DNA from: a virus
IMG/VR virus record: IMGVR_UViG_3300045988_175628
Strand: one strand, 5' to 3'
Length of the DNA: 64,000 nt
Below the pieces are notes generated by a model. It saw only the letters and a program-made list of their open reading frames with translations. It searched no databases and was not told the origin of the DNA. Positions 1-64,000 of this stretch are shown here, in pieces. How positions within the stretch are numbered: position 1 is the first letter of the stretch; each line of letters starts with the position of its first letter. The position numbers were made by a program, and so were the translations under genes.

Positions 1-385
1 CTATCTGTATAATAGCTTCCTGTGTTTCCTCAAATTTTTTATTTGTATATTTAATGAGAGGGGGATTGATTTGTAATTTAGGTCTAGAAACTATTCCAAA
101 ATCATTAGCAATAATATTTAAGGCTTTCCCGTAAGAACATTGAAATTTATACATTACAACCGAAATGAAATTACCTGAAAAATCACCACGGAAGTCCTTA
201 AATATAAGATCTCCTTTTTTGTTTCTATAAAAAGCACAAGTGGGTTTATTATCTTGTCTTAATGGAGATTTTAGGAGTCCCTTCTTCACTGGGACTCCTA
301 AATAATGCTCCATCAAAGTTTCTTCACTTACACTGTTAAGAATTAGTTCTTTAGTAACAGTAATCGGTCCTAATGTAAACTGCAT
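1..385 (-). CDS. hypothetical protein, truncated at window edge (start ATG at 383-385, continues below coordinate 1)
   Basis: Open minus-strand frame from ATG at 385 to window edge; no recognisable motif. Confidence 0.4.
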   Translation of the reverse strand, partial: MQFTLGPITVTKELILNSVSEETLMEHYLGVPVKKGLLKSPLRQDNKPTCAFYRNKKGDLIFKDFRGDFSGNFISVVMYKFQCSYGKALNIIANDFGIVSRPKLQINPPLIKYTNKKFEETQEAIIQI

Positions 386-396
386 TTATTTTCTAA

Positions 397-1089
397 TTAG
401 AACGGCAAATCATCTTCATCATCAATCGAACTAGAAGACGTATCGTCTAGTTCATCAATATCACGACGCATGCTATCAAGCTCAGAAGTAGTGTTTGCCA
501 TATTAGTAGGTTGAGCAGCACTTGCCTTATCAATTTGAGCTTTTTCATAAGCAGACAGAGTTAAATCCTGTCCAATGAATGAAGTACGCAGGAAAAGATC
601 TCCGTTCTTATTAATACCAGCAGGGAATCCAGGGAATCCACAGAAACGTCCATTAGGTAGAAGCTTAATTTGCACTTCTGTTCCAACTGCTGGATCAAGA
701 ATCTTCTTGACAAGCTTAATAAGAGTGTCAAAATCACTTGGTGCAAACTTAGCTGTTCCATCCTGAATTTTCTTATATACTGTAGGATTTAGAGCAGAAA
801 TAATTTGCATAAGTTTACACATAAACTGCTCTGACTGAGAAGGATCAGTAATTGCAGAATTAAAACGATTAGGCATACGTTCTGCTGATTTAGGCTCAAA
901 CATACGTTCATTATGAATAGCTCCTACTTCCCCTTCATCAATTCCCTCGAAAGAGAAATCAATTGTTGAATATTCACTAGTTCCTTTTTCAACACCAGTA
1001 AATCTTACATTGTGAATACCTGCACGCAAATAGCTCGCCGCAGGCACGACCTCAGCACGAGCCGCGCTGGTAGCATCATACATTCCCAT
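397..1089 (-). CDS. putative ssDNA-binding-like protein with SSB-type acidic C-terminal tail (…DDEDDLPF)
   Basis: 230-aa ORF, TAA stop; C-terminus ends in acidic run + LPF resembling the bacterial SSB 'DDDIPF' tip; sits next to a Sak4-like ATPase and DnaB. Confidence 0.4.
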   Translation of the reverse strand: MGMYDATSAARAEVVPAASYLRAGIHNVRFTGVEKGTSEYSTIDFSFEGIDEGEVGAIHNERMFEPKSAERMPNRFNSAITDPSQSEQFMCKLMQIISALNPTVYKKIQDGTAKFAPSDFDTLIKLVKKILDPAVGTEVQIKLLPNGRFCGFPGFPAGINKNGDLFLRTSFIGQDLTLSAYEKAQIDKASAAQPTNMANTTSELDSMRRDIDELDDTSSSSIDDEDDLPF

Positions 1090-1106
1090 ATTATTTATTT
1101 TTTTAT

Positions 1107-1601
1107 TTAAAAAGGTAAATTATCTAATTCTTCAAAATTTGTTATATCTAAATCAATAGTTTCTTCTTTTAGTTCTTCAGAAGCCAATTCAGGACTAGAA
1201 TCTTCAGTAACTGCAATTAGATTAAATACTTGCTCTCTGTTACTTTGTTCTAATTTGAATATAGTACCATATTGTAACAACATGGTTCTTTGCTTTCCTT
1301 TGAATGAGACTGTATTTGATTTAGTTAGCTTATTCCCTGCATCCTTATCTGCAAACATTTCTGATTTGCCAATAAGAGGAATAGTTACCTCATTAGATTT
1401 TTGAGAATAGGCAATTGAAATTCTATCTCCAGCAGATGCCTCAATCAAAGCAACTGCTTCAGGAGAAATAATTAATTTATTTTCTCCTACTTCAACTATA
1501 GGTTGGCCATTAGAATTAATCTTTGGAGATTTAATTTCTTCACATTTAAGATTAGTAATAGCCTTTGTTATTTCGTCGAAATTAAATGTTATTTTAAGCA
1601 T
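1107..1601 (-). CDS. hypothetical protein with SSB-tail-like C-terminus (…EELDNLPF)
   Basis: 164-aa ORF, TAA stop; second protein in a row ending in D-(D/N)-L-P-F. Confidence 0.35.
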   Translation of the reverse strand: MLKITFNFDEITKAITNLKCEEIKSPKINSNGQPIVEVGENKLIISPEAVALIEASAGDRISIAYSQKSNEVTIPLIGKSEMFADKDAGNKLTKSNTVSFKGKQRTMLLQYGTIFKLEQSNREQVFNLIAVTEDSSPELASEELKEETIDLDITNFEELDNLPF

Positions 1602-1606
1602 ATAAC

Positions 1607-2365
1607 TTATTTAGCCAGGGATGGATAAATTCTTTCCCAATGAGATACAAATGTACCATCTTCTTGATATTCAGCTACAATAACATCTTTATTTGCTAAA
1701 TGAGCTGGTCGAGCACCACACAGTACTTCTCCATTCATACCAAAATTGATACACAAATTTGATTCCTCATCACGATGAACAAACCCAATTGCATCAGATT
1801 TAGCAGATAAAACTCGTTTGGTTTTACCTACAAGATCTAAGTCTTTTACAGACCCATCAAGTCCTTCAGATAATGCAGTGTCCTTAACGTGACCACAAAT
1901 AATCAGATTAGGAGCAGCAGATGCAATCAAGTCAATTACAGCTTCTAAAGCCTGTCTCCAAAAAGAATATCCTGCACCATTAGGAACTTGAGTAACATCT
2001 TTCACCTCATATTTTGTAGTAAATTGAGGCGAATTTTGCCACATTTTAAGAGCCATGTCTTTGGTCATTTCTTCCAAGGCTGTAATTGTATCAATTGTAA
2101 TATAAGTATATGGTTTTCCTGCATCCTTAATAGCCTTAATAGTTTCTTTTAAATCTTTAAGATTATTAATTTTAACTTTAAGAGCATCTACATATGTAGA
2201 ACCATTTTCAAAATCTAAAATAAGATTATTTTCTAATGTACTAAGGATGGTGGTTTTTCCTACTTTAGGAAGCCCAAATAAAATTAAATTTTTAGGATCC
2301 TGAGTTTCAGCGGGAACCTTCGCTGTTGGCAATACAATAGACATATTATGATAAACTATATACAA
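1607..2365 (-). CDS. Sak4-like RecA-fold AAA ATPase (ssDNA annealing/recombination)
   Basis: Walker A 'GLPKVGKTT', about 250 aa, adjacent to SSB-like and DnaB genes as in phage recombination modules. Confidence 0.55.
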   Translation of the reverse strand: MYIVYHNMSIVLPTAKVPAETQDPKNLILFGLPKVGKTTILSTLENNLILDFENGSTYVDALKVKINNLKDLKETIKAIKDAGKPYTYITIDTITALEEMTKDMALKMWQNSPQFTTKYEVKDVTQVPNGAGYSFWRQALEAVIDLIASAAPNLIICGHVKDTALSEGLDGSVKDLDLVGKTKRVLSAKSDAIGFVHRDEESNLCINFGMNGEVLCGARPAHLANKDVIVAEYQEDGTFVSHWERIYPSLAK

Positions 2366-3440
2366 TGTTGTTTCTATCTTTTTCTACTGTATCTACTACA
2401 GCTGTATCTATACCTCTAATATTAGCATTGATATCTAGATATTTTGTGAAATCAGTGATATCTCTTCCTAAAGGAAGTTCTTTAAATCATCCGACCTCTC
2501 CATAAAATCCACATCCTATTACTCTATCTGCAATACCATATCTATTCTTAGATACGATAATACTTCTGAATCTTCCAGCTAAACTATGAGGTCCGAGAAT
2601 TTTATATTCTCTATATGTTGGAATTTTATCTCTAGCAGGATAATATAATTGAAGAACTACATCACTATCTTGAACAGGTCCTCCTGAATCTTTTACGTCA
2701 TTTAAACCTGGTTCATTAAGTTCCGCTTTTCTTCTGTCCATAGAGGAGGACTCTCTATTCTGTTGCATTAAAGCCATTCAAGAAAGATAAAACTTGCGTT
2801 TTAGTGTAACCATAAAAGATGAAGTAAGATCAATCTCTGCTTTTAGAGTTCTACCTTCTTCAGGCCTAATTAGTGACATGTGATCAATAACTCCAATTAC
2901 CTTCTGTTTAGGATGTTTTGGAACATAAACTTCTTTAGTTCCAACTTGTTCTACAGTCCCTAATTTTTTCATTAATTCGCATACTTCTTTATAAAGAATG
3001 CGAGCGTTAAGTCCCTTGTCAAGAATAATTAATCTAGAACCTAGAGTTGCTACCCAATCTCTTGCTTTTTTAAGATACTGATAATCAGAATCGCTAAGAA
3101 TAGAATCAAAAGAAAGAATATCATTTATAGTAAGATATACACCAAATTCTTCAGCACAATACAAAGCCATAAGTTTTGCCAAAAGTACCTCAGAACCGAT
3201 TTCCAAACTAAAATATACAAGATATATAGGCTCTTTTGGATAATCCTTAAAAAGTCGGTAAATAAAATACAAAACTAAAGCAGTTTTTCCTGCAGAAGAA
3301 GCTCCAGATATACAATAATATCTTGAGGGTTGTATTCCCCCAATAATTTTATCTAATTTTGGCAATCCTACTGATAAACCTTTATTTTCTCCTTTTCTAC
3401 CTTGCTCAATTAAATGCCAAAGTAAATTTAGATCCTCCAT
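2346..3440 (-). CDS. dnaB: DnaB-family replicative helicase (RecA-like C-terminal domain); read through two in-frame TGA
   Basis: Walker A 'GASSAGKTAL', C-terminal 'VSKNRYGIAD' DnaB motif; ORFs 2778..3440 and 2487..2777 are joined in frame by TGA at 2778-2780, and the frame continues past TGA 2487-2489 to TAA at 2346-2348. Confidence 0.75.
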
Positions 3441-4039
3441 TAAAAATCCTGATATACATCAAAAGAAGTACCAATGTCAGGACTAAATCCTTCAGCCTTC
3501 ATCTGTGCAAATTCATTCCACTTATGAGAAGCAACAAATTCAAGTATAGAAACTTTACAAAGTTTATTCTCACGTGCCCATCGCAAAATTTCCATAACTT
3601 CTTTATGCTTCTCTGGATTATGTCCTATTTGAGAAGAATAATAAAAATAAAACTCTTCTAAAGTATAAAATTTCTTAGCAATATTTCTAAGACTAGCCAT
3701 TTTTCCATTAATCTGAATGAATGGTTCATAGCTATCAAATAATTCCTTCCCAAGAACTCCTGATTGTTTATAATACTTTTTTAGAAAATTCTTATTAAAT
3801 TCAATCTCATTAGGTATATAAGACTCTGGATTATAATTTTTCTTGATTATGGACTTTTCTTTTAAACTTTCAAACATGGTTTTCAGCTTTTGTTTTCCTT
3901 CACAATCTGTCCACCATTTTAAGAAAAGCTCAGAATGACCCTCCTCATCCCGAGCATAGAGAGTTAATCATATTAGTAATAATTCATCTGCACTAATATG
4001 ATATTCAGCCATTATATTAAGTATTGTATTTAACTCCAT
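3440..4039 (-). CDS. hypothetical protein upstream of dnaB (function unknown; positional candidate for a helicase-associated factor)
   Basis: ORF 3440..3877 extends in frame through TGA to ATG at 4037-4039; TAATG overlap with dnaB start. Confidence 0.45.
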
Positions 4040-4104
4040 TTATATGATTTTGGAAGTTAAATTCAAACCTAAGTACCTACGGTCATTACGATACTTAGTA
4101 TTAT

Positions 4105-5325
4105 TTAAAATCTATAATTAGTGATTATATCATCTCGTTTTCTTGTGATTACTTCTTCTCCTTTTAAAACTAAATCAAGTTGGCTTTCAGTAATAGTAAT
4201 ATAAGAAATCCCCTGGTGTGCCTTATTAAATCATGCCTCTTCATTAGTTCCTTTAATTACTAAAGTGAAGACTTCAGTAATCTTGTTACTAACATAACGT
4301 AATCCTCTTCCAAGAATTTGTTTTGCATCAATACCAGAACTAGTTCCACTAATTCTAATTTCGCAATTTATATCTGGGCAATCTAACCCTGCGTTTGCAG
4401 CTTTAGAAGTATTAAGTACACCAGAAGACTGCGCTTTAAATAAAGCAATAGTTTCGGAATTTTCCTTTTTTTTCTTTTTACTATGAAGAGTATATCCCAC
4501 TTTCAGAGACTCTGCATCCTTAATTGTTGCTGAAAAAGTAATAATTTTCTTATCCTTTCTTGCTTCTATAATTTTTTTAGCAATTTCGAATTTTTTTGGG
4601 TGCGACATAACAAATTTTTTACGCTTTTGCATTAGTTGCATTCACGCCATAGCAGAACTTAAAACTTGCTTCTTGTTATATCCCATCTTATAAGCATAAT
4701 TATTACGGAACTTTCAATCTGTTGCACATTTCATTGCTGCATCGAAATCAAAATTAAAAAATGCAAAAACAGAATTAAATTTTTGATTCATTACATAGTA
4801 ATCCTCCATGTCATCAACATCCACAAGAACTTTATAATATCTGAATGGGGATAGCCATCCATTTTTTATTGCTTCTTCAGTTGTAATAACATCAATTACT
4901 TTAGTATATAAGGAAAGTAACTCTTCTCTTCCATCAAGCCTTTCTAAAGTAGCTGTTAATCCTAAAAAGAAATCATACTTGACCTGATCAAATATTTTTA
5001 TAGATTGCTCTGACACAGCAGTATGAAGTTCATCAATTATTAAAAAATCTACTTTTCAGGATTTTTTTAAAATAGAATTAATAACCTCAACAGTAACATT
5101 CCCAAAGAATTTAGTTTTAGCTACATCTCTTAACCATTGTTCTTTAAGAATTGTCGTGGGTACAGAAATTAGGATTTTAGCATCTGGTCTGACTTTTAGT
5201 AACTTTACACAAGCCATTAAGGCCCCAAATGATTTTCCAACACCAGTACTTCAAACCCAAATTCCGTTCCCTTTATTATTAATTCATTTTTGAACGCCTA
5301 ACCTTTGACGTTGAGTTTTATCCAT
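4105..5325 (-). CDS. SF2 (DEAD/DEAH-box) helicase with several in-frame TGA codons
   Basis: Motif I 'STGVGKS', motif II 'DELH', helicase C-terminal domain; single frame 5325→4105 containing TGA at 5041-area, 4714-4716, 4642-4644, 4231-4233; TAA stop at 4105-4107. Confidence 0.7.
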
Positions 5326-6263
5326 TAGTCACGTCAATAGTAATTGCACTCATCACATCTATAAGTTTTGCAATTTGCACATTTATCTGCTAAATTCTCA
5401 TAAAAAGCTTCATCAGAGTCTTGATAAGCATAAACATGTTCTGTTTCTCCAGGAGGCCAACTAAAATCAGAATACCTAGGATATGAACCAGAGAGATCAG
5501 CAGTGTGCTCATAAACTTTATCATTAAGTTTGATAATATCTAAAATAAAGTTTAAACAATTATTTAACTCAGTTAAGTTGCCGTACTCTTTATGAGTATG
5601 AGCGCAATAATATCCGCACGAAATATTAACCGCAGACAAATTAATGTTTTCTTTTAAAGTTCCTACATCTGTCATTGTACCTCGTGCCTCTTTGTACTTG
5701 TACTTTTCTAGAAGACTATCTATATCTTCCAGAAATTCATCTGAAGTAATATCTATACCATTAGTATGTGTAATTAAATCTTGACCTCCCATTCTATCAG
5801 CTTGCAGTAAAAATCTACAATTATCAAAGAAATCAATGTTTAAACCTGCAACTTCAGCTCCTATACAACCCATCTCTTCTTGGGTTGTAAAACAAACTTT
5901 TAAGTCTGGGAGACAATATAAACAGTGTAAACAAATATAGATGCCAAAACAGTCATCTAATCCAAGTCCACACTGTTTTCCTGTCTTTTTATAATAACCA
6001 TAAATTTTATTTCCTTTGATTTTTGCACATTTTACACCTGTATAGTGTAGAATTTCATCAAGATGTGCCACTAGACAAGGATACACTGTTGGGTTTGTAG
6101 TGTTTTTTGTGATAAAAAGATTATTTTCATCATCCATTTCAAACTTTATACCTTCTATTGTATAACAAAAGTTAAGTATATAAGTTATCATAGCTTGTTC
6201 CTGTCTAGAAGGATGTACTATTTCGCATAGAGCTTTTAATAGTGTTGTATTTACTTGTTCCAA
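5325..6263 (-). CDS. cysteine-rich hypothetical protein (possible Zn-binding)
   Basis: 309-aa ORF with many Cys/His clusters; ends …CNYY-TGA(W)-R-D-TAA overlapping helicase start (TAATG). Confidence 0.45.
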
Positions 6264-6288
6264 AATTACTAAAATAAATTTTTAGAAC

Positions 6289-6876
6289 CTAATCTAAATT
6301 CCAATTTTTATATTCTGCTACTCGTTCAATATCTTTCTTAATTTTCATCCATTTATTGATATGATAATCAAGATCATTATCTAAAAGAAGCAGAACTTTG
6401 TCTCTGAGAGTTTTAAGAGCAATTGTAGATAAAGAGGATATTCTGGGGAGATCGGAAAGCTGGATTAAGGCTCGGAATTCTGCAAAAGACAATCCTGTAG
6501 GACTTACACGCAGCCTAATATCAGGATTAAGACAAAGCCTTTCCTTAATAACTTCCATTCTATTTCTAATTTTACCTCCAGCCTCTAATTCTGTAAGTTC
6601 GCGTTTTTCTTCATCTGTGAGCCAGATTCCTTGTGCAATAATAAACTTATCTGTAATCATCTTTTTGTTGAGAACATCAAGTTTATCAAAACATACATCC
6701 ATTAATTTTCCTACTGTAACTTTCTCATAGATAGGAGGAAGTCCTGTAAATAAAACAGAAATACTATCTTCCACATCTACATTATTAACTTTTCTTTGTA
6801 CATTAATAAAATCAAGTAGATCTTTATTAGTTTTAATGTCAGTCTCACAATCATGCATTAGGTACCTTGCAAACAA
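6289..6876 (-). CDS. hypothetical protein
   Basis: 195-aa ORF, terminates with TAG (only TAG stop I noticed). Confidence 0.4.
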   Translation of the reverse strand: MFARYLMHDCETDIKTNKDLLDFINVQRKVNNVDVEDSISVLFTGLPPIYEKVTVGKLMDVCFDKLDVLNKKMITDKFIIAQGIWLTDEEKRELTELEAGGKIRNRMEVIKERLCLNPDIRLRVSPTGLSFAEFRALIQLSDLPRISSLSTIALKTLRDKVLLLLDNDLDYHINKWMKIKKDIERVAEYKNWNLD

Positions 6877-7425
6877 TTCAGCATTGCAAGAATCTCAACA
6901 CTTTTGGATGTTTTCACGAATTACTAATTTTCCAGGTTTATAAATATCCCTATTAGTTAGCATTTGCTCGCAATGACGATGATATCGTTTTAGTTCGTTC
7001 TGAGAAATATCCATCAAGCGGATATTCATTCCAGATTTATCCTTTCACACTAAACTATTGATATCATTGTCTTTAGCAGTTATAGCTTCTTTCAACTTAG
7101 CTCCAAATTCTGTACCCATATTTAATCAAACTTAAATTCTTTCATACTATTCATCTCTTTATGTTTAATGAAGTTTATAAAATAATTAGCATTAAATTTA
7201 TAAACTGCAAAATCTTGTATTTCTCTATCATATCACTGAGTTTTTCCTGCTTCCACACTTTCGAATTGTAAATATCCAATATCCCCGATTTTAAGAGTAT
7301 CCTTATAATCTCAATTGGGAAGCATTACAACAGTAACATATTTTAAATCGTCACAAGGATCTCGATTAAGATCCTCAAACACTAATTTAGAATATTGTCC
7401 AGTTTGAATAGCAACTAAACAACAT

Positions 7426-8181
7426 TTAATTGTAATCATTATAACAATATCTAGAAAGGTAATTAATACCAAGTAAATGAAACCTGGTATTATCTACAGT
7501 AGTATCCATAGTACTATGGTAATGCCCATAATACCAATCTTCTACCAATCCTTTTTTAGACATTTCTTCATAGCAAGTCTGGAGATAGTTTCTTTCTTCA
7601 AGTAGTTCTTCTAGTAAAGTATCATCCCCATCACAAAATTCCATTACTAATTTTCCTATTCCATAAGGATATGCGCAGGTCGGGGCACAATGAGATGCAA
7701 TAATTTGACAATATGGGATTTCTTCAAAATTAGTTAACTCAATAATCTTTTCATCTTCCCAATATCCCCATTTATTATCCTTTCTATAAATTCTATCTAC
7801 AGAAGTTCCTCCTCCGATACATAAAATATTTTTATCCTTAAATTGAACTACAGAATAATCCTCAACAGCTTTAAATCTTTTATTATAAATTCCCTTGAAG
7901 AATTCTGGATTGTCATGATTGCCTCTTATAGCTATAATATAGTTATTAGTTTTTTCACAAAGTTTATTTAAGAATGAAATTTTCATGTTTTCAAGATTAG
8001 GAGAAAATCCCAATCCTACATCCCCACACAAAACAATACAGGAGTTGGATATTTTTTGGGAAAATCCAACTCCTGTTTTTATGAAATATTTCAAATAATC
8101 TAAATTTCCATGAATATCACCACAAAAATAAAGATTTTCTATATTTTCAGGTAATTTAATCAACATCTCCTTTGTAAGCAT
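7426..8181 (-). CDS. calcineurin-like metallophosphoesterase
   Basis: 'GDIHGN', 'GNHD' metallophosphatase motifs; TAA stop. Confidence 0.7.
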   Translation of the reverse strand: MLTKEMLIKLPENIENLYFCGDIHGNLDYLKYFIKTGVGFSQKISNSCIVLCGDVGLGFSPNLENMKISFLNKLCEKTNNYIIAIRGNHDNPEFFKGIYNKRFKAVEDYSVVQFKDKNILCIGGGTSVDRIYRKDNKWGYWEDEKIIELTNFEEIPYCQIIASHCAPTCAYPYGIGKLVMEFCDGDDTLLEELLEERNYLQTCYEEMSKKGLVEDWYYGHYHSTMDTTVDNTRFHLLGINYLSRYCYNDYN

Positions 8182-8803
8182 TCATAATGGACTTCTCCTT
8201 ACGAAGCCAAGAACCTTCCTCCATTGCAATATCTAGAGCTGTACGAGAAATAGATTCTTCTTCAACTTGTTCTTGAACAAGTCTACCAGTTTCATCACTA
8301 TCTCCATTTAACCAATTAAAAGTAGCCCAATCTCCTTCATCAAAAGCTGCATCTACAATTTCATAGATAAGTTGAGTTGTTTCAATTTCCTTATCTACAG
8401 TTAATTTAAATGGGGTTACGTTATCCTCAAAAGTTTCACTAATTGCAGGAATATCAGGATAGATATACGCTGCATCATTTTCATTCATATATGTACGAAT
8501 CCACGAATGATGCAGATATTCTTCATCTGCACGTTCTTTATAATACTGTTCCAAAACAGCTAATCCTTGAACTCCATAAAAATTAGAAAAGCTCATATAA
8601 AGATTATGATTATATAGTTCGTGCTTTAATTGTCTTAATAAAAGCTTTTGAATATTTTCGGATAATGTACACTTTCTTCTCTTAATGTCTAGTTTTTCTG
8701 TTGATTCTTGTGCCTCAGTTTTTGTTTTCATTGTTTTTGCGTTCCTTGGTCATGAAACAGCGTAACTTCTTATTATACACTGTCATCTCTTCAATTTCCT
8801 CAT
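8156..8803 (-). CDS. ferritin-like iron-storage protein (extends 5' through TGA codons)
   Basis: Similarity to non-haem ferritin FtnA: '…DWATFNWLNG…EQVEEE' vs E. coli 'DYPTFNFLQWYVSEQHEEE'; frame continues upstream of 8731 through TGA 8750-8752 and 8783-8785 to ATG 8801-8803. Confidence 0.65.
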
Positions 8804-8878
8804 CGGTTTCGTAATCTTTAGCATACACTAAATAACAACCATTAGGAGTAATCTGCGTTATGCGGATTTCATATTTCA

Positions 8879-9244
8879 TTACCAGATATGTAATTTATAG
8901 AGATTTTCATGAAAATTTAAATTGAATTGTAATTCAAAACATCCAAATAAATAAGCATCAATCTCAAATTCATGGTCATTAACTTCAAATCTGAGATTGA
9001 AATCATCATCAGTAGTATAGTACTTTGTGATATCAGCCTCGTTAAAGAAGATTAAATTAACATCCTCTATAATTATTGGAATTTCTTCCAATTCTATAGT
9101 AACTTCATCTATGTATCCAGATAATGTGGAATATCTATTGAGATACTTCTCAATTTTTGGATCTAGCGATATATCACTGCCGTACTCATGATTAATACAT
9201 GGATACCAGTGATTTCCTATTTTTTTAATTTTAAAATGAGCCAT
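8879..9244 (-). CDS. hypothetical protein
   Basis: 121-aa ORF, TAA stop. Confidence 0.4.
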   Translation of the reverse strand: MAHFKIKKIGNHWYPCINHEYGSDISLDPKIEKYLNRYSTLSGYIDEVTIELEEIPIIIEDVNLIFFNEADITKYYTTDDDFNLRFEVNDHEFEIDAYLFGCFELQFNLNFHENLYKLHIW

Positions 9245-9674
9245 TATCTTCTGGTAAATCTAAGCAATCACTTGCATGAGTAGCAAACAAATCTGCTAAC
9301 TCATTAAATTTATTGTTATTATGTCCCTTTACTCATACAAAGGTAACCGTATGAAACTTTAATAATTCATAAATCGGATATCACAAATCAAGATTCTTTT
9401 TGGATTGATCATTGTCTTCAACCCACTTTGTAAGATGCTTGTTGTTAATACTCGATACTACATATTGAGAATCCGAATATATGGTTATTTGTTCAGGATT
9501 TACAAAATATCTGAGACATTCTAAAACCCCTAAAAGTTCCATACGGTTATTAGTAGTATTTTTATAACCCCTATAAAGTTTTTTTACAACTTTTCCATTT
9601 TGGGTTATGATTGCAGAGTATCCTCCACAGTTAATTGATGGTTTGTAACTACCGTCAGTTCAGCATTCAAACAT
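9231..9674 (-). CDS. rnhA: ribonuclease H (RNase HI family); three in-frame TGA codons, one at the conserved Trp of WVKGH
   Basis: Hand translation gives …ECWTDGSY…NNRMELLGVLECL…FVWVKGHNNNKFNELADLFA…; TGA at 9334-9336 encodes the W of 'WVKGH'; not in ORF list because it is split by TGA. Confidence 0.8.
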
Positions 9675-10021
9675 TCAAATACTTTATTAATTAAAAATCC
9701 CTGCAAATAACATAGAACTTCTTCATCAAGTCCTATCCCTCTAAATATACAAATTTTATGAGCTGCATGAAGACATTCATGTATAACGTTATAAGCAGAA
9801 TCTTTCACATCTGTATCATCATATAATGCAATGTATAGATACTCATCAACGTCTGATTCATCAGAATAAAAAGTTTCTGCAACTACGTTCGGAGCACTAT
9901 GTCCAAATACTCTATTATGAACATCTTGAAGATAATTCTCAACAGATTGCGGACTTCCAATCAAAATTGACACTTTAACGTCAAAAATAGGAACAACAAA
10001 TTCTCTAGCTTTCTGTATCAT
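9605..10021 (-). CDS. putative HExxH zinc-metallopeptidase-like protein
   Basis: 'HECLHAAH' HExxH motif; 138 aa. Confidence 0.35.
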   Translation of the reverse strand: MIQKAREFVVPIFDVKVSILIGSPQSVENYLQDVHNRVFGHSAPNVVAETFYSDESDVDEYLYIALYDDTDVKDSAYNVIHECLHAAHKICIFRGIGLDEEVLCYLQGFLINKVFECLNAELTVVTNHQLTVEDTLQS

Positions 10022-10171
10022 CCTTTACCTCCTCATACTCTGCAAATTCATAGATATAAGTTTTTCCCATAAAGGTGGAGTCACTATCTGTTAAAGCTTT
10101 TTCGAAGCATTCTTTGAATTTGTCTACATTTTTAGTAGAAACTTTACCATGAATTAAAACTTCGTATTCCA

Positions 10172-10537
10172 TTAGAATTTTTTAGGATTCATTGACCATA
10201 CTTCTTCTTCAATAGCTTGAGATACAGCTATTCGTACTTCACGAATATTATCTTTTGTAACCTCAGCTACTTTAAAAGGATGTTCAAGAGCTCTTTTGTA
10301 TGCTAACTCACGACCAACCTTTTTAATAAAACGATCTTTAGTTGAACATACTGCTACTCCAAAGGATAGTTTAGTACGATCCTCACTCAGTAGACTGCAA
10401 ATGGTGATTCTCGGCATAGGTTGGATTGAATGTTTATAAAACCCAACAACATCATCAAGATTAAAATCTTGAGTACCTACGACTAAGGCTTTTACAGTGC
10501 TTAATGGAAAACTGTAATAAAAACGTGCATTTTTCAT
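10172..10537 (-). CDS. hypothetical protein
   Basis: 121-aa ORF. Confidence 0.4.
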   Translation of the reverse strand: MKNARFYYSFPLSTVKALVVGTQDFNLDDVVGFYKHSIQPMPRITICSLLSEDRTKLSFGVAVCSTKDRFIKKVGRELAYKRALEHPFKVAEVTKDNIREVRIAVSQAIEEEVWSMNPKKF

Positions 10538-10538
10538 A

Positions 10539-11894
10539 TTATAAATTAATTAATTGTCCTCCAGTATTATGAAGTCTATAAAGTCCCGAAGTAGTTAATA
10601 ACTCTCCTCGTACAGAATCAAATATACAAAATGTATCCACATAAGGAACAGGACCAGTATAGTTAACTAGGCCTTCTCTGAAAATTCTATAACTGGGAAT
10701 AGGTGATTCAGAGTAAGTTTTCATATCATATATAGTTTTACCCACCTTATAAAAATCTATAGGAAATTGTTTTGCAATGATTTTTGCAAATTTTACATTA
10801 TAAAAAGGACTAATAGAATAGATTCTATCCAAGAAATATAAAGAATCATTAATTTTCCAGAGAAGCGCTCTTGCGCAAATCTTTTTTTTCTCATCAAGAG
10901 CTACCACAATTTTTGTATGAGCTCGCTCATAAAATTCAAAAAAATCTTGACATTCTGGAAATCTCATACAGGAATGATGTAATGTAGAACTAATACAGTC
11001 AAGTTCTTCTGCATAATTGTCTTCTAAATAACCCTCTCGAATTCTTTCAGAATCCCAAATTTCTACATTTAGCTCTTCTCCCCATCCAGAAACAAAATTA
11101 GATATTCTTTCAATATCACATCTGTCTAAATAAGGTTTCCAATTAAATTTATTAAGTAGTCTTCCAATAGTAGTTGTTCTCCTATTAGAGCTCTCCCAAG
11201 GATTGGAACATTGCTCAATCTTTTCTATCGGAAGATATGAAACTTTACCAGTATTAAAGTCTATATCAATAAAATTGAGTTTCGGAGAAGGATTTAGTTC
11301 TAAAATAGCATCTAATCCTGCGGGAAACTCTTTCATTACAGATGTAAACTTATCAGACATTTTAATAATATTCCTATCCAAATCATATTCCTCAAATTTA
11401 ATAGGAACATCGCATTCAGTTATAGAAGTTAATATCCAACTAGATACAGAAGAAATAACTCTCGCACCTTTTTTGGGAGGTTTCCTAAACCCCATTGTGT
11501 CAAAAGTTCTTATTGGAACTAACTGTCCTTGCCATAGTAACTCTCGTATACTTCCATGTAAATACTCTTCATAATCATATTCACTGTCAGAATAATACAA
11601 TGTAATGGGATCTAGAGTATGAGCTTTCTTTTTAAGTTTTTCTTTTAAACTTTCCTCCCTATTACTCCAAAGTTCATGCACCTCCTTCCATGATAAATCC
11701 TTTGGACTAGGAGTGTCTATCCAGCGTAAGGAACAGTTAAATATATCTGGAGTTATACGAGATAAAATAAATGGTTTGCAGCTTAACTCATAACGATAGC
11801 CTTTTATACGCAATCCTTTATTAAATTGTTCTACTAAACCGAGTTCATTACAGAATGTAACGAACTCCTCGTAAAAAAAATCTAATACATCCAT
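10539..11894 (-). CDS. hypothetical protein (451 aa)
   Basis: Long uninterrupted ORF, no recognisable motif. Confidence 0.45.
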   Translation of the reverse strand: MDVLDFFYEEFVTFCNELGLVEQFNKGLRIKGYRYELSCKPFILSRITPDIFNCSLRWIDTPSPKDLSWKEVHELWSNREESLKEKLKKKAHTLDPITLYYSDSEYDYEEYLHGSIRELLWQGQLVPIRTFDTMGFRKPPKKGARVISSVSSWILTSITECDVPIKFEEYDLDRNIIKMSDKFTSVMKEFPAGLDAILELNPSPKLNFIDIDFNTGKVSYLPIEKIEQCSNPWESSNRRTTTIGRLLNKFNWKPYLDRCDIERISNFVSGWGEELNVEIWDSERIREGYLEDNYAEELDCISSTLHHSCMRFPECQDFFEFYERAHTKIVVALDEKKKICARALLWKINDSLYFLDRIYSISPFYNVKFAKIIAKQFPIDFYKVGKTIYDMKTYSESPIPSYRIFREGLVNYTGPVPYVDTFCIFDSVRGELLTTSGLYRLHNTGGQLINL

Positions 11895-12280
11895 TTTTTA
11901 TTTCTCTTATATATCTTTTTTGACTCTTTAATTTTAGTTTTGGGAAGAGGTTTTCCATATAATTGGATTTCCTCTTCCCGTGATTTTTTTCTTACAGCTT
12001 TTACGTAATCCAAAATACGTCTATTTTCTAGAGAATTTAGCTTTCCACTCATCTCCCCATCTTTTTCCTTTTTCATAACGTAGATCGATTGTGTAATCAC
12101 TATAATCGTAGTCGCTAACTATTGTCTTGGGATTGGGAATATTACAATCAAAATCCTCATCTTGCAATCTTAAAAAATTACTTTTTAGATAATTTTTTAT
12201 TCTTCTTTTAATAATTCTGTGATAAATTCCTTTAAGACCTTTATCTTTAAAAATTGGAAGCTTGCGACTCTTTGACATAG

Positions 12281-12772
12281 TTAAATTTTACGATTTAAAT
12301 AATTACTGAAATCTGTTTTCACAGGACAGTATTCTTCATTAGCAAATAATGATGATGTAAGAATCATATCTGCAGTTGTTCTATTTGTAGCAAAAGCAAT
12401 GTTATATAAAGAAGCTAGTCGTGTTAATGCCGATATATCTGTTTGATGCCCTTGTTGAATAAGATTATCACAAAAGAAAATCAATACATCAACTTGCCCT
12501 TGAGCAATCATAGCTCCTATCATCTGATCTCCTCCAAGCGGACCTGATAGAACTGGAATTACATTTAGAGGAGCTGTATATTGATTATAATAACAACAGT
12601 GAACAGAATCATAATCTCCAAAATCTACTCTAATGGAACTAAGTAACTTAGCGGTTGTTCCAGTGGCAATTAAATGATGAGAATATAATGTTGTTCCATT
12701 AAATCTAACCCAATCAACTAACTCTTGTTTTCGAGCATCATGTGCAATAAGTGCAATATTAAGTATCTTCAT
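12281..12772 (-). CDS. mgsA: methylglyoxal synthase-like protein
   Basis: 'IALIAHDARK', 'ATGTTAKLL', 'GPLGGDQMIGAMIAQGQVDVLIFFCDNL' match MgsA signature regions. Confidence 0.75.
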   Translation of the reverse strand: MKILNIALIAHDARKQELVDWVRFNGTTLYSHHLIATGTTAKLLSSIRVDFGDYDSVHCCYYNQYTAPLNVIPVLSGPLGGDQMIGAMIAQGQVDVLIFFCDNLIQQGHQTDISALTRLASLYNIAFATNRTTADMILTSSLFANEEYCPVKTDFSNYLNRKI

Positions 12773-13096
12773 TTAAAACAATTTTTCTGGATCTTTAAAG
12801 TTCAATAATTCATTAGGTGAAATATAATAGTAACCTATTTTGTAGTCTGCATATTTCACAGTTTTACATTGCTTATAAACCTTAACATCAGGAAATCCTA
12901 AAGGAAATAACCAATAATAATAAATATCCTCAGAAGTACTGGTTTCCCAATTTTTATTTCCAAATCTAGATAGCAAGATCATTTTAATCTGTGCTTTAGT
13001 TAATTCAATGTAGTCTCCTCTTTCTCCGTGAACTACTCTTTCAAACCCATCTGCAAATAAAAATCCATTTTTAAGAAACAATTTTTGCTCAATCAT
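12773..13096 (-). CDS. hypothetical protein
   Basis: 107-aa ORF. Confidence 0.35.
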   Translation of the reverse strand: MIEQKLFLKNGFLFADGFERVVHGERGDYIELTKAQIKMILLSRFGNKNWETSTSEDIYYYWLFPLGFPDVKVYKQCKTVKYADYKIGYYYISPNELLNFKDPEKLF

Positions 13097-13111
13097 AATT
13101 CACATTTTATA

Positions 13112-13187
13112 GGGTGTATAGTCGAATTTGAATCGACGACCTCCAGAGTCACAATCTGGCACTCTAACCAACTGAGCTATATACACC
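13112..13187 (-). tRNA. tRNA-His (anticodon GTG)
   Basis: Cloverleaf: acceptor GGTGTAT/ATACACC, D-arm AGCTCAGTTGGTTAGAGT, anticodon loop TTGTGAC, T-loop TTCAAAT. Confidence 0.8.
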
Positions 13188-13386
13188 ATGTAGGAGGTTA
13201 TTCCTCCTTATATACCTTGTTCTCTTTTAAGAATTTACCAATATAAACTCCTACACTTAAAGGAGCATAGACTCCTGCAAATAATAAAAGTATGTAATCA
13301 GAAAATTTCCAAGTTTTCCCATTGTCGGATCCCAGAATAATTCCTGCACAAATTAAATAATATACTAAAGAAAATAGCATCATAAT

Positions 13387-13881
13387 TTATTCTTTAGGGA
13401 TTATAAAACTAGACGGGATTTTAACAAGAAAAGTACTGTCAACTTTGACAATTGCATCTAGTCTACCTTTACGTCTGTATACTTTAAACATAGCTTCTCT
13501 ATCAGTAGTAAAACTGCTAAAATCAATTTTACCTTTTAGAGAACGTATTAAAGAAATTCTAGGACAAACACACCATGATGTACCTAACTCAAAGACTATA
13601 TAATCTGCTTGTCCAAACAACCATCCTTTTTCTCCATTTACATTTCTTAATTCAATCCAATGAATACAATAATTAGGAAGAGAATCAGAACGATTAGTTT
13701 TCTTTGCAGCTTTCACATCAAAACTGTTTGTCCCAATCCAAATATCAATGTGACGATAAATATCATCTTCCTTACTAGCTTCCTCTACCAAAGAAGATGA
13801 TAACCCTCTAGCTTTACAAAAATCAGAAGCAAACTCTGCTTCCTTTTTCTTACCTTCTTCTAGAAAATTATTAGGAATCAT
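13387..13881 (-). CDS. hypothetical protein
   Basis: 164-aa ORF. Confidence 0.4.
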   Translation of the reverse strand: MIPNNFLEEGKKKEAEFASDFCKARGLSSSLVEEASKEDDIYRHIDIWIGTNSFDVKAAKKTNRSDSLPNYCIHWIELRNVNGEKGWLFGQADYIVFELGTSWCVCPRISLIRSLKGKIDFSSFTTDREAMFKVYRRKGRLDAIVKVDSTFLVKIPSSFIIPKE

Positions 13882-14129
13882 GTTTGCAATGAGCTTCTAC
13901 CTCTTCTAAAGAACTAAATATTTTATCTTCTCTAATAGATTCTTGTTTCCCATCAAGACGATAATAGATACTTACGTATCCTGGGTATGTGTTCTAATAG
14001 AGGTAATTCTATAAGGGGTTGTATCAGGAACTTCTACATCAATAAAGTATCCTCTAGAAAAATCAAGAGCAGTTTTCTTTAAATAAACTTCTTGCCCTAT
14101 AGCGTATTTTGTATGTATTATTAATTCCA

Positions 14130-14675
14130 TTAATCTACAATTTGCACAAATCTTTGTTTTTCTGTAGTTACATAAGGATTTTTATCCACTACATCAACAG
14201 TTACAATTTTTTGTTTTTTCGTAAACCATCTTGGAAGGAACCACTTCCTTTGCTTAATTGGTTCTTTTTTCCAAGAAGTAATAATATACTTTTCATTGTT
14301 AAACTCGCTTGACACTCCTACTTCATTTGGATATTCAAGATGTAGACAAGTTTTAGCCCATTTATCTTGAATACACGTATCAAGTTTAAAACCAGGATCT
14401 TTAAATATAGTATCTCTAATAAAAATAGTATCTGACTTAGAAATATGTTCTAACTGATATTGTAAAGATTCTAATTTCTTATCCTTTATTTTGAGTTCTT
14501 GGGCTACTTCTTGCATTTTCACAAGAATTGAATCATTCATGTGGGTCATTTGAGCTAACTCAAATCTAAAAACTATATTACTCTCTTTCAAGGCTGAGTT
14601 TTCAGCCGAGTATGCTTTTTCATTATTAACGGATATATCTAATGATTTATTTAAATCATTTATCCTTACATTCAT
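14130..14675 (-). CDS. hypothetical coiled-coil protein
   Basis: 181-aa ORF. Confidence 0.4.
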   Translation of the reverse strand: MNVRINDLNKSLDISVNNEKAYSAENSALKESNIVFRFELAQMTHMNDSILVKMQEVAQELKIKDKKLESLQYQLEHISKSDTIFIRDTIFKDPGFKLDTCIQDKWAKTCLHLEYPNEVGVSSEFNNEKYIITSWKKEPIKQRKWFLPRWFTKKQKIVTVDVVDKNPYVTTEKQRFVQIVD

Positions 14676-14824
14676 GAAGTAAACAGTTATTCCTAAAATA
14701 ATTGCAACTCCACTTAAAATTTTAGTTATTCAACTTCTCATACGTTATATGTTTATAAATAGCCCATAACATAGGACTAAGTATGATAGCAATAGCTAAT
14801 AGTAATCCAATCAACCACCACATA

Positions 14825-15361
14825 TTAATTATCGCAAAGTTCAACAATTTTGAATCTTAGTGCTTCACTAAATCGAATTAGTTCCATACGATCTTTTATT
14901 CTTTTCCCATACCATTTACCAGCTCCAGGATTATGTAGTTTAATTGCTCTATCAATATCTCTAGTTGGATTATAATGGTCATTCATCATTTCAAACATAG
15001 TTAAAGCTTTATCAAGATCCCAAGCATCCTCTAACACAAAATTAGTGTTATATAAGTTATTAACTTCATCAACATAAATTTTAGTAATTTGGAATGGGCC
15101 TATTGCATTTTTACTAGATTTTACTTTTGGATTTCTCTCACATTCTACTTCAACAAGTGCCATGATAAAAACTTGCCATTCTGTAAGAGAATCACGAGTT
15201 TCTGTGATTGTAGTAATTGGATTAGTTAGAACTACGGGATTTGGTTTAATTGGGCTCCCAAATATTGCAAATATTCCAATAATAGTTACACAACCTATAA
15301 AAATTCGTTTATAAATCATATTTTTAAGTTTTATAGCAGAGGTGGCAGGACTCGAACCCAC
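14825..15361 (-). CDS. putative lysozyme-like/lytic transglycosylase-domain protein with N-terminal TM segment
   Basis: TM helix then '…EVECERNP…GPFQI' reminiscent of SLT E…GxxQI motif. Confidence 0.35.
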   Translation of the reverse strand: MGSSPATSAIKLKNMIYKRIFIGCVTIIGIFAIFGSPIKPNPVVLTNPITTITETRDSLTEWQVFIMALVEVECERNPKVKSSKNAIGPFQITKIYVDEVNNLYNTNFVLEDAWDLDKALTMFEMMNDHYNPTRDIDRAIKLHNPGAGKWYGKRIKDRMELIRFSEALRFKIVELCDN

Positions 15362-15420
15362 ACCTGGAGTTTTGGAGGCTCCCGTTTACGGTTTTGCTTA
15401 CCACTACAGTTTTCACTGCC
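15341..15420 (-). ncRNA. atypical tRNA-like element (T-arm GGGTTCGAGTCC, CCA-anticodon-like loop CTCCAAA, no canonical acceptor pairing)
   Basis: Strong T-arm and a Trp-like anticodon stem-loop, but I could not find a 5' acceptor strand complementary to the 3' end. Confidence 0.3.
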
Positions 15421-15479
15421 TTTCGTTTGTGGTCTAGAGTACGTCTTCACCATATCTTTCGACTTAGGTGCACGATTAT

Positions 15480-15890
15480 CTACTCGTTCGCGGCTAGAAT
15501 TCCTTCTATTCCGACGTCGTTACCATCAGCATTATCTGTTAAGGATTCAACGTTATCATCGTGTCCACTATTAGTGTTTCCACTAATAGGCTCCATTTGT
15601 TTAAAATTATTTTTGTAATCTTGACAACTGTTTACGCCAATAGAACTTCTATACTGAGAAGAGAAATGCACAGGTAAAATATATAAGTCTTTAGTATCTA
15701 AGTCAACTCCAATAAAATAATCTATATCTTTTTCAGTATACAGTTTTACTTTATATTCTCCCATATTATGAGATATTTTTCTCACTGGAATTATTCTTCT
15801 ACCATTACTTTCTATTTGTATAGTTTTAATCTGCAGTTTAATATATTTATTATCTTTTTCTGCAATTAAATCTACTTTTCCATTCTCCAA
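15480..15890 (-). CDS. small PD-(D/E)xK-like nuclease candidate
   Basis: 'VDLIAEKDNKYIKLQIKT' resembles D…(D/E)xK nuclease core; paralog of 30759..31157; sits immediately upstream of tRNA-like element 15341..15420. Confidence 0.3.
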   Translation of the reverse strand: MENGKVDLIAEKDNKYIKLQIKTIQIESNGRRIIPVRKISHNMGEYKVKLYTEKDIDYFIGVDLDTKDLYILPVHFSSQYRSSIGVNSCQDYKNNFKQMEPISGNTNSGHDDNVESLTDNADGNDVGIEGILAANE

Positions 15891-16044
15891 AACAGGTTTA
15901 AATAGATTATACCCGTTTTCAATAAATTTCTGTTCTACTAGCAGGCTACCTAAGTAACCTTTTTCAATTGTTTTTCAATCACTCATAATTTTATTCAGTT
16001 AAAGACCGCTGTGCTACCATTACACTACACCCCTATTCTTTCTA

Positions 16045-16497
16045 TTATTTCTTTCGACTCCTATGAATTAGATCTTCTTTACCTTTAATAGGTGCCTTTT
16101 CTACAAATAGTTCTCCAGAAGGCCCTAAAATAGTAGCATAAACATTAAATCCATTTATAGTAAGATATGTGTAAATTACATCTAGTTCAGAACCAATATA
16201 AGATTTTATAAGACGAGATAGTCCATAATCACCTTCTATAGAAAGTACTCGGGAACCTTTTGCATGCCAAAGACATTTTTCTTGTTCATTCCAAGTAGGA
16301 GGCATTGTAGAAACACAAGCCTTGCCTCCAGTTATATATAAATAAAGTTCTTCACTCATAGGAAGTTTAGTTATAGTATAATTGTCATAAGTATAAGGAG
16401 AACTACATATACCTTCAGTACTAATAGTAAAACTAGGTATACTAGATATGTCAGTTATATTTCGACATGAAATCATTAATTCTCCAGGGAGTCCCAT
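16045..16497 (-). CDS. hypothetical protein
   Basis: 150-aa ORF. Confidence 0.4.
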   Translation of the reverse strand: MGLPGELMISCRNITDISSIPSFTISTEGICSSPYTYDNYTITKLPMSEELYLYITGGKACVSTMPPTWNEQEKCLWHAKGSRVLSIEGDYGLSRLIKSYIGSELDVIYTYLTINGFNVYATILGPSGELFVEKAPIKGKEDLIHRSRKK

Positions 16498-16602
16498 ATC
16501 GCCTTTGGGACCTGGATCACCTCCTCAATTTGATCCTACTGGAAATGTTGTTGTTGAATTAGAATTTGTATTATTCATTTTTTAACATATTTAAAATATT
16601 TG

Positions 16603-16690
16603 TACCTCTGACAGGACTCGAACCTGCACCCTACTATTACTTCAGACTACGGCCTAAACGTAGCGTGTCTACCAGTTCCACCACAGAGGC
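16603..16690 (-). tRNA. tRNA-Leu (anticodon TAG), type II
   Basis: Acceptor GCCTCTG/CAGAGGT, anticodon loop TTTAGGC, long variable arm, T-loop TTCGAGT. Confidence 0.75.
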
Positions 16691-16695
16691 CTCTT

Positions 16696-17196
16696 TTATA
16701 GTAATAAATGTAATTGATTTATATCAGTTACTACTGTAACCATTTCTTTCACATTATCTTGAATTAATGGGCAGTCTAGGAACCATTGCCAATGATTTCC
16801 AATTAAACAAATCAATGGTTTTTTCTTACGTCGTCTACATTCATCTAGTGTTAAGCATAATTCTGCTAAAGTGCCAATTCCTCCAACCTGAACAATAAAT
16901 ACATCACTTGAGGAAATTAACATTCTAAGTCTATGATAAATATCAGGAGCTACAGTGTATTTGGTTAAATATGGATTACCTTTAGTAAATCCAAATGTAG
17001 CACAAGTAAAACCTTCCACTTCAGCTCCAACAGCGCTAGCTCCTAACGAGACAGCTTTCATCAATCCTCCATAACCTCCGTTATAGACTTTGTAGCCACA
17101 TTCAGCAAGAATATTTCCTATATAGACAGAATCTGAATATTCTTTAGAAGCCTCATCTGTTCTTGCTGCTCCAAAAAAAGTTGCTATTTTACCCAT
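16696..17196 (-). CDS. LOG-family (TIGR00730) nucleotide-binding/phosphoribohydrolase protein
   Basis: 'GGYGGLM' and 'GGIGTLAEL' LOG signatures. Confidence 0.7.
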   Translation of the reverse strand: MGKIATFFGAARTDEASKEYSDSVYIGNILAECGYKVYNGGYGGLMKAVSLGASAVGAEVEGFTCATFGFTKGNPYLTKYTVAPDIYHRLRMLISSSDVFIVQVGGIGTLAELCLTLDECRRRKKKPLICLIGNHWQWFLDCPLIQDNVKEMVTVVTDINQLHLLL

Positions 17197-17391
17197 ATAC
17201 TTTCTCTAGTTGAAGTTCAACTACATCTTTAAAAACTTTATACTTATCATCAAGTAAGTTTACTGAAGCTGTACGTTTATCTTTATTAAATGTAAACATT
17301 GTTACATGTGAAAAGTTAAAAACATATGTATCTCCAGTTTCTAAAACTATCCTAATTACTAACGGTTTCATAATTTATACTTTCATTTTTG

Positions 17392-17476
17392 CGGAGAGCA
17401 GTGGAATCGAACCACATGCCAGAAAGGCACACATTGCTTAGCAGGCAAGCCCTATCACCATCAAGGATTACTCTCC
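17392..17476 (-). tRNA. tRNA-Ser (anticodon GCT), type II
   Basis: Acceptor GGAGAGT/GCTCTCC, anticodon loop CTGCTAA, long variable arm, discriminator G. Confidence 0.7.
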
Positions 17477-17482
17477 AAACCT

Positions 17483-17863
17483 TTAGACGTCCTTCAAAAA
17501 ATTAAATCTAAGGACAATGTAAATTATTCCTGTTATTACTATTGCTTCAGCAAGTAATCCAATAGAAATCATACTTCCTAGAGCTGCAATAACCCAAATG
17601 AGAATTGCTGTTGTTAAGTTAGCTATATTAGTGGATTTGTCCTTCCAAATGATTCCAGCACCAATAAAGCCAACTCCAGAAGCTATCTGGGCAGCTACTC
17701 TAGAAGGGTCTCCACCTATTCTTGTAGAGATATATGTAAATATAAAAGATCCTAACATTAGTAGAACAACGGAACGAATTCCAATTACCTTGTTAGTTTT
17801 TTGTCTTTCATATCCAAGAACTGCTCCACAAAAAATTAATATAGCTAAATTAAGAAAGAACAT
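17483..17863 (-). CDS. MgtC/SapB-family membrane protein
   Basis: 'LGYERQ' motif and multi-TM profile typical of MgtC. Confidence 0.65.
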   Translation of the reverse strand: MFFLNLAILIFCGAVLGYERQKTNKVIGIRSVVLLMLGSFIFTYISTRIGGDPSRVAAQIASGVGFIGAGIIWKDKSTNIANLTTAILIWVIAALGSMISIGLLAEAIVITGIIYIVLRFNFLKDV

Positions 17864-18208
17864 ACTAAATATAAACTAACTTGTTACATTTTGGACATGA
17901 ATAGATGCTTATAACATTTCCATTAGCATCCTTAGTTTCTCCTATATATCGTAAAGGAGATCCACATATATTACAGTAAAGCATTGTTAAAATTATTTAA
18001 ATATACTGTTAAAAACAACCCAAGCCCATACTTCCTCATAGGCTATGATTTTCTCACACATGCAAAAAGCATATCTGCCATAAGGATGAATAAAAATATG
18101 CTCCTGAGTCATGTTATTTCTAAAAGTATAACCTTTCTTTTTAAGGTATCTTAAAAGGAACCACCTAGAAAATTTGTTTGTATGTATATAAATATACTGT
18201 GTCATAAA

Positions 18209-18640
18209 TTAATTGACTTTAATTTTTCCATTCCATTTTGGCAAACTTTTTCCTTCTTGTACTGCTTTCCGCCAATCATGTTCATAATCAATAACTTTTT
18301 GAATATAATCTAGAAGTTCATGTCTCTTATAATTGCTCAATAATGTAATAATATTTTCCCTTCCAACAGGATTAGCAGACTGACTAGCAAACTCAGGAAG
18401 TTTTTTACCCTCATCAATACACCGATCCACAATATACTTAGCTATATCATATCCAGATTTCTCTTCCCCTAAATCATGATCTAGACAAATTGCATCAGGC
18501 CATTCTTTCTCAAGAAAATCAATCGCTTCTTGGTAAGATTGAGCCCATATTACTTTACAATTTCTACCAATTGGACTAAAATTCATCCAATCATCTTCCA
18601 TTGGATTCCTAGCGTCATCTACCCAAAGAAGTGTTTTCAT
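18209..18640 (-). CDS. receiver (CheY-like)-domain protein
   Basis: 'LLWVDDARN…DHDLG' acidic pocket pattern of receiver-like domains. Confidence 0.45.
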   Translation of the reverse strand: MKTLLWVDDARNPMEDDWMNFSPIGRNCKVIWAQSYQEAIDFLEKEWPDAICLDHDLGEEKSGYDIAKYIVDRCIDEGKKLPEFASQSANPVGRENIITLLSNYKRHELLDYIQKVIDYEHDWRKAVQEGKSLPKWNGKIKVN

Positions 18641-19095
18641 TATTCTTAAATTTTTCTTTTAAATATACAGAGGTATTTATATAAAGGTGCAAATTGAGGT
18701 ATAACAACTTCTTGTATAAGTTCCCATCCTTGATCTCCGTGTAAATTTAGCCAATCAATAAAATCCTCACCTTGATATGGAGTAAAAGTATCTTCCTTGT
18801 ATTCTCATTTTGTCATTGTACTTTAACTTACTATATAAGATTTAATGCTCTTATAATTCCAGCTTCTAAACAATCTAGATAACTAGTATATACTTCAGAG
18901 AAAGTATCATATGGTTCATCCTCTTGAGAATCAATTTTATAAATAACAAACATCCAACCATGAGGATACCATTGTATCTCTACATGTAGGAATTTTTTCT
19001 CCCGCAGCCAATCCAAAATATCATATAAACTAGAAGAGTTATTATATAATGGAATCTTTTTATTAGCTAACTTTTTAATTTGGTCATTAATCATT

Positions 19096-19284
19096 TTATA
19101 ATTCTTTAGTCTTTCCACAACTAATACACTTACTATATGTAGTACAAGCTAAATTAGACGTTCCAAGGGAAAGTAAACTTGAAAAAATTCTTGCTACACC
19201 AGAAGCCCCATATCCATCTTCTGTATAAATAACATGAATAGTTTCCCTACCACAATTTGGACAGTATGTTTTTATTTGTTTCAT
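19096..19284 (-). CDS. small zinc-ribbon protein
   Basis: CPNCG…CISCG paired CxxC. Confidence 0.4.
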   Translation of the reverse strand: MKQIKTYCPNCGRETIHVIYTEDGYGASGVARIFSSLLSLGTSNLACTTYSKCISCGKTKEL

Positions 19285-19548
19285 ACTAAAAGCATAATAA
19301 TTTTGATAGTTGGTCTACATTTGTCCTATATAAGTCATTAGGCCAAATATCTAATTCTCCATGAATATCTATTCGACATACCTGACCTTTATATACAATA
19401 TAGTACCCTCTTAGTTTGTTTTCCATGATTTGAATACGAACATCATTAAAAGCTAGTTCATTTTCTATAATTCCAACTAACTTACCTTCAGGATTATATA
19501 AAGGAACATGATCTTCTTCAATGTTATTGTTAATTTTAATCTCTTTCA

Positions 19549-19923
19549 TTATAGTTCAATTAATCCATCCTCAATAGTAAGATTTTCTAAATCAACAATA
19601 GATTTTAAAGTAGCAATTGTTTCAGGTTTAAATGTTACAGGAAAACCCATAGAATAATCTCCTTCAAAAACACATTCATTTTTATAAACCTTTCTAAGCA
19701 CATTGTCATCTCCATAATCATTCACTTCATAATAACCAGGAGTTTCAAAATAACTTTCAGGTATCCTAGCTGTTATAATATGGTTGTAGTCCAGAAATGG
19801 AGACCATGTACTTTCTGATTCTTTATGAATTTCACAATTTTTAAACCTGAAAATATAAACTTTTTCAGGTTTTACTTTGGAGAACATTAGGTCTCCATTT
19901 TTATCTCTGTATATCCATGCCAT
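19549..19923 (-). CDS. hypothetical protein
   Basis: 124-aa ORF. Confidence 0.35.
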   Translation of the reverse strand: MAWIYRDKNGDLMFSKVKPEKVYIFRFKNCEIHKESESTWSPFLDYNHIITARIPESYFETPGYYEVNDYGDDNVLRKVYKNECVFEGDYSMGFPVTFKPETIATLKSIVDLENLTIEDGLIEL

Positions 19924-19939
19924 ATTATAATGTTATTAG

Positions 19940-20024
19940 TACGGAGGGTGGGACTCGAACCCACAATGGCTATTCAGCCGCCAGTTTAGAAGACTGGTCC
20001 ATTATCCATTCTGGTCACCTCCGC
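19940..20024 (-). tRNA. type-II tRNA with anticodon loop CTTCTAA (anticodon TCT); isotype uncertain
   Basis: Acceptor GCGGAGG/CCTCCGT, anticodon stem CCAGT/ACTGG, extra arm GGCTGAATAGCC, T-arm GTGGG-TTCGAGT-CCCAC; an Arg anticodon on a Ser/Leu-like long-arm body is unusual. Confidence 0.55.
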
Positions 20025-20212
20025 AAACCTTTAATTACTCTATCCTATCTTTTAATATATTAAGATAATAAATAGTAAGCACGATCATTCCTCCGAAGTA
20101 GAATATTCCCCAAGGAGCAGACCACATAGTTAATGCAAATCCAAGTCCTAATAATAAACATAAAACAAAGATTCCAAAAACTATTACTGTGTATAAATCA
20201 AGATTATTCATT

Positions 20213-21274
20213 TTATTTGTAATAAGCATTTCTTTCAGAAGGAGACATATATTCCCATTCTACATTCTTAAACTCTTGAAGAGTTCTACATCCAGTATAA
20301 GACATAGCAGATCTTAATGCGGAATCAAATTGAGAAAGTAAAGACTCAAGAGTATATTCAACAGGAACCCAAATCTCGATTCCTTCTTCAGCCTTTTTAG
20401 TATCAGAAATGTCCTTTTGACCACGTTCACTTGCCATTCCGTAGTATAGTCTTTCTTTGGGGTACAGTCCAATAACTCGTTCTCTGTCTGCTTTAGTTAG
20501 AGACATAAAATATCTAAGCGTCTCAGGATTATCATCTAGTCCTTTTGTCCGAGTTTGCCCGCAAGCCTCCTCACATTGTGCAAACATTTTGCCCATCATT
20601 ACATAATCTGCACCCAAAGCTAAACATTTTATAGCTCTATCTATTGTAGAAATTCCTCCATCTGCAATGATTTTTGGAGCTTTTTTAGGTTTAGGAGAAT
20701 CTTTAATCATGGATTTACAATTAGATAGATGTCGTAACAACCATTCCATTGAAGCATGTATCCCAGTTTTTACTCCAGTAGTACACACACTACCAGTTCC
20801 AATTCCTACTCGAACATAATCTACTCCTGCATCATAGCATTCCCAATAAAGATCTGGATGTGCGATATTTCCTACCATTATAATAATAGTTCCCCATCTC
20901 TCCTTAGCCTTTTTGACTAATTCATAGATTTTTTTCATATGTCCATTAGCTAAATCAATAAGTACTAAAGGACACTCATCCGCTACTTCTCCTTCACAAA
21001 AGAAAGTCTCAAATTCTTTTAAACTAAATGCACACCATACATGATTACATGCATTAAGTCTAAATTGTAAATTATCAACACGTCGGGGAATAATAGGAAG
21101 AACATCGGCATCTGTAAAAAGTTGATAATTTGATTCATCAATTACAGATGTCATAGGAGCAACAAAGATAGGATAGGTTCCTAAATCTCCTAAAGGATCA
21201 CATTCACTACGACTTACAATATCAGTAGCTTTTGAACTAGGTAAAATACCTATTTCATCTAAACTATACATCAT
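20213..21274 (-). CDS. guaC: GMP reductase / IMPDH-family protein (GuaC-like)
   Basis: 'GIGTGSVCTTGVKTG', 'IIADGGI', about 350 aa without CBS insert. Confidence 0.7.
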   Translation of the reverse strand: MMYSLDEIGILPSSKATDIVSRSECDPLGDLGTYPIFVAPMTSVIDESNYQLFTDADVLPIIPRRVDNLQFRLNACNHVWCAFSLKEFETFFCEGEVADECPLVLIDLANGHMKKIYELVKKAKERWGTIIIMVGNIAHPDLYWECYDAGVDYVRVGIGTGSVCTTGVKTGIHASMEWLLRHLSNCKSMIKDSPKPKKAPKIIADGGISTIDRAIKCLALGADYVMMGKMFAQCEEACGQTRTKGLDDNPETLRYFMSLTKADRERVIGLYPKERLYYGMASERGQKDISDTKKAEEGIEIWVPVEYTLESLLSQFDSALRSAMSYTGCRTLQEFKNVEWEYMSPSERNAYYK

Positions 21275-21476
21275 CTTCTATTTCTTTTAAAATCTCGCAA
21301 ATTCAATATTCAGGATCGTTAATCAAATAATGATTCCCAAATTCATTTCTTAAGCACATTTCTTCATTCACTTTTGTGTCAGATAATGTTCTTAATGAAT
21401 TATACCTAAATCCTTCTCCTTCAGGAGCTTCAATTGATTGTATTCTATATAAGACAGTTTTCATACCTTTATTTTA

Positions 21477-21548
21477 GAGGTTCTAGAAGGATTCGAACCC
21501 TCGTTCTCAGATTCGTATTCTGAAGTTTTTCCAATTAAACTATAGAAC
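21477..21548 (-). tRNA. tRNA-Arg (anticodon ACG)
   Basis: Acceptor GGTTCTA/TAGAACC, anticodon stem TCAGA/TCTGA loop ATACGAA, T-loop TTCGAAT. Confidence 0.75.
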
Positions 21549-21918
21549 CAAAAGGTGGAATATTCCACCTTAGAATTATTCTGCTACCTTTTCACAGCCT
21601 ACTTCTGGAATTTCTGTAAAATACTCATTGTAAATTTTCTGAGCAATTTCCAGACAAATTTCGGCACTACGAAGATCATCACGCAGCTTAAACATTTGAC
21701 TTACCCACTCATCTGCTTTAAAGTCTGTGCCTACTACCAGTGATTCAGTAGATTTAATTGACAGATCCTCAAGATTCATAATCTTTGATTTAATCTGCCG
21801 AATTTCCTTTTCAATGAGATTAACTTGATCCTTTGCTGCTTCACGAGCATCAGCATTAATAATCTCTGCACGTTTCTTGAGTACTGCAGTACCAGTAGCA
21901 CTCAGAATTTCATTAAAT

Positions 21919-22722
21919 TTATTTATAAACTTTTTTTACTATTATATTATTTGGAAGTTCTTCTTTATCCCAATCCTTATAAGAATTAGAGATTGTTATT
22001 GTTTTATAAAGTTGAGCAAGCTTTATCAAAGGCTCTTTCTGAATCGCATGTACAACACACAAAGATATATCTTTAGCTCCTTTATCTTGCAGTGCCTTAT
22101 GAATTGCAAAGAAAGTTCCTCCTCCATCACATAAGTCATCAACAACAGTGATAGATTTACTTGAATCTATTTCTGAAGTAATTGTTACCTCCAATTTATC
22201 CTTTGAAACTCTATGTTTTTCAGCACAATATATTGACTCGAACATAAAATAATCCTCATAACGTTTCTGTGCTCCTTTGTCAGGAAATAAAACTGCACCA
22301 TGAATATTATTTGGAAGTACTTTTGCAGATTCTGTCAGATTGGGTAAAATTATTCCATCAGAAATTAATTTGCTAGAATGTGGCTCTATTACTGATGTAA
22401 TTTGCGCTTGTACAAAGGTAAGACATTTTCCAACAAGTTCCAAATCCAAGGCTTCATTGAAAGAAAATAATCTATCAGTTCGAGCTGCAAACAAATATGC
22501 TATTTGTAAATGAGAAATCTGGATACCTTGACGATGACAAATATCTGCTATTTGCATCAAAATCCAAATATCATTTAAATTAGACAGTCGAGTATAAATT
22601 GTCAAGGTTTTCTTCCTATCTAATTCAGTTTCAAGTACAAGATGAGATTGAGAGTCAGGATAGGTATCAATTCGATATTTTACTTCCGACTTCTCTGGGT
22701 ATATAAAATCAATTACTTGCAT
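21919..22722 (-). CDS. ribose-phosphate pyrophosphokinase (PRPP synthetase)-family protein; candidate ADPR-PP synthetase (Adps-like)
   Basis: PRTase motif 'ITVVDDLCDGGGTF'; Prs-like N-terminus. Confidence 0.65.
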   Translation of the reverse strand: MQVIDFIYPEKSEVKYRIDTYPDSQSHLVLETELDRKKTLTIYTRLSNLNDIWILMQIADICHRQGIQISHLQIAYLFAARTDRLFSFNEALDLELVGKCLTFVQAQITSVIEPHSSKLISDGIILPNLTESAKVLPNNIHGAVLFPDKGAQKRYEDYFMFESIYCAEKHRVSKDKLEVTITSEIDSSKSITVVDDLCDGGGTFFAIHKALQDKGAKDISLCVVHAIQKEPLIKLAQLYKTITISNSYKDWDKEELPNNIIVKKVYK

Positions 22723-23801
22723 ATAGAGCTGAAATTATGCTTGTAAGTTTTAACTGAATAACTACAAAGAGTTGCTAATGTATGCCCTTCACATATATCA
22801 CAACAAGTTTCTATCGCTCTTGTTGGATACCAACCCTTAAATTTGGATTGAACATGATTTATTCCATATAAGACAAGTTCTTCATTAAATTCATAAGTCC
22901 AAAATTCTCCCTGAAACAAATTATTTCTATTCGTTTCATACGGATTTTGAATTTCTTTGAATACAGAGTCTCCTACTGGACCTTTACCATGTCTCGTTAA
23001 ATAGGATCTATAAACAAAATTAATAGTTATTTGATCTTTAGTTATAAAAGAAGGTAAAATATCAGGAGATGGACAACATGTAATTGGTGTTGTATATTTA
23101 TGAGATAGACCCACATCAGGATCTAAAAGAACACCTTGAGAACCCTCAAAGATTATTGAAGTATTTGAAGACCTAAATCCATATGGTTCACCAAGAAGTA
23201 CATTAGAATAAAAGGTTTTACAATAAGTATCAACAAGAGAATCCAAGTTATCAAACACATGACGAAACCTATGATAAGTTTCATCAAATTGTATTTTTTC
23301 TTCTGCCCATTCTCTGATTAATTTAAGCTTCATTTTTACAACTTGAGGAAAAGATAAATCTTTTATATATAATGACATTCCTTCTCGTTCTCTACAAATT
23401 GTCTCCCATATACCCTTCCCAACAGTACCTCCTAGATTCCTTTCAGAATTAAGCATTACATCAAATGGAGTAGTTATTTGTACATAAGGATCAAAATATT
23501 GAAGAGGAACATCGCACCCAAGTGTCCCTAATTGTCTATATTCTTGTAACCATTGTAAAGGATCCATAACACACTTAGACATCCAGTATGTAGGAGCATC
23601 TACAAATGTACCAGAGCCAAAACAAGAAAATATATGAGTTTTCCCTGATTCAGTAGTAACAGTATGACCCGCTTGTTGCCCTCCTGAGAATCTAACAACT
23701 ATAGGATTTAAATGATTTCTTTTGGCATCACAGCAGAGAGCATGGGTAACTTGACCTTTTCCTTCGTCACCAAATGTACAACCTACTACAATATTATGCA
23801 T
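22713..23801 (-). CDS. adenylosuccinate synthetase-family protein (short PurA homolog; PurZ-like length)
   Basis: 'GDEGKGQ' P-loop, 'GGQQAGHTV', 'TVGKGIW'; only 362 aa versus about 430 for canonical PurA. Confidence 0.7.
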   Translation of the reverse strand: MHNIVVGCTFGDEGKGQVTHALCCDAKRNHLNPIVVRFSGGQQAGHTVTTESGKTHIFSCFGSGTFVDAPTYWMSKCVMDPLQWLQEYRQLGTLGCDVPLQYFDPYVQITTPFDVMLNSERNLGGTVGKGIWETICREREGMSLYIKDLSFPQVVKMKLKLIREWAEEKIQFDETYHRFRHVFDNLDSLVDTYCKTFYSNVLLGEPYGFRSSNTSIIFEGSQGVLLDPDVGLSHKYTTPITCCPSPDILPSFITKDQITINFVYRSYLTRHGKGPVGDSVFKEIQNPYETNRNNLFQGEFWTYEFNEELVLYGINHVQSKFKGWYPTRAIETCCDICEGHTLATLCSYSVKTYKHNFSSICK

Positions 23802-24685
23802 TACCGTTTCCCTAAAGTAAATAAATTAGATTTTGTTGGAATAGTTTCTTCAGAAACTTTTGTAGATATTTCCTCTGTTGCAAAACCTTTCAAAGTTTTA
23901 CCCATAGCATCACAAATAGATTCTACAACTTCTTCAGGTTTACATACAATAAGATTATCTCGAAGAAATTCTTTCATTTGCTTTTTTACTACCTCATCAT
24001 AATATCCACCACCGTGGTGAACATGAATATGAAATACATGATATTTCTCGCAAGCTAATTCGTAAGCTTCTTGCCAAGTATAATCACGTTCATATTTTAC
24101 ACCAGTCAAATTAGTTAAAGTTTCCTTACTAATCCTAGACAAAGTAGGTTCATCTCCAACAGTAAAAAGAAATCCTTTTTGGTTTCTCTTTTCATAACTA
24201 TCAATAGAAGTATGATTTCCAGCAATAATCCAAGGCAATAAATAAGATTCTCCATTATTACCACCTCCACGTCCTTCTAAGTAAATTCTAGAAAGACATT
24301 GATTAATCGCGATAGTTGAGGATTCGAATTGCCCTACTTGACATGGGCAAGAATCACATTCATGATCTCCCACTCCCATAAAAAGAATCTGAGGATGTTT
24401 AATCCCAATAGAATCAATAATGGAATCCATTAATTTAGGGAGATAATCTCGAATCATTTTATCAGGAACTGATCCCATTGAACCAGTTTCATCTAAAGCA
24501 ATAAAAACTGGAAAAGATTCAGGATGTTCCTCAGAATCTCTTGATTCTCTGATATGTGTTTTACTTTTCGTTAAATCCATTTCTTCATGCAGAGATCGCT
24601 GATGAAAAATTTCTTCTCTGGATTTTGTAGAGTAAGCAGCAGTTGTTGCTCTATATGTATTTGTACTCCATGATCCACTTCCCAT
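23801..24685 (-). CDS. von Willebrand factor A (vWA) domain protein
   Basis: MIDAS 'DETGSMGS'. Confidence 0.55.
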   Translation of the reverse strand: MGSGSWSTNTYRATTAAYSTKSREEIFHQRSLHEEMDLTKSKTHIRESRDSEEHPESFPVFIALDETGSMGSVPDKMIRDYLPKLMDSIIDSIGIKHPQILFMGVGDHECDSCPCQVGQFESSTIAINQCLSRIYLEGRGGGNNGESYLLPWIIAGNHTSIDSYEKRNQKGFLFTVGDEPTLSRISKETLTNLTGVKYERDYTWQEAYELACEKYHVFHIHVHHGGGYYDEVVKKQMKEFLRDNLIVCKPEEVVESICDAMGKTLKGFATEEISTKVSEETIPTKSNLFTLGKR

Positions 24686-24689
24686 ATTA

Positions 24690-25481
24690 TTAAAATATTT
24701 TAATTACATGATCTTTATGATAAGCATTTTCATGTAATTTTAAGATTTGTGATTCAATTTCAGTAAATGGACTCTTAAGATGTCCTGTACGATCTAATCG
24801 CTCCATTTTTTCAATGAGAACATCAAGCTCTTGATAAGTAAATCCAAAATTTTCTTCATCAGATCTGCCTGTTAATCCGTCTGCAGGAACTTTATGAACT
24901 AAATTATAAGGCAACTCCATGAAGTCTCCTAGTTTTACAACTTCTGTACAAGTCAAACGTGCAATTGGATTAATATCACAAGCCATATCTCCCCATTTTG
25001 TACACCATCCAATAAATGCTTCGGATTTGTTACCTGTTCCAGCTACTCTGTAACCCAAAGACTGAGCAATCGCATATAGAATTGTCATGCGAATGCGAGG
25101 TGCAATATTAGTTAAAGCTTTATCAGAAATTATAATTGAGGAACCATCTGAAACAAGATTAGGAATTCCTACATCTATGGATTTTTCTAAAGTGGTTCTT
25201 TCGATAGAACTCAACAGTGAGGTAAAAGGATGTGAAATATTTATTAGTATATGTCTGATATCTAAATATTTGCATACTTCTAAACTATCACTGATATCCT
25301 TTTGCTCTCCATTAGGCATTAAAACACCTAATACATTTTCTTTTCCTATAGCATCCACTAGAAGCTTAGCTACTATAGTAGAATCCTTCCCTCCACTAAT
25401 GCCCAGGACATAACCACGAGCATTAGTGTGAGTTTGGTAATTCTTAAGGAAGGATATTATTTTTTTGTATTCTTTTTCCAT
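24690..25481 (-). CDS. nadE: NH3-dependent NAD+ synthetase
   Basis: PP-loop 'GISGGKDST', length and C-terminal region match NadE. Confidence 0.8.
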   Translation of the reverse strand: MEKEYKKIISFLKNYQTHTNARGYVLGISGGKDSTIVAKLLVDAIGKENVLGVLMPNGEQKDISDSLEVCKYLDIRHILINISHPFTSLLSSIERTTLEKSIDVGIPNLVSDGSSIIISDKALTNIAPRIRMTILYAIAQSLGYRVAGTGNKSEAFIGWCTKWGDMACDINPIARLTCTEVVKLGDFMELPYNLVHKVPADGLTGRSDEENFGFTYQELDVLIEKMERLDRTGHLKSPFTEIESQILKLHENAYHKDHVIKIF

Positions 25482-26965
25482 TAAAATCTTCCGTTCCAGA
25501 GAATTTTACGAATCTCAGTAAGAGAGGTTTCTTCAATCATTTTTCCATCAACAAAAATAGGACGAAGAAGATTAAAGGGTTCCTCATGGGCCTCTTTCAG
25601 AGTCATGCCCTCATCACAGTCAAATTCGTTTGTTACATGATTATAGAAAACAGCACAACACCCTTTGTGTGACTTTTTCATCCCTGAATCTGTTTTAGGA
25701 TCTTTGTAAACCATAATAGGTTTAATTACCCCATCAATAGTTTGTTCAACATAACTACATTTAATTGCAACATTAAATGTATCACGAGAAAACATATCAA
25801 CTCGTCCTGATTCATCCATATAAGAAAGCATAGAAAATCCTCCTGCTCCCAAAGCTACATTTTCCACAGAAAATCCTTGCTCATCAAGAATTTGATAAAT
25901 TTGCTTTGTTCGTAATTGAGTAATACCGTCTCCATATAGAGCTCTAACATGAGAGTCAAGAACTTTATATCCTTTAGAATTAATTGTGCCTCCAAATGTA
26001 TCCCAAAGGCTAAAAACAGTCTCAGTTACAATTTCTACAGGATCTCCTGAATCCCCTCTAACATATAAAGTTCCATTTCTACTTAAAATTTCTTGTTTAA
26101 GACTTGGAAGAATAGTATCAACAACATTCCAATAATCATAAGAATCACTTACCATAGAAAAGGATCCATTAGGATATACTTCGGTAAGAAGACGACGAAT
26201 CATGCTAATTTCATTTCCGTCAATAGCAGCAGAGCTACACATCACAGAATGCTCTGTTGATGCCATTCCTCCTCCTACTATAGACATAGGAGTATTGTAA
26301 TATTTAGAGGCATACATGATGCCAGGAATAGTAGCAGTCTTATTGAAAGAAAGTAAAAATCCACAAGACGCCTTTATTGCTCCATGAAGTCCTACTAAAC
26401 TTCTAAATCCGAATTCAGAAATAGCAGAACGACCAGAAATATCAGAAGTTTTAGTATAGTAATCATTTACTATATTGCGATATTTAGTCACAGCAGTTGC
26501 TACACACATTGGGTACCAAAGTTCAGAAAGCATTAAAGTTTCAATAAAATTAGTACACCATGCAAATTCAGGCAAAGTATTAGAAATTTCAATACATGGT
26601 ACATTCATTCCTATTTTATATCCTTCAGGTAATGCCCAAATTTCAACAGGAAGATACCCAAGTTGATGAAGCTTTTTTATTTTATCCGAATTAACCCTAT
26701 TAGCTCCCATAGTAGAAGATATTACAAATTCGTATTCTGCAATAACTTCATCTAAAGAGCGATTAAAGAAGGTTTCGTTCATATATTCAATCAGATATTC
26801 CTTAATAAATGCTTGAATGCCAAAAACTACAACCTTATTAAATTCAGGGATTCTAGTTTTACGAGGAACATAATATGAAACTACTTTAGTAATGCTGGGA
26901 TCATATTGTTCTGCATGACACTGTTTATAAAAATCCGTAAGCAGAATTCCGCAAGGTTTAAACAT
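25481..26965 (-). CDS. nicotinamide phosphoribosyltransferase-family protein (NAMPT/NadV or Namat-like)
   Basis: 494-aa NAPRTase/NAMPT-fold protein next to Prs-like and NadE genes. Confidence 0.75.
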   Translation of the reverse strand: MFKPCGILLTDFYKQCHAEQYDPSITKVVSYYVPRKTRIPEFNKVVVFGIQAFIKEYLIEYMNETFFNRSLDEVIAEYEFVISSTMGANRVNSDKIKKLHQLGYLPVEIWALPEGYKIGMNVPCIEISNTLPEFAWCTNFIETLMLSELWYPMCVATAVTKYRNIVNDYYTKTSDISGRSAISEFGFRSLVGLHGAIKASCGFLLSFNKTATIPGIMYASKYYNTPMSIVGGGMASTEHSVMCSSAAIDGNEISMIRRLLTEVYPNGSFSMVSDSYDYWNVVDTILPSLKQEILSRNGTLYVRGDSGDPVEIVTETVFSLWDTFGGTINSKGYKVLDSHVRALYGDGITQLRTKQIYQILDEQGFSVENVALGAGGFSMLSYMDESGRVDMFSRDTFNVAIKCSYVEQTIDGVIKPIMVYKDPKTDSGMKKSHKGCCAVFYNHVTNEFDCDEGMTLKEAHEEPFNLLRPIFVDGKMIEETSLTEIRKILWNGRF

Positions 26966-26966
26966 A

Positions 26967-27548
26967 CTAGTCTCGATTAATTATATGCATTTGTAATCCT
27001 TTCATAACATCTAATGCTTTATCATGTAGTTCTTTATCATTAGATCGACAAAGACTTGCGTCAACTATAATATCTGCATTAGGAAAAATTGTTTGAAAAC
27101 TAACTGCACAAGAAAGTACACAAATATTTGTAACAACTCCTACAATAGTAATTTCATCGATTATATTATTTGTAATACAATCAAGATTAGGACCTCCTGC
27201 GAATGACGCATCTTCTAAAGCTTCTGGGCTAAATCCAAAAGAATTAATTTTATCAAGAATATAGCAAGAATTTTGAAAAGGTTTAAATTCTTTACAAATA
27301 TTCCATCCCTCTGAAGATTCTATACAGTGAATAGGAAGATATATTCCTTCTCTAGTGTTTTTATAAAGATACTTCGTTGAATACGTCGCATCATAATGAG
27401 TGTCTCTTGTAAATAATACAAGATCATCTTCAGTAAGATATTCATCAATTTTTGATTTAATACCAGGAATAATTTCTTCAGCACCAGGAACTCTTAAGAC
27501 ACCCCGTACAAAATCTTCCTGCATATCAATTACTGCAAGTAATCGCAT
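26967..27548 (-). CDS. isochorismatase-family hydrolase, probable nicotinamidase (PncA-like)
   Basis: 'MRLLAVIDMQEDF' N-terminal Asp motif of the cysteine-hydrolase family; NAD-salvage context. Confidence 0.65.
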   Translation of the reverse strand: MRLLAVIDMQEDFVRGVLRVPGAEEIIPGIKSKIDEYLTEDDLVLFTRDTHYDATYSTKYLYKNTREGIYLPIHCIESSEGWNICKEFKPFQNSCYILDKINSFGFSPEALEDASFAGGPNLDCITNNIIDEITIVGVVTNICVLSCAVSFQTIFPNADIIVDASLCRSNDKELHDKALDVMKGLQMHIINRD

Positions 27549-27832
27549 ATATCTTTTTCATTTAAAATTAAATAACTATTCTTGTCAAAAAGAATCACAC
27601 TAGAATCAGTTTGACCAATTATATTTATAATTACTTCTTTTTTTAGATCCCAAATAAAAATTTGCAGAAGTCTACTTGTTTTCTTCATAATCCAAGCTTT
27701 ATATACTCTTTTGTTAGTAATTATAAATACATCATCAAATTGTTCTAAATTTGCCACTTTTTTAAAAGATTCTTCAGTATTTTCAGTTACTTTATTAAAT
27801 CTTTCAAAAACTTTTAAGAGCCATCTCTTCAT
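27530..27832 (-). CDS. hypothetical protein
   Basis: 100-aa ORF. Confidence 0.35.
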   Translation of the reverse strand: MKRWLLKVFERFNKVTENTEESFKKVANLEQFDDVFIITNKRVYKAWIMKKTSRLLQIFIWDLKKEVIINIIGQTDSSVILFDKNSYLILNEKDICDYLQ

Positions 27833-28012
27833 CGCCTAAATTTTTTCTTTACTGGAGGCTTCCCTCCTTCTTGTTCTTTAAATTTCTTAGGCCGTTTCGG
27901 CATTCTAGGTTTATCTTCTTCACAATAATCAGGAATTTGATAATCTCTAAGGTACTTACCCATAATTAGATTATTAATAAAAGGCTCCAGTAAAATACTG
28001 GAGCCTATCAGT

Positions 28013-29740
28013 TTACATCTTAATGAAAGATAGAATCTCTTGATTCATAGCTTCATCAAACAGATCACGTGTAGTTTGTACTTTTCCATTTAAGAATGAC
28101 ACAATCTGTGCAGAATACCCAGACATATAATAAACATTCTTAACATCCCCATATGTTTGGAAAGGTGTTCGGTCGAGCTGATAATAATGATTTCTTAGAT
28201 TCCAGAGACAAACAACAAAATTGTTAATATACTCCTCGGAAAATCCTCCTCTCCTTAGTGTAGAATGAACCCTCTCTACGGAGGTCTTATTTAAGCATGA
28301 AGGATTAAACTCACAATCACTAATACATAGAATTCCTTTAGGAAATTCCTCTTCTGGAATACCCTGCGATTTTAGTCTAACGAAGAGATCAATAACGCTC
28401 TCAAAGTTAGTACTGCCGTAATATCCAGAATGGTCATTATACCACTTCTCTAAAGGTGTATTTCCTCTCCATTCATGAAGCTGGGCGTTTGAATTAAACT
28501 CAATCCACGCATTTTGGAATCTTCCTTTCAAGAAATATGAGAAGTATAAAGCTATTGCTTTACTTATATTATAACAAGACATAGATACTCCCGTTGCATC
28601 GGAACTCATAGAACCAGAAGTATCACGAACTACAATTAAATCTGTAGTATTTCCCTCATTTTGACACTTGTTAACAAGTGTCATAAATTGTTTATTAATA
28701 GTGTCTTGAATATGCTTCTCTATGTTATGCAAAGCTTTATTACAGATAGGTTGAAAAAGTTCATGTACAAATCCTGTATATTTTACTTCTTTTACCTCGG
28801 GACTACCAACCCACTCTTGATACTTTTCTTTAAGATTATGATTCTCTAAAAATTTTGAATGAACCAAAATATTTAAAGCACGACCATGAATCTTATCAAA
28901 GTCAATTTCTGCATATTTTTGCTTTGAAATAAGTTGTTGCCAACTGTGTGCAGTTCCAGATGCTTTCATTCTGGCATAACAACGATACACCTGATACTTC
29001 TCAGCTTCTGATCTTTCTTTTGATGTTCCATAAAGTTTGGAACACAACCACTTAGCAATTATACAATTTGCTTCTGCCTCTATTGTAGTACATTTTGAAC
29101 GAGCTTTAATTTGAGGGAGATACTTACGAACTAAATTAGTCTGAGAATCTGAGTTAAGTCCAGATAGAATTAAATCTCCAAAACGTTCCCAATCTAAAAC
29201 TCGATTTTCCCAACCATTATAAATTAAATCGTAGCGTAGCATGACAAATAAGTCCTTCCAAGAACCTACTAAGGGAATTAGCCAAGCATTTTTCCAGAAC
29301 ACTTCCTTATCTTTAGTATGTAGCCAGATAAGTCGCATAATTCCTTCATGACGTAATTCAGAACCTTTTTGTGCTTCCTTAGTGCCATGATCTTTATCAT
29401 TAATCTTACGACAAATCATTCGCAAGAAAAAGATAAATTTAACAGCATCTTCCTTATTTATAGCCCATAAAATCTCACAATCTTTAGCGATTTCTGAGAA
29501 GGGACGAATTTCTTTGTACTTAGAAGTACTTCCAAACTGATCAACAAATGGATCCCCAGTTGAATTATAAGCTTTTGCACCATTTCCTGTAAGAATCTCT
29601 GCTGAGATTTTTAATCCTGCTTGAACAAAAGTAGATTTAGATGTTGATTTACTGTCATTAGCAGTAAATAGGGTTTTCTTTTTTGCTTCGAACATCTTAT
29701 TAAAGTTTTTAAAAATAAAGCGGATATTGAACAATGTCAA
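28013..29740 (-). CDS. large vWA-domain protein (DUF2828-like architecture)
   Basis: C-terminal MIDAS 'VVRDTSGSMSS'; 575 aa. Confidence 0.5.
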   Translation of the reverse strand: MTLFNIRFIFKNFNKMFEAKKKTLFTANDSKSTSKSTFVQAGLKISAEILTGNGAKAYNSTGDPFVDQFGSTSKYKEIRPFSEIAKDCEILWAINKEDAVKFIFFLRMICRKINDKDHGTKEAQKGSELRHEGIMRLIWLHTKDKEVFWKNAWLIPLVGSWKDLFVMLRYDLIYNGWENRVLDWERFGDLILSGLNSDSQTNLVRKYLPQIKARSKCTTIEAEANCIIAKWLCSKLYGTSKERSEAEKYQVYRCYARMKASGTAHSWQQLISKQKYAEIDFDKIHGRALNILVHSKFLENHNLKEKYQEWVGSPEVKEVKYTGFVHELFQPICNKALHNIEKHIQDTINKQFMTLVNKCQNEGNTTDLIVVRDTSGSMSSDATGVSMSCYNISKAIALYFSYFLKGRFQNAWIEFNSNAQLHEWRGNTPLEKWYNDHSGYYGSTNFESVIDLFVRLKSQGIPEEEFPKGILCISDCEFNPSCLNKTSVERVHSTLRRGGFSEEYINNFVVCLWNLRNHYYQLDRTPFQTYGDVKNVYYMSGYSAQIVSFLNGKVQTTRDLFDEAMNQEILSFIKM

Positions 29741-29754
29741 TATCCGCTAATTGT

Positions 29755-30366
29755 TTACAATGAACCTCTGTAAAAAGTAATTGTCTTTCCTAATAAATTT
29801 TCTCCCCAGTCAGATATATTTTGAAGAGCATGATTTTCATCATAACCTATTCCCCAAATTCTGTCAAATGGAGAAGCCTCAACAAAAAATTTATTGTCTA
29901 GTATAGGATCTTTGAGCTTATCCATCAAATCCTTGTTTTGACTAAATTTTTCTTCTAAGGCCATATACATTTTCGATATTTTAACCTCGTCCCAAGATTT
30001 GCTATCAAAATTTTTAACTTGCCTTCCTAGTTTTTTAGCTTCTTTTGGAGTAACCGCTGACAAAATTTTCTCCGCAACTTCTAAATCACCAAAATATAAG
30101 GCTTTCAAGTACATGAAAAGCTGCTCAGATGATTTGAATACTTTGGAATCGAATATTATCCTACAGGGATAGAAATTACTTAACCAACCATCCCAAAAGA
30201 ATACAAAATTATTTGTAATTTTCATATAATTACTATTTATAAAATAAGATTGTGTGTTGTTACACCAAATGCTCAAAGGGCCTTTATTAGCATTGGAACA
30301 GAAGTTTATATACCTTGCGACCTTCTTCTCTCTTTTCGTTTTCCTACTCATCAAGGGAATTATCAC
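29755..30366 (-). CDS. NADAR (YbiA/DUF1768) domain protein
   Basis: 'FYPCRIIFD…FKSSEQLFMYLKALYFGD…AKKLGRQV…EASPFDRIWGIG' fits the NADAR family profile. Confidence 0.8.
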   Translation of the reverse strand: MIIPLMSRKTKREKKVARYINFCSNANKGPLSIWCNNTQSYFINSNYMKITNNFVFFWDGWLSNFYPCRIIFDSKVFKSSEQLFMYLKALYFGDLEVAEKILSAVTPKEAKKLGRQVKNFDSKSWDEVKISKMYMALEEKFSQNKDLMDKLKDPILDNKFFVEASPFDRIWGIGYDENHALQNISDWGENLLGKTITFYRGSL

Positions 30367-30661
30367 GTAATCCCGAATCCTTAATTGCAGGTTCCTCCCG
30401 TACTATTGCAACTTACTAATAAATGTATTACATCCCTGCCATATAGATCAAGCCTTATAGAACCCTCGATATTTCAATCTATGATAAGACTTTTTCAAAT
30501 TTTCAGTTTCATACTCCCTGTGGTATAATCTCTGAACTTAGTATAGTTAATTACAGAGTTTCTTGTCCACGCTATAATAGCTTGTTATAGTTTAACTTCC
30601 ACTCGCAACTCCTTAGAGGATGCATACCATCAATGCCACCTTCAACCTTATTTTAATTAGT

Positions 30662-30757
30662 CCCGCCGTAAGGATTCGAACCTCACTACCCCAAAGTCCA
30701 TTACACCAATTTGTTAACGGGGATTTGATTTACAGTCAAACGGTGTTACGTCGGGAT
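30662..30757 (-). ncRNA. atypical tRNA-like element (T-arm TGAGG-TTCGAAT-CCTTA plus 3' acceptor CGGCGGG; anticodon-like TTTGA-CTGTAAA-TCAAA; no regular cloverleaf)
   Basis: Possible acceptor CCCGACG/CGGCGGG with one mismatch but about 94 nt and no foldable D-arm; could be an intron-containing or degenerate tRNA. Confidence 0.3.
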
Positions 30758-30758
30758 T

Positions 30759-31157
30759 TTATAACTCTACTTTATATTTATCATATTTACCACATAAGGA
30801 AATTGATGTTCTAATTCCTTCAAGTTCTTTAACTGGAATTGAATAAAATTCTTTGAAAGAAGTTACAACAAATAGAAAATCACTAGAGTTATTATTGAAA
30901 GTCTTAGCTCAATAATTCTTTCGATTTCCTCCACAAGTTCTCAATCCTACTTGGAAATTTCCAGTCCTTTTATCTACCTGCGTGGTAGTTTTAACTTGAA
31001 TCTTCAATATATTTTCCCCATTATCTACGAGTAAATCGTAGTCCTGAGAATCTGTCATAGGAATAGATACTATTCACCCTAATTTTGAATAAAATGCGAT
31101 AGCATATGCCATCCCAACATTTCCTTGCAGTTTAGAATTTTTTAAATGTGAAAACAT
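30759..31157 (-). CDS. small PD-(D/E)xK-like nuclease candidate (contains 2 TGA)
   Basis: Hand translation MFSHLKNSKLQGNVGMAYAIAFYSKLGW…QDYDLLVDNGENILKIQVKTTT…; paralog of 15480..15890; abuts tRNA-like element 30662..30757. Confidence 0.35.
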
Positions 31158-31217
31158 AAAATAAAGTTAAATTCTAGTGGGCGTATTTCAGCCCACTAGA
31201 AAAATCAAAGAAGTTAA

Positions 31218-32777
31218 TTATTTAACTTCGGGAAATTTTGTTTCCTCAAGTTGTTCTTCTAATGCCTTTGATACTCCAGGAATTTTCATTTCTTTCATAA
31301 CATTCAGCATAGGTGATATTTGTGACACCAGACTCTGCATAACGTTTGTAAGACCACCGCCTTTTGTAGTGTCCATAATAGTTACATTACCAAAGTTCAT
31401 GTGCTTATAAGCTTCAACCTGTTGTCTAGCAATGTTTTCATAGGTTCCTTCCTGAACCATCTTAAACTGAATTGCAATTGCAGGATCTGTTTGAGCCGCT
31501 TCGATCATCTCACGGAAACCATCAGCCTGGGCTTTCAAAGATGCTTTTTCTGCTTCAGCCTGAGCAAGACCCTTTTGACGGACAACTTCTGCTTCTGCCA
31601 AACCTTTAGCAGTAATAGCTTTAGCCTCACCCTCACCCTTAAGAGCCTCAGCCTGAGCTTTACCATCTGCTTCGATTTTGATTTTATTAGCATTAGTTTC
31701 AGCAATCTTTTCTTGCTCTAACTGATAGGCTTCAGCACGCAGAAGACTTTCCTTTTTAGAAATTTCTGCAGGCACAATCTTATCAGCACGTAATGCAGCT
31801 TCTTGACGCTGAGCACGAGCTTCTTCCGCAATTTTCTGAGCGAGCTCTTCTTCTTTAGCAACTTCTGCTGCTGCCCTCACGCGTGCAGTATTTGCAGTTT
31901 TTTCAGCTTCAGCGCGCACAACTTCCAGTTCAGCATTCTTATCAGTTACAGTCTTCTCTGCTTCAATTTTTCCAATTTCACCTTCGGCCCTTGCTGCAGC
32001 CACGTTAATATCACGTGTACGTTGAGTTTCTGCAACTTTTGAATCTCTTTCTGCATTAGCTTCGGCTACTGCAATAGCTTCTTCACGTTGAGTTGCAGCA
32101 ACTTCAGAATTTTTAATTTTATTCTGTTCTGCAGTTTGAGTAGCACCATCCTTCTCAGCTTTAGCTATTTCAACATTTGCCTTATTAAGAGCAATTGCCT
32201 TATCCTTCTGACCTAATGCAATGATATACCCTGCTTCATCCCTAATATCGGTAATATTAACGTTAATAAGATGAAGACCAATCTTACGAAGTTCTCCTCC
32301 AACAACATTTTTTACTTCCTCTAAGAACTTATCACGTTCAGAGTTAAGCTCCTCGATAGTCATGTTAGAGACAATCAAACGCATTTGACCATACACAATA
32401 TCCTTAACGAGATCCTCAATTTGATCATTAGTTAACCCAAGAAGCCGCTCTGCAGCCATTTGCATTACTTCTGGCTCTGTAGAAATACCCACAGTTACAG
32501 TAGTTGGAACATCTACTCGAATGTTTTGTGAAGATAGTGCTTTTTGCAAATTACACTCAAACTGAAGAGGTTTAAGTGACATAAAACTGTATCCCTGAAC
32601 AATGGGAACCACAAAAGCTGCTCCACCATGAATACATTTAGCAGATTTCCCACCTCCTGTTTTACCATAAATTACAAGAATTTTGTCAGAGGGACATTTT
32701 CGATACCGTGAGAGAATTCCCACTACTGAGAGTAATACTAATAATAGAGCTGCTCCAAGGATAATAAATAAAGTCAT
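31218..32777 (-). CDS. SPFH/band-7 (flotillin-like) protein with long Ala/Glu-rich coiled-coil
   Basis: N-terminal TM, SPFH-domain core, about 250-aa EA-repeat coiled coil. Confidence 0.75.
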   Translation of the reverse strand: MTLFIILGAALLLVLLSVVGILSRYRKCPSDKILVIYGKTGGGKSAKCIHGGAAFVVPIVQGYSFMSLKPLQFECNLQKALSSQNIRVDVPTTVTVGISTEPEVMQMAAERLLGLTNDQIEDLVKDIVYGQMRLIVSNMTIEELNSERDKFLEEVKNVVGGELRKIGLHLINVNITDIRDEAGYIIALGQKDKAIALNKANVEIAKAEKDGATQTAEQNKIKNSEVAATQREEAIAVAEANAERDSKVAETQRTRDINVAAARAEGEIGKIEAEKTVTDKNAELEVVRAEAEKTANTARVRAAAEVAKEEELAQKIAEEARAQRQEAALRADKIVPAEISKKESLLRAEAYQLEQEKIAETNANKIKIEADGKAQAEALKGEGEAKAITAKGLAEAEVVRQKGLAQAEAEKASLKAQADGFREMIEAAQTDPAIAIQFKMVQEGTYENIARQQVEAYKHMNFGNVTIMDTTKGGGLTNVMQSLVSQISPMLNVMKEMKIPGVSKALEEQLEETKFPEVK

Positions 32778-32784
32778 CTTTTAA

Positions 32785-33273
32785 TTATTTGATTGTTACT
32801 TGATTTCTAGTGCCTTCCACTACAACTGTGTCGCCAGGTTGATAATCTACATTTTTTGTAGATATAGCATCTATATACACAAGCCGTCCTTCTAATTTTA
32901 CTACTACCTCTCCCTTATTTAATTCAGAATCCCAGTAATAAACCTGTGCAGACGTTTCCTTAATTACAGTTTCATAAATAATTTCCTGACGTAGATGTTT
33001 ATATATATATTTATAAAGATAGAATAACATTACTGTAAACAATACTCCAACTAAAACAGCTACGAAGGTAGATAATAGTGATACTCCTCCCATTACAGTT
33101 AATGTTAGGGAAAAGCCAAACACAAAGTGAACAATACCTTTAAAAGATAACATGTCACTGGAATCAAGATCGGTATCTGTGTCGATGTCAAGTTCTCCTC
33201 CTATAAAGGATAGAATTGTTTGTCCAATTAAAACACAGGTAGAAATTAATAGTAATAGTAAATACCAAGTCAT
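32785..33273 (-). CDS. NfeD-like membrane protein (SPFH partner)
   Basis: Multi-TM N-terminus plus C-terminal beta-rich OB-like region; directly upstream of the SPFH gene. Confidence 0.55.
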   Translation of the reverse strand: MTWYLLLLLISTCVLIGQTILSFIGGELDIDTDTDLDSSDMLSFKGIVHFVFGFSLTLTVMGGVSLLSTFVAVLVGVLFTVMLFYLYKYIYKHLRQEIIYETVIKETSAQVYYWDSELNKGEVVVKLEGRLVYIDAISTKNVDYQPGDTVVVEGTRNQVTIK

Positions 33274-33363
33274 ATTTTAAATAATCAATTTCAAAAAAAG
33301 AAAGGCTACTTCATCATCCAAAATTATTATATAATAAAATCATTGCTGTATGTAGCCTATTAG

Positions 33364-33436
33364 CGGGACTGGAACGAGTTGAACGTTCACCTTTGGATTT
33401 TCAGTCCAACGCGCGCACCACGCACACCGCAGTCCC
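33364..33436 (-). tRNA. tRNA-Phe (anticodon GAA)
   Basis: Acceptor GGGACTG/CAGTCCC, anticodon stem TTGGA/TCCAA loop CTGAAAA, T-arm GAACG-TTCAACT-CGTTC. Confidence 0.7.
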
Positions 33437-33584
33437 AAATAAAAATTCCAGTATTTCTACTGGAATTAGATCCATAGCAGGGCTCTTCAGCCCCGAAAAC
33501 TTTTTTCTTTAACGTCTGATTTATAAGCTCTTAACAGATTACAGTACTCTTTCTATATAGAATCCTAGTCTATAGAAGATTGTG

Positions 33585-33654
33585 GACACATGTGGGATTC
33601 GAACCCCTCTATTTCCGTGCAAAGGAAATGTGCTCGCCATTACACTACATGGCC
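33585..33654 (-). tRNA. tRNA-Ala-like (anticodon TGC) with imperfect acceptor stem
   Basis: D-arm GTGT…GCAC, anticodon stem TTTCC/GGAAA loop TTTGCAC, T-loop TTCGAAT; 3' acceptor strand does not pair with 5' GGCCATG. Confidence 0.4.
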
Positions 33655-33665
33655 CATAAAAATAG

Positions 33666-33737
33666 AGGCTCCTAACGGTTACGATCCGTTCTCTTGGGGT
33701 TACAAAGCCCATATTCTACCAAATGAACTAAGGAGCC
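33666..33737 (-). tRNA. tRNA-Thr (anticodon TGT)
   Basis: Acceptor GGCTCCT/AGGAGCC, anticodon loop TTTGTAA, T-arm AACGG-ATCGTAA-CCGTT. Confidence 0.7.
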
Positions 33738-33966
33738 TAATAAACACTATCGTAGTTTACACGTCTGATTTTTTTTGCCACAGAAACTCCATATGAATGA
33801 TCAACTCATATGTTAAGAGTTATTACGCCGTTAAATAAGTTTACTGAGTGAAACTATTTAGTTTCTTTATTGTCTATCAGTTTCGACTTTACTCTAACAT
33901 TTAGAGAGTGCTCATTACCTTGTACTTCGGTAGTTTGTTCGAATAGGCTTTGAGCTAGCCTATAAA

Positions 33967-34701
33967 TTATTTATTTTTAGAGTATCGATATCGTCTAGTA
34001 CTATTTTTATTCCTTGATCCAAAATGTTCAGTCATTGCATGATGATTTGGACACAAAACCTGGAGATTTTCTTCTTTATTGTTAGTTGCATCTCCATCAA
34101 TATGATGTATCTGAAGAATGGATAAATTAGTATAAGGATTAATGAAATTACATCCACATCCTGGAATTTCACAGGTATAATTAGCCTTCTCTAATAAATA
34201 TCGTCGAATATGTGCAGATAATCCATCTTCACCTGCCATTCCTAATTCTTTACCTTCTTTTCAGCGTTTGATAAATTCCTTGTAGGCATATTCAGCTTGG
34301 CATTTGTGATTACAATATTGATTTCTTGCAGGTACTACATTTCCACAATTTACACAGATAGAAGTAGCACCACGAACATACTTACCACTTGACTTAGCGC
34401 CTCTTTTTAAATTTATATATGTAGCACTGCATGAATGGGAACAAAAGTCATTGGCTCTCTTACTTCATGAAATTGCACTTCCGCATTGTTTACATAGTTT
34501 AGGATTCTTTTCATAACTATCTTTTGTAAGTATGTTAGTAACAGGAATCTCCACTTTATTTTTAACTGCCCATTCTTTTAATTTATTTCTATTAGAAATA
34601 TTATCATGAATTTCTAACTTTTTACAAATTTCAAACAAACTTTTACTGTTATTTCACACAGTTCTGATTATATCATCTGAAAGTTCTTTAAAACGTTTCA
34701 T
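33967..34701 (-). CDS. HNH homing endonuclease (3 in-frame TGA)
   Basis: C-terminal 'LQIHHIDGDATNNKEENLQVLCPNHH'; frame continuous from ATG 34699-34701 through TGAs; embedded in tRNA cluster. Confidence 0.7.
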
Positions 34702-34736
34702 TAATTTAGTTTATTAATAATTATTAGTTACAATTG

Positions 34737-34808
34737 AGAGGTATAAGAGATTCAAACTCTCCCCTTGTGATTGGAAGTCACATATGCTATCACTAACACC
34801 AATACCTC
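34737..34808 (-). tRNA. tRNA-Gly (anticodon TCC)
   Basis: Acceptor GAGGTAT/ATACCTC, anticodon stem TGTGA/TCACA loop CTTCCAA, T-loop TTTGAAT. Confidence 0.75.
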
Positions 34809-35033
34809 ATAAAAGGTCTCCATAAAGCTCCGTAGATTAAAAGTCTATTGCTAAATAAATTTGCTGTAAGAGACCTTATAAACACAACTGTGAAATTTTC
34901 GCTTTGAATCATTTCTGATCTCTGGACTAATACTGATAGATTAGAGTGCCTTCATATCAGAGCCTGCAATGTCCATACCCCACTCTGGGCTTTACATTTC
35001 ACTACAAATCTTAATTGTGTTATTAATATTAAG

Positions 35034-35106
35034 CGGGAGCAAGAGGATTCGAACCCCTGTTACCGAAATTAACAGTTTCGTGCTTAAACCACTCAGCCAT
35101 ACTCCC
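35034..35106 (-). tRNA. tRNA-Asn (anticodon GTT)
   Basis: Acceptor GGGAGTA/TGCTCCC, anticodon stem CGAAA/TTTCG loop CTGTTAA, T-loop TTCGAAT. Confidence 0.75.
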
Positions 35107-35175
35107 AAAGGGCTAGGTTACTTTCATTACATCCTACCATTAGACGACCTATAATACTTTTCAGCCCGAAATTTC

Positions 35176-35250
35176 TTATAGACTGGGATTCGAACCCAGA
35201 TCGCTGTTAAAACAAGACAGTCTAAGTTTAAAGCTTGCTGAAGTAACCTT
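35176..35250 (-). ncRNA. tRNA-like element (T-arm CTGGG-TTCGAAT-CCCAG; GTT-containing anticodon-like loop; acceptor strands not complementary)
   Basis: Canonical T-arm plus stem-loop CTGTC-TTGTTTT-AACAG but no 5' strand pairing with TCTATAA. Confidence 0.3.
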
Positions 35251-35347
35251 GTGTTTACAAAGATACGTATTTTATTTTAATTAATCAAACACTTTATCTA
35301 TTTTCTTACCTATTTCACCTAAATGTTTTACGTTCTTTATATCCATA

Positions 35348-35420
35348 GTGACCCCACAGGGACTCGAACCCTGATATCTGCATTAAAAGTGCAGGATAAT
35401 AACCAGTTATATTATAAGGT
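35348..35420 (-). tRNA. tRNA-Lys (anticodon TTT)
   Basis: Acceptor GACCTTA/TGGGGTC (two G·T), anticodon stem CTGCA/TGCAG loop CTTTTAA, T-loop TTCGAGT. Confidence 0.7.
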
Positions 35421-35432
35421 CTCCTAAAACTA

Positions 35433-35510
35433 GGTAACAATAAGGACTTGAACCTTTTCGCTAAATTAAAAGAGAAATTTTGCTTAAACCATTTACTTTG
35501 CTGTATGTTA
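35433..35510 (-). ncRNA. tRNA-like gene with 8-nt anticodon-type loop (AAATT-TCTCTTTT-AATTT)
   Basis: Acceptor GTAACAT/TTGTTAC (6 bp), T-arm AAAGG-TTCAAGT-CCTTA; anticodon loop cannot be drawn as 7 nt. Confidence 0.35.
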
Positions 35511-35540
35511 CCTATTCATTGTAAAACTGTAAAGAATTTG

Positions 35541-35648
35541 TGGCCATGGAAGGACTCGAACCTCCACACACTTATGAACCTAGAATATATAAGCAGCTTT
35601 ACCACTTTGCTTACAGGGCCATAAAATGGAGAAGCAAGCATGGCCCGC
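35541..35648 (-). ncRNA. tRNA-like gene with two alternative 5' acceptor strands (79-nt or 108-nt form) and no clear anticodon arm
   Basis: 3' end CATGGCC pairs imperfectly with GGCCCTG (35613-35619) or perfectly with GGCCATG (35642-35648); T-arm GGAGG-TTCGAGT-CCTTC; internal region contains …TTCTAGG…. Confidence 0.35.
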
Positions 35649-35780
35649 TTACTTCCCCTTCATTGATGAATTACAGTATTCTTAAATATTGTACGATAAT
35701 GTGCATCTAACTCACTTTAACTTATTGTATTCATACGAGTTAACCATTTCTCCAATTCGCCATATAGTGATTTAATTAGC

Positions 35781-35810
35781 GGCGAATGGGGGACTCGAAC
35801 CCCCAGTCTT
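35781..35810 (-). ncRNA. tRNA 3'-half-like fragment (T-arm GGGGG-TTCGAGT-CCCCC plus ATTCGCC)
   Basis: Perfect T-arm followed by 7-nt acceptor-like strand; its complement lies on the wrong side (35755-35761), forming a local hairpin rather than a tRNA acceptor. Confidence 0.3.
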
Positions 35811-35982
35811 ATGATTTTTTTTTATTAGTGAATTAGCACATCCTTATTAACTTGAGACTAAAGCTTTTGACGCAACACTAAATCTTATGTAGCTCCTTGT
35901 AATTTATCTAGGATATTACAGCTCTTTGCTACTTAGTCTAAGTCTGAAGCTAAGTCTATCGTCAAATATTTTGTTTGTTTTA

Positions 35983-36768
35983 TTACCTACCTTGGAGATA
36001 GTTCAGCAGCCATTCTGAATCCAGATTGGATTTTACTGCTTCTACCTCATTTGCTACTTTCAGTGCAGCAATAGTTGCTGACAGAAGAGTACTTCTACGC
36101 TGAAGAGCTAATGCTCGCTGACGAGGGGTCCACTCACCAGAGAAACGCTGCATGGTGTAATCACCAAGCTCCATCACAGTATCTTTTACTGCAATTTGGG
36201 GCTGATAGTGAGTTGCACTGCCGAGCTTCTGAACATTCGGATCTTCTAAAATGTACTGAGTCTTAGTGATAGACTTTTTAGTACCTTTCAGAAGGGGAGA
36301 CTGCATAATTGCTCGACCTGCATACATTTCTTCAGTACATGGTTCCCAGATCTCAGAATCTTTACGAACGGGAATGTTCTGGAACATCTCCTGAAGCTGA
36401 GGATTTTCCAGAAATGACTTGAGCTTAAGAAGCTCCAGACTGCTCAGATTAGCAATTACATTGCCATCTACAACCAGATCTGCACGAGCAGTTCCCGATG
36501 CATTAGTTGCTTCACAATTGAACATCTCACTGATATAGCTTTTTACCATATTAGTGAAATAGTCGAATTTCTCATCTACGGTTGTTACAACCGCAATGAG
36601 TTTACGTTCACTGGGAAGATCTACAGTGTCAGGACGAGGTTCGTAGGTATTTTTAACACCTCGAAAGTTGTCTGACTCCTTCTTAAAGAAGGTTGTATAA
36701 TCTCGAAGGAGAGCTTTAAACTGGGAAGCACCCTGCTCCAGTTTTGCGAGTAATACATTTAATTTCAT
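35983..36768 (-). CDS. hypothetical protein (compositionally less AT-rich than its surroundings)
   Basis: 261-aa ORF inside the tRNA cluster. Confidence 0.4.
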   Translation of the reverse strand: MKLNVLLAKLEQGASQFKALLRDYTTFFKKESDNFRGVKNTYEPRPDTVDLPSERKLIAVVTTVDEKFDYFTNMVKSYISEMFNCEATNASGTARADLVVDGNVIANLSSLELLKLKSFLENPQLQEMFQNIPVRKDSEIWEPCTEEMYAGRAIMQSPLLKGTKKSITKTQYILEDPNVQKLGSATHYQPQIAVKDTVMELGDYTMQRFSGEWTPRQRALALQRRSTLLSATIAALKVANEVEAVKSNLDSEWLLNYLQGR

Positions 36769-37340
36769 ATTAAATTAATTTTAAGTTCTTTAACATATTT
36801 TCGAATTTCTGGATCTTTCCAAATTTCATAAATCGTACTGTCAGGTAACGTTTGAAATTCACAAGAGCCATACTTAACTTTAATTTTTTTCTTTTTGCAC
36901 TTTTCTAAATTTATTAAAATAGTTCGAATTACTTTGATAGACGTATCATTTGGTTTTTTCTTCGGAATTAATTGTCTTTCCTGAATATTTATTTTCTGCT
37001 TTAAATTACTAATCTGAAGTTTTAACTCTTCATTCTCCTTAACAAGACTTTTTTGATATGTAGAATCTCCAACCAAAAATAAAGAAGCATGTAATACAAT
37101 ACCTCTGATTAAAGTTTTACACTCCTCATAAGAAATAAGACTTACTTTATTAGTTGATGGAACATAAAGTATATAATTATTTCTGTCAATAATTATTGAT
37201 ATATTCCCAGAAGAATTTTTCCCAATATGATTAGATACTCTAACGATTAAATCCCCAATAGTATAATACCTAGATTCCTTTGTCTTAGAGGTTTCAATTT
37301 TGTATGCAAACCTTCTTAAATATTTGTCAATTTTATTCAT
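36765..37340 (-). CDS. hypothetical protein
   Basis: 191-aa ORF. Confidence 0.4.
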   Translation of the reverse strand: MNKIDKYLRRFAYKIETSKTKESRYYTIGDLIVRVSNHIGKNSSGNISIIIDRNNYILYVPSTNKVSLISYEECKTLIRGIVLHASLFLVGDSTYQKSLVKENEELKLQISNLKQKINIQERQLIPKKKPNDTSIKVIRTILINLEKCKKKKIKVKYGSCEFQTLPDSTIYEIWKDPEIRKYVKELKINLI

Positions 37341-37355
37341 AATTTTGAATTATAG

Positions 37356-37431
37356 TCAGAGTGACAGGATTCGAACCTGCGAATTCGTGCTCCCAAAGCA
37401 CGCGCCTTAGACCTAGCTGGGCTACACTCTG
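37356..37431 (-). tRNA. tRNA-Pro (anticodon TGG)
   Basis: Acceptor CAGAGTG/CACTCTG, anticodon stem CGTGC/GCACG loop TTTGGGA, T-arm GCAGG-TTCGAAT-CCTGT. Confidence 0.75.
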
Positions 37432-37440
37432 ATAAAAAGT

Positions 37441-37516
37441 CTCTATTATATTAACTATCGCTCTACCAACTGAGCTACCAATAGAACCCAGTCTATTGGA
37501 CGGGACTCGAACCCGC
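37441..37516 (-). ncRNA. split/permuted tRNA-like locus: 3' half and 5' half of one tRNA in reversed order
   Basis: On the minus strand the 3' half (T-arm GCGGG-TTCGAGT-CCCGT + acceptor-3' CCAATAG) lies 8 nt upstream of the 5' half (acceptor-5' CTATTGG + perfect D-arm TAGCTCAGTTGGTAGAGC); the two 7-mers are exact complements. Confidence 0.35.
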
Positions 37517-37726
37517 GACCTGCAGTTCCCCATTAAAATTATTTGCTGAAGAGACTTTATAAAAATAATAGCTTTTTAACACATGTTGGAGGTAGCTATT
37601 TAGATAGGGCTTTTCAGTCTACTCAGTCATTTCCTACTGTAGCTTTGTCTCTATCACCTGCCTGTCATCACGACGCATTCGTGCACAAGCTGTTATTGTC
37701 CTAGTTGCGTATTCAAATAACTGCTG

Positions 37727-37818
37727 CGGAGGAGAAGGGATTCGAACCCCTGCAACGTCTTCTAAACGTCCTAACGCATTTCAAGTGCGCCCCCTTATAA
37801 CCACTTGGGTACTCCTCC
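37727..37818 (-). tRNA. tRNA-Ser (anticodon TGA), type II
   Basis: Acceptor GGAGGAG/CTCCTCC, anticodon stem GCGCA/TGCGT loop CTTGAAA, long variable arm, discriminator G. Confidence 0.7.
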
Positions 37819-37910
37819 ATATATTCTTTACTTATCTAGATATATCTTGAGAGCTGTTCACCTATATAAGGGATTAGCGCCTATCATTTAGTCTAAATTA
37901 GTAAGAATTT

Positions 37911-38387
37911 TTAATTTTTATCTTTCTGATTAACTAATTTTATATAACTCAGTAACAGGTTCTCATATGAATCTCTGCTCTGTTTAAGTCGTTGTTCCAA
38001 ATCTTTTTGACGTTGAACTAAAAGTTTGTATGTGTATTCTTCACAAACTTTAACTTTTATTTCTTTTCTTTCTTCTTTAGGAATATTCAAATATAGAGCA
38101 TCAACAGAAACTGGTCTATCCTCTAACTCTGCAATGTAAGATTCTAGTTCTCCAATTCTTTGCAAAGCCTGTTTATATTTTACATCAGATTTAATATCTT
38201 TAAGTAAATTATTGTTGGCTTCTTTAAGTTCAATTATTTTATTATTTAATTGCTTAATTTGAGATTTCAAAGTGTCAATATATCCAAAATTATTTTGAAT
38301 TTGGAATATTTCTTCTAATTTGGCAATTATTCTTCTTTGTTCCCAAGCTGATTCTTCAGAGAACCAAGCTATAAACTTCTTCAACAT
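37911..38387 (-). CDS. hypothetical coiled-coil protein
   Basis: 158-aa ORF. Confidence 0.4.
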   Translation of the reverse strand: MLKKFIAWFSEESAWEQRRIIAKLEEIFQIQNNFGYIDTLKSQIKQLNNKIIELKEANNNLLKDIKSDVKYKQALQRIGELESYIAELEDRPVSVDALYLNIPKEERKEIKVKVCEEYTYKLLVQRQKDLEQRLKQSRDSYENLLLSYIKLVNQKDKN

Positions 38388-38404
38388 AATCTATATATAT
38401 TTTG

Positions 38405-38480
38405 TAGCGGGAGTGAGATTCGAACTCACGTAGATCGGCTTATGAGACCGAGCTGGGAACCATCTCCAGTCTATCCCGCT
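38405..38480 (-). tRNA. tRNA-Met (anticodon CAT)
   Basis: Acceptor AGCGGGA/TCCCGCT, anticodon stem TCGGT/GCCGA loop CTCATAA, T-arm GTGAG-TTCGAAT-CTCAC. Confidence 0.65.
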
Positions 38481-38495
38481 ATATAAGTTAATAAG

Positions 38496-38569
38496 AGACG
38501 CCTGTAGGATTCGAACCCACACAAAACTGCTTTGCAGGCAGCTCCTTTAACCAATTCAGGCAAGGCGTC
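38496..38569 (-). tRNA. tRNA-Cys (anticodon GCA)
   Basis: Acceptor GACGCCT/AGGCGTC, anticodon loop CTGCAAA, T-loop TTCGAAT. Confidence 0.7.
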
Positions 38570-39015
38570 CTATTTCAGAGTCCAGAAATAATATAATGTA
38601 AATAAATGTATGATGGGACAGAAAATATAAAATGTATCTTCTTTTTCCCATTGAACTATAGTATTTACTAATCCGAACTTAGTTGCAAAGAAAAACATAA
38701 TTCCTGAAACTACCAAAAGATAGAGGATAAAAATTACTAAAATAATTTGCCAAATCATAACTGTTGTTTATATATGTTTTAATATCTTATCTTAATTCAA
38801 GTTAAAATAGACTATTGAATTAGTTACCTTTGATCCAATTATCATATTGCGTAGAATCTATTTTCGGAGGATATCGATTGTTATGATTATAACACAATGT
38901 ATCCTGTGTACTTTTGTTTATATCTCTTATGGATTTTAGTTCATACTTAGAACACGAAACCAAACTCGAGATAAATATTAATAATAATACCCTATACATT
39001 ATAATTTAAAATTTG

Positions 39016-39087
39016 TTGATCCGCCCTGACTCGAACAGGGATTCCAAGAACCAAAATCTTGTGTGGTAACCATTACACTACGGATCA
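39016..39087 (-). tRNA. tRNA-Gln (anticodon TTG)
   Basis: Acceptor TGATCCG/CGGATCA (U1:A72 as in E. coli tRNA-Gln), anticodon stem CAAGA/TCTTG loop TTTTGGT. Confidence 0.75.
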
Positions 39088-39120
39088 GTGTGTCAAATAA
39101 ATATTGACACGTGAATATTA

Positions 39121-39999
39121 TTATAGTGACATAAATTGACTATAATTGTCAGTATAACTTATATTTGTATTAACAAGAAGTTCTCCATGCATACTTTTTC
39201 CAGGCATAGGTACCATAAAATCTGGACCATATATACTAACTAAAGCTCCCATGTAAACTTCAGGTGCTGGAAATATCCAATCCATAAATTTTAAATATAC
39301 AGTATTCTTATAATGTTCTGCATATCTAAGACTTTGAATTTTACCTGGGAAAGTTAAATTAGCAAAGTATTCTGTTTGTACATGATTATATTTTTGCCGA
39401 ATTTCTTGATATTGATCCCTTAACTGAATTAGCCTAGAAAGATTACTAGAAGACTTATCATAACATTGATATCGTGTTTTTATACATATAGCTTCTAACT
39501 TTATCAAATGAAGTTGATGCAAAAGTTTCTGCCTTTCCTTTAAATCATCAGGAACATTATCAAATGGACAAATATCAATAAATATACCTTGATTAAATGG
39601 AAATTTTGCTTCTAAATCTTTTTTGTGAATACATGTAGTATCACTTCGCCGAAGTTTGGAACAGCAATAAAAAGTACTGTCTGTTCAATCATTCTGTAAA
39701 AAATATGGATATTTTAATTCCTTAGAAGCATATTGGACGAATTTATCATAATCCTTTCTGGGCATCGTTATATCAATATCATCATCCCAAGGAATAAAAC
39801 CTCCATGTCTAACAGCTCCTAAAAGTGTACCTCCATCTAATCAATAAGTCAATTTATACTTCTCGCAAATCTTCCTAAACTGCCATAATAGATCTAACTC
39901 AATTGCTCAAAGTTCTTTTCTGGTTTCGGATATCAAAAATCCATTTTGAGATTCTTCTTTAAAAAAAGAAGGGGAAAGTTTAATTTCTAAATTTACCAT
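39121..39999 (-). CDS. LicD-family nucleotidyl/phosphotransferase (3 in-frame TGA)
   Basis: Hand translation across TGAs: '…[26 protein letters not shown]…', the LicD signature; continuous with ORF 39121..39522. Confidence 0.75.
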
Positions 40000-40672
40000 T
40001 TATTATAGACATAGCTAAGTCTAAATCATCAGACATTGTTATTTTGAAATTCTGTAAATCTCCTTTAATATAAGTTACTATATTTCCAGAAAGTTCAAAT
40101 AAATGTGGTAGTGTCTGACAATCATCTATATTATCTATACTTTCAACAGCTCTACAAATATCACTGAACATAAATGTTTCTGGAGTTTGAAGAATAGATA
40201 TACGATCTTGAATTAATTTTGGAGCATGAATATTTTTAGAGTATTTTAGTGCACTTACAGTCTCGATAAATGGTACTACACAAGGGGTGTAACTTTTGCA
40301 AGTAGATATACACTTAGTTATAAGAGTTTCTGATACAAAAGGACGCACCGAATCATGAAACATTACTTTATCGATCTGATTAATGTGTTTTATTGCACTT
40401 AATCCAGCAATTCTTGATCTTAAACAAGTTGTACTTCCTTCTACAACAATGACATTACTGTCATATAGTTCACGTAGCCTATTAATATATTCAGGAAGAG
40501 TAACAACAACTATTACAGAAAAAAGTTTAGTGAAGAGAAACGTATCTAAAGTATAATCTAGAATAGTATTTCCCCTATATATAGAGCGATATGAAATTTC
40601 TGTAAATTGTTTGGGTATATTACTGTTACATCTACTCCCTATTCCAGCAGCATTTATTACAAGTGCATTCAT
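39980..40672 (-). CDS. IspD/TarI/LicC-family sugar-phosphate cytidylyltransferase
   Basis: N-terminal 'LVINAAGIGSR' nucleotidyltransferase motif, about 230 aa. Confidence 0.7.
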   Translation of the reverse strand: MNALVINAAGIGSRCNSNIPKQFTEISYRSIYRGNTILDYTLDTFLFTKLFSVIVVVTLPEYINRLRELYDSNVIVVEGSTTCLRSRIAGLSAIKHINQIDKVMFHDSVRPFVSETLITKCISTCKSYTPCVVPFIETVSALKYSKNIHAPKLIQDRISILQTPETFMFSDICRAVESIDNIDDCQTLPHLFELSGNIVTYIKGDLQNFKITMSDDLDLAMSIINGKFRN

Positions 40673-40688
40673 AATTTGTTAATTTTAG

Positions 40689-40762
40689 TATCTACAGAAT
40701 GACTCGAACATTCAACCTCTTCCTTATCAGGGAAGTGCGCTAACCAATTGCGCCATGTAGAT
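40689..40762 (-). tRNA. tRNA-Ile (anticodon GAT)
   Basis: Acceptor ATCTACA/TGTAGAT, D-arm GCGC…GCGC, anticodon stem CTTCC/GGAAG loop CTGATAA. Confidence 0.75.
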
Positions 40763-40863
40763 ATTTATAGTAGATGACATTTATTATTCAAGCCAAACAG
40801 AATATTAAAATAATTTGCTGTATGTCACCTTATAAAGCCTTTAATCATCAATCAGATAGATTG

Positions 40864-40950
40864 TACCGAGAACGGGAGTCGAACCCGCACGGCCATTACT
40901 GACCAGTGGATTTTCATCTGAATTTGATCAGATCGGACTATGTCTTCTCC
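40864..40950 (-). ncRNA. tRNA-like element (T-arm GCGGG-TTCGACT-CCCGT + TCTCGGT) with upstream TCA-containing hairpin ATCTGA-TCAAAT-TCAGAT
   Basis: No complementary 5' acceptor; 27-nt gap between the TCA hairpin and the T-arm is too long for a regular tRNA. Confidence 0.25.
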
Positions 40951-41059
40951 ATGCTTTTCAGTTTAGGAGGTGAGTATATAGTCTCTACACATTTAGAAAT
41001 ATTTCTATTTCACTTAGCTCGGCGTTATTATGGGCGGTTAACTCCATACCTTCACCGAA

Positions 41060-41605
41060 TTAGCCCACATTCACATCAGAAGTTTCCTTCTGAGTGCTCA
41101 ATCCTTCATCAATAGTACTATTGATAGATTTAGTAGATTTTCGTATTTTTTGTCTTTTACAGTAAGAATCTGTTTGTGAATGACAATTAGGACAAAGAAT
41201 TTGTAAATTTTCTAGTCTATCATCTAATGGATTTCCATTGATATGGTGGAGTTGTAGAGTAATAGGATTTCCTAATCACTCTGAAATACCACATATTTCA
41301 CATTTGTATTGTTTAAGTTTATGATTTAACACAAATTCCTTTGTTTTGGCACTTGGTTTTTTCCTTTCTCTTAAAACTAATACTTTAGTTACATCAATAT
41401 TATTACCAAAATTTGGATGACCATATTGGTTTCATCTTTGTCCAGTAAAATGTGATGTATCTATTTTAAATTCTTTACATCTATTTTGGAGATTAGAATA
41501 ATTTCCTCCCGTCTCCTTTAAATTAAAATACAGTATTAACTGTCTTCAAGAAGTGCAATTCTTAACTACACTTTCTAACATTTCCTTTGTATATTTTTTA
41601 TTCAT
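41060..41605 (-). CDS. HNH homing endonuclease (in-frame TGA)
   Basis: Hand translation '…KQYKCEICGISEWLGNPITLQLHHINGNPLDDRLENLQILCPNCH…'; W from TGA; not in ORF list. Confidence 0.6.
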
Positions 41606-42285
41606 ATCACAAAGATAAATATTATTTTTGAAAACAGCAAATACAAAGACAAAAATTACTTATGTCTACCTATAAAGTCCACTGCGGCTGCCATTTCGCC
41701 ATCTCGGTATCTTGTTTTGACTAGCTTTCTCGAATTATCTTCGACTCTTCACAAGACTGTAGCACTTTTTGCGTTTTCCTGCCTTTGTTAGATTGGTGTA
41801 TTTTACCATTAAATCTACAACGATGGACTATTTTTCTTCTAGTTGAAGTAGTATAGTTACTAACCTAATACTAAGTGTTAGGATTTTTGGATTTATATTG
41901 TAAATCCTAAATGGTCTAAAAAATAAATAAAATATACAACCATACTTAGTGCTATGAGCTTCCTCTAAGTTACTTACGCGTTTTCGCTTAGAAAATTCTA
42001 AACTAAGTGATCCTACTCTTTGGTAGATTAATTATGGCTGCCACTTAGTGACAGAATTTAACTCTCGTTTTACGTATATTTTTATTTAGTAAAATAAAAG
42101 ATTTCAATGAATATATATCTCCCAAAGATAATTCATCGTGAATTCATACATAATCAATTCTCATCAAGTTAATCACCAGTGATCTTGGGAAATCACTATC
42201 TGTTGACCATAGATTATTTCGAACTATCACTTCACTGTTTTCTTAATAATAGAATTTTATAAAATATTAAGTTATCAGCTGTATT

Positions 42286-42645
42286 TTATAGCATCTTCAA
42301 TGCAGCCTGTAATCCAGATTCTAAACAATCCTCATACTGACCACACCAAATTTCTTGGGCTACCTTGGACTCTTGGATTGAAGATTTAGGATGTAAGGGA
42401 ACTATAATCCAGTAATATGATAGAGTCTCGTCTAATGTTACTAATACAGCTATTCCATGTTCTTCTCTCAGCCACTGTTGTAATTCTGCTTGATAGGGGG
42501 CTGAGCAATCAAAGTCAGGAATAATTCCTAAACTATAATTATGCTCAGTAACGAGATTACCATGTTTATTATAAAAAGTTTCATCATATTCTAAATAGCC
42601 TTTTTCAAAAGCTAATTTTGCAGTTTCATAACTAATCCTTTTCAT
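42286..42645 (-). CDS. hypothetical protein
   Basis: 119-aa ORF. Confidence 0.35.
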   Translation of the reverse strand: MKRISYETAKLAFEKGYLEYDETFYNKHGNLVTEHNYSLGIIPDFDCSAPYQAELQQWLREEHGIAVLVTLDETLSYYWIIVPLHPKSSIQESKVAQEIWCGQYEDCLESGLQAALKML

Positions 42646-42889
42646 AGTATATCCATCTATACGTTGTATCAGTATCTCTTATAGTATATACTTTTCCAAG
42701 TTTTCCTTCTTCATATGCTTTCATATGCATATTACATACCAGATCACTTTTAGTAAAAAAAGCTATCGCCACAAATATACTAAAATATATTATGGATACC
42801 AAAGCTTTTTCATAAAAATTTTCACAACCATTAAGCATTCCAACGTAAATGATTGTTAAAATTACAATTATCCAAACCAAAAATCCCAT
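42632..42889 (-). CDS. small membrane protein
   Basis: Two predicted TM helices. Confidence 0.35.
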   Translation of the reverse strand: MGFLVWIIVILTIIYVGMLNGCENFYEKALVSIIYFSIFVAIAFFTKSDLVCNMHMKAYEEGKLGKVYTIRDTDTTYRWIYYEKD

Positions 42890-42890
42890 A

Positions 42891-43184
42891 TTATCCTACT
42901 CCGTATTCTTTAAGAAAATCAATATTTCTACGACAAAGTCCTCTTATAGTAGCCACTTTGTGTGCAAAATTACCAGTTGTGGTTTCTGAAGCCAATTGAA
43001 TAATATTCATAAGATTACAATATGGCATACCTTTTCCATATTGTTTATTTACTTCATATGCCATAGAACCACAAATTCCAACAATGTAAAGCATTTGTTG
43101 AGGAACATTTTGTGCAGTTGTTCCGTTACAAGCTCTAATAACCCTCTGGAATGTTGCTATAATATTTTTTATTTCGATTTTCAT
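42891..43184 (-). CDS. hypothetical protein
   Basis: 97-aa ORF. Confidence 0.35.
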   Translation of the reverse strand: MKIEIKNIIATFQRVIRACNGTTAQNVPQQMLYIVGICGSMAYEVNKQYGKGMPYCNLMNIIQLASETTTGNFAHKVATIRGLCRRNIDFLKEYGVG

Positions 43185-43200
43185 ATTTAAATCATATTAG

Positions 43201-43274
43201 TGGACCCTACAGGGCTTGAACCTGTGACCTCCTGATTATGAGTCAGATGCTCTAACCAACTGAGCTAAGGGTCC
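43201..43274 (-). tRNA. tRNA with CAT anticodon (Met or lysidine-type Ile2)
   Basis: Acceptor GGACCCT/AGGGTCC, D-arm GCTCAGTTGGTTAGAGC, anticodon stem TCTGA/TCAGG loop CTCATAA, T-loop TTCAAGC. Confidence 0.7.
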
Positions 43275-43864
43275 ATAAATCCTATCTCTTACTTAGTCAT
43301 TGATAGGACAAAATGGCTTTCAAGTATGCAAGTACCAACAGAGAATTCGTTAAACATTCCTATTATTGGATTCACTAAGTCTTTTACTTAAGCCTGAAAG
43401 TCTATTAAAAAGATCATGTTACTTTCTTATTGGGAGAGCGAGCCTTACGTTTATGTCTCCACTTATTGTCTTAAAAATGCGCATTATCGACAGCTCTAGA
43501 GTTATATCCAGTCTTTCGGTCCAGTGTAACATCTGGAGAAGTAAAGATTGTTTAATGATCACTCAACAATCTCGCATGATCTAAAAACAATTACTCCTAT
43601 CAGTTAAATTAATAAGCGTTTGTAATAGATGTTGTATCTATCACTCCTTTTAATTCTTCATCTTTTAACTTCGAATAATCAAAATCTGGAGATGCTAAGA
43701 TTTTAGGAATATATTTCTCTCGAAACATATTAATAAAGAAGGGTTTATCAATAATCTTTGCTTTTTTAAACTCTATTAAGCAAATTCCTACCTGCAGAAA
43801 TAATATTTGTGGTACTTCGTACTCCTTTTGTTTATAATAAATAGAATACATAAATTTAAGCTTT

Positions 43865-44143
43865 TTATCCTTTAATCCTTAGATATTCTATAGGAATTCC
43901 AAATATCTCAGAAATTTCCTTCTTGGAAATCTCACGATATTTTGGCCATAAAGTTTTATTAGAATTACCATCTTTGATATTAGTAATGGTATTTTCATCA
44001 AGATATCCAGTGTATTTACCACTACCAAGATTAGCAAATACAAATGAATTATTTTGATCTTCTTCAGCAAGCACTACATAATGTTTTTTACATACAGTAG
44101 TTATTATCATCCCTGCAGCTAATTCAACCCCTCTTAATTTCAT
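43865..44143 (-). CDS. hypothetical protein
   Basis: 92-aa ORF. Confidence 0.3.
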   Translation of the reverse strand: MKLRGVELAAGMIITTVCKKHYVVLAEEDQNNSFVFANLGSGKYTGYLDENTITNIKDGNSNKTLWPKYREISKKEISEIFGIPIEYLRIKG

Positions 44144-44146
44144 AAT

Positions 44147-44512
44147 TTATTCTTCTTGCTTTTCTTCAGGAACGATAGAATCTAAAAATCGGTTAAGAGC
44201 TTCAAAAGATTTTTCGGGTAGCTCTTGCAAGGCTTTAGAATCCTTGATTATCTTTGTTGCTACGGTGATTCCAAGAATCTGATAAGAGGTTTCCTTTGAA
44301 GGGATAAGTACTGTCAAGAACAAAGAGGGGATTCCAATTATTAAAAATTTTTTCCACCACCTCTTAGCCGTTGCTAACTCACAGTCCAAGTTAGCGTAGG
44401 TAATAGCGGTGACGATAAACCCAACTATACTAATAACTAAAAATAGTGTTGCAACAGATTTTACTCCATCAGCTATTGAACAAAGGTACATTAACCAACC
44501 TAAATTTTCCAT
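44147..44512 (-). CDS. membrane protein
   Basis: 3 TM segments. Confidence 0.35.
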   Translation of the reverse strand: MENLGWLMYLCSIADGVKSVATLFLVISIVGFIVTAITYANLDCELATAKRWWKKFLIIGIPSLFLTVLIPSKETSYQILGITVATKIIKDSKALQELPEKSFEALNRFLDSIVPEEKQEE

Positions 44513-44731
44513 AAGATTTATCTTTACAAAATTGTTTCTAATTATCGTTCGAAATTATATGCTAAACTAAGAAAAGCTATAATCATCATTATTGTATTAA
44601 CAATAGGGACTGCTATCAATATAAATCTTACCACAGCTCCTAGGTCCTCTGTTTCCTGCAAGTATACATACGTTACAAAGGCACTGATTTCATAGACGAT
44701 TGTAAAGCACACTATAAGAATATCCATCAAC

Positions 44732-45004
44732 CTAATTCTTCCATGTTTCTATTTTATATAAACTGTTTAATGTTCTAAATTCTGTGTCAGAAATAATTTC
44801 AGTTACCAAGGATGTGTGAAAATTAGGTGTATTGGTAATAGAAATTCTGTTATAGGGATAAAGGAAGAACATCTCTCCTACTTTAGGAGGCTCTAACATA
44901 TAACCCTCTTCCGTATAACCTTGTTCAATCCCATTGGGATGGAATCCAGCAGGAATTCGACCTGTAATTCCAGTTTTAATAAGTTTTACGCGCTTATATT
45001 TCAT
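44732..45004 (-). CDS. hypothetical protein
   Basis: 90-aa ORF. Confidence 0.3.
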   Translation of the reverse strand: MKYKRVKLIKTGITGRIPAGFHPNGIEQGYTEEGYMLEPPKVGEMFFLYPYNRISITNTPNFHTSLVTEIISDTEFRTLNSLYKIETWKN

Positions 45005-45094
45005 TGATTATCTCCGAATATTTTTCAACTACTAGTTCTCTTACTTTTTTAGAAAAATTACTTTGATGCTTTCTAATATTATAATATGCAACTT

Positions 45095-45367
45095 CTAAAT
45101 CTCCCATGAAACAACTCCTGCATCAAAAAGAATCTTGTCTCTTGTTCTTTTTTGCTTTCCTTTAAACGGAAGAAAAAGAATCATAAAATCCGTATACTCA
45201 TACAATACGAGATCAAAATTAGCATCTAATTCCGCCTTATTAAGATTCTCCTGTACAAGTTCAATTTCTTTTATTTCTTTAGGAATCTCAAAATTATCTT
45301 TTCCATATATAAGGAATTCTGAGGCTTCTGTAGAATATTCTGTAAGTTTATATTTATTAAGTTTCAT
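45095..45367 (-). CDS. hypothetical protein
   Basis: 90-aa ORF. Confidence 0.3.
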   Translation of the reverse strand: MKLNKYKLTEYSTEASEFLIYGKDNFEIPKEIKEIELVQENLNKAELDANFDLVLYEYTDFMILFLPFKGKQKRTRDKILFDAGVVSWEI

Positions 45368-45385
45368 AATTTCAAAAAATATTAG

Positions 45386-45458
45386 TAGTCTGTAGAGGAT
45401 TCAAACCTCTGTTTTAGGCCTGAGAAACCTATATCCTGGATCACCAGATGAACAGACC
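45386..45458 (-). tRNA. tRNA with anticodon loop TTCTCAG (anticodon CTC, Glu-like)
   Basis: Acceptor GGTCTGT/ACAGACT, anticodon stem TAGGT/GCCTA, T-arm AGAGG-TTTGAAT-CCTCT; D-arm weak. Confidence 0.5.
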
Positions 45459-45655
45459 AAATTGAATATTACCAAAGAGGATACCCTTGAGCTCCTAGTT
45501 GGTAATACCCGATGGATTTTTTACTGTGAGGATCAACTACCCAAAAAACCTTCATAATAAGTTTAACGAGATTTCCAGCATGAGCTCGGCTATTTTCAAG
45601 GTAAATGCAACCTACGCATTATATAGGAGCGTCCCTAACTAAAACAAGTTTAGTG

Positions 45656-45726
45656 TAGTGGAGAGTAGATTCAAACTACTGTTTCCAGCTGAGAACTGAC
45701 GTCCTAAGTCACTAGACGACTCCACC
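45656..45726 (-). tRNA. tRNA with anticodon loop TTCTCAG (CTC); body paralogous to tRNA-Glu(TTC) at 54908..54981
   Basis: Acceptor GGTGGAG/CTCCACT, D-arm GTCT-AGTGACTTA-GGAC nearly identical to the Glu(TTC) tRNA, anticodon stem only 4 bp. Confidence 0.5.
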
Positions 45727-45773
45727 ATAAAAGTCAGGGAATTAATCCCTGACTAAAATTTCAAAGAACCTTT

Positions 45774-45932
45774 TTACTTCCATTTAAGAAGGTAGGCTGC
45801 GTTGTGGCGCACCATACGTTGAATACGCTGATAGACGATTTCGCCATCCTTGTTACGCTTTACATTACCCTCTGCATCGTATACTTTCTCTTTAAAGTAC
45901 ATAGGAAAAGCCTTGAAATTGATTTTACTCAT
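45774..45932 (-). CDS. small hypothetical protein (52 aa, MSKINFKAFPMYFKEK…), higher local GC
   Basis: Hand-translated minus ORF between tRNA and ABC ATPase gene. Confidence 0.35.
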   Translation of the reverse strand: MSKINFKAFPMYFKEKVYDAEGNVKRNKDGEIVYQRIQRMVRHNAAYLLKWK

Positions 45933-46761
45933 GTGTTTCTGACATTATTTGTTCTACTTGTTTCACATAATTTGCAAATGCTGTTGTTTGTCGAATTGCG
46001 TCTGTTCTCCTACCGTCAAAGTGGACATCAATGACAGCCTGAACTTTACAGGGATTAGGAGCCAAAATATAAATTCGATTTGAGAGATATACAGCCTCCT
46101 CAATGCTATGTGTAACATTAAGGATTGTAGGATCGAATTTGGCGTTATAATAGATATCCAAAATAGTGTTTTGAATCTCTCGTTTCATAACAATATCTAA
46201 TGCACCAGTTGCTTCATCTAACAAAAGAATTTTGTTATCCGCAACTAACGCTCTTGCCATCGAAACTCTCTGGAGTTGTCCTCCTGATAAAACAGGATAT
46301 TGCCCCCATTTAGTTTCATTACCTTCCAGACCTACAATTTTAATCATTTCCATAGCCTTTTCGGTAGCTTCTTTGTCAGAAACTCCTCTGAGGATGAGCG
46401 GAAGTTTTACATTGTCAAGAACTGACATCCATGGAAATGACGAATATTGTTGAAATACCATAGGAATTTTTCCTGTTTGAGGTTTCCCATAAACAAGAAC
46501 TTCACCTGAATCAGGTTTTGTCAAACCTGAGATGATTTTTAGAAGTTGAGATTTACCACAACCACTTTTTCCTAAGATACTGATGAATTGTCCTTCTCCT
46601 GAAAAATCTTTAATGTCCAAATTAAAATCCTCAAAAAGAGTAAATTTTCCTTTAGGAGTATCAAAGGACTGGTTAAGATTCTTCAAATTAATTACATCTA
46701 CAGCTTCATAACGAGCTGTAGAAACTGGGATGGTCCCAGTTAAACCATCAAAGAGTCCCAT
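45925..46761 (-). CDS. ABC transporter ATP-binding protein (SsuB/TauB/NrtD-like)
   Basis: Walker A 'GKSGCGKS', signature 'LSGGQLQRVSMARAL', Walker B 'LLLDEATGALD'. Confidence 0.85.
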   Translation of the reverse strand: MGLFDGLTGTIPVSTARYEAVDVINLKNLNQSFDTPKGKFTLFEDFNLDIKDFSGEGQFISILGKSGCGKSQLLKIISGLTKPDSGEVLVYGKPQTGKIPMVFQQYSSFPWMSVLDNVKLPLILRGVSDKEATEKAMEMIKIVGLEGNETKWGQYPVLSGGQLQRVSMARALVADNKILLLDEATGALDIVMKREIQNTILDIYYNAKFDPTILNVTHSIEEAVYLSNRIYILAPNPCKVQAVIDVHFDGRRTDAIRQTTAFANYVKQVEQIMSETHE

Positions 46762-46763
46762 AC

Positions 46764-47600
46764 TTATTTCATTATTTTGGATTTGATGGACGGTTTATTA
46801 TACTTTGAAGGAAAAAGTATAACATCCAATTTTTTCAGAAGGACATCTTGGAAAATTCCGATAGCAATAATCAAGAAGAGAAGTGCATAAACCTCAGCAG
46901 TTCTTGATTGTCTACTCATTATATTTATCAACGCACCGATTCCCCCTTCTTTATTAAGAGTTTCCGCAATTACTATATACGTATAAGAAATTGCGGTTAA
47001 ATTAATGACATCGGTTGAAACTCGTTGCATCACATAAGGAAAATAAACATATCGAAATTTTTGCCAATTAGTAGCACCTAACGTTGAGATGGTTTGTAAA
47101 TACACATAATCCTTGTCATTAGCAGGATTCTGAAGTTCAGAAACTCTTTGTACAACAACAGGAAGAATGTAAATAATGATACCGAAAGCCAAGAAACTAG
47201 CTTTCATTTCAAATCCTATACCTATGGCAGCAATAAAAATGCCAGATACTGCAGGAATAGGCAAATATCGAAGAGCATCAAAATACTTACCAAACAACGC
47301 TTTGGTAACGGGAAACAATCCTATAATAAGGCCCAAAGGGATTGCAATAATTAAAGCATAGAAGTATCCCATGAGATTCAGCTTTATTGTATACCAGGTA
47401 TTGGTAAAAAGAGCTGAATTAGAGATTAAATCTGGATATGCCTTGAGCACATTTACAGGATTAGGTAAAATCTGAGGGCGAATAATTTCTCCTGACATGG
47501 TAACTAAGTACCACAGGAGCAACAAAACTACTGCTCCTATGATACCTGTTGCCAATGCTTGTTTATGGGTGATCGTCCCACCCATTTTGAACAGTTCCAT
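46764..47600 (-). CDS. ABC transporter permease (SsuC/TauC-type BPD transmembrane domain)
   Basis: 6-TM permease with EAA-like loop; adjacent to ATPase and binding protein. Confidence 0.75.
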   Translation of the reverse strand: MELFKMGGTITHKQALATGIIGAVVLLLLWYLVTMSGEIIRPQILPNPVNVLKAYPDLISNSALFTNTWYTIKLNLMGYFYALIIAIPLGLIIGLFPVTKALFGKYFDALRYLPIPAVSGIFIAAIGIGFEMKASFLAFGIIIYILPVVVQRVSELQNPANDKDYVYLQTISTLGATNWQKFRYVYFPYVMQRVSTDVINLTAISYTYIVIAETLNKEGGIGALINIMSRQSRTAEVYALLFLIIAIGIFQDVLLKKLDVILFPSKYNKPSIKSKIMK

Positions 47601-47601
47601 A

Positions 47602-49128
47602 TTACTCAGTTACGAGCATAAAGTCCGTCGTTCGATAGTTGATGTTAGAACCCTGCACACCATCACGGATTGCATTTTTGGGACCGTTACCAACAATAAT
47701 GAACCGATTAGGATCGAAGCCATAGTAATTAATTAAATAATTAGCTACAGCTTGAGCCCTTCGAGATGAAAGAGCCTCATTATATGCGCGATTTCCCGTA
47801 TTGTCAGTATTACCTTCAATACGAACACGCGCATTATTGAACTGTTTAGCAATAGGAACAAACTCCCTATCAATAAGAGCTCGAGCATCATTGTCAAGAG
47901 TATTGCCATTAACAGGGAAATTAATGGTCAACTTCTTATTAGAAATTGCTTCCTTCTCCCTAACCTCTGACGTTACGGCAGAAAACTTAACCGCAGGTTG
48001 CGGAGCCTGATTGCCTTGCACAGTACCTTCTACAGAAAGCTCCTCAATAAAGGACATATCAGAAACTTTACGCCACCCCAAAGGACTTTTAGTAAGTCCC
48101 AGACCAGCATAGGTTCGAGCCATTTTTGAATAGATTTCCTCAGCCTTCATTCCCATATAATCAGAAGTCATACCAAAGAAATTCTCTTCATCACCAAGGG
48201 TTGCAAACCAGATATTTCCACATCCTACCTCAGCAAATTCGGGATCCGTACCAAATGCTTTAGCAAAGATCTTTGCAGCTTCTTTTACTGCACTCGGGTT
48301 TTGATTCAAGGTAGAATTGGCATAAAGAATCGCAGAAATAAGCTTTTTAACATTGTCATGATTCTTATCCAGCCACTCTGCCTTTCCTACGAGACCATCC
48401 GTTACAAGATCTTTTGCATGCTTAGTCGAAACAAGTACTCTTGAGCCTGGAATAGCATCTACACAAGCTTGATCATCAGGAGCCCATGTAACACAAGCAT
48501 CCACCTGTCCAGCCTTAAAAGTATCCGCTGCAGCACCTCCATTATCAACTTTCACAAGTGTTACGTCATGCTGGCTAATTCCATTCGTTTCAAGAACATT
48601 CAGGAGGAGTGTATGAGATGCAGTTCCTTCGGCTACCGCAATCTTTTTACCCTTCAAATCCGCAACAGTACGAATGTTTTTAGTAACTACCATTGCGTCT
48701 GCCCCCTGAGAACGATTAAGCATCATCACATACTTAGCATTATTCATCGCGGAGCCTTCACCCATCTCTACAGCTAATACATCTGTAGTACAATAGATAA
48801 GATCAATATCTCCGTTAAGAAATGCATTCCGTCCAGCAACAAAATCATCCTGAATAATGATATTAGCACGAATGCCATACTCTTTAGTCAGGATAGACTC
48901 ATCATTAGGACGAAGACCACCATTAATCCACACGATGGGAGCAAAGCCTGCATACGTGTTAACTCCGATGTTGATGGTCGGTTTTCCTCCGAAGATGTCG
49001 CCGAGACCCGAAGTAGAGGATGATCCCGACGACGATGAGGAAGGGACGACAGCTTTGATTACGAAAAACGCTGCAATTACAGCGACCATGATCAGGACTA
49101 TCTTGAATCCTGGTTTAAGTTGTGCCAT
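47602..49128 (-). CDS. ABC substrate-binding protein (NMT1/SsuA/TauA-like) fused to C-terminal OmpA/MotB peptidoglycan-binding domain
   Basis: N-terminal signal/TM, periplasmic binding fold, C-terminal 'NTDNTGNRAYNEALSSRRAQAVANYL' OmpA-like motif. Confidence 0.7.
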   Translation of the reverse strand: MAQLKPGFKIVLIMVAVIAAFFVIKAVVPSSSSSGSSSTSGLGDIFGGKPTINIGVNTYAGFAPIVWINGGLRPNDESILTKEYGIRANIIIQDDFVAGRNAFLNGDIDLIYCTTDVLAVEMGEGSAMNNAKYVMMLNRSQGADAMVVTKNIRTVADLKGKKIAVAEGTASHTLLLNVLETNGISQHDVTLVKVDNGGAAADTFKAGQVDACVTWAPDDQACVDAIPGSRVLVSTKHAKDLVTDGLVGKAEWLDKNHDNVKKLISAILYANSTLNQNPSAVKEAAKIFAKAFGTDPEFAEVGCGNIWFATLGDEENFFGMTSDYMGMKAEEIYSKMARTYAGLGLTKSPLGWRKVSDMSFIEELSVEGTVQGNQAPQPAVKFSAVTSEVREKEAISNKKLTINFPVNGNTLDNDARALIDREFVPIAKQFNNARVRIEGNTDNTGNRAYNEALSSRRAQAVANYLINYYGFDPNRFIIVGNGPKNAIRDGVQGSNINYRTTDFMLVTE

Positions 49129-49894
49129 TTTGTATTTTCTTTAAAATTTTTTCTAATTCAGTCAATCGTTGTAAAACTTCATCATTATTGTCCGAAGTAA
49201 CTTCATCAATAAATACAGATGATACAAATCCCATTCCGAATATACCAAAAACGAGAACTATACATGCTAAGAAGAACTTAGACAAATACCCCACTACATA
49301 GGAACTATGTTCAGCAATAGCATTTGGAATATCATACCAACCCTCAATAGAAAACAATCGGAAAACAGAATAAATACTTTCAAGGGGATTTCCAAAATAC
49401 TCTGGAACTATATTTCCATATAAGGATGATAAAATAATTGATAGTAGGAAAATTAATATAGATAATCCTACTAAAATTCCAACACAACTTCGAACTACTA
49501 ATTTAAAATTAATCAGCAGTTTCTTGTAATTTGGAATTAATTCAAATAATCGAAGACTCTTAAATATTCGAGTCAATCGCATTACTTGAATCCAATCTAA
49601 ACTAAATAATCCAAATAGTGGAATAGTTGAAATTACAACAATTGATAAATCAAACACACATTCTTTATCCTTAAAGAAAGTTTTACCAAAATATTTAATT
49701 TTGATAATCATCTCTATAATAAAGAATATGGTAAATGCCACATCAAGTGGCAAAAGTACATACTGAAATCGATGAAAAGACAATAAAAAAATCACTATAG
49801 TATTCAAAAGAATACATATAGCGATATTTCTATTATTCAAAAAGAATCTACTCACCCCAGAAATCGTCGAGAGATTTGGGAGTTTCGTTACCAT
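49115..49894 (-). CDS. ion-transport (voltage-gated-channel-like) membrane protein
   Basis: S4-type helix with Arg every third residue 'MRLTRIFKSLRLFELI', 6 TM. Confidence 0.55.
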   Translation of the reverse strand: MVTKLPNLSTISGVSRFFLNNRNIAICILLNTIVIFLLSFHRFQYVLLPLDVAFTIFFIIEMIIKIKYFGKTFFKDKECVFDLSIVVISTIPLFGLFSLDWIQVMRLTRIFKSLRLFELIPNYKKLLINFKLVVRSCVGILVGLSILIFLLSIILSSLYGNIVPEYFGNPLESIYSVFRLFSIEGWYDIPNAIAEHSSYVVGYLSKFFLACIVLVFGIFGMGFVSSVFIDEVTSDNNDEVLQRLTELEKILKKIQNGTT

Positions 49895-50879
49895 TTACAG
49901 GAACTTTGAGGATTTCTTGGAATTGAACATATTCCCCTACTTTAGGTGCAGAGATAGCCTTACGACTATCAGAGAACTTATTGAAGAGGCTATCAATTCC
50001 TGATTTATTATACCGCTCCAGTAATTCCTCTGCTCTCATGTTGGCAACTCCATTCTTTGCATCCAGATCAGCCAACATACCCGTAGTAGAATCAATGACA
50101 TGTTCCATTTCTCCAATTTTATCAGAGATATCTTTTGCCATGAAATCCATAGCATCAGTAAACATTGCCAATTCGTCAGGATCCCCCTTGACAATAGACA
50201 TTACGGATTTGAAAGCTTTATGCTGTGCACGGATACGTTCAAATGTTTTCTTACGAATATTTACTTCGTTAGTTACATCCTGAATCGTAAGATTAGCATA
50301 CTCTTCAAGCTTCTTTAACTTTTCAAACCACATTTCTGAGTTTTTAAGAGCAAGCAGCTGATCATCTAACGATTCTTTAAGACGAAGTGCCTGTCGTTTC
50401 TGAATAGTTGCCATTGCAACATTTCCATTACGTTCAGACACTTGTGCTTCATCCATACAGTTTCGCATTTCTTTAGTATCGTTCTGAATATCATTTTTAG
50501 AACGAATAATGCATCCTCTGAGATCCCCCATTACTTTCTTAATGTCAGCAGACTTTTTTTGCATATCACGGATACGCTGTTCCACGATAGCAATAGGATC
50601 AATTTCAATAACTAATCCTGTTAGCTTTCTCATTAACATGAAGTAAGTGGCAGAACAAATTTTTCGGAATTTGGGATCACACAGAAGATAAATAATTCCT
50701 GCAATTAATCCCAAAAGCAAACCAAGATACAGTGTATTGGATGCTAAGGTAATCAGGAAAGGCAATGCTTTATAAAAAAGCATTAACCCTCCTGCACCTA
50801 ACAAACCCAAAACTACCATACCAGTTTTACCTCCTGGTTTTTCCCAGTTAGAAAGACTAGAACCTTCAGGTAGCATCAT
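49848..50879 (-). CDS. membrane-anchored coiled-coil protein
   Basis: 343 aa, 2 TM then long coiled coil. Confidence 0.4.
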   Translation of the reverse strand: MMLPEGSSLSNWEKPGGKTGMVVLGLLGAGGLMLFYKALPFLITLASNTLYLGLLLGLIAGIIYLLCDPKFRKICSATYFMLMRKLTGLVIEIDPIAIVEQRIRDMQKKSADIKKVMGDLRGCIIRSKNDIQNDTKEMRNCMDEAQVSERNGNVAMATIQKRQALRLKESLDDQLLALKNSEMWFEKLKKLEEYANLTIQDVTNEVNIRKKTFERIRAQHKAFKSVMSIVKGDPDELAMFTDAMDFMAKDISDKIGEMEHVIDSTTGMLADLDAKNGVANMRAEELLERYNKSGIDSLFNKFSDSRKAISAPKVGEYVQFQEILKVPVNGNETPKSLDDFWGE

Positions 50880-50881
50880 GT

Positions 50882-51562
50882 TTACAGAATTTGTGCCAGT
50901 CGAGTTTTATCCTCATTCAGGCGATTCGTAACTTTGTCGATAGTTGCGTTCGTTCGAGCTTCGAAAGCTGTTGTTTCGGCTGTGTTCTTCTGAATCTCAG
51001 AATTGAGATCGATTGACTTGTCCGTGAGAGTTTTCAACTCTTCACGAAGTTGTTCAATACGAAGGTTCGTAGCTTTCAGTTCCTCAACCTTATCTTCGAC
51101 AGTTTCTTTACGAAGTTTCTCCATGCGAAGCTTTGCTTTCCCTCGTTCAGCTTCAATTACACCTAAATAGGTGTCAATTGATGCCAAGACAACCTCCTTT
51201 GTCATTCGAGGATCCATACCTTGAATAGAGCCAAAGGCTGCCTTAAGACGAGTAGTCTCGTCGGGAATGTATTGCCGCATCTGCTCTGCTGACTGAAGAA
51301 GCTCCAGATAATCAGGACCAGGAAGATTTGCTTCATTGATTTTACGTTCCAGAAGCTCAACCAGTTTAGTATCCACATCTCCTGCTGCCACAATCGGAGG
51401 CGTAGGAGTGGGAACTACTACTGAAATCTCCTGTTTGACAGGTTCAACAGTCGGCTTAGGCTCTTTATTGGAGTCTTCTACGAACATCCAACCAAAAAGA
51501 CGATTTTTTGCCATTGTTTTATTTATTTTGATAGTTTTCAAGTCTAGGAATAGATTCCTCAA
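50882..51562 (-). CDS. coiled-coil protein
   Basis: 226 aa, heptad-rich. Confidence 0.4.
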   Translation of the reverse strand: MRNLFLDLKTIKINKTMAKNRLFGWMFVEDSNKEPKPTVEPVKQEISVVVPTPTPPIVAAGDVDTKLVELLERKINEANLPGPDYLELLQSAEQMRQYIPDETTRLKAAFGSIQGMDPRMTKEVVLASIDTYLGVIEAERGKAKLRMEKLRKETVEDKVEELKATNLRIEQLREELKTLTDKSIDLNSEIQKNTAETTAFEARTNATIDKVTNRLNEDKTRLAQIL

Positions 51563-51920
51563 GAATGAAATTGATAACTTCAGTTTTTTCAGGATCCAAA
51601 ACTGCGGAATATGTATAAGTAGAATCCCGAGTAACTGCTATTACCATATATTCAGAACATCCGTCAGGCAAGTATTGAATTAAAGAAATACTTGTGATCT
51701 TTACTGGAGTACAATAAGTTTTAGTGAAATTAGAAATTATGTCACGAACATTTTCCTTACGATCATTACTATGTTCTACAGTCAGTAATAGCATTACTAT
51801 CCCTAGAAGTACTCCAGGTAATAGTATTAATAGGGAAACAGCGCTCTCAGAATACTTTATAGCCATACCACAGAGCACTATAATACCTAACCCTATGAGA
51901 ATGACTAATATTGTTGACAT
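51519..51920 (-). CDS. membrane protein
   Basis: 2 TM. Confidence 0.35.
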   Translation of the reverse strand: MSTILVILIGLGIIVLCGMAIKYSESAVSLLILLPGVLLGIVMLLLTVEHSNDRKENVRDIISNFTKTYCTPVKITSISLIQYLPDGCSEYMVIAVTRDSTYTYSAVLDPEKTEVINFILEESIPRLENYQNK

Positions 51921-52049
51921 GGTGTTGGAAAATTTGATTCAGATTCTCGAGCTTCAATACATGAATCATCCACGAATTCATCAGGATCTGTACATCCTGT
52001 ATCAGGTACATTAACTTCTTCCATTATATAAATTTTAAAAGTAAATTTT

Positions 52050-52100
52050 GGGGAGCTGAGGGATTCGAACCCTCTAATTATCATAAGCTCCTGCAGGTTT
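52050..52100 (-). ncRNA. tRNA top-half-like minihelix (GGAGCT…GAGGG-TTCGAAT-CCCTC-AGCTCC)
   Basis: T-arm flanked by a complementary 6-bp acceptor-like stem only 17 nt upstream; no D or anticodon arm. Confidence 0.3.
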
Positions 52101-52397
52101 AAGCCACTTCGGGCTTGAAATGTGTGATTTCCTTGAATTCAATAGGTCTTCCCTTTGCATCCCATTTTACAGGAATTTTCTGGACACGAGTACGTTCCAG
52201 AAATGCTTTTCGCTGTGCTTTTTTGAGTGCTTCAAGACGAATCATTCGTCTTACCTGTCCGATAATTGCCATGTTTTTAATATAAAAAAGATGTATAACT
52301 GTAACTTACAGAGATATCGTCAAACTGTTCTTTGAGATAATTCATATACTCTATAGCTTCTTTTTTGCTCGGGAATTCCTCCCAAGATTTTTCTCCG

Positions 52398-52910
52398 TTA
52401 TGGAAGATCAGTACTATGTGTCTCATTAATAGAACGAATTACTAACTCTATAGAGTCTTTTGGAATATTACTAGAAATAGTAATTTTTACTTTTTCTGTT
52501 GGAACTGTAGTTTTAGGCTTTTCAAGACCCCCTACCGTAACTACTAATAAGGCTTGAATAATAAAGGTTCCTATCAAACAAGCCCAGAAGCATTCATTTT
52601 TATCAGAAGTATTTTGAATCCATGCTAACCTTACAATAAACCACATTGAAAAACTGAGTATTGTCAGCATTGCCCAAAATATATATATTGCAATCATAAA
52701 ATTCAACTTAAAAAGTATCTGCATTGTCAACGCTTGCCAGGCTACAGATACGAACACATAATTAATGGCTATTAAATAATTATAATCTTTACACTCTTTG
52801 GACAAACAAAGAAAGTAGGAGCATTCAAGTAAAGATTTTCTTGCTGTGTCGACAAAGTAGACATTCTTTGGACCTTGGCTCAAGTCTCTTACTTCTTTCC
52901 CGATCTCCAT
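52398..52910 (-). CDS. membrane protein
   Basis: 4 TM segments. Confidence 0.4.
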   Translation of the reverse strand: MEIGKEVRDLSQGPKNVYFVDTARKSLLECSYFLCLSKECKDYNYLIAINYVFVSVAWQALTMQILFKLNFMIAIYIFWAMLTILSFSMWFIVRLAWIQNTSDKNECFWACLIGTFIIQALLVVTVGGLEKPKTTVPTEKVKITISSNIPKDSIELVIRSINETHSTDLP

Positions 52911-53375
52911 AAGGGAACTCGCTTAGTAAGTCAAGCTACATCTATAAGACTGACTAAATCTTATAAACTTGTAAAGTTATTTAAATGGGTTTAAGGACTG
53001 GTTAGTCCAAACTTTACAACCCGTAGGTTACTTCTTACGAACAAGAACCTACAATCAAAGAAAACGATTCACCTTAAATCAACCAAACACTTATTCATCT
53101 ATTGCACCACCAATAGAAGTAGAATACAGGCTTTTAATCTTGGAATGCCTTTAATCCCCTCTCTGGATAAACCGTCTTCGAGGTTTAATCCAATTGATTT
53201 AAGTTATGTAAAAAGAAAACAACAGCAGACAGCGCGTATTTCGTTATGGCGAGGCTGAGATAGTGACCATCACCGACCTGCGTTCATAGTAGACTCTTTT
53301 CAGAGTTCTACTTAATCACACGTGCGAAAATCGTAGCAGGCATAAAGTTAAAAAACTTTATTAACTTATGAAGAC

Positions 53376-54131
53376 TTACCGAAGCAAATCTTCATACGCT
53401 CTCTCCCACTCTTTGCGGGATTCAGTGAGCGGCATCTTGAATAAACTCAGTCGCTTAATATATGTCTGAATATTCGGAATCTTGTTCCACACACGGTAGA
53501 ATGCGACTACAATATCCCGACGAAATACAACTTTAGTGTTAAGCTTCTCTGAAATGAGGTACAAAGCACCAGCTTTTTCAACTGCAGCCATGTACTCTTT
53601 ATCCGAGATTTCCAGAGTTCCTTCTTTGAAATCCTTTGTGGAATGCTTACCCTTAATGAGCTGAATTGCAGCTTTAAGTTCGAACTCAGGGTAAGCCTTC
53701 ATGAAATCACGAAGCTGTTCGTAACCATGAACTCCTCCCTCCAGATAAGCTTCCATGTAGTCGTTGGTCGACCAGTTCAAGTGTTTGGCATTGAACATGA
53801 TGGCCAGCTGCAGAGGACTCTTATCAGAATCAACGACCATTACACGGATCGCTGTTTTATTTTCTGGATATTTCTCCTTAAGCATACGGAATGCCGCCAG
53901 ACGATTTTGACCATCCAGCACCTGTCCGTTAGGAAGAACATAGATAGGAGGAAGCCATTCCCCATCAAGGAAAGCTTTGAAAATGCGCTTCACATGTGCC
54001 ATTCTCAGGTTTCGATTACCAGGAATGAACGAGAGCTGTTTGACGTTTTCTACGAGATAGCACTTCTCAAAAGGAGTGCGGTTCGAAAACAATTCTTTTA
54101 TCATAATACAATTTGTGTTATTGTTAAACAT
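53376..54131 (-). CDS. ParB-like nuclease (ParB/Srx fold) domain protein
   Basis: 'VLDGQNRLAAF' resembles the ParB-N 'GERRxRA' arginine patch region. Confidence 0.55.
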   Translation of the reverse strand: MFNNNTNCIMIKELFSNRTPFEKCYLVENVKQLSFIPGNRNLRMAHVKRIFKAFLDGEWLPPIYVLPNGQVLDGQNRLAAFRMLKEKYPENKTAIRVMVVDSDKSPLQLAIMFNAKHLNWSTNDYMEAYLEGGVHGYEQLRDFMKAYPEFELKAAIQLIKGKHSTKDFKEGTLEISDKEYMAAVEKAGALYLISEKLNTKVVFRRDIVVAFYRVWNKIPNIQTYIKRLSLFKMPLTESRKEWERAYEDLLR

Positions 54132-54134
54132 TTG

Positions 54135-54208
54135 TAGTGGTTAGAGGACTCCAACCTCTGTTTCCAGAATGAGACTCTGGTATCCTAACGCAACTAGATG
54201 AAACCACC
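54135..54208 (-). tRNA. tRNA with anticodon loop GTCTCAT (anticodon CTC, Glu-like)
   Basis: Acceptor GGTGGTT/AACCACT, D-arm ATCT…GGAT, anticodon stem CCAGA/TCTGG, T-arm AGAGG-TTGGAGT-CCTCT. Confidence 0.55.
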
Positions 54209-54218
54209 AGTAAATTAT

Positions 54219-54455
54219 TTACTTCTTAGATTCACTCTTAAAAAGACATGTAAAGAGTATAGCTACTCCCAAAGAGAGGGCAAGAGAAAGTTTACCTACA
54301 ATATACCCTTCTGCTACAAGTTTAGGAAATACTGCAGGAATCACTACAGGCCAGAGCAAATAAATGAAAATACTCATAAAGAAAGCCGTAACAGCAATAC
54401 TTACAATAATTGCTATAATTGCAGCTAAACAGCCTCCTAATGTTTCGTTATCCAT
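54219..54455 (-). CDS. small membrane protein
   Basis: 2 TM. Confidence 0.35.
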   Translation of the reverse strand: MDNETLGGCLAAIIAIIVSIAVTAFFMSIFIYLLWPVVIPAVFPKLVAEGYIVGKLSLALSLGVAILFTCLFKSESKK

Positions 54456-54595
54456 TTCTTCGAATTAATGAAATTTGATGAAGCAAGTAACTTCATAGTA
54501 TTTCTTGCTTCAGTTTCATCTTTGGCAAGAACAGAGAGAGGTTTGAATCGAAATCCCTTCTTCATTGTAGAAGTGATATGTTACGAGAAAGGGTG

Positions 54596-54889
54596 TCATT
54601 TGTAATGGTAAGTAGTATCTTGCTTAATGAGATTACCATCAGATTGGATAGTAGTAATTACAGTTTTTATCTTACCTCTGTGATAATCTTCCAAAACATG
54701 TTGAGCTGAATCTTCGGTAATTGCTTTAATGCCAAGTCCGAGAAAACAACTCCAAATTGACATTGCAATTACAACTAAAATGGTTCCAACAATAGGAAAA
54801 TCTCCAGTTACTTCATCCCAAGCTCTTACGAGAGCATAAGAACAAATCATTATTAAAAACCCGCAGGCAATACAAATAGGAATTAGCAT
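54596..54889 (-). CDS. small membrane protein
   Basis: 2 TM. Confidence 0.35.
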   Translation of the reverse strand: MLIPICIACGFLIMICSYALVRAWDEVTGDFPIVGTILVVIAMSIWSCFLGLGIKAITEDSAQHVLEDYHRGKIKTVITTIQSDGNLIKQDTTYHYK

Positions 54890-54907
54890 ACTCTTAGTTT
54901 TAAATTG

Positions 54908-54981
54908 TACTCGGTATGGGATTCAAACCCATGATCTCCTCATAGAAAGTGAGGTGTCCTAGATCACTAGACGAACCGAGC
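54908..54981 (-). tRNA. tRNA-Glu (anticodon TTC)
   Basis: Acceptor GCTCGGT/ACCGAGT, D-arm GTCT-AGTGATCTA-GGAC, anticodon stem CCTCA/TGAGG loop CTTTCTA, T-arm ATGGG-TTTGAAT-CCCAT. Confidence 0.7.
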
Positions 54982-55454
54982 AAAATTGCTGTTTGAAATA
55001 CTTAGTTTACTCAAACTGTTTTCTTTCTTCTTACTCTTGGATTACAGCAAATCCTTAGAATTTAAACTTACACATTAAATTCGGAAACAATCTTACAAAA
55101 AGGGAACGAATTTCATTGAGAGCCTATGAAACCGATCAAAGTTTCATAGACTAGTTTTGTAGGTCGGGTTAAGGCTTGATAGCACAAATGGAACAGAGCG
55201 TATAAAACTATTCTCTGAAATACGTCATTGACCAATTAACGTATTTGAATGTATTACTGTCTCGAAGGAACTGAATACATTCTCCGTGCCCGTTAATTTA
55301 TATATAAGTTTAATATAAAACGGGCTAATTAATACAATATGATAGGAATTTAAGGATAGGATTCTAAATTCCCCTTAAAATTACCCTCTGGTCTTTATGA
55401 CCAGAGACGCTCTAAGCTTAAAATTCTGTTTATACTCGCTTAGACGAGTTCCCA

Positions 55455-55796
55455 TTACTCAACAACGACATAACGGGACAGGATGACTCCTGCCTTACGG
55501 AGGTTATCCGCCAGAGTCTCCTGGTTCGGGTCGGCCAGATATGCCTCCTTGGCCGCTGTGATGTTGAGGATACGCTGCTGAGCTCGTTTCTCTTCGGCAC
55601 GGATCGAACGCAGATGCTCCACGTGATCTGCTACGATGCTGTCGACGGCTCCGAGGGTATCGATGATGATCTGTTCCTGTTTTTTCTTCCGCTCTTCGTT
55701 GTAGCGCTGAACGGCACTCTTGACAGCTTCAGAGGTCGGGGTGTGATCTGCGAGGATTTCTTCGATGGTCTGCGTCTTGATTTCTTTCTTTGCCAT
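55455..55796 (-). CDS. hypothetical protein encoded in GC-rich island
   Basis: 113-aa ORF with much higher GC than the rest of the window. Confidence 0.45.
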   Translation of the reverse strand: MAKKEIKTQTIEEILADHTPTSEAVKSAVQRYNEERKKKQEQIIIDTLGAVDSIVADHVEHLRSIRAEEKRAQQRILNITAAKEAYLADPNQETLADNLRKAGVILSRYVVVE

Positions 55797-56998
55797 GATC
55801 TTTTTAGCTTTTAGTTATGTCAATATTTGTTTCTTCTTTGATATAGTTGGTAAGAACGTAAACAGGAATATTTGTAAACTGAAGAGAGTTTTCTACATTC
55901 TCTAATACTTGCTTAACCTTAGCTATACGTTCTTTGAGTTCTTCCCTACCAACCAGTGTTAATGTTGATTCCATAGGCATCGTAGAAGGCTTGAGCTTGA
56001 GTTACAGAGATTTCGATTGCGGGCGAAGACCCTTTCTGAAGAAAGAATCCACGCGTAGTTCGAAAGAGTGTTTCTTTCGTGTTGTCTTCAGTGGTTGCGA
56101 TGTGCATACGATAGCCAGACTTTCTGGCTTTAAGAGACTTAAAGTCCTTCGATCGCATCGTTTTCTTGGAAATTGCAGTATACTCCATAATGTACAATTT
56201 TAGATATTGTTAAACTGTTTATTTTATTTAGGAAATCTGAGGTTTAATGAAAAGCCCAGCATCTTTGAGCTCATCTTCCTTAGCTTTCTGTTCCCCTTCC
56301 TTTTTCTTTGCTGCGAAACTCTCACAGAACTCCATAACTGCTTTTGCATGAATAGGAATGAGATCTTCCTTGGTAAAAGTCTCTTTGCCAGACTCTTCCA
56401 AAGCCTTATTGAAATGGCCCCCCAGACCCATTCCAATCATCATGATAATTACTTCTATCGGCATATTATTTAAATATTTGTAATTTGTATCTTTGAGTAG
56501 AAACGTGAAGAGGCTTTCTAGATTTTATATTTTCATTAATTGGAAGGTTTTCTATAACAAGATCTCCCGAGAGGTCTTCTATAGAAAAATGTCGATTTCC
56601 AATAAGAAGATGGAATTTAGAAAGATTAATAGTTGTAGCGTCTTTAGTATTAGGGTTGAGAATAAGTGTCATGTGGAAGAGTATTAATGAGGAATTTGGA
56701 ATTTAAGGAAGGGAAAAAGTTTCTGGAGAGGAAGGGAGAATTTGACTGTCCCCACTACCCTTCATCTTTCTTACACTCTCAAAATATTCCATTAACATCT
56801 TCCTATTCCAGTTTATAGTCGAATTTTCTTTAAGTGGATACTTTTTATCGTCACTAGGAAGTATTGACTGTGATATATTTAGTGCAGAATACTCTGGCAT
56901 AATTTCGAATTTGGAAGGAAAAATTTGATTCTATAATATAATATAGAGTCAAACATCTAACTCATTGATAATCAGCCTCTTATAGGGATTGGACTTGT

Positions 56999-57084
56999 CT
57001 CACAGTTAAGAAAACTTATACCACAGTTAAGGAAAGTTTCCTCACAGTTAAGGAAAGTTTCCAAAAAAGGAAAAAAAGTTTCCA
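56999..57084. repeat. tandem direct repeats (about 22-bp unit CACAGTTAAGGAAAGTTTCC ×3–4, plus AAGTTTCC half-sites)
   Basis: ctcacagttaagaaaactta / ccacagttaaggaaagtttcc / ctcacagttaaggaaagtttcc / …aaaaagtttcc in a non-coding stretch. Confidence 0.6.
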
Positions 57085-58210
57085 AGTCTCGGAAAAAATC
57101 TTTACATTTGTGGAAAGATTTATTAACTCTAATGCAAGAATTTTTATGGGAAAGGCAATTACCAATGAACAAATCATCAAGAGAAAAAATGAAGCTGGAG
57201 AGATTATAGAAGAGGTTAGAAGTAAAACCTGAACCTTCTCCAGAGGCTCTGAGCCCTTCTTTTTGACTTATTTAAATTGTATCTCTTGAATGTACAATTT
57301 AAAAAGTATAACAACTATTAAAGTTCTTTATAAACTATTAGAAGCCTCAAACTTTAATAAAGGAACTGTTGATATTTCAACAACTAGAAGACAAACTATT
57401 TGTAAAGAATTGGGTATTTCAGATACCTCTTTTTCTAAGGCATTACGTTCTCTTATAGAACTAAATATCTTTAGTGGAGAAAAAGGAACATATGCTATTA
57501 ATGCAGAGATATTTTGAAAAGGAGATTACAAAACTAGAGAAGCATTACTTAATTCTGGGTGTAAAATTACAATCGAACCAAATGATGAATTTAAAATTGA
57601 AGAATAGAAGATTTATTCTCCTATTCTTCAATTTTTATTTCCGTAACAGATTCTTTTCGGATAACTACATCATCTGCTTTGATTTCAGAGGTTTGCTTTA
57701 CAAAGAGCTCTAATTTAGCATACCTCTCTAAAGTAATGCCCATATCCTCAAACGCAGCTTTCATAGCTGCTTTCGCCATATCTTTCATAATCTTAAAAAG
57801 AAAAAATTCACTCATTTCTGTCACAGATAAAGAGTGAAACAATCACTTTACATAAATTAAAACATTGACTATCAAAAGTTCTTAGAGACCAAGAGACCGA
57901 TCAAAGTCTAATGATCATCCTTTCCAAAGAGTTTTTCACATATGATGCAGAATACTACTATGAGAATAAGTACTCCTACATATCCTCCATTTCCCTCGTT
58001 TCCAAGAGGATTAAAATTTAAGAAATACATATCGTATCAATTAATCGGTATTTACGTTCTCCTTTAGTATTCCACAAATTCATACGCATAACAATACAAA
58101 ATCGTGGTTCTTTGAAAGGTTTACAAATACTATTTGAGAGAGGGAATTTAGTATCCCCAACTCTCAAATAGTTTTGTTCGTCGAGTCAAGCTCGAACGGT
58201 GAAGCACGGA

Positions 58211-58774
58211 TTACTCCTGCGGCTCGTCGGTCGGGTCGATCTGGACATAGGTGTCTTTGAGGTACTCCTCGACTGCCTTTGCGGCCTCGGCATCGTTGAT
58301 GCCCTTGCCATCTTCCACCTTGTAACCAAATGCCTTGGTCTTGGTGTACATCGGCTTGCCGTCCTCGGTCAGATTCCGCTGGCCGTTTGCATCGTAGGAG
58401 AAGTCGTTCACATCTTCGTTCACTTCGTTGACCGTCAGGATCTTACCTGCTGCGAGCTTGTTGAAAGCCTTCGAACCACCACGATAGGTCGTTGCGTTCA
58501 CCTTGTCGCTCATAACGAGCTTCTTGGTTTCACGATCGACACGAGCCAGCTGATTGAAGTAGACGGGCTTTACGATCATCGTATCGTCTACGAGGAAGAC
58601 TGCGAGAACGTGAGCACGTGAATTGGCATTCGTGCCACGCTGTTCAGCCAGCCAGATAGGATTCTTCGGGATGTAGAAACGATCACCCTTCTCCAGAGCG
58701 GACATCGGAATGATGTTGTTTTCGACGATGTGCAGAATAGCATCACCGCCGATCTGTTTGAGATTTACTACCAT
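58211..58774 (-). CDS. hypothetical protein, GC-rich, paralog A (187 aa, acidic C-terminus)
   Basis: Paralogous to 58916..59488 (shared …EKG(D/A)R(F/L)YI.K.PIW(L/I)A… and …AGK(I/F)LTV… blocks). Confidence 0.5.
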   Translation of the reverse strand: MVVNLKQIGGDAILHIVENNIIPMSALEKGDRFYIPKNPIWLAEQRGTNANSRAHVLAVFLVDDTMIVKPVYFNQLARVDRETKKLVMSDKVNATTYRGGSKAFNKLAAGKILTVNEVNEDVNDFSYDANGQRNLTEDGKPMYTKTKAFGYKVEDGKGINDAEAAKAVEEYLKDTYVQIDPTDEPQE

Positions 58775-58875
58775 ATTTTTATTATATTAAAAATTTCATT
58801 TTTCGACGATAAATACGTTCTATCGTCAAAGAATCGTTGTAATACAACTACATATCTCGGGGGCCCCATAGCCAC

Positions 58876-58901
58876 AAAAAAAAGCGGGGATTGCTCCCCG
58901 C
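58876..58901 (-). terminator. rho-independent terminator (GCGGGGA-gcaa-TCCCCGC followed by T8 on minus strand)
   Basis: Plus-strand aaaaaaaagcggggattgctccccgc, immediately downstream of the 58916..59488 gene. Confidence 0.7.
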
Positions 58902-58915
58902 CTTATTTATTCGGT

Positions 58916-59488
58916 TTATTCTTGTTCCTCTGGTGGAACTTTGGTGAATTGTCGCTCGATTGCCTCCATTATTATTTTTGTGGCTTGTTCGTCGTCGATA
59001 TTGTCCGCCTTTTCGATTTTCCACGAGTAGGCAAAACGTTCGTCGTAGTCGTTTGTATAGGCTTTCGCCGTTTGGTCGTATTTATGCACTTTGACCGTCT
59101 TAGTGTCCGCAACCGTTAGGAATTTTCCCGCACAGAGTTGGTCAATAATTGTATTTTTGACTCCTGCACGGTGAATTTTGGTATTTACCATATCGGTAAA
59201 CGCTAATTTTCCCTGTTTGCGCTTTTCTACCGTCGTTCCCTCCTCGTCAATTCGCGCAATTTGTGTTAAGTACATAGAACGCGCAAAAGGTGCGGCGGGA
59301 TCGGTAAAATCCACCATAAACAACCGTTGTTTTATTTCCGCCCCATATTGGCTAACGGTCGCGATCCAAATCGGTTTTTTGGTGATATAAAGCCGTGCAC
59401 CCTTTTCTAATGTGGGAACCGAAACTATATCGTTTTGCATAAATCTAACCGTTTCCCCCGTTCGGGGATCTATCATTAAATGTATCAT
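58916..59488 (-). CDS. hypothetical protein, GC-rich, paralog B (190 aa, acidic C-terminus)
   Basis: Tandem paralog of 58211..58774. Confidence 0.5.
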   Translation of the reverse strand: MIHLMIDPRTGETVRFMQNDIVSVPTLEKGARLYITKKPIWIATVSQYGAEIKQRLFMVDFTDPAAPFARSMYLTQIARIDEEGTTVEKRKQGKLAFTDMVNTKIHRAGVKNTIIDQLCAGKFLTVADTKTVKVHKYDQTAKAYTNDYDERFAYSWKIEKADNIDDEQATKIIMEAIERQFTKVPPEEQE

Positions 59489-59519
59489 TGTCGTAAAATT
59501 TAGGGTTATTTAATAAGAT

Positions 59520-59828
59520 TTAAGGCTTTTGCTCCTTTGTAAATTTGTAGGTTGGCAGTGGTTCGTTGTCATAATTGAAACTGTTAACCTCCATTTCCTG
59601 CCAGTTCTGCAAATCAATAATCCAATTTTCGACAATCTTTACTCTAACGTCGGTTGCAATAATAGTTACCATGATTGTAAAGTGATTAAAAGGTTTGTAA
59701 AAAATTTTATTAAAGCTCAAACATTTCAAAGACCGTGCGCGGCTATCGTTGTTCCCTAACCGCATTACAAAGATAGTGAAAAAAGATGAAACACCAAAGA
59801 AACACCCAAAAAATTGCACATTTCGCAT
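59520..59828 (-). CDS. hypothetical protein
   Basis: 102-aa ORF; last minus-strand gene before the strand switch. Confidence 0.35.
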   Translation of the reverse strand: MRNVQFFGCFFGVSSFFTIFVMRLGNNDSRARSLKCLSFNKIFYKPFNHFTIMVTIIATDVRVKIVENWIIDLQNWQEMEVNSFNYDNEPLPTYKFTKEQKP

Positions 59829-60020
59829 AAATGTTTAATAATTGAACACCCCACCCCGCTGATTATTTCCATTTGTTAAAAAATTGAACCAAAAAATTAA
59901 ACGATTTTCCAAACGAAACGGGAGGGGGCGAAAAAAGCTAACTGTCCTCTCCCTCACAATACCTACACAATTTCTTGTTTTTTCTCGAAAGTTTTTCTAA
60001 ATTTGCAAAAACAATAAACT

Positions 60021-60509
60021 ATGGCAAAAGAAAGAAATATATTCGAATTCCCAGAAACTTTCAAAGTTTCATGTTTAATTAAGTCTCCAAAACAATATGA
60101 TGTTGAAGAATTAATTAAAGTCATAGGAAATAAAATTCTTGGCTATAATGAGGCTAACATTATAGTTCAATATAATGATAAGATTTTAAATCGATTTTCA
60201 ACAGATGATTGTGAACTGCAAGCTTTATTAGATAAAAGTATTGTACCTCACACTTATAACCTAATGATTCGAACAAGATTTCAAGAAAGTTTAGAAACAA
60301 TTATTTGTCATGAAATGAAACACTTTGATCAATATGAGAAAGGTGATTTAGAAATTAGAAAAGATGATTCTGGTTTAGCATTTATATATAAAGGTAAGGA
60401 ATATAAGTCCTCAACAGATTATTATTCTAGACCTTGGGAAAAAGAAGCCAGGTCTGCACAGTTTGAACTGTGAAAAGAATTTAAAAAACTATATTATAAA
60501 AATGAATAA
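60021..60509 (+). CDS. small HExxH zinc-metallopeptidase-like protein (one in-frame TGA)
   Basis: 'ICHEMKHF' HExxH; frame continues past TGA 60471-60473 to TAA 60507-60509. Confidence 0.4.
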
Positions 60510-60595
60510 TTTATTTATTGCTCAAAATGTTCCTCACATCATATTAGGGGGGGGGATCTAAAATACTCATAGATATAGAAGTTACAATTACTTCT

Positions 60596-60898
60596 TTGAT
60601 TTCTATTCCGACAAAATATCCATCCTGTGTATTTTCTTGTACACCAATAATGCAAGATATGGATAATAGTGGACAGTTTCTTATGCCAATAACTGGTCAT
60701 ATTAGTTCTTCTGAATTAGGACTTGCTACTAAAAAGTTATTGACACAAAGATTTGAATTCGATATGAGAGAAATGGATGGAGTAGAAATGGAAATATTAA
60801 CAAAAGACTCTGGCAATCCATATTTATCGATTTATAACCCAGATACTGAAGAAGAATATGCAGGAAGATATAATATTGATGTTTATTTTAAAGATTGA
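60596..60898 (+). CDS. hypothetical protein
   Basis: 100-aa ORF. Confidence 0.35.
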   Translation: MISIPTKYPSCVFSCTPIMQDMDNSGQFLMPITGHISSSELGLATKKLLTQRFEFDMREMDGVEMEILTKDSGNPYLSIYNPDTEEEYAGRYNIDVYFKD

Positions 60899-61050
60899 AA
60901 CGGGGATCTCATGTCAGATATAGCTACAGAAAATGGTTTACAAACAGATAGTTATAGCATAGGTCTGCCAGATCCTTTGAATCAAGAATATCCAGAAATC
61001 GAAGAAAATCGTGAGTATATTTTGGGAATAGATATTACAATAGTACAGTA

Positions 61051-61491
61051 ATGCAAGCAAATAAATATTTTGATATTAAAGAATTAGTATCATCAAATAT
61101 CTACAAAGAATATGGGGATAATGCTATAAAATTTTTAGATCCAAAAGCACTTAAAGCTTTAGAAAATGTTAGAGAGATTTTAGGAGTCCCTCTAATATGT
61201 AATAATTGAGCAGCAGGTGGATCTAGAAATTATTGTGGTTATAGAGAGTCAGGATGTGGAGTTGGAACTCCTACTGGCTTTCATTACAAAGGTCAGGCAT
61301 TTGATTTAATATCAAGTAAAATGACAGCTAAGGAGATGAGAGATAAGTTAGAACAGAATCAAGATAAACTTATCTATCCAATTCGTGTTGAAAAATGAGA
61401 AGGTAACAAAGAGATCACTTGGTTACATATCGATATTTCGAGTAATACACACGGACAAAAATTATATTTTTTCAGAGCATAATAACAAAAA
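61051..61491 (+). CDS. peptidase M15-family (LAS metallopeptidase) protein, candidate endolysin/cell-wall peptidase (2 in-frame TGA)
   Basis: Hand translation '…NNWAAGGSRNYCGYRESGCGVGTPTGFHYKGQAFDL…WLHIDIS…' with H..G.AFD and HxD-type motifs; coordinates ±2 nt. Confidence 0.55.
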
Positions 61492-61522
61492 TTAACAATT
61501 AAAAATGAAATGATATATTAAA

Positions 61523-61891
61523 TTGTTGAGATGGATCTGGGAGTTTCCTCAGTGTCTTCTAGGTCTCATCTTGACTGAATGCTACAATGTAGAGCATAAA
61601 GAAGAATTCAAAGGAATTCCTATTTATGCTGGAAATTTTCCAGGAGGTATTTCTTTAGGATTATATATTCTAATGGGGGAGTCTAGCTGGAAATATAATA
61701 GGAATTACATTAAAGATCATGAATGAGGACATACTAGGCAGTCTTTATACTTAGGTCCTCTCTATCTATTAGTAATTGGCCTTCCAAGTATTGTTTGGGC
61801 TGCTATTCACACTCCAAAGTCTAAAAGATCCTATTATTCTTTCTTTACAGAAAGATGAGCAGATAAACTTGGAGGAATACCTGAAAGATAA
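61523..61891 (+). CDS. membrane protein (continues through TGA at 61724-61726 and a second TGA)
   Basis: ORF 61523..61726 extends in frame to TAA 61889-61891; hydrophobic segments. Confidence 0.35.
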
Positions 61892-62137
61892 CATGGATAC
61901 TTTAAAACAAAATGCTATAAAAAACTCGAAACTCACTTTGTGAGATTTCTTAAAGAAATTTGGTAATGTATAAATTTTGGTATGTTATAGGTCTAATATT
62001 TATAGCACTATTTTTTCTTAAAAGCATTTCAACTATATGCCCAATGTATATATTATTAAGTTTGGTTTGTTTTATAATTAGTGGTAAATATTATGAAAAA
62101 GAAAAGGGAGCTAAATAAGCTCCCTTTTTCCTTTTGT

Positions 62138-63163
62138 TTAGAATCAAACCTCTAAATTTTTCTGAACATTTACATGTTTAGAAACTCCATTTAATCTTAT
62201 AATTAAATAATCTCTCGTAGTTGTATTAGTTACTTTTATTGAAGAATCAACTAACTTATATCCTCCTAAATACGTCTGTCAATTATCTTCTCCAGGAGCA
62301 TAACTGTTAGTAATAAGTCTAGTACCTGTACTACCGAATTCATCACTTTCATATACGTCTACTGTACACTCAGTATCATTTAAATCTCTAGTACTACATA
62401 CTGTAATATTACATGTTATGTACTCTGGAGGAGTAGGTGTTGAACCTGAGGCCGTGTACTGAGTTAAATGTAGGAAGGTCGCATATCCCAGTGCAATCAT
62501 TCCTATACTTGTAGGCCGTGCACCCTCAGATAACGAATATATTCCTCTATTTTCACCATTAACAAAGGCTCTAACTTTACCGTCACCACCGTAAATCTCC
62601 AGATAATGAGTATAAGCATTACCAAGTATAGGCCCATATGTAATAGCTTGTTCATATAAACCATAATTCATAGTACCCGTAATTCCAGTTTCATCTACGT
62701 CATTAAATATATTTAGTTTGTAATTACCAGTATCGTCCTCTGGAATAGATTGAGAAGCCGAAGCAGAAGAATACATACCAGAATTATAATCGAACGTTGT
62801 AGTGATAATCTTTGATACTGAAGTAACTAAAGCCCTTACACTGCCTCCTCTATTATAAGTCCCAAGTGAATTATTATCCGTAACGTTACGTACATCTGCA
62901 GATACAAAAAACTGAGATGGAGCATTACTTATACTTAATCGCGTTAACGCATTTATAGAAATTCCACTAGATAAAATAGGTATAGTTTTAGTAACTAAAG
63001 TCATACTAGGAATTGTATAACTTATATTATTTACTGTTCCTCCACTCATTGAATTAATCACTGCACAGGTAACTTGTAAAGGATATAAAGTTCTGTTGTT
63101 ATATTGAAGACGAATTTCCTTAGAATTGGAAGGTACATTCTGTGCAAAAAATATACTATTCAT
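62138..63163 (-). CDS. Ser/Thr/Asn-rich hypothetical protein, possibly structural (in-frame TGA at 62279)
   Basis: 294-aa ORF continues past TGA; low-complexity beta-rich composition reminiscent of fibre/adhesin proteins. Confidence 0.35.
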
Positions 63164-63357
63164 TAGTTCTTATCTTTAAAATATTTATCATAAATATGTT
63201 TAAGATACCATCCGCAAGCTCCTCCTACTATTAAACTAACTAAAGCCAATAGTAAACTTCCGAAGCTCATTGCTGATACAATGCCACAACCTGCTAACAC
63301 TAAAGCAATAACAATTGCAGCAATAATTAATTTTGTTTTCCAAGTCATTGTTTTCAT
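63163..63357 (-). CDS. small two-TM membrane protein (holin-like size)
   Basis: 64 aa, 2 TM, basic C-terminus. Confidence 0.3.
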   Translation of the reverse strand: MKTMTWKTKLIIAAIVIALVLAGCGIVSAMSFGSLLLALVSLIVGGACGWYLKHIYDKYFKDKN

Positions 63358-63360
63358 ACT

Positions 63361-63612
63361 TTATTTATATGTTAAATTACTATAAGTTGTTCCATTTTCA
63401 GAAACTATATAATTTTTATGATCTTTATATAAATATAATATTTCTCCATCTTTTCCACTTATAAAGGCGTATGTATCATCATAGAAAGGATAATTTTTTA
63501 CTCCTTCTTCAAATTCTTCTGGAGAACGTTCTTTTGTAATTAATGTGTAGTGATTTCCTAAATCGAAATTCATTTCTACACCAGTTTTTGTAATTTTTCT
63601 TAATGTAAACAT
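63361..63612 (-). CDS. hypothetical protein
   Basis: 83-aa ORF. Confidence 0.3.
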   Translation of the reverse strand: MFTLRKITKTGVEMNFDLGNHYTLITKERSPEEFEEGVKNYPFYDDTYAFISGKDGEILYLYKDHKNYIVSENGTTYSNLTYK

Positions 63613-64000
63613 ATATGTATTTATTTATAATGTAAATTTGAATACTATTCCATATAATAGTATCCATAATATCTATCTATTATATCTTTGACCTCATCAT
63701 TATATCTTTTATTTCTATTATTTCAATATGGGGCATGCATATACTGTGGAGTTTCTCCTGAAGTGACTCTATCTCGATTGTATCTATCATAGTCTTCTTG
63801 AGAATGTAGGGTGGTATCTAATTCAGGGTTATTAATCCTATTTACAAAATCCTCAATAGAATCAGACTCTCACCAAGGCCCATTCAAATTCCCTATACCA
63901 TATCGTTTATTAAGGTATGCAATAGTCGCATCTCAGGATTCCTCTTTGGTCTTATAAGAAGCTTTTTTGCCTCCATTAATCAAAAGCCCAAAGTAATTAT

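Follow-up and report, generated by a model that had tools for sequence, protein, structure and literature searches.

Four genes of a viral genome (IMG/VR record IMGVR_UViG_3300045988_175628, analysed as one stretch of 64,000 nucleotides, here called the window), encoding a PncA-like nicotinamidase, an Adps-like diphosphokinase, a Namat-like transferase and an NH3-dependent NadE, form a recurrent unit that, with a probability we place near 0.5, rebuilds NAD+ from its breakdown products via a nicotinic-acid detour. Starting from NAD+ split into ADP-ribose (ADPR) and nicotinamide, the PncA-like enzyme would convert nicotinamide to nicotinic acid and NH3, the Adps-like enzyme would convert ADPR and ATP to ADPR-PP and AMP, the Namat-derived enzyme would combine ADPR-PP directly with nicotinic acid to give NaAD and PPi, and NadE would form NAD+ from NaAD, ATP and NH3, possibly re-using the NH3 of the first step. 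The predicted net conversion, ADPR + nicotinamide + 2 ATP to NAD+ + 2 AMP + 2 PPi, would need neither NMNAT nor NadD. A point against the detour is that it would cost one extra ATP for no evident gain. We observed the identities of the genes, their linkage, the pattern of residues and the placement of the clade; the chemistry of all four steps and a role against host defence are inferred. No description of this nicotinic-acid route of NAD+ rebuilding was found in the searchable literature.

A previous, sequence-only reading described the interval 21919–30366 as seven consecutive minus-strand genes with a PurA-like and a GuaC-like gene immediately beside them. ORF calls together with Pfam, PHROGs and NCBIfam recovered all of the named genes on that strand, at or near the expected positions, although the interval in fact comprises nine ORFs. 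The core genes encode the PncA-like nicotinamidase (26967–27548, 193 aa; PF00857, 3.7e-18), the Namat-like transferase (25481–26965, 494 aa; NAMPT_N and NAPRTase domains, phrog_448, 1e-152), NadE (24690–25481, 263 aa; PF02540, 186 bits) and, as the fourth gene, the Adps-like Prs-family diphosphokinase (21919–22722, 267 aa; phrog_619, 1.7e-38). Two further genes are inserted in the operon, one for a vWA-fold protein (23801–24685, 294 aa; phrog_2971) and one for a PurA-like adenylosuccinate-synthetase homologue (22713–23801, 362 aa; PF00709, 1.4e-30; phrog_1211), the latter having the Prs-like gene on one side and the vWA gene on the other, and thus belonging to the interval itself and not to its surroundings. 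Adjacency does hold for the minus-strand GuaC-like gene (20213–21274, a GMP-reductase/IMPDH-family protein of 353 aa without the CBS insert; PF00478, 2.5e-39), found outside the interval past a tRNA-Arg(ACG) at 21477–21549. Other metabolic genes in the window, beside the GuaC-like and PurA-like ones, are an ABC importer and an IspD-like gene. At the operon head, overlapping the PncA start, an additional ORF of 100 aa (27530–27832, minus strand) is of uncertain coding status: it has no match in Pfam, PHROG or NCBIfam, its relatives conserve only an ORF of 51–74 aa, and gene callers give a product of 100–101 aa in strain variants. The remaining two minus-strand genes encode a DUF7788/DUF2828 protein, the second vWA protein (28013–29740, 575 aa; PF25043, 8.6e-12; phrog_850), and a NADAR-domain protein (29755–30366; PF08719, 138 bits). 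Immediately past the DUF7788 stop codon a consensus scan, the sole basis for this feature, located a terminator-like hairpin on the minus strand (28006–27982, an 11 bp stem with 6 GC pairs and a T-rich tail), which probably divides the interval into two transcription units, NADAR–DUF7788 and a 27832–21919 operon.

The unit is delineated by how often its genes lie together: those for PncA, the Adps-like and Namat-like enzymes and NadE do so in about 80–90% of 91 viral and 80 bacterial loci. Around the 91 viral Namat-like genes, NadE is found in 84 loci, PncA in 81 and the Adps-like gene in 77, on one strand and within ~3 kb, the next commonest neighbour reaching only 41/91; the corresponding bacterial counts (n = 80) are 80 Namat-like, 73 NadE, 70 PncA and 73 Adps-like. 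Near classical Namats (80 loci) an Adps-like gene is present in 77, and PncA and NadE in none. Strains carrying an identical Namat-like protein retain the four genes and lose vWA, PurA-like or NADAR genes. PncA and NadE are obligate partners of this Namat-like clade and not bystanders. The four-gene set is frequently met with among gut bacteria and the viruses that infect them.

The transferase finds its best PDB match in the SPbetaL1 Namat 9W5X, with a score of 369 bits where human NAMPT reaches 192, and in a neighbour-joining tree it clusters with validated and operonic Namats to the exclusion of the NARP2 Nampts (100% bootstrap), within a module clade that is itself monophyletic (100%). Together with the Adps-like features of its partner, this upholds the proposal that the Prs-like/Nampt-like pair descends from NARP1 and does not represent KVP40-type NadV/NatV salvage. 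As in the NARP1 systems of SPbetaL1, Bas63, FADO and ICP1, a Prs-derived diphosphokinase and a Nampt-derived transferase from the Namat side of the tree are encoded within a few genes of each other, with an Adps-type PP loop, a C-terminal truncation and the same conserved transferase residues: the catalytic His245, Arg306, Asp308, Arg399 and Asp400 are invariant among 171 homologues of the module clade, and of the adenine-stacking residues Phe392 is kept in 171/171 and Arg40 in 163/171.

What sets the clade apart from NARP1 is the pyridine pocket. In the SPbetaL1 Namat, Asp215 hydrogen-bonds nicotinamide, and its D215A mutant has an 8-fold lower NAD+ output (PMC12774641). Classical Namats keep Asp or Glu at this position in their 80 loci, whereas the module clade has Ala (168/171) or Ser (3/171); at position 242 every one of the 171 module-clade sequences has Ser, and every one of the 80 classical ones Ala. 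Across these 171 + 80 sequences, Ala/Ser215 with Ser242 is found solely alongside PncA/NadE, and Asp/Glu215 with Ala242 never. The equivalent residue of human NAMPT, D219, sets substrate specificity, D219S switching the substrate and D219A being associated with loss of activity (PMC7096376, PMC4919578). These mutants and the gene context suggest that the Namat-like enzyme is specific for nicotinic acid, the direct formation of NaAD being proposed from the loss of the amide-binding Asp (to Ala), the gain of a pocket Ser and the retention of the adenine-clamp residues. Ala215 takes away a negative charge, and no obvious positive partner for the carboxylate is supplied. The suggestion of NARP1 chemistry stands for ancestry and not for plain NARP1, given the substitutions at 215 and 242 in every clade member and the PncA and NadE partners, which would make the predicted transferase product NaAD and not NAD+.

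Could the pair nonetheless run as ordinary NARP1, making NAD+ from ADPR and nicotinamide, with PncA and NadE as independent add-ons that push spare nicotinamide into the host Preiss-Handler pathway and with pocket changes that are neutral or affinity-tuning? The Namat ancestry and Adps-like partner fit, the SPbetaL1 D215A mutant retains ~1/8 of its activity (PMC12774641), and accessory genes are known to join such operons, as with the Macro phosphatase Adpp (10.64898/2026.01.28.702374) and RyDEP (10.64898/2026.05.28.727677). Nevertheless, we consider this improbable, as the association of residue pattern with PncA/NadE is perfect, a nicotinamidase encoded by the phage would remove the very nicotinamide on which a Namat of its own operon depended, and the human counterpart D219A is listed as a loss of activity (PMC4919578).

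For the Adps-like protein, the Prs family model TIGR01251 gives 61 bits against a cutoff of 113, which validated Adps enzymes also fail (ICP1 98, FADO 96.5 bits) and E. coli Prs passes with 423. The protein has the short Adps architecture without the Prs C-terminal helices, retains the Lys185 equivalent, and carries a PP loop (DDLCDGGGTF) comparable to that of ICP1 Adps (DDICDGAASF) as against E. coli Prs (DDMIDTGGTL); the loop of the Prs-like protein is of the Adps type and never takes the canonical D-T-G-G-T form. By similarity alone Prs and Adps are not cleanly separable, since M. jannaschii Prs (52 bits) outscores FADO Adps (43 bits). The closest phage homologue (160 bits) is a Prs-like gene of the crAss-like phage cr85_1, directly downstream of a Nampt-like gene (annotated as two CDS), so that the window's Prs-like type also occurs there in a two-gene NARP1-style pair. 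From these features the protein looks like an Adps.

Nicotinamidases (2H0R, 1ILW) are the best PDB matches of the PncA-like protein, whose signature is complete: VIDMQEDF holds the catalytic Asp and VTNICV the catalytic Cys, the catalytic Lys is there too, and RDTH and IHC supply the metal ligands. These residues are conserved in viral and bacterial module members. NadE scores 185.5 bits against TIGR00552 (cutoff 63.65), lacks a glutaminase domain, and best matches two structures deposited under the name NH3-dependent NAD+ synthetase, 2E18 (124 bits) and 3FIU (113 bits). The second of these is the Francisella enzyme that prefers NaMN, a point against the proposed detour. The earlier remark that no NMNAT is evident was borne out, as neither NMNAT nor NadD nor a Nudix gene was found among window ORFs of at least 70 aa (64 kb of a ~170 kb genome), and no conserved NadD or NMNAT copy lies near the module in viral or bacterial loci. 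NadD is near-universal in bacteria, so an operon without it is weak evidence.

This last point bears on a PRPP-based Preiss-Handler route boosted by the phage, in which the Prs-like protein would be a dedicated PRPP synthase and the Ala215 enzyme a nicotinate phosphoribosyltransferase (nicotinic acid + PRPP to NaMN) replacing PncB, fed by PncA, with host NadD, near-universal in hosts, forming NaAD for the phage NadE to finish. Any nicotinic-acid route would account equally for D215A, A242S and the two obligate partners, PncA and NadE. Namat accepts PRPP in vitro (PMC12774641), as does KVP40 Nampt (10.1101/2024.02.11.579819), and the prs-nadV pairing was first read as PRPP supply (PMC2330246). 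Moreover, the SCH adenine-clamp motif (GSXxXxXxTRD) is interrupted in the module clade, unlike NARP1, by an insertion of 9–50 residues (10 in the window's enzyme, GGFSMLSYMDESGRVDMFSRD), leaving the second aromatic, Tyr396, unaligned, so that use of ADPR-PP is not assured. Still, Phe392 and Arg40 are conserved in a clade only ~50% identical, whereas Gly and Lys occupy these positions in NARP2 Nampts of the PRPP type; the PP loop of the Prs-like protein is that of Adps, and the protein, like validated Adps, falls short of the Prs cutoff; in the tree the clade nests with Namats that use ADPR-PP; the bacterial operon contains an ADPR-responsive NrtR; and the PRPP route would leave the pathway incomplete, without NadD, in ~170 loci. 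We regard it as unlikely, and prefer the ADPR-PP-dependent detour.

Among the other genes, NADAR recurs as an accessory. The NADAR domain begins at residue 60 of its ORF and relatives have 119–182 aa, so that translation probably begins at the ATG near 30225 and yields a protein of 156 aa. A NADAR domain is fused to NadE once (L104:3107-4315) and follows NadE directly in L067 and L069; L112 has it upstream of the module, L254 immediately behind a classical Namat, and some strains carrying an identical Namat-like protein lack it. The protein probably acts as an ADP-ribosyl N-glycohydrolase, releasing ADPR and/or undoing the ADP-ribosylation of bases, and would serve the unit as a facultative feeder or repair enzyme. 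About 38–41 related viral loci have, between the genes for the Namat-like enzyme and NadE, an ORF with a Macro domain. Contrary to the initial view of an island including both vWA proteins, these and the PurA-like and GuaC-like genes are lineage-specific, accompany the module only in the window's own lineage, and are lost in strains with an identical Nampt-like protein. The first vWA protein, with a MIDAS-like motif (DETGSMGS), no Pfam match and a family of 4684 hypothetical proteins, has an AF2 model (pLDDT 72.8, pTM 0.77) whose top Foldseek hits are integrin I/vWA domains (E ~3e-5, probability 1.0); its gene is deleted or fragmented in L009, L010, L012, L014, L181, L182 and L183. The DUF7788/DUF2828 protein (MIDAS-like RDTSGSMSS) is confined to the window's own family, bar one weak match (L027). 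The PurA-like protein retains the GDEGKG motif and scores 27.9 bits against the NCBIfam PurZ model (cutoff 300), its gene being missing or truncated in L009, L010, L012, L014, L181 and L183, and the GuaC-like protein (NF003966 GMP reductase, 127 bits, under cutoff) is found solely in the window's family.

Among known systems, NARP1-AP (Adps, the Macro phosphatase Adpp and Namat) and RyDEP-NARP1 are likewise NARP1 operons extended by an enzyme that delivers ADPR, the window NADAR holding a comparable position. It is, however, neither Macro nor RyR, and those extensions feed the ADPR side only, whereas the module also reroutes the pyridine side. The classical Preiss-Handler operon, pncA-pncB-nadD-nadE, as in the NrtR regulon of Clostridium acetobutylicum (PMC2330246), similarly begins with PncA, ends with NadE and reaches NaAD, and shares its regulator family with bacterial module versions, but the module swaps PncB and NadD for Adps-like and Namat-like enzymes, and its ribosyl-adenylate part would come from recycled ADP-ribose instead of PRPP and ATP. 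Chromosomal Prs-like/Nampt-like pairs are also found in nrtR-prs-nadV operons, there under ADPR-responsive NrtR (Shewanella, Acinetobacter, Cytophaga; PMC2330246), and in Paenibacillus foliorum, where NARP1 activity was demonstrated. Unlike the module, these units consist of two genes and include neither PncA nor NadE, and the one bacterial pair that was tested used ADPR and nicotinamide to regenerate NAD+. NARP2 (KVP40 Nampt and Nmnat) and NARP3 (PnuC and NadR) are alike in being phage-encoded NAD+ rebuilding, yet the window enzyme is only 28–30% identical to NARP2-type Nampts and falls outside their clade, and the window contains no Nmnat, PnuC or NadR domains.

The bacterial copies are chromosomal in many gut bacteria, in non-conserved and apparently non-phage contexts, and their operon ends with NrtR, present in 50–55 of 80 bacterial loci and in none of the 91 viral ones. 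In vitro, no compound freed NrtR from DNA more effectively than ADP-ribose (PMC2330246). Because the bacterial operon ends with this ADPR-responsive regulator, the module is not only an anti-defence device, and the label of anti-defence island fits in part but fails for the module as a whole, which is also a chromosomal, NrtR-linked operon of gut bacteria. It might even have no counter-defence role, being a general auxiliary metabolic module from Clostridia-type hosts that supplies more NAD+ for phage replication with or without active immunity. Such a role, which we hold to be a serious though less likely possibility, would accord with the chromosomal operons and their own regulator, with the window's wealth of other metabolic genes and with the ability of KVP40 NARP2 to raise NAD+ even without a defence system (10.1101/2024.02.11.579819). 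It could run on the same chemistry and leaves room for an anti-defence function; furthermore, NARP1 and NARP2 have both been shown to defeat NADase defences, and the phage copies drop NrtR and often add NADAR or an ADPR-liberating Macro (41 loci), which have known counter-defence roles. In gut bacteria, the operon with NrtR is best explained as a housekeeping route of ADPR and nicotinamide recycling, and the phage copies most likely restore NAD+ during infection, including when it is depleted by NADase-type defences.

The island at 21919-30366 comprises, by ORF calling within the window, nine minus-strand open reading frames (ORFs) rather than the seven consecutive minus-strand genes counted in the sequence-only reading, although all genes named there were confirmed. 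From the upstream end these encode a NADAR protein (29755-30366; PF08719, 138.3 bits against a gathering score of 35.1), a 575-residue DUF7788/DUF2828 protein identified by Pfam match (28013-29740), a 100-residue product without a family match in family searches (27530-27832), and, all assigned by family searches, an isochorismatase-family, PncA-like protein (26967-27548), a Nampt-family protein (25481-26965) and an NH3-type NadE (24690-25481), followed by a 294-residue protein without a family match in those searches (23801-24685) and by the PurA-like (22713-23801) and Prs-family (21919-22722) proteins, again assigned by family searches. The PurA-like and GuaC-like genes had both been placed immediately beside the island; this is true of the minus-strand GuaC-like gene (20213-21274), which follows the Prs-like gene beyond a tRNA-Arg, but the PurA-like gene lies inside. 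Between 27832 and 21919 neighboring genes overlap or are separated by at most 4 bp, and a terminator-like hairpin (28006-27982) sits between them and the NADAR-DUF7788 pair. A sigma-70 promoter scan was uninformative, giving no signal beyond the shuffle background. The two vWA proteins proposed earlier are upheld by an AlphaFold2 model of the 294-residue protein (pLDDT 72.8, built with homologues taken from the protein search) that resembles integrin-I/vWA domains; this protein carries the MIDAS-type motif DETGS and the DUF7788/DUF2828 protein the MIDAS-like motif DTSGS. PDB sequence searches with both returned nothing useful, and at the nucleotide level the island had no megablast match in INPHARED.

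Several lines of evidence place the Nampt-like enzyme with the Namats. Its top PDB match is the Namat of SPbetaL1 (9W5X/9W5W, 369 bits, compared with 192 bits for human NAMPT), and against the phage database it is 50% identical to a protein of one uncultured faecal scaffold, 37–43% identical to those of FADO, ICP1, Staphylococcus K-like phages, Felixounavirus and mycobacteriophages, in which NARP1 is validated or operonic, and 27–29% identical to KVP40-like and T4-like phage proteins. The phylogeny called for earlier, a neighbor-joining distance tree with 200 bootstraps and a small reference set, groups the window clade with the Namats of SPbetaL1, FADO, ICP1, Staphylococcus 812 and Krypton555, and separates the NARP2 Nampts from all others with 100% bootstrap. 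The NCBIfam label 'nicotinate phosphoribosyltransferase' (NF006629) was rejected as evidence for a nicotinic acid substrate, since validated Namat and KVP40-type Nampt receive this label too. The enzyme also matches PDB entry 9KE8 at 287 bits; 9KE8/9KEO, deposited as 'nicotinamide phosphoribosyltransferase', shares 58% identity with SPbetaL1 Namat but has Gln and Arg in place of the clamp aromatics, and might be an informative Nampt-to-Namat intermediate.

Its Prs-like partner lies three genes away in one tightly packed operon, compared with the limit of ten genes between an Adps-clade Prs homologue and a Namat homologue in the operational definition of NARP1 by Osterman et al. Hallmarks of Adps are a remodelled PP loop, a catalytic Lys185 and loss of helices α11–α12 (PMC13586617), and all three (loop, Lys, C-terminal shortening) are found here: the loop reads DDLCDGGGTF (DDICDGAASF in ICP1 Adps, DDMIDTGGTL in E. 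coli Prs), the Lys185 equivalent is kept, and the protein has 267 residues compared with 315 in E. coli Prs, the C-terminal Prs helices α11–α12 being absent. The alternative raised earlier, a housekeeping PRPP synthetase, is not supported on two counts. The canonical ribose-5-phosphate loop D-[ST]-[AG]-G-T is missing, the window having C-D-G-G-G-T, and the protein scores 61 bits with the Prs model TIGR01251 against a cutoff of 113, below which two validated Adps enzymes (98 and 96.5 bits) also fall, while E. coli Prs reaches 423. Raw similarity did not part Adps cleanly from Prs, as ICP1 Adps itself scores 36–59 bits against canonical Prs in a PDB copy that lacks Adps structures. The nearest phage homologue (160 bits) is a Prs-like gene directly downstream of a Nampt-like gene in crAss-like phage cr85_1.

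The window transferase falls outside the NARP2 Nampt clade, and ORFs of at least 70 residues in the window, which covers 64 kb of a genome of roughly 150–180 kb, contain no CTP_transf_like or Nudix Pfam match; the earlier observation that no NMNAT is evident was borne out for the same ORFs, in which no NMNAT, NadD or Nudix domain was detected. NARP3 consists of a PnuC-like transporter and a NadR-like bifunctional enzyme (PMC13464706), and neither a PnuC nor a NadR Pfam domain was detected in these ORFs. The Namat-side grouping, the Adps-type features and the lack of NMNAT, NadD, Nudix, PnuC and NadR domains in these ORFs therefore justify favoring NARP1, as the sequence-only reading did, over salvage of the NadV/NatV kind.

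The assignment to NARP1 proper stands for the operon pair, the Namat clade, the Adps features and Arg40, but fails at the pyridine pocket and the SCH motif of the adenine selectivity clamp. Relative to SPbetaL1 Namat, whose numbering is used here, the window transferase replaces Asp215 by Ala (KTATIPG versus GTDTIPA) and the second pocket residue, Ala242, by Ser. Asp215 hydrogen-bonds nicotinamide, and output of the D215A mutant is 8-fold lower (PMC12774641); the equivalent Asp219 of human NAMPT sets substrate specificity, D219S being listed as a substrate switch and D219A as an inactivating exchange (PMC7096376; PMC4919578). The exchange is general among relatives 46–91% identical to the window enzyme, gathered from 90 viral (IMG/VR) and 80 bacterial (one genome per GTDB species) loci. 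Of the 171 module-clade matches listed, 168 have Ala at position 215, three have Ser and none has Asp, and position 242 is invariably Ser (171/171), with the catalytic His, Arg306, Asp308, Arg399 and Asp400 unchanged in all 171. In 80 classical Namats of the two-gene NARP1 type position 215 is Asp (67) or Glu (13) and position 242 always Ala (80/80). The Glu215 subset consists of 13 of the 80 control loci (L185-L264), together with cr85_1 (L021:4352-6677), where the annotation splits the Namat gene into two CDS (4352-4504 and 4526-5872).

Adenine-contact residues are largely kept in the module clade. The adenine-stacking Phe392 is found in all 171 matches listed. Arg40 of SPbetaL1 belongs to the SCL loop, which in NARP1 provides an Arg, Lys or Tyr for stacking; it is Arg in 163 of the 171, the window Arg aligning gap-free to that of SPbetaL1 (PRKTRIPE versus PRTSRVED). 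The corresponding residues of NARP2 Nampts are Gly (for Phe392) and Lys (for Arg40). The window differs from the NARP1 SCH motif, G-S-X-φ-X-φ-X-φ-T-R-D, in which positions 3 and 7 are aromatic: in its sequence GGF-SMLSYMDESGRVDMF-SRD the position-3 aromatic (Phe392) is retained and a 10-residue insertion displaces position 7. Across the clade the motif is interrupted by insertions of 9–50 residues.

The altered pocket is accompanied by two further enzymes of NAD+ metabolism. In alignments with Pnc1 of yeast (2H0R) and PncA of P. horikoshii (1ILW), the PncA-like protein has the Asp-Lys-Cys triad and the Asp/His/His metal site, both kept across the PncA-like proteins of module members; it is considered a divergent nicotinamidase because it scores only 26.7 bits with the NCBIfam PncA model, against a cutoff of 174. 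NadE (TIGR00552, 185.5 bits; cutoff 63.65) is a single domain of 263 residues without a glutaminase domain, and a glutaminase-fused form replaces the NH3-type in seven of the best 80 bacterial loci. Clustering of neighbor genes showed that the 91 viral loci listed carry a Namat-like gene (91), NadE (84), a PncA-like gene (81) and a Prs-like gene (77), and the best 80 bacterial loci 80, 73, 70 and 73, respectively. In the control loci, gathered with classical Namats as seeds, Namat occurs in 80 and a Prs-like gene in 77 of 80, and NadE and a PncA-like gene in none. All of the 80 best IMG/VR and 80 best GTDB genome loci are of the four-gene type, and the totals are at least these. In the viral loci the four genes are co-directional within ~3 kb, the next commonest family occurs in only 41 of the 91 listed, and most missing core genes belong to short or truncated loci. 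In strains whose Namat-like protein is identical to that of the window, vWA, PurA-like or NADAR genes are missing or broken up and the four core genes are always retained, and the same is seen in loci L009-L014; the vWA, PurA-like and GuaC-like genes are neighbors specific to the lineage of this phage, outside the system. The counts from 171 module-clade and 80 classical loci make the association of pocket genotype with PncA and NadE perfect, and a plain NARP1 system with unrelated add-ons is the reading least compatible with this association.

The best-supported reading is a four-step route through nicotinic acid (NA), each catalytic step of which is predicted. PncA would convert nicotinamide (Nam) to NA, the Adps-like enzyme would convert ADPR to ADPR-PP, the Namat-derived enzyme would join ADPR-PP and NA to form NaAD, and NadE would complete NAD+ from NaAD, so that the four genes would form a complete pathway from both NADase products. 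The main rival is a PRPP route, in which NA and PRPP give NaMN for subsequent processing by host NadD, and the pocket changes are just as compatible with it. The four-step NA route would account for a nicotinamidase that does not sabotage its operon partner, for an obligatory NadE, for the persistence of the adenine-contact residues, and for an ADPR-sensing regulator on the bacterial version. It would mirror the classical pncA-pncB-nadD-nadE operon, with pncB and nadD exchanged for Adps and Namat, and neither NadD nor PncB is conserved near the module in the viral and bacterial loci listed.

Most of the best 80 bacterial carriers belong to the gut Clostridia (Lachnospiraceae, Ruminococcus, Oscillospiraceae); Dysosmobacter segnis and Pseudoruminococcus massiliensis are isolates within this set. 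An NrtR regulator (NUDIX plus NrtR_WHD) closes the operon in 50–55 of these 80 loci and was found in none of the 91 viral loci listed. In vitro, several NAD-related metabolites free NrtR from DNA, ADP-ribose most effectively of all, and the regulator was first found beside prs-nadV and pncA-pncB-nadD-nadE operons (PMC2330246). About 40 of the 91 viral loci listed have a Macro-domain ORF between the Namat-like and NadE genes, recalling the Adpp phosphatase of NARP1-AP (10.64898/2026.01.28.702374). In the four-gene operon of a Clostridia MAG (JAZQDA010000014.1; L104:3107-4315) NADAR and NadE are fused in one protein of 402 residues (PF08719 at residues 8-136, PF02540 at 146-376), a natural fusion that ties NADAR to NAD+ resynthesis in the Rosetta-stone sense. 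NADAR also adjoins the module in three other loci (L067, L069, L112) and comes after a classical Namat in another (L254); NADAR enzymes are reported to undo guanine ADP-ribosylation and to be used by phages against DarTG1. We assign a probability of roughly 0.45, somewhat short of even odds, to the full proposal: a fourth NAD+ reconstitution route, NrtR-controlled in gut bacteria and present in phages, that would make NaAD from ADPR-PP and NA without PRPP, NMNAT or NadD and use NADAR and Macro domains as interchangeable ADPR-liberating front ends, with the nicotinamidase upstream and an NH3-dependent, NadD-independent NadE step downstream closing the cycle. By analogy with NARP1 and NARP2 the module would serve anti-defence in phages, a role also hinted at by phage copies that have shed NrtR and acquired Macro or NADAR genes; its role there may instead be a general boosting of NAD+.

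The remainder of the window (GC 30–42%, nearly all genes on the minus strand, 20 tRNA genes) offers further observations. PHROG families are lacking for seven of ten other large ORFs scanned, a sign that sampling of this phage lineage has been very poor. One of the tRNAs (35540-35620, minus strand) has the anticodon CTA of an amber suppressor and is labelled 'Pyl' by ARAGORN; the TAG recoding suspected from it was rejected for this window, as 11 ORFs including that of PncA stop at TAG, and TAG readthrough in the window adds no more coding sequence than that of TGA or TAA. Assignment of the PurA-like gene (22713-23801) as PurZ of Z-genomes was not supported (NCBIfam PurZ, 27.9 bits against a cutoff of 300; GDEGKG retained), and this adenylosuccinate-synthetase-like gene and the GMP-reductase-like gene (20213-21274) could shift guanine towards adenine nucleotides in an AT-rich phage. 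Just downstream of the island, minus-strand genes at 16696-17196, 17483-17863 and 18209-18640 encode SLOG/LOG-like (PF18306, PF03641), MgtC-family membrane and cREC_REC ('cyclic-phosphate processing receiver' domain) proteins. SLOG/LOG proteins bind or cleave nucleotide derivatives, making a role in signal or nucleotide handling possible. Immediately upstream of the NADAR unit (31218-33273, minus strand) are a flotillin/Band_7 (SPFH) protein of 519 residues and its NfeD-like membrane partner of 162 residues, and about 20 of the related viral loci listed also have a Band_7 gene close to the module. A complete ABC importer and an ion-transport channel protein occupy 45925-49894 on the minus strand: ATPase (45925-46761), permease (46764-47600), NMT1/THI5-like substrate-binding protein with a fused OmpA-like C-terminus (47602-49128) and channel (49115-49894). 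A similar binding protein lies 6–9 kb from the module of Dysosmobacter segnis (L110), the only locus of the best 80 bacterial ones to share the importer, and a tie between importer and module was rejected. Auxiliary minus-strand genes encode an IspD-like cytidylyltransferase (39980-40672) and MGS-like (12281-12772), ferritin-like (8156-8731) and metallophosphatase (7426-8181) proteins.

Depleting NAD+ is a leading strategy of bacterial immunity, and phages are known to respond to it with NARP1, NARP2 and NARP3. Surveys of NARP were based on INPHARED, where the closest record is one unverified faecal metagenomic scaffold and all others are at most about 43% identical, while the index of the assembly collection lists the identical window protein in 170 blocks; the four-gene module is abundant, yet a large blind spot of these surveys. 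Full-text literature searches found no paper tying NARP1 or ADPR-PP to NadE, PncA, nicotinic acid or NaAD. If the proposed chemistry is true, nicotinate ADP-ribosyl transfer would be a new enzyme activity, the formation of NaAD from ADPR-PP and nicotinic acid being a reaction yet to be described for any enzyme, and a two-residue pocket change together with two recruited enzymes would have rerouted a counter-defence pathway. Many 'NadV/Prs' genes of gut Clostridia would then be an ADPR-recycling operon, a reinterpretation that bears on predictions of vitamin B3 phenotypes for the microbiome.
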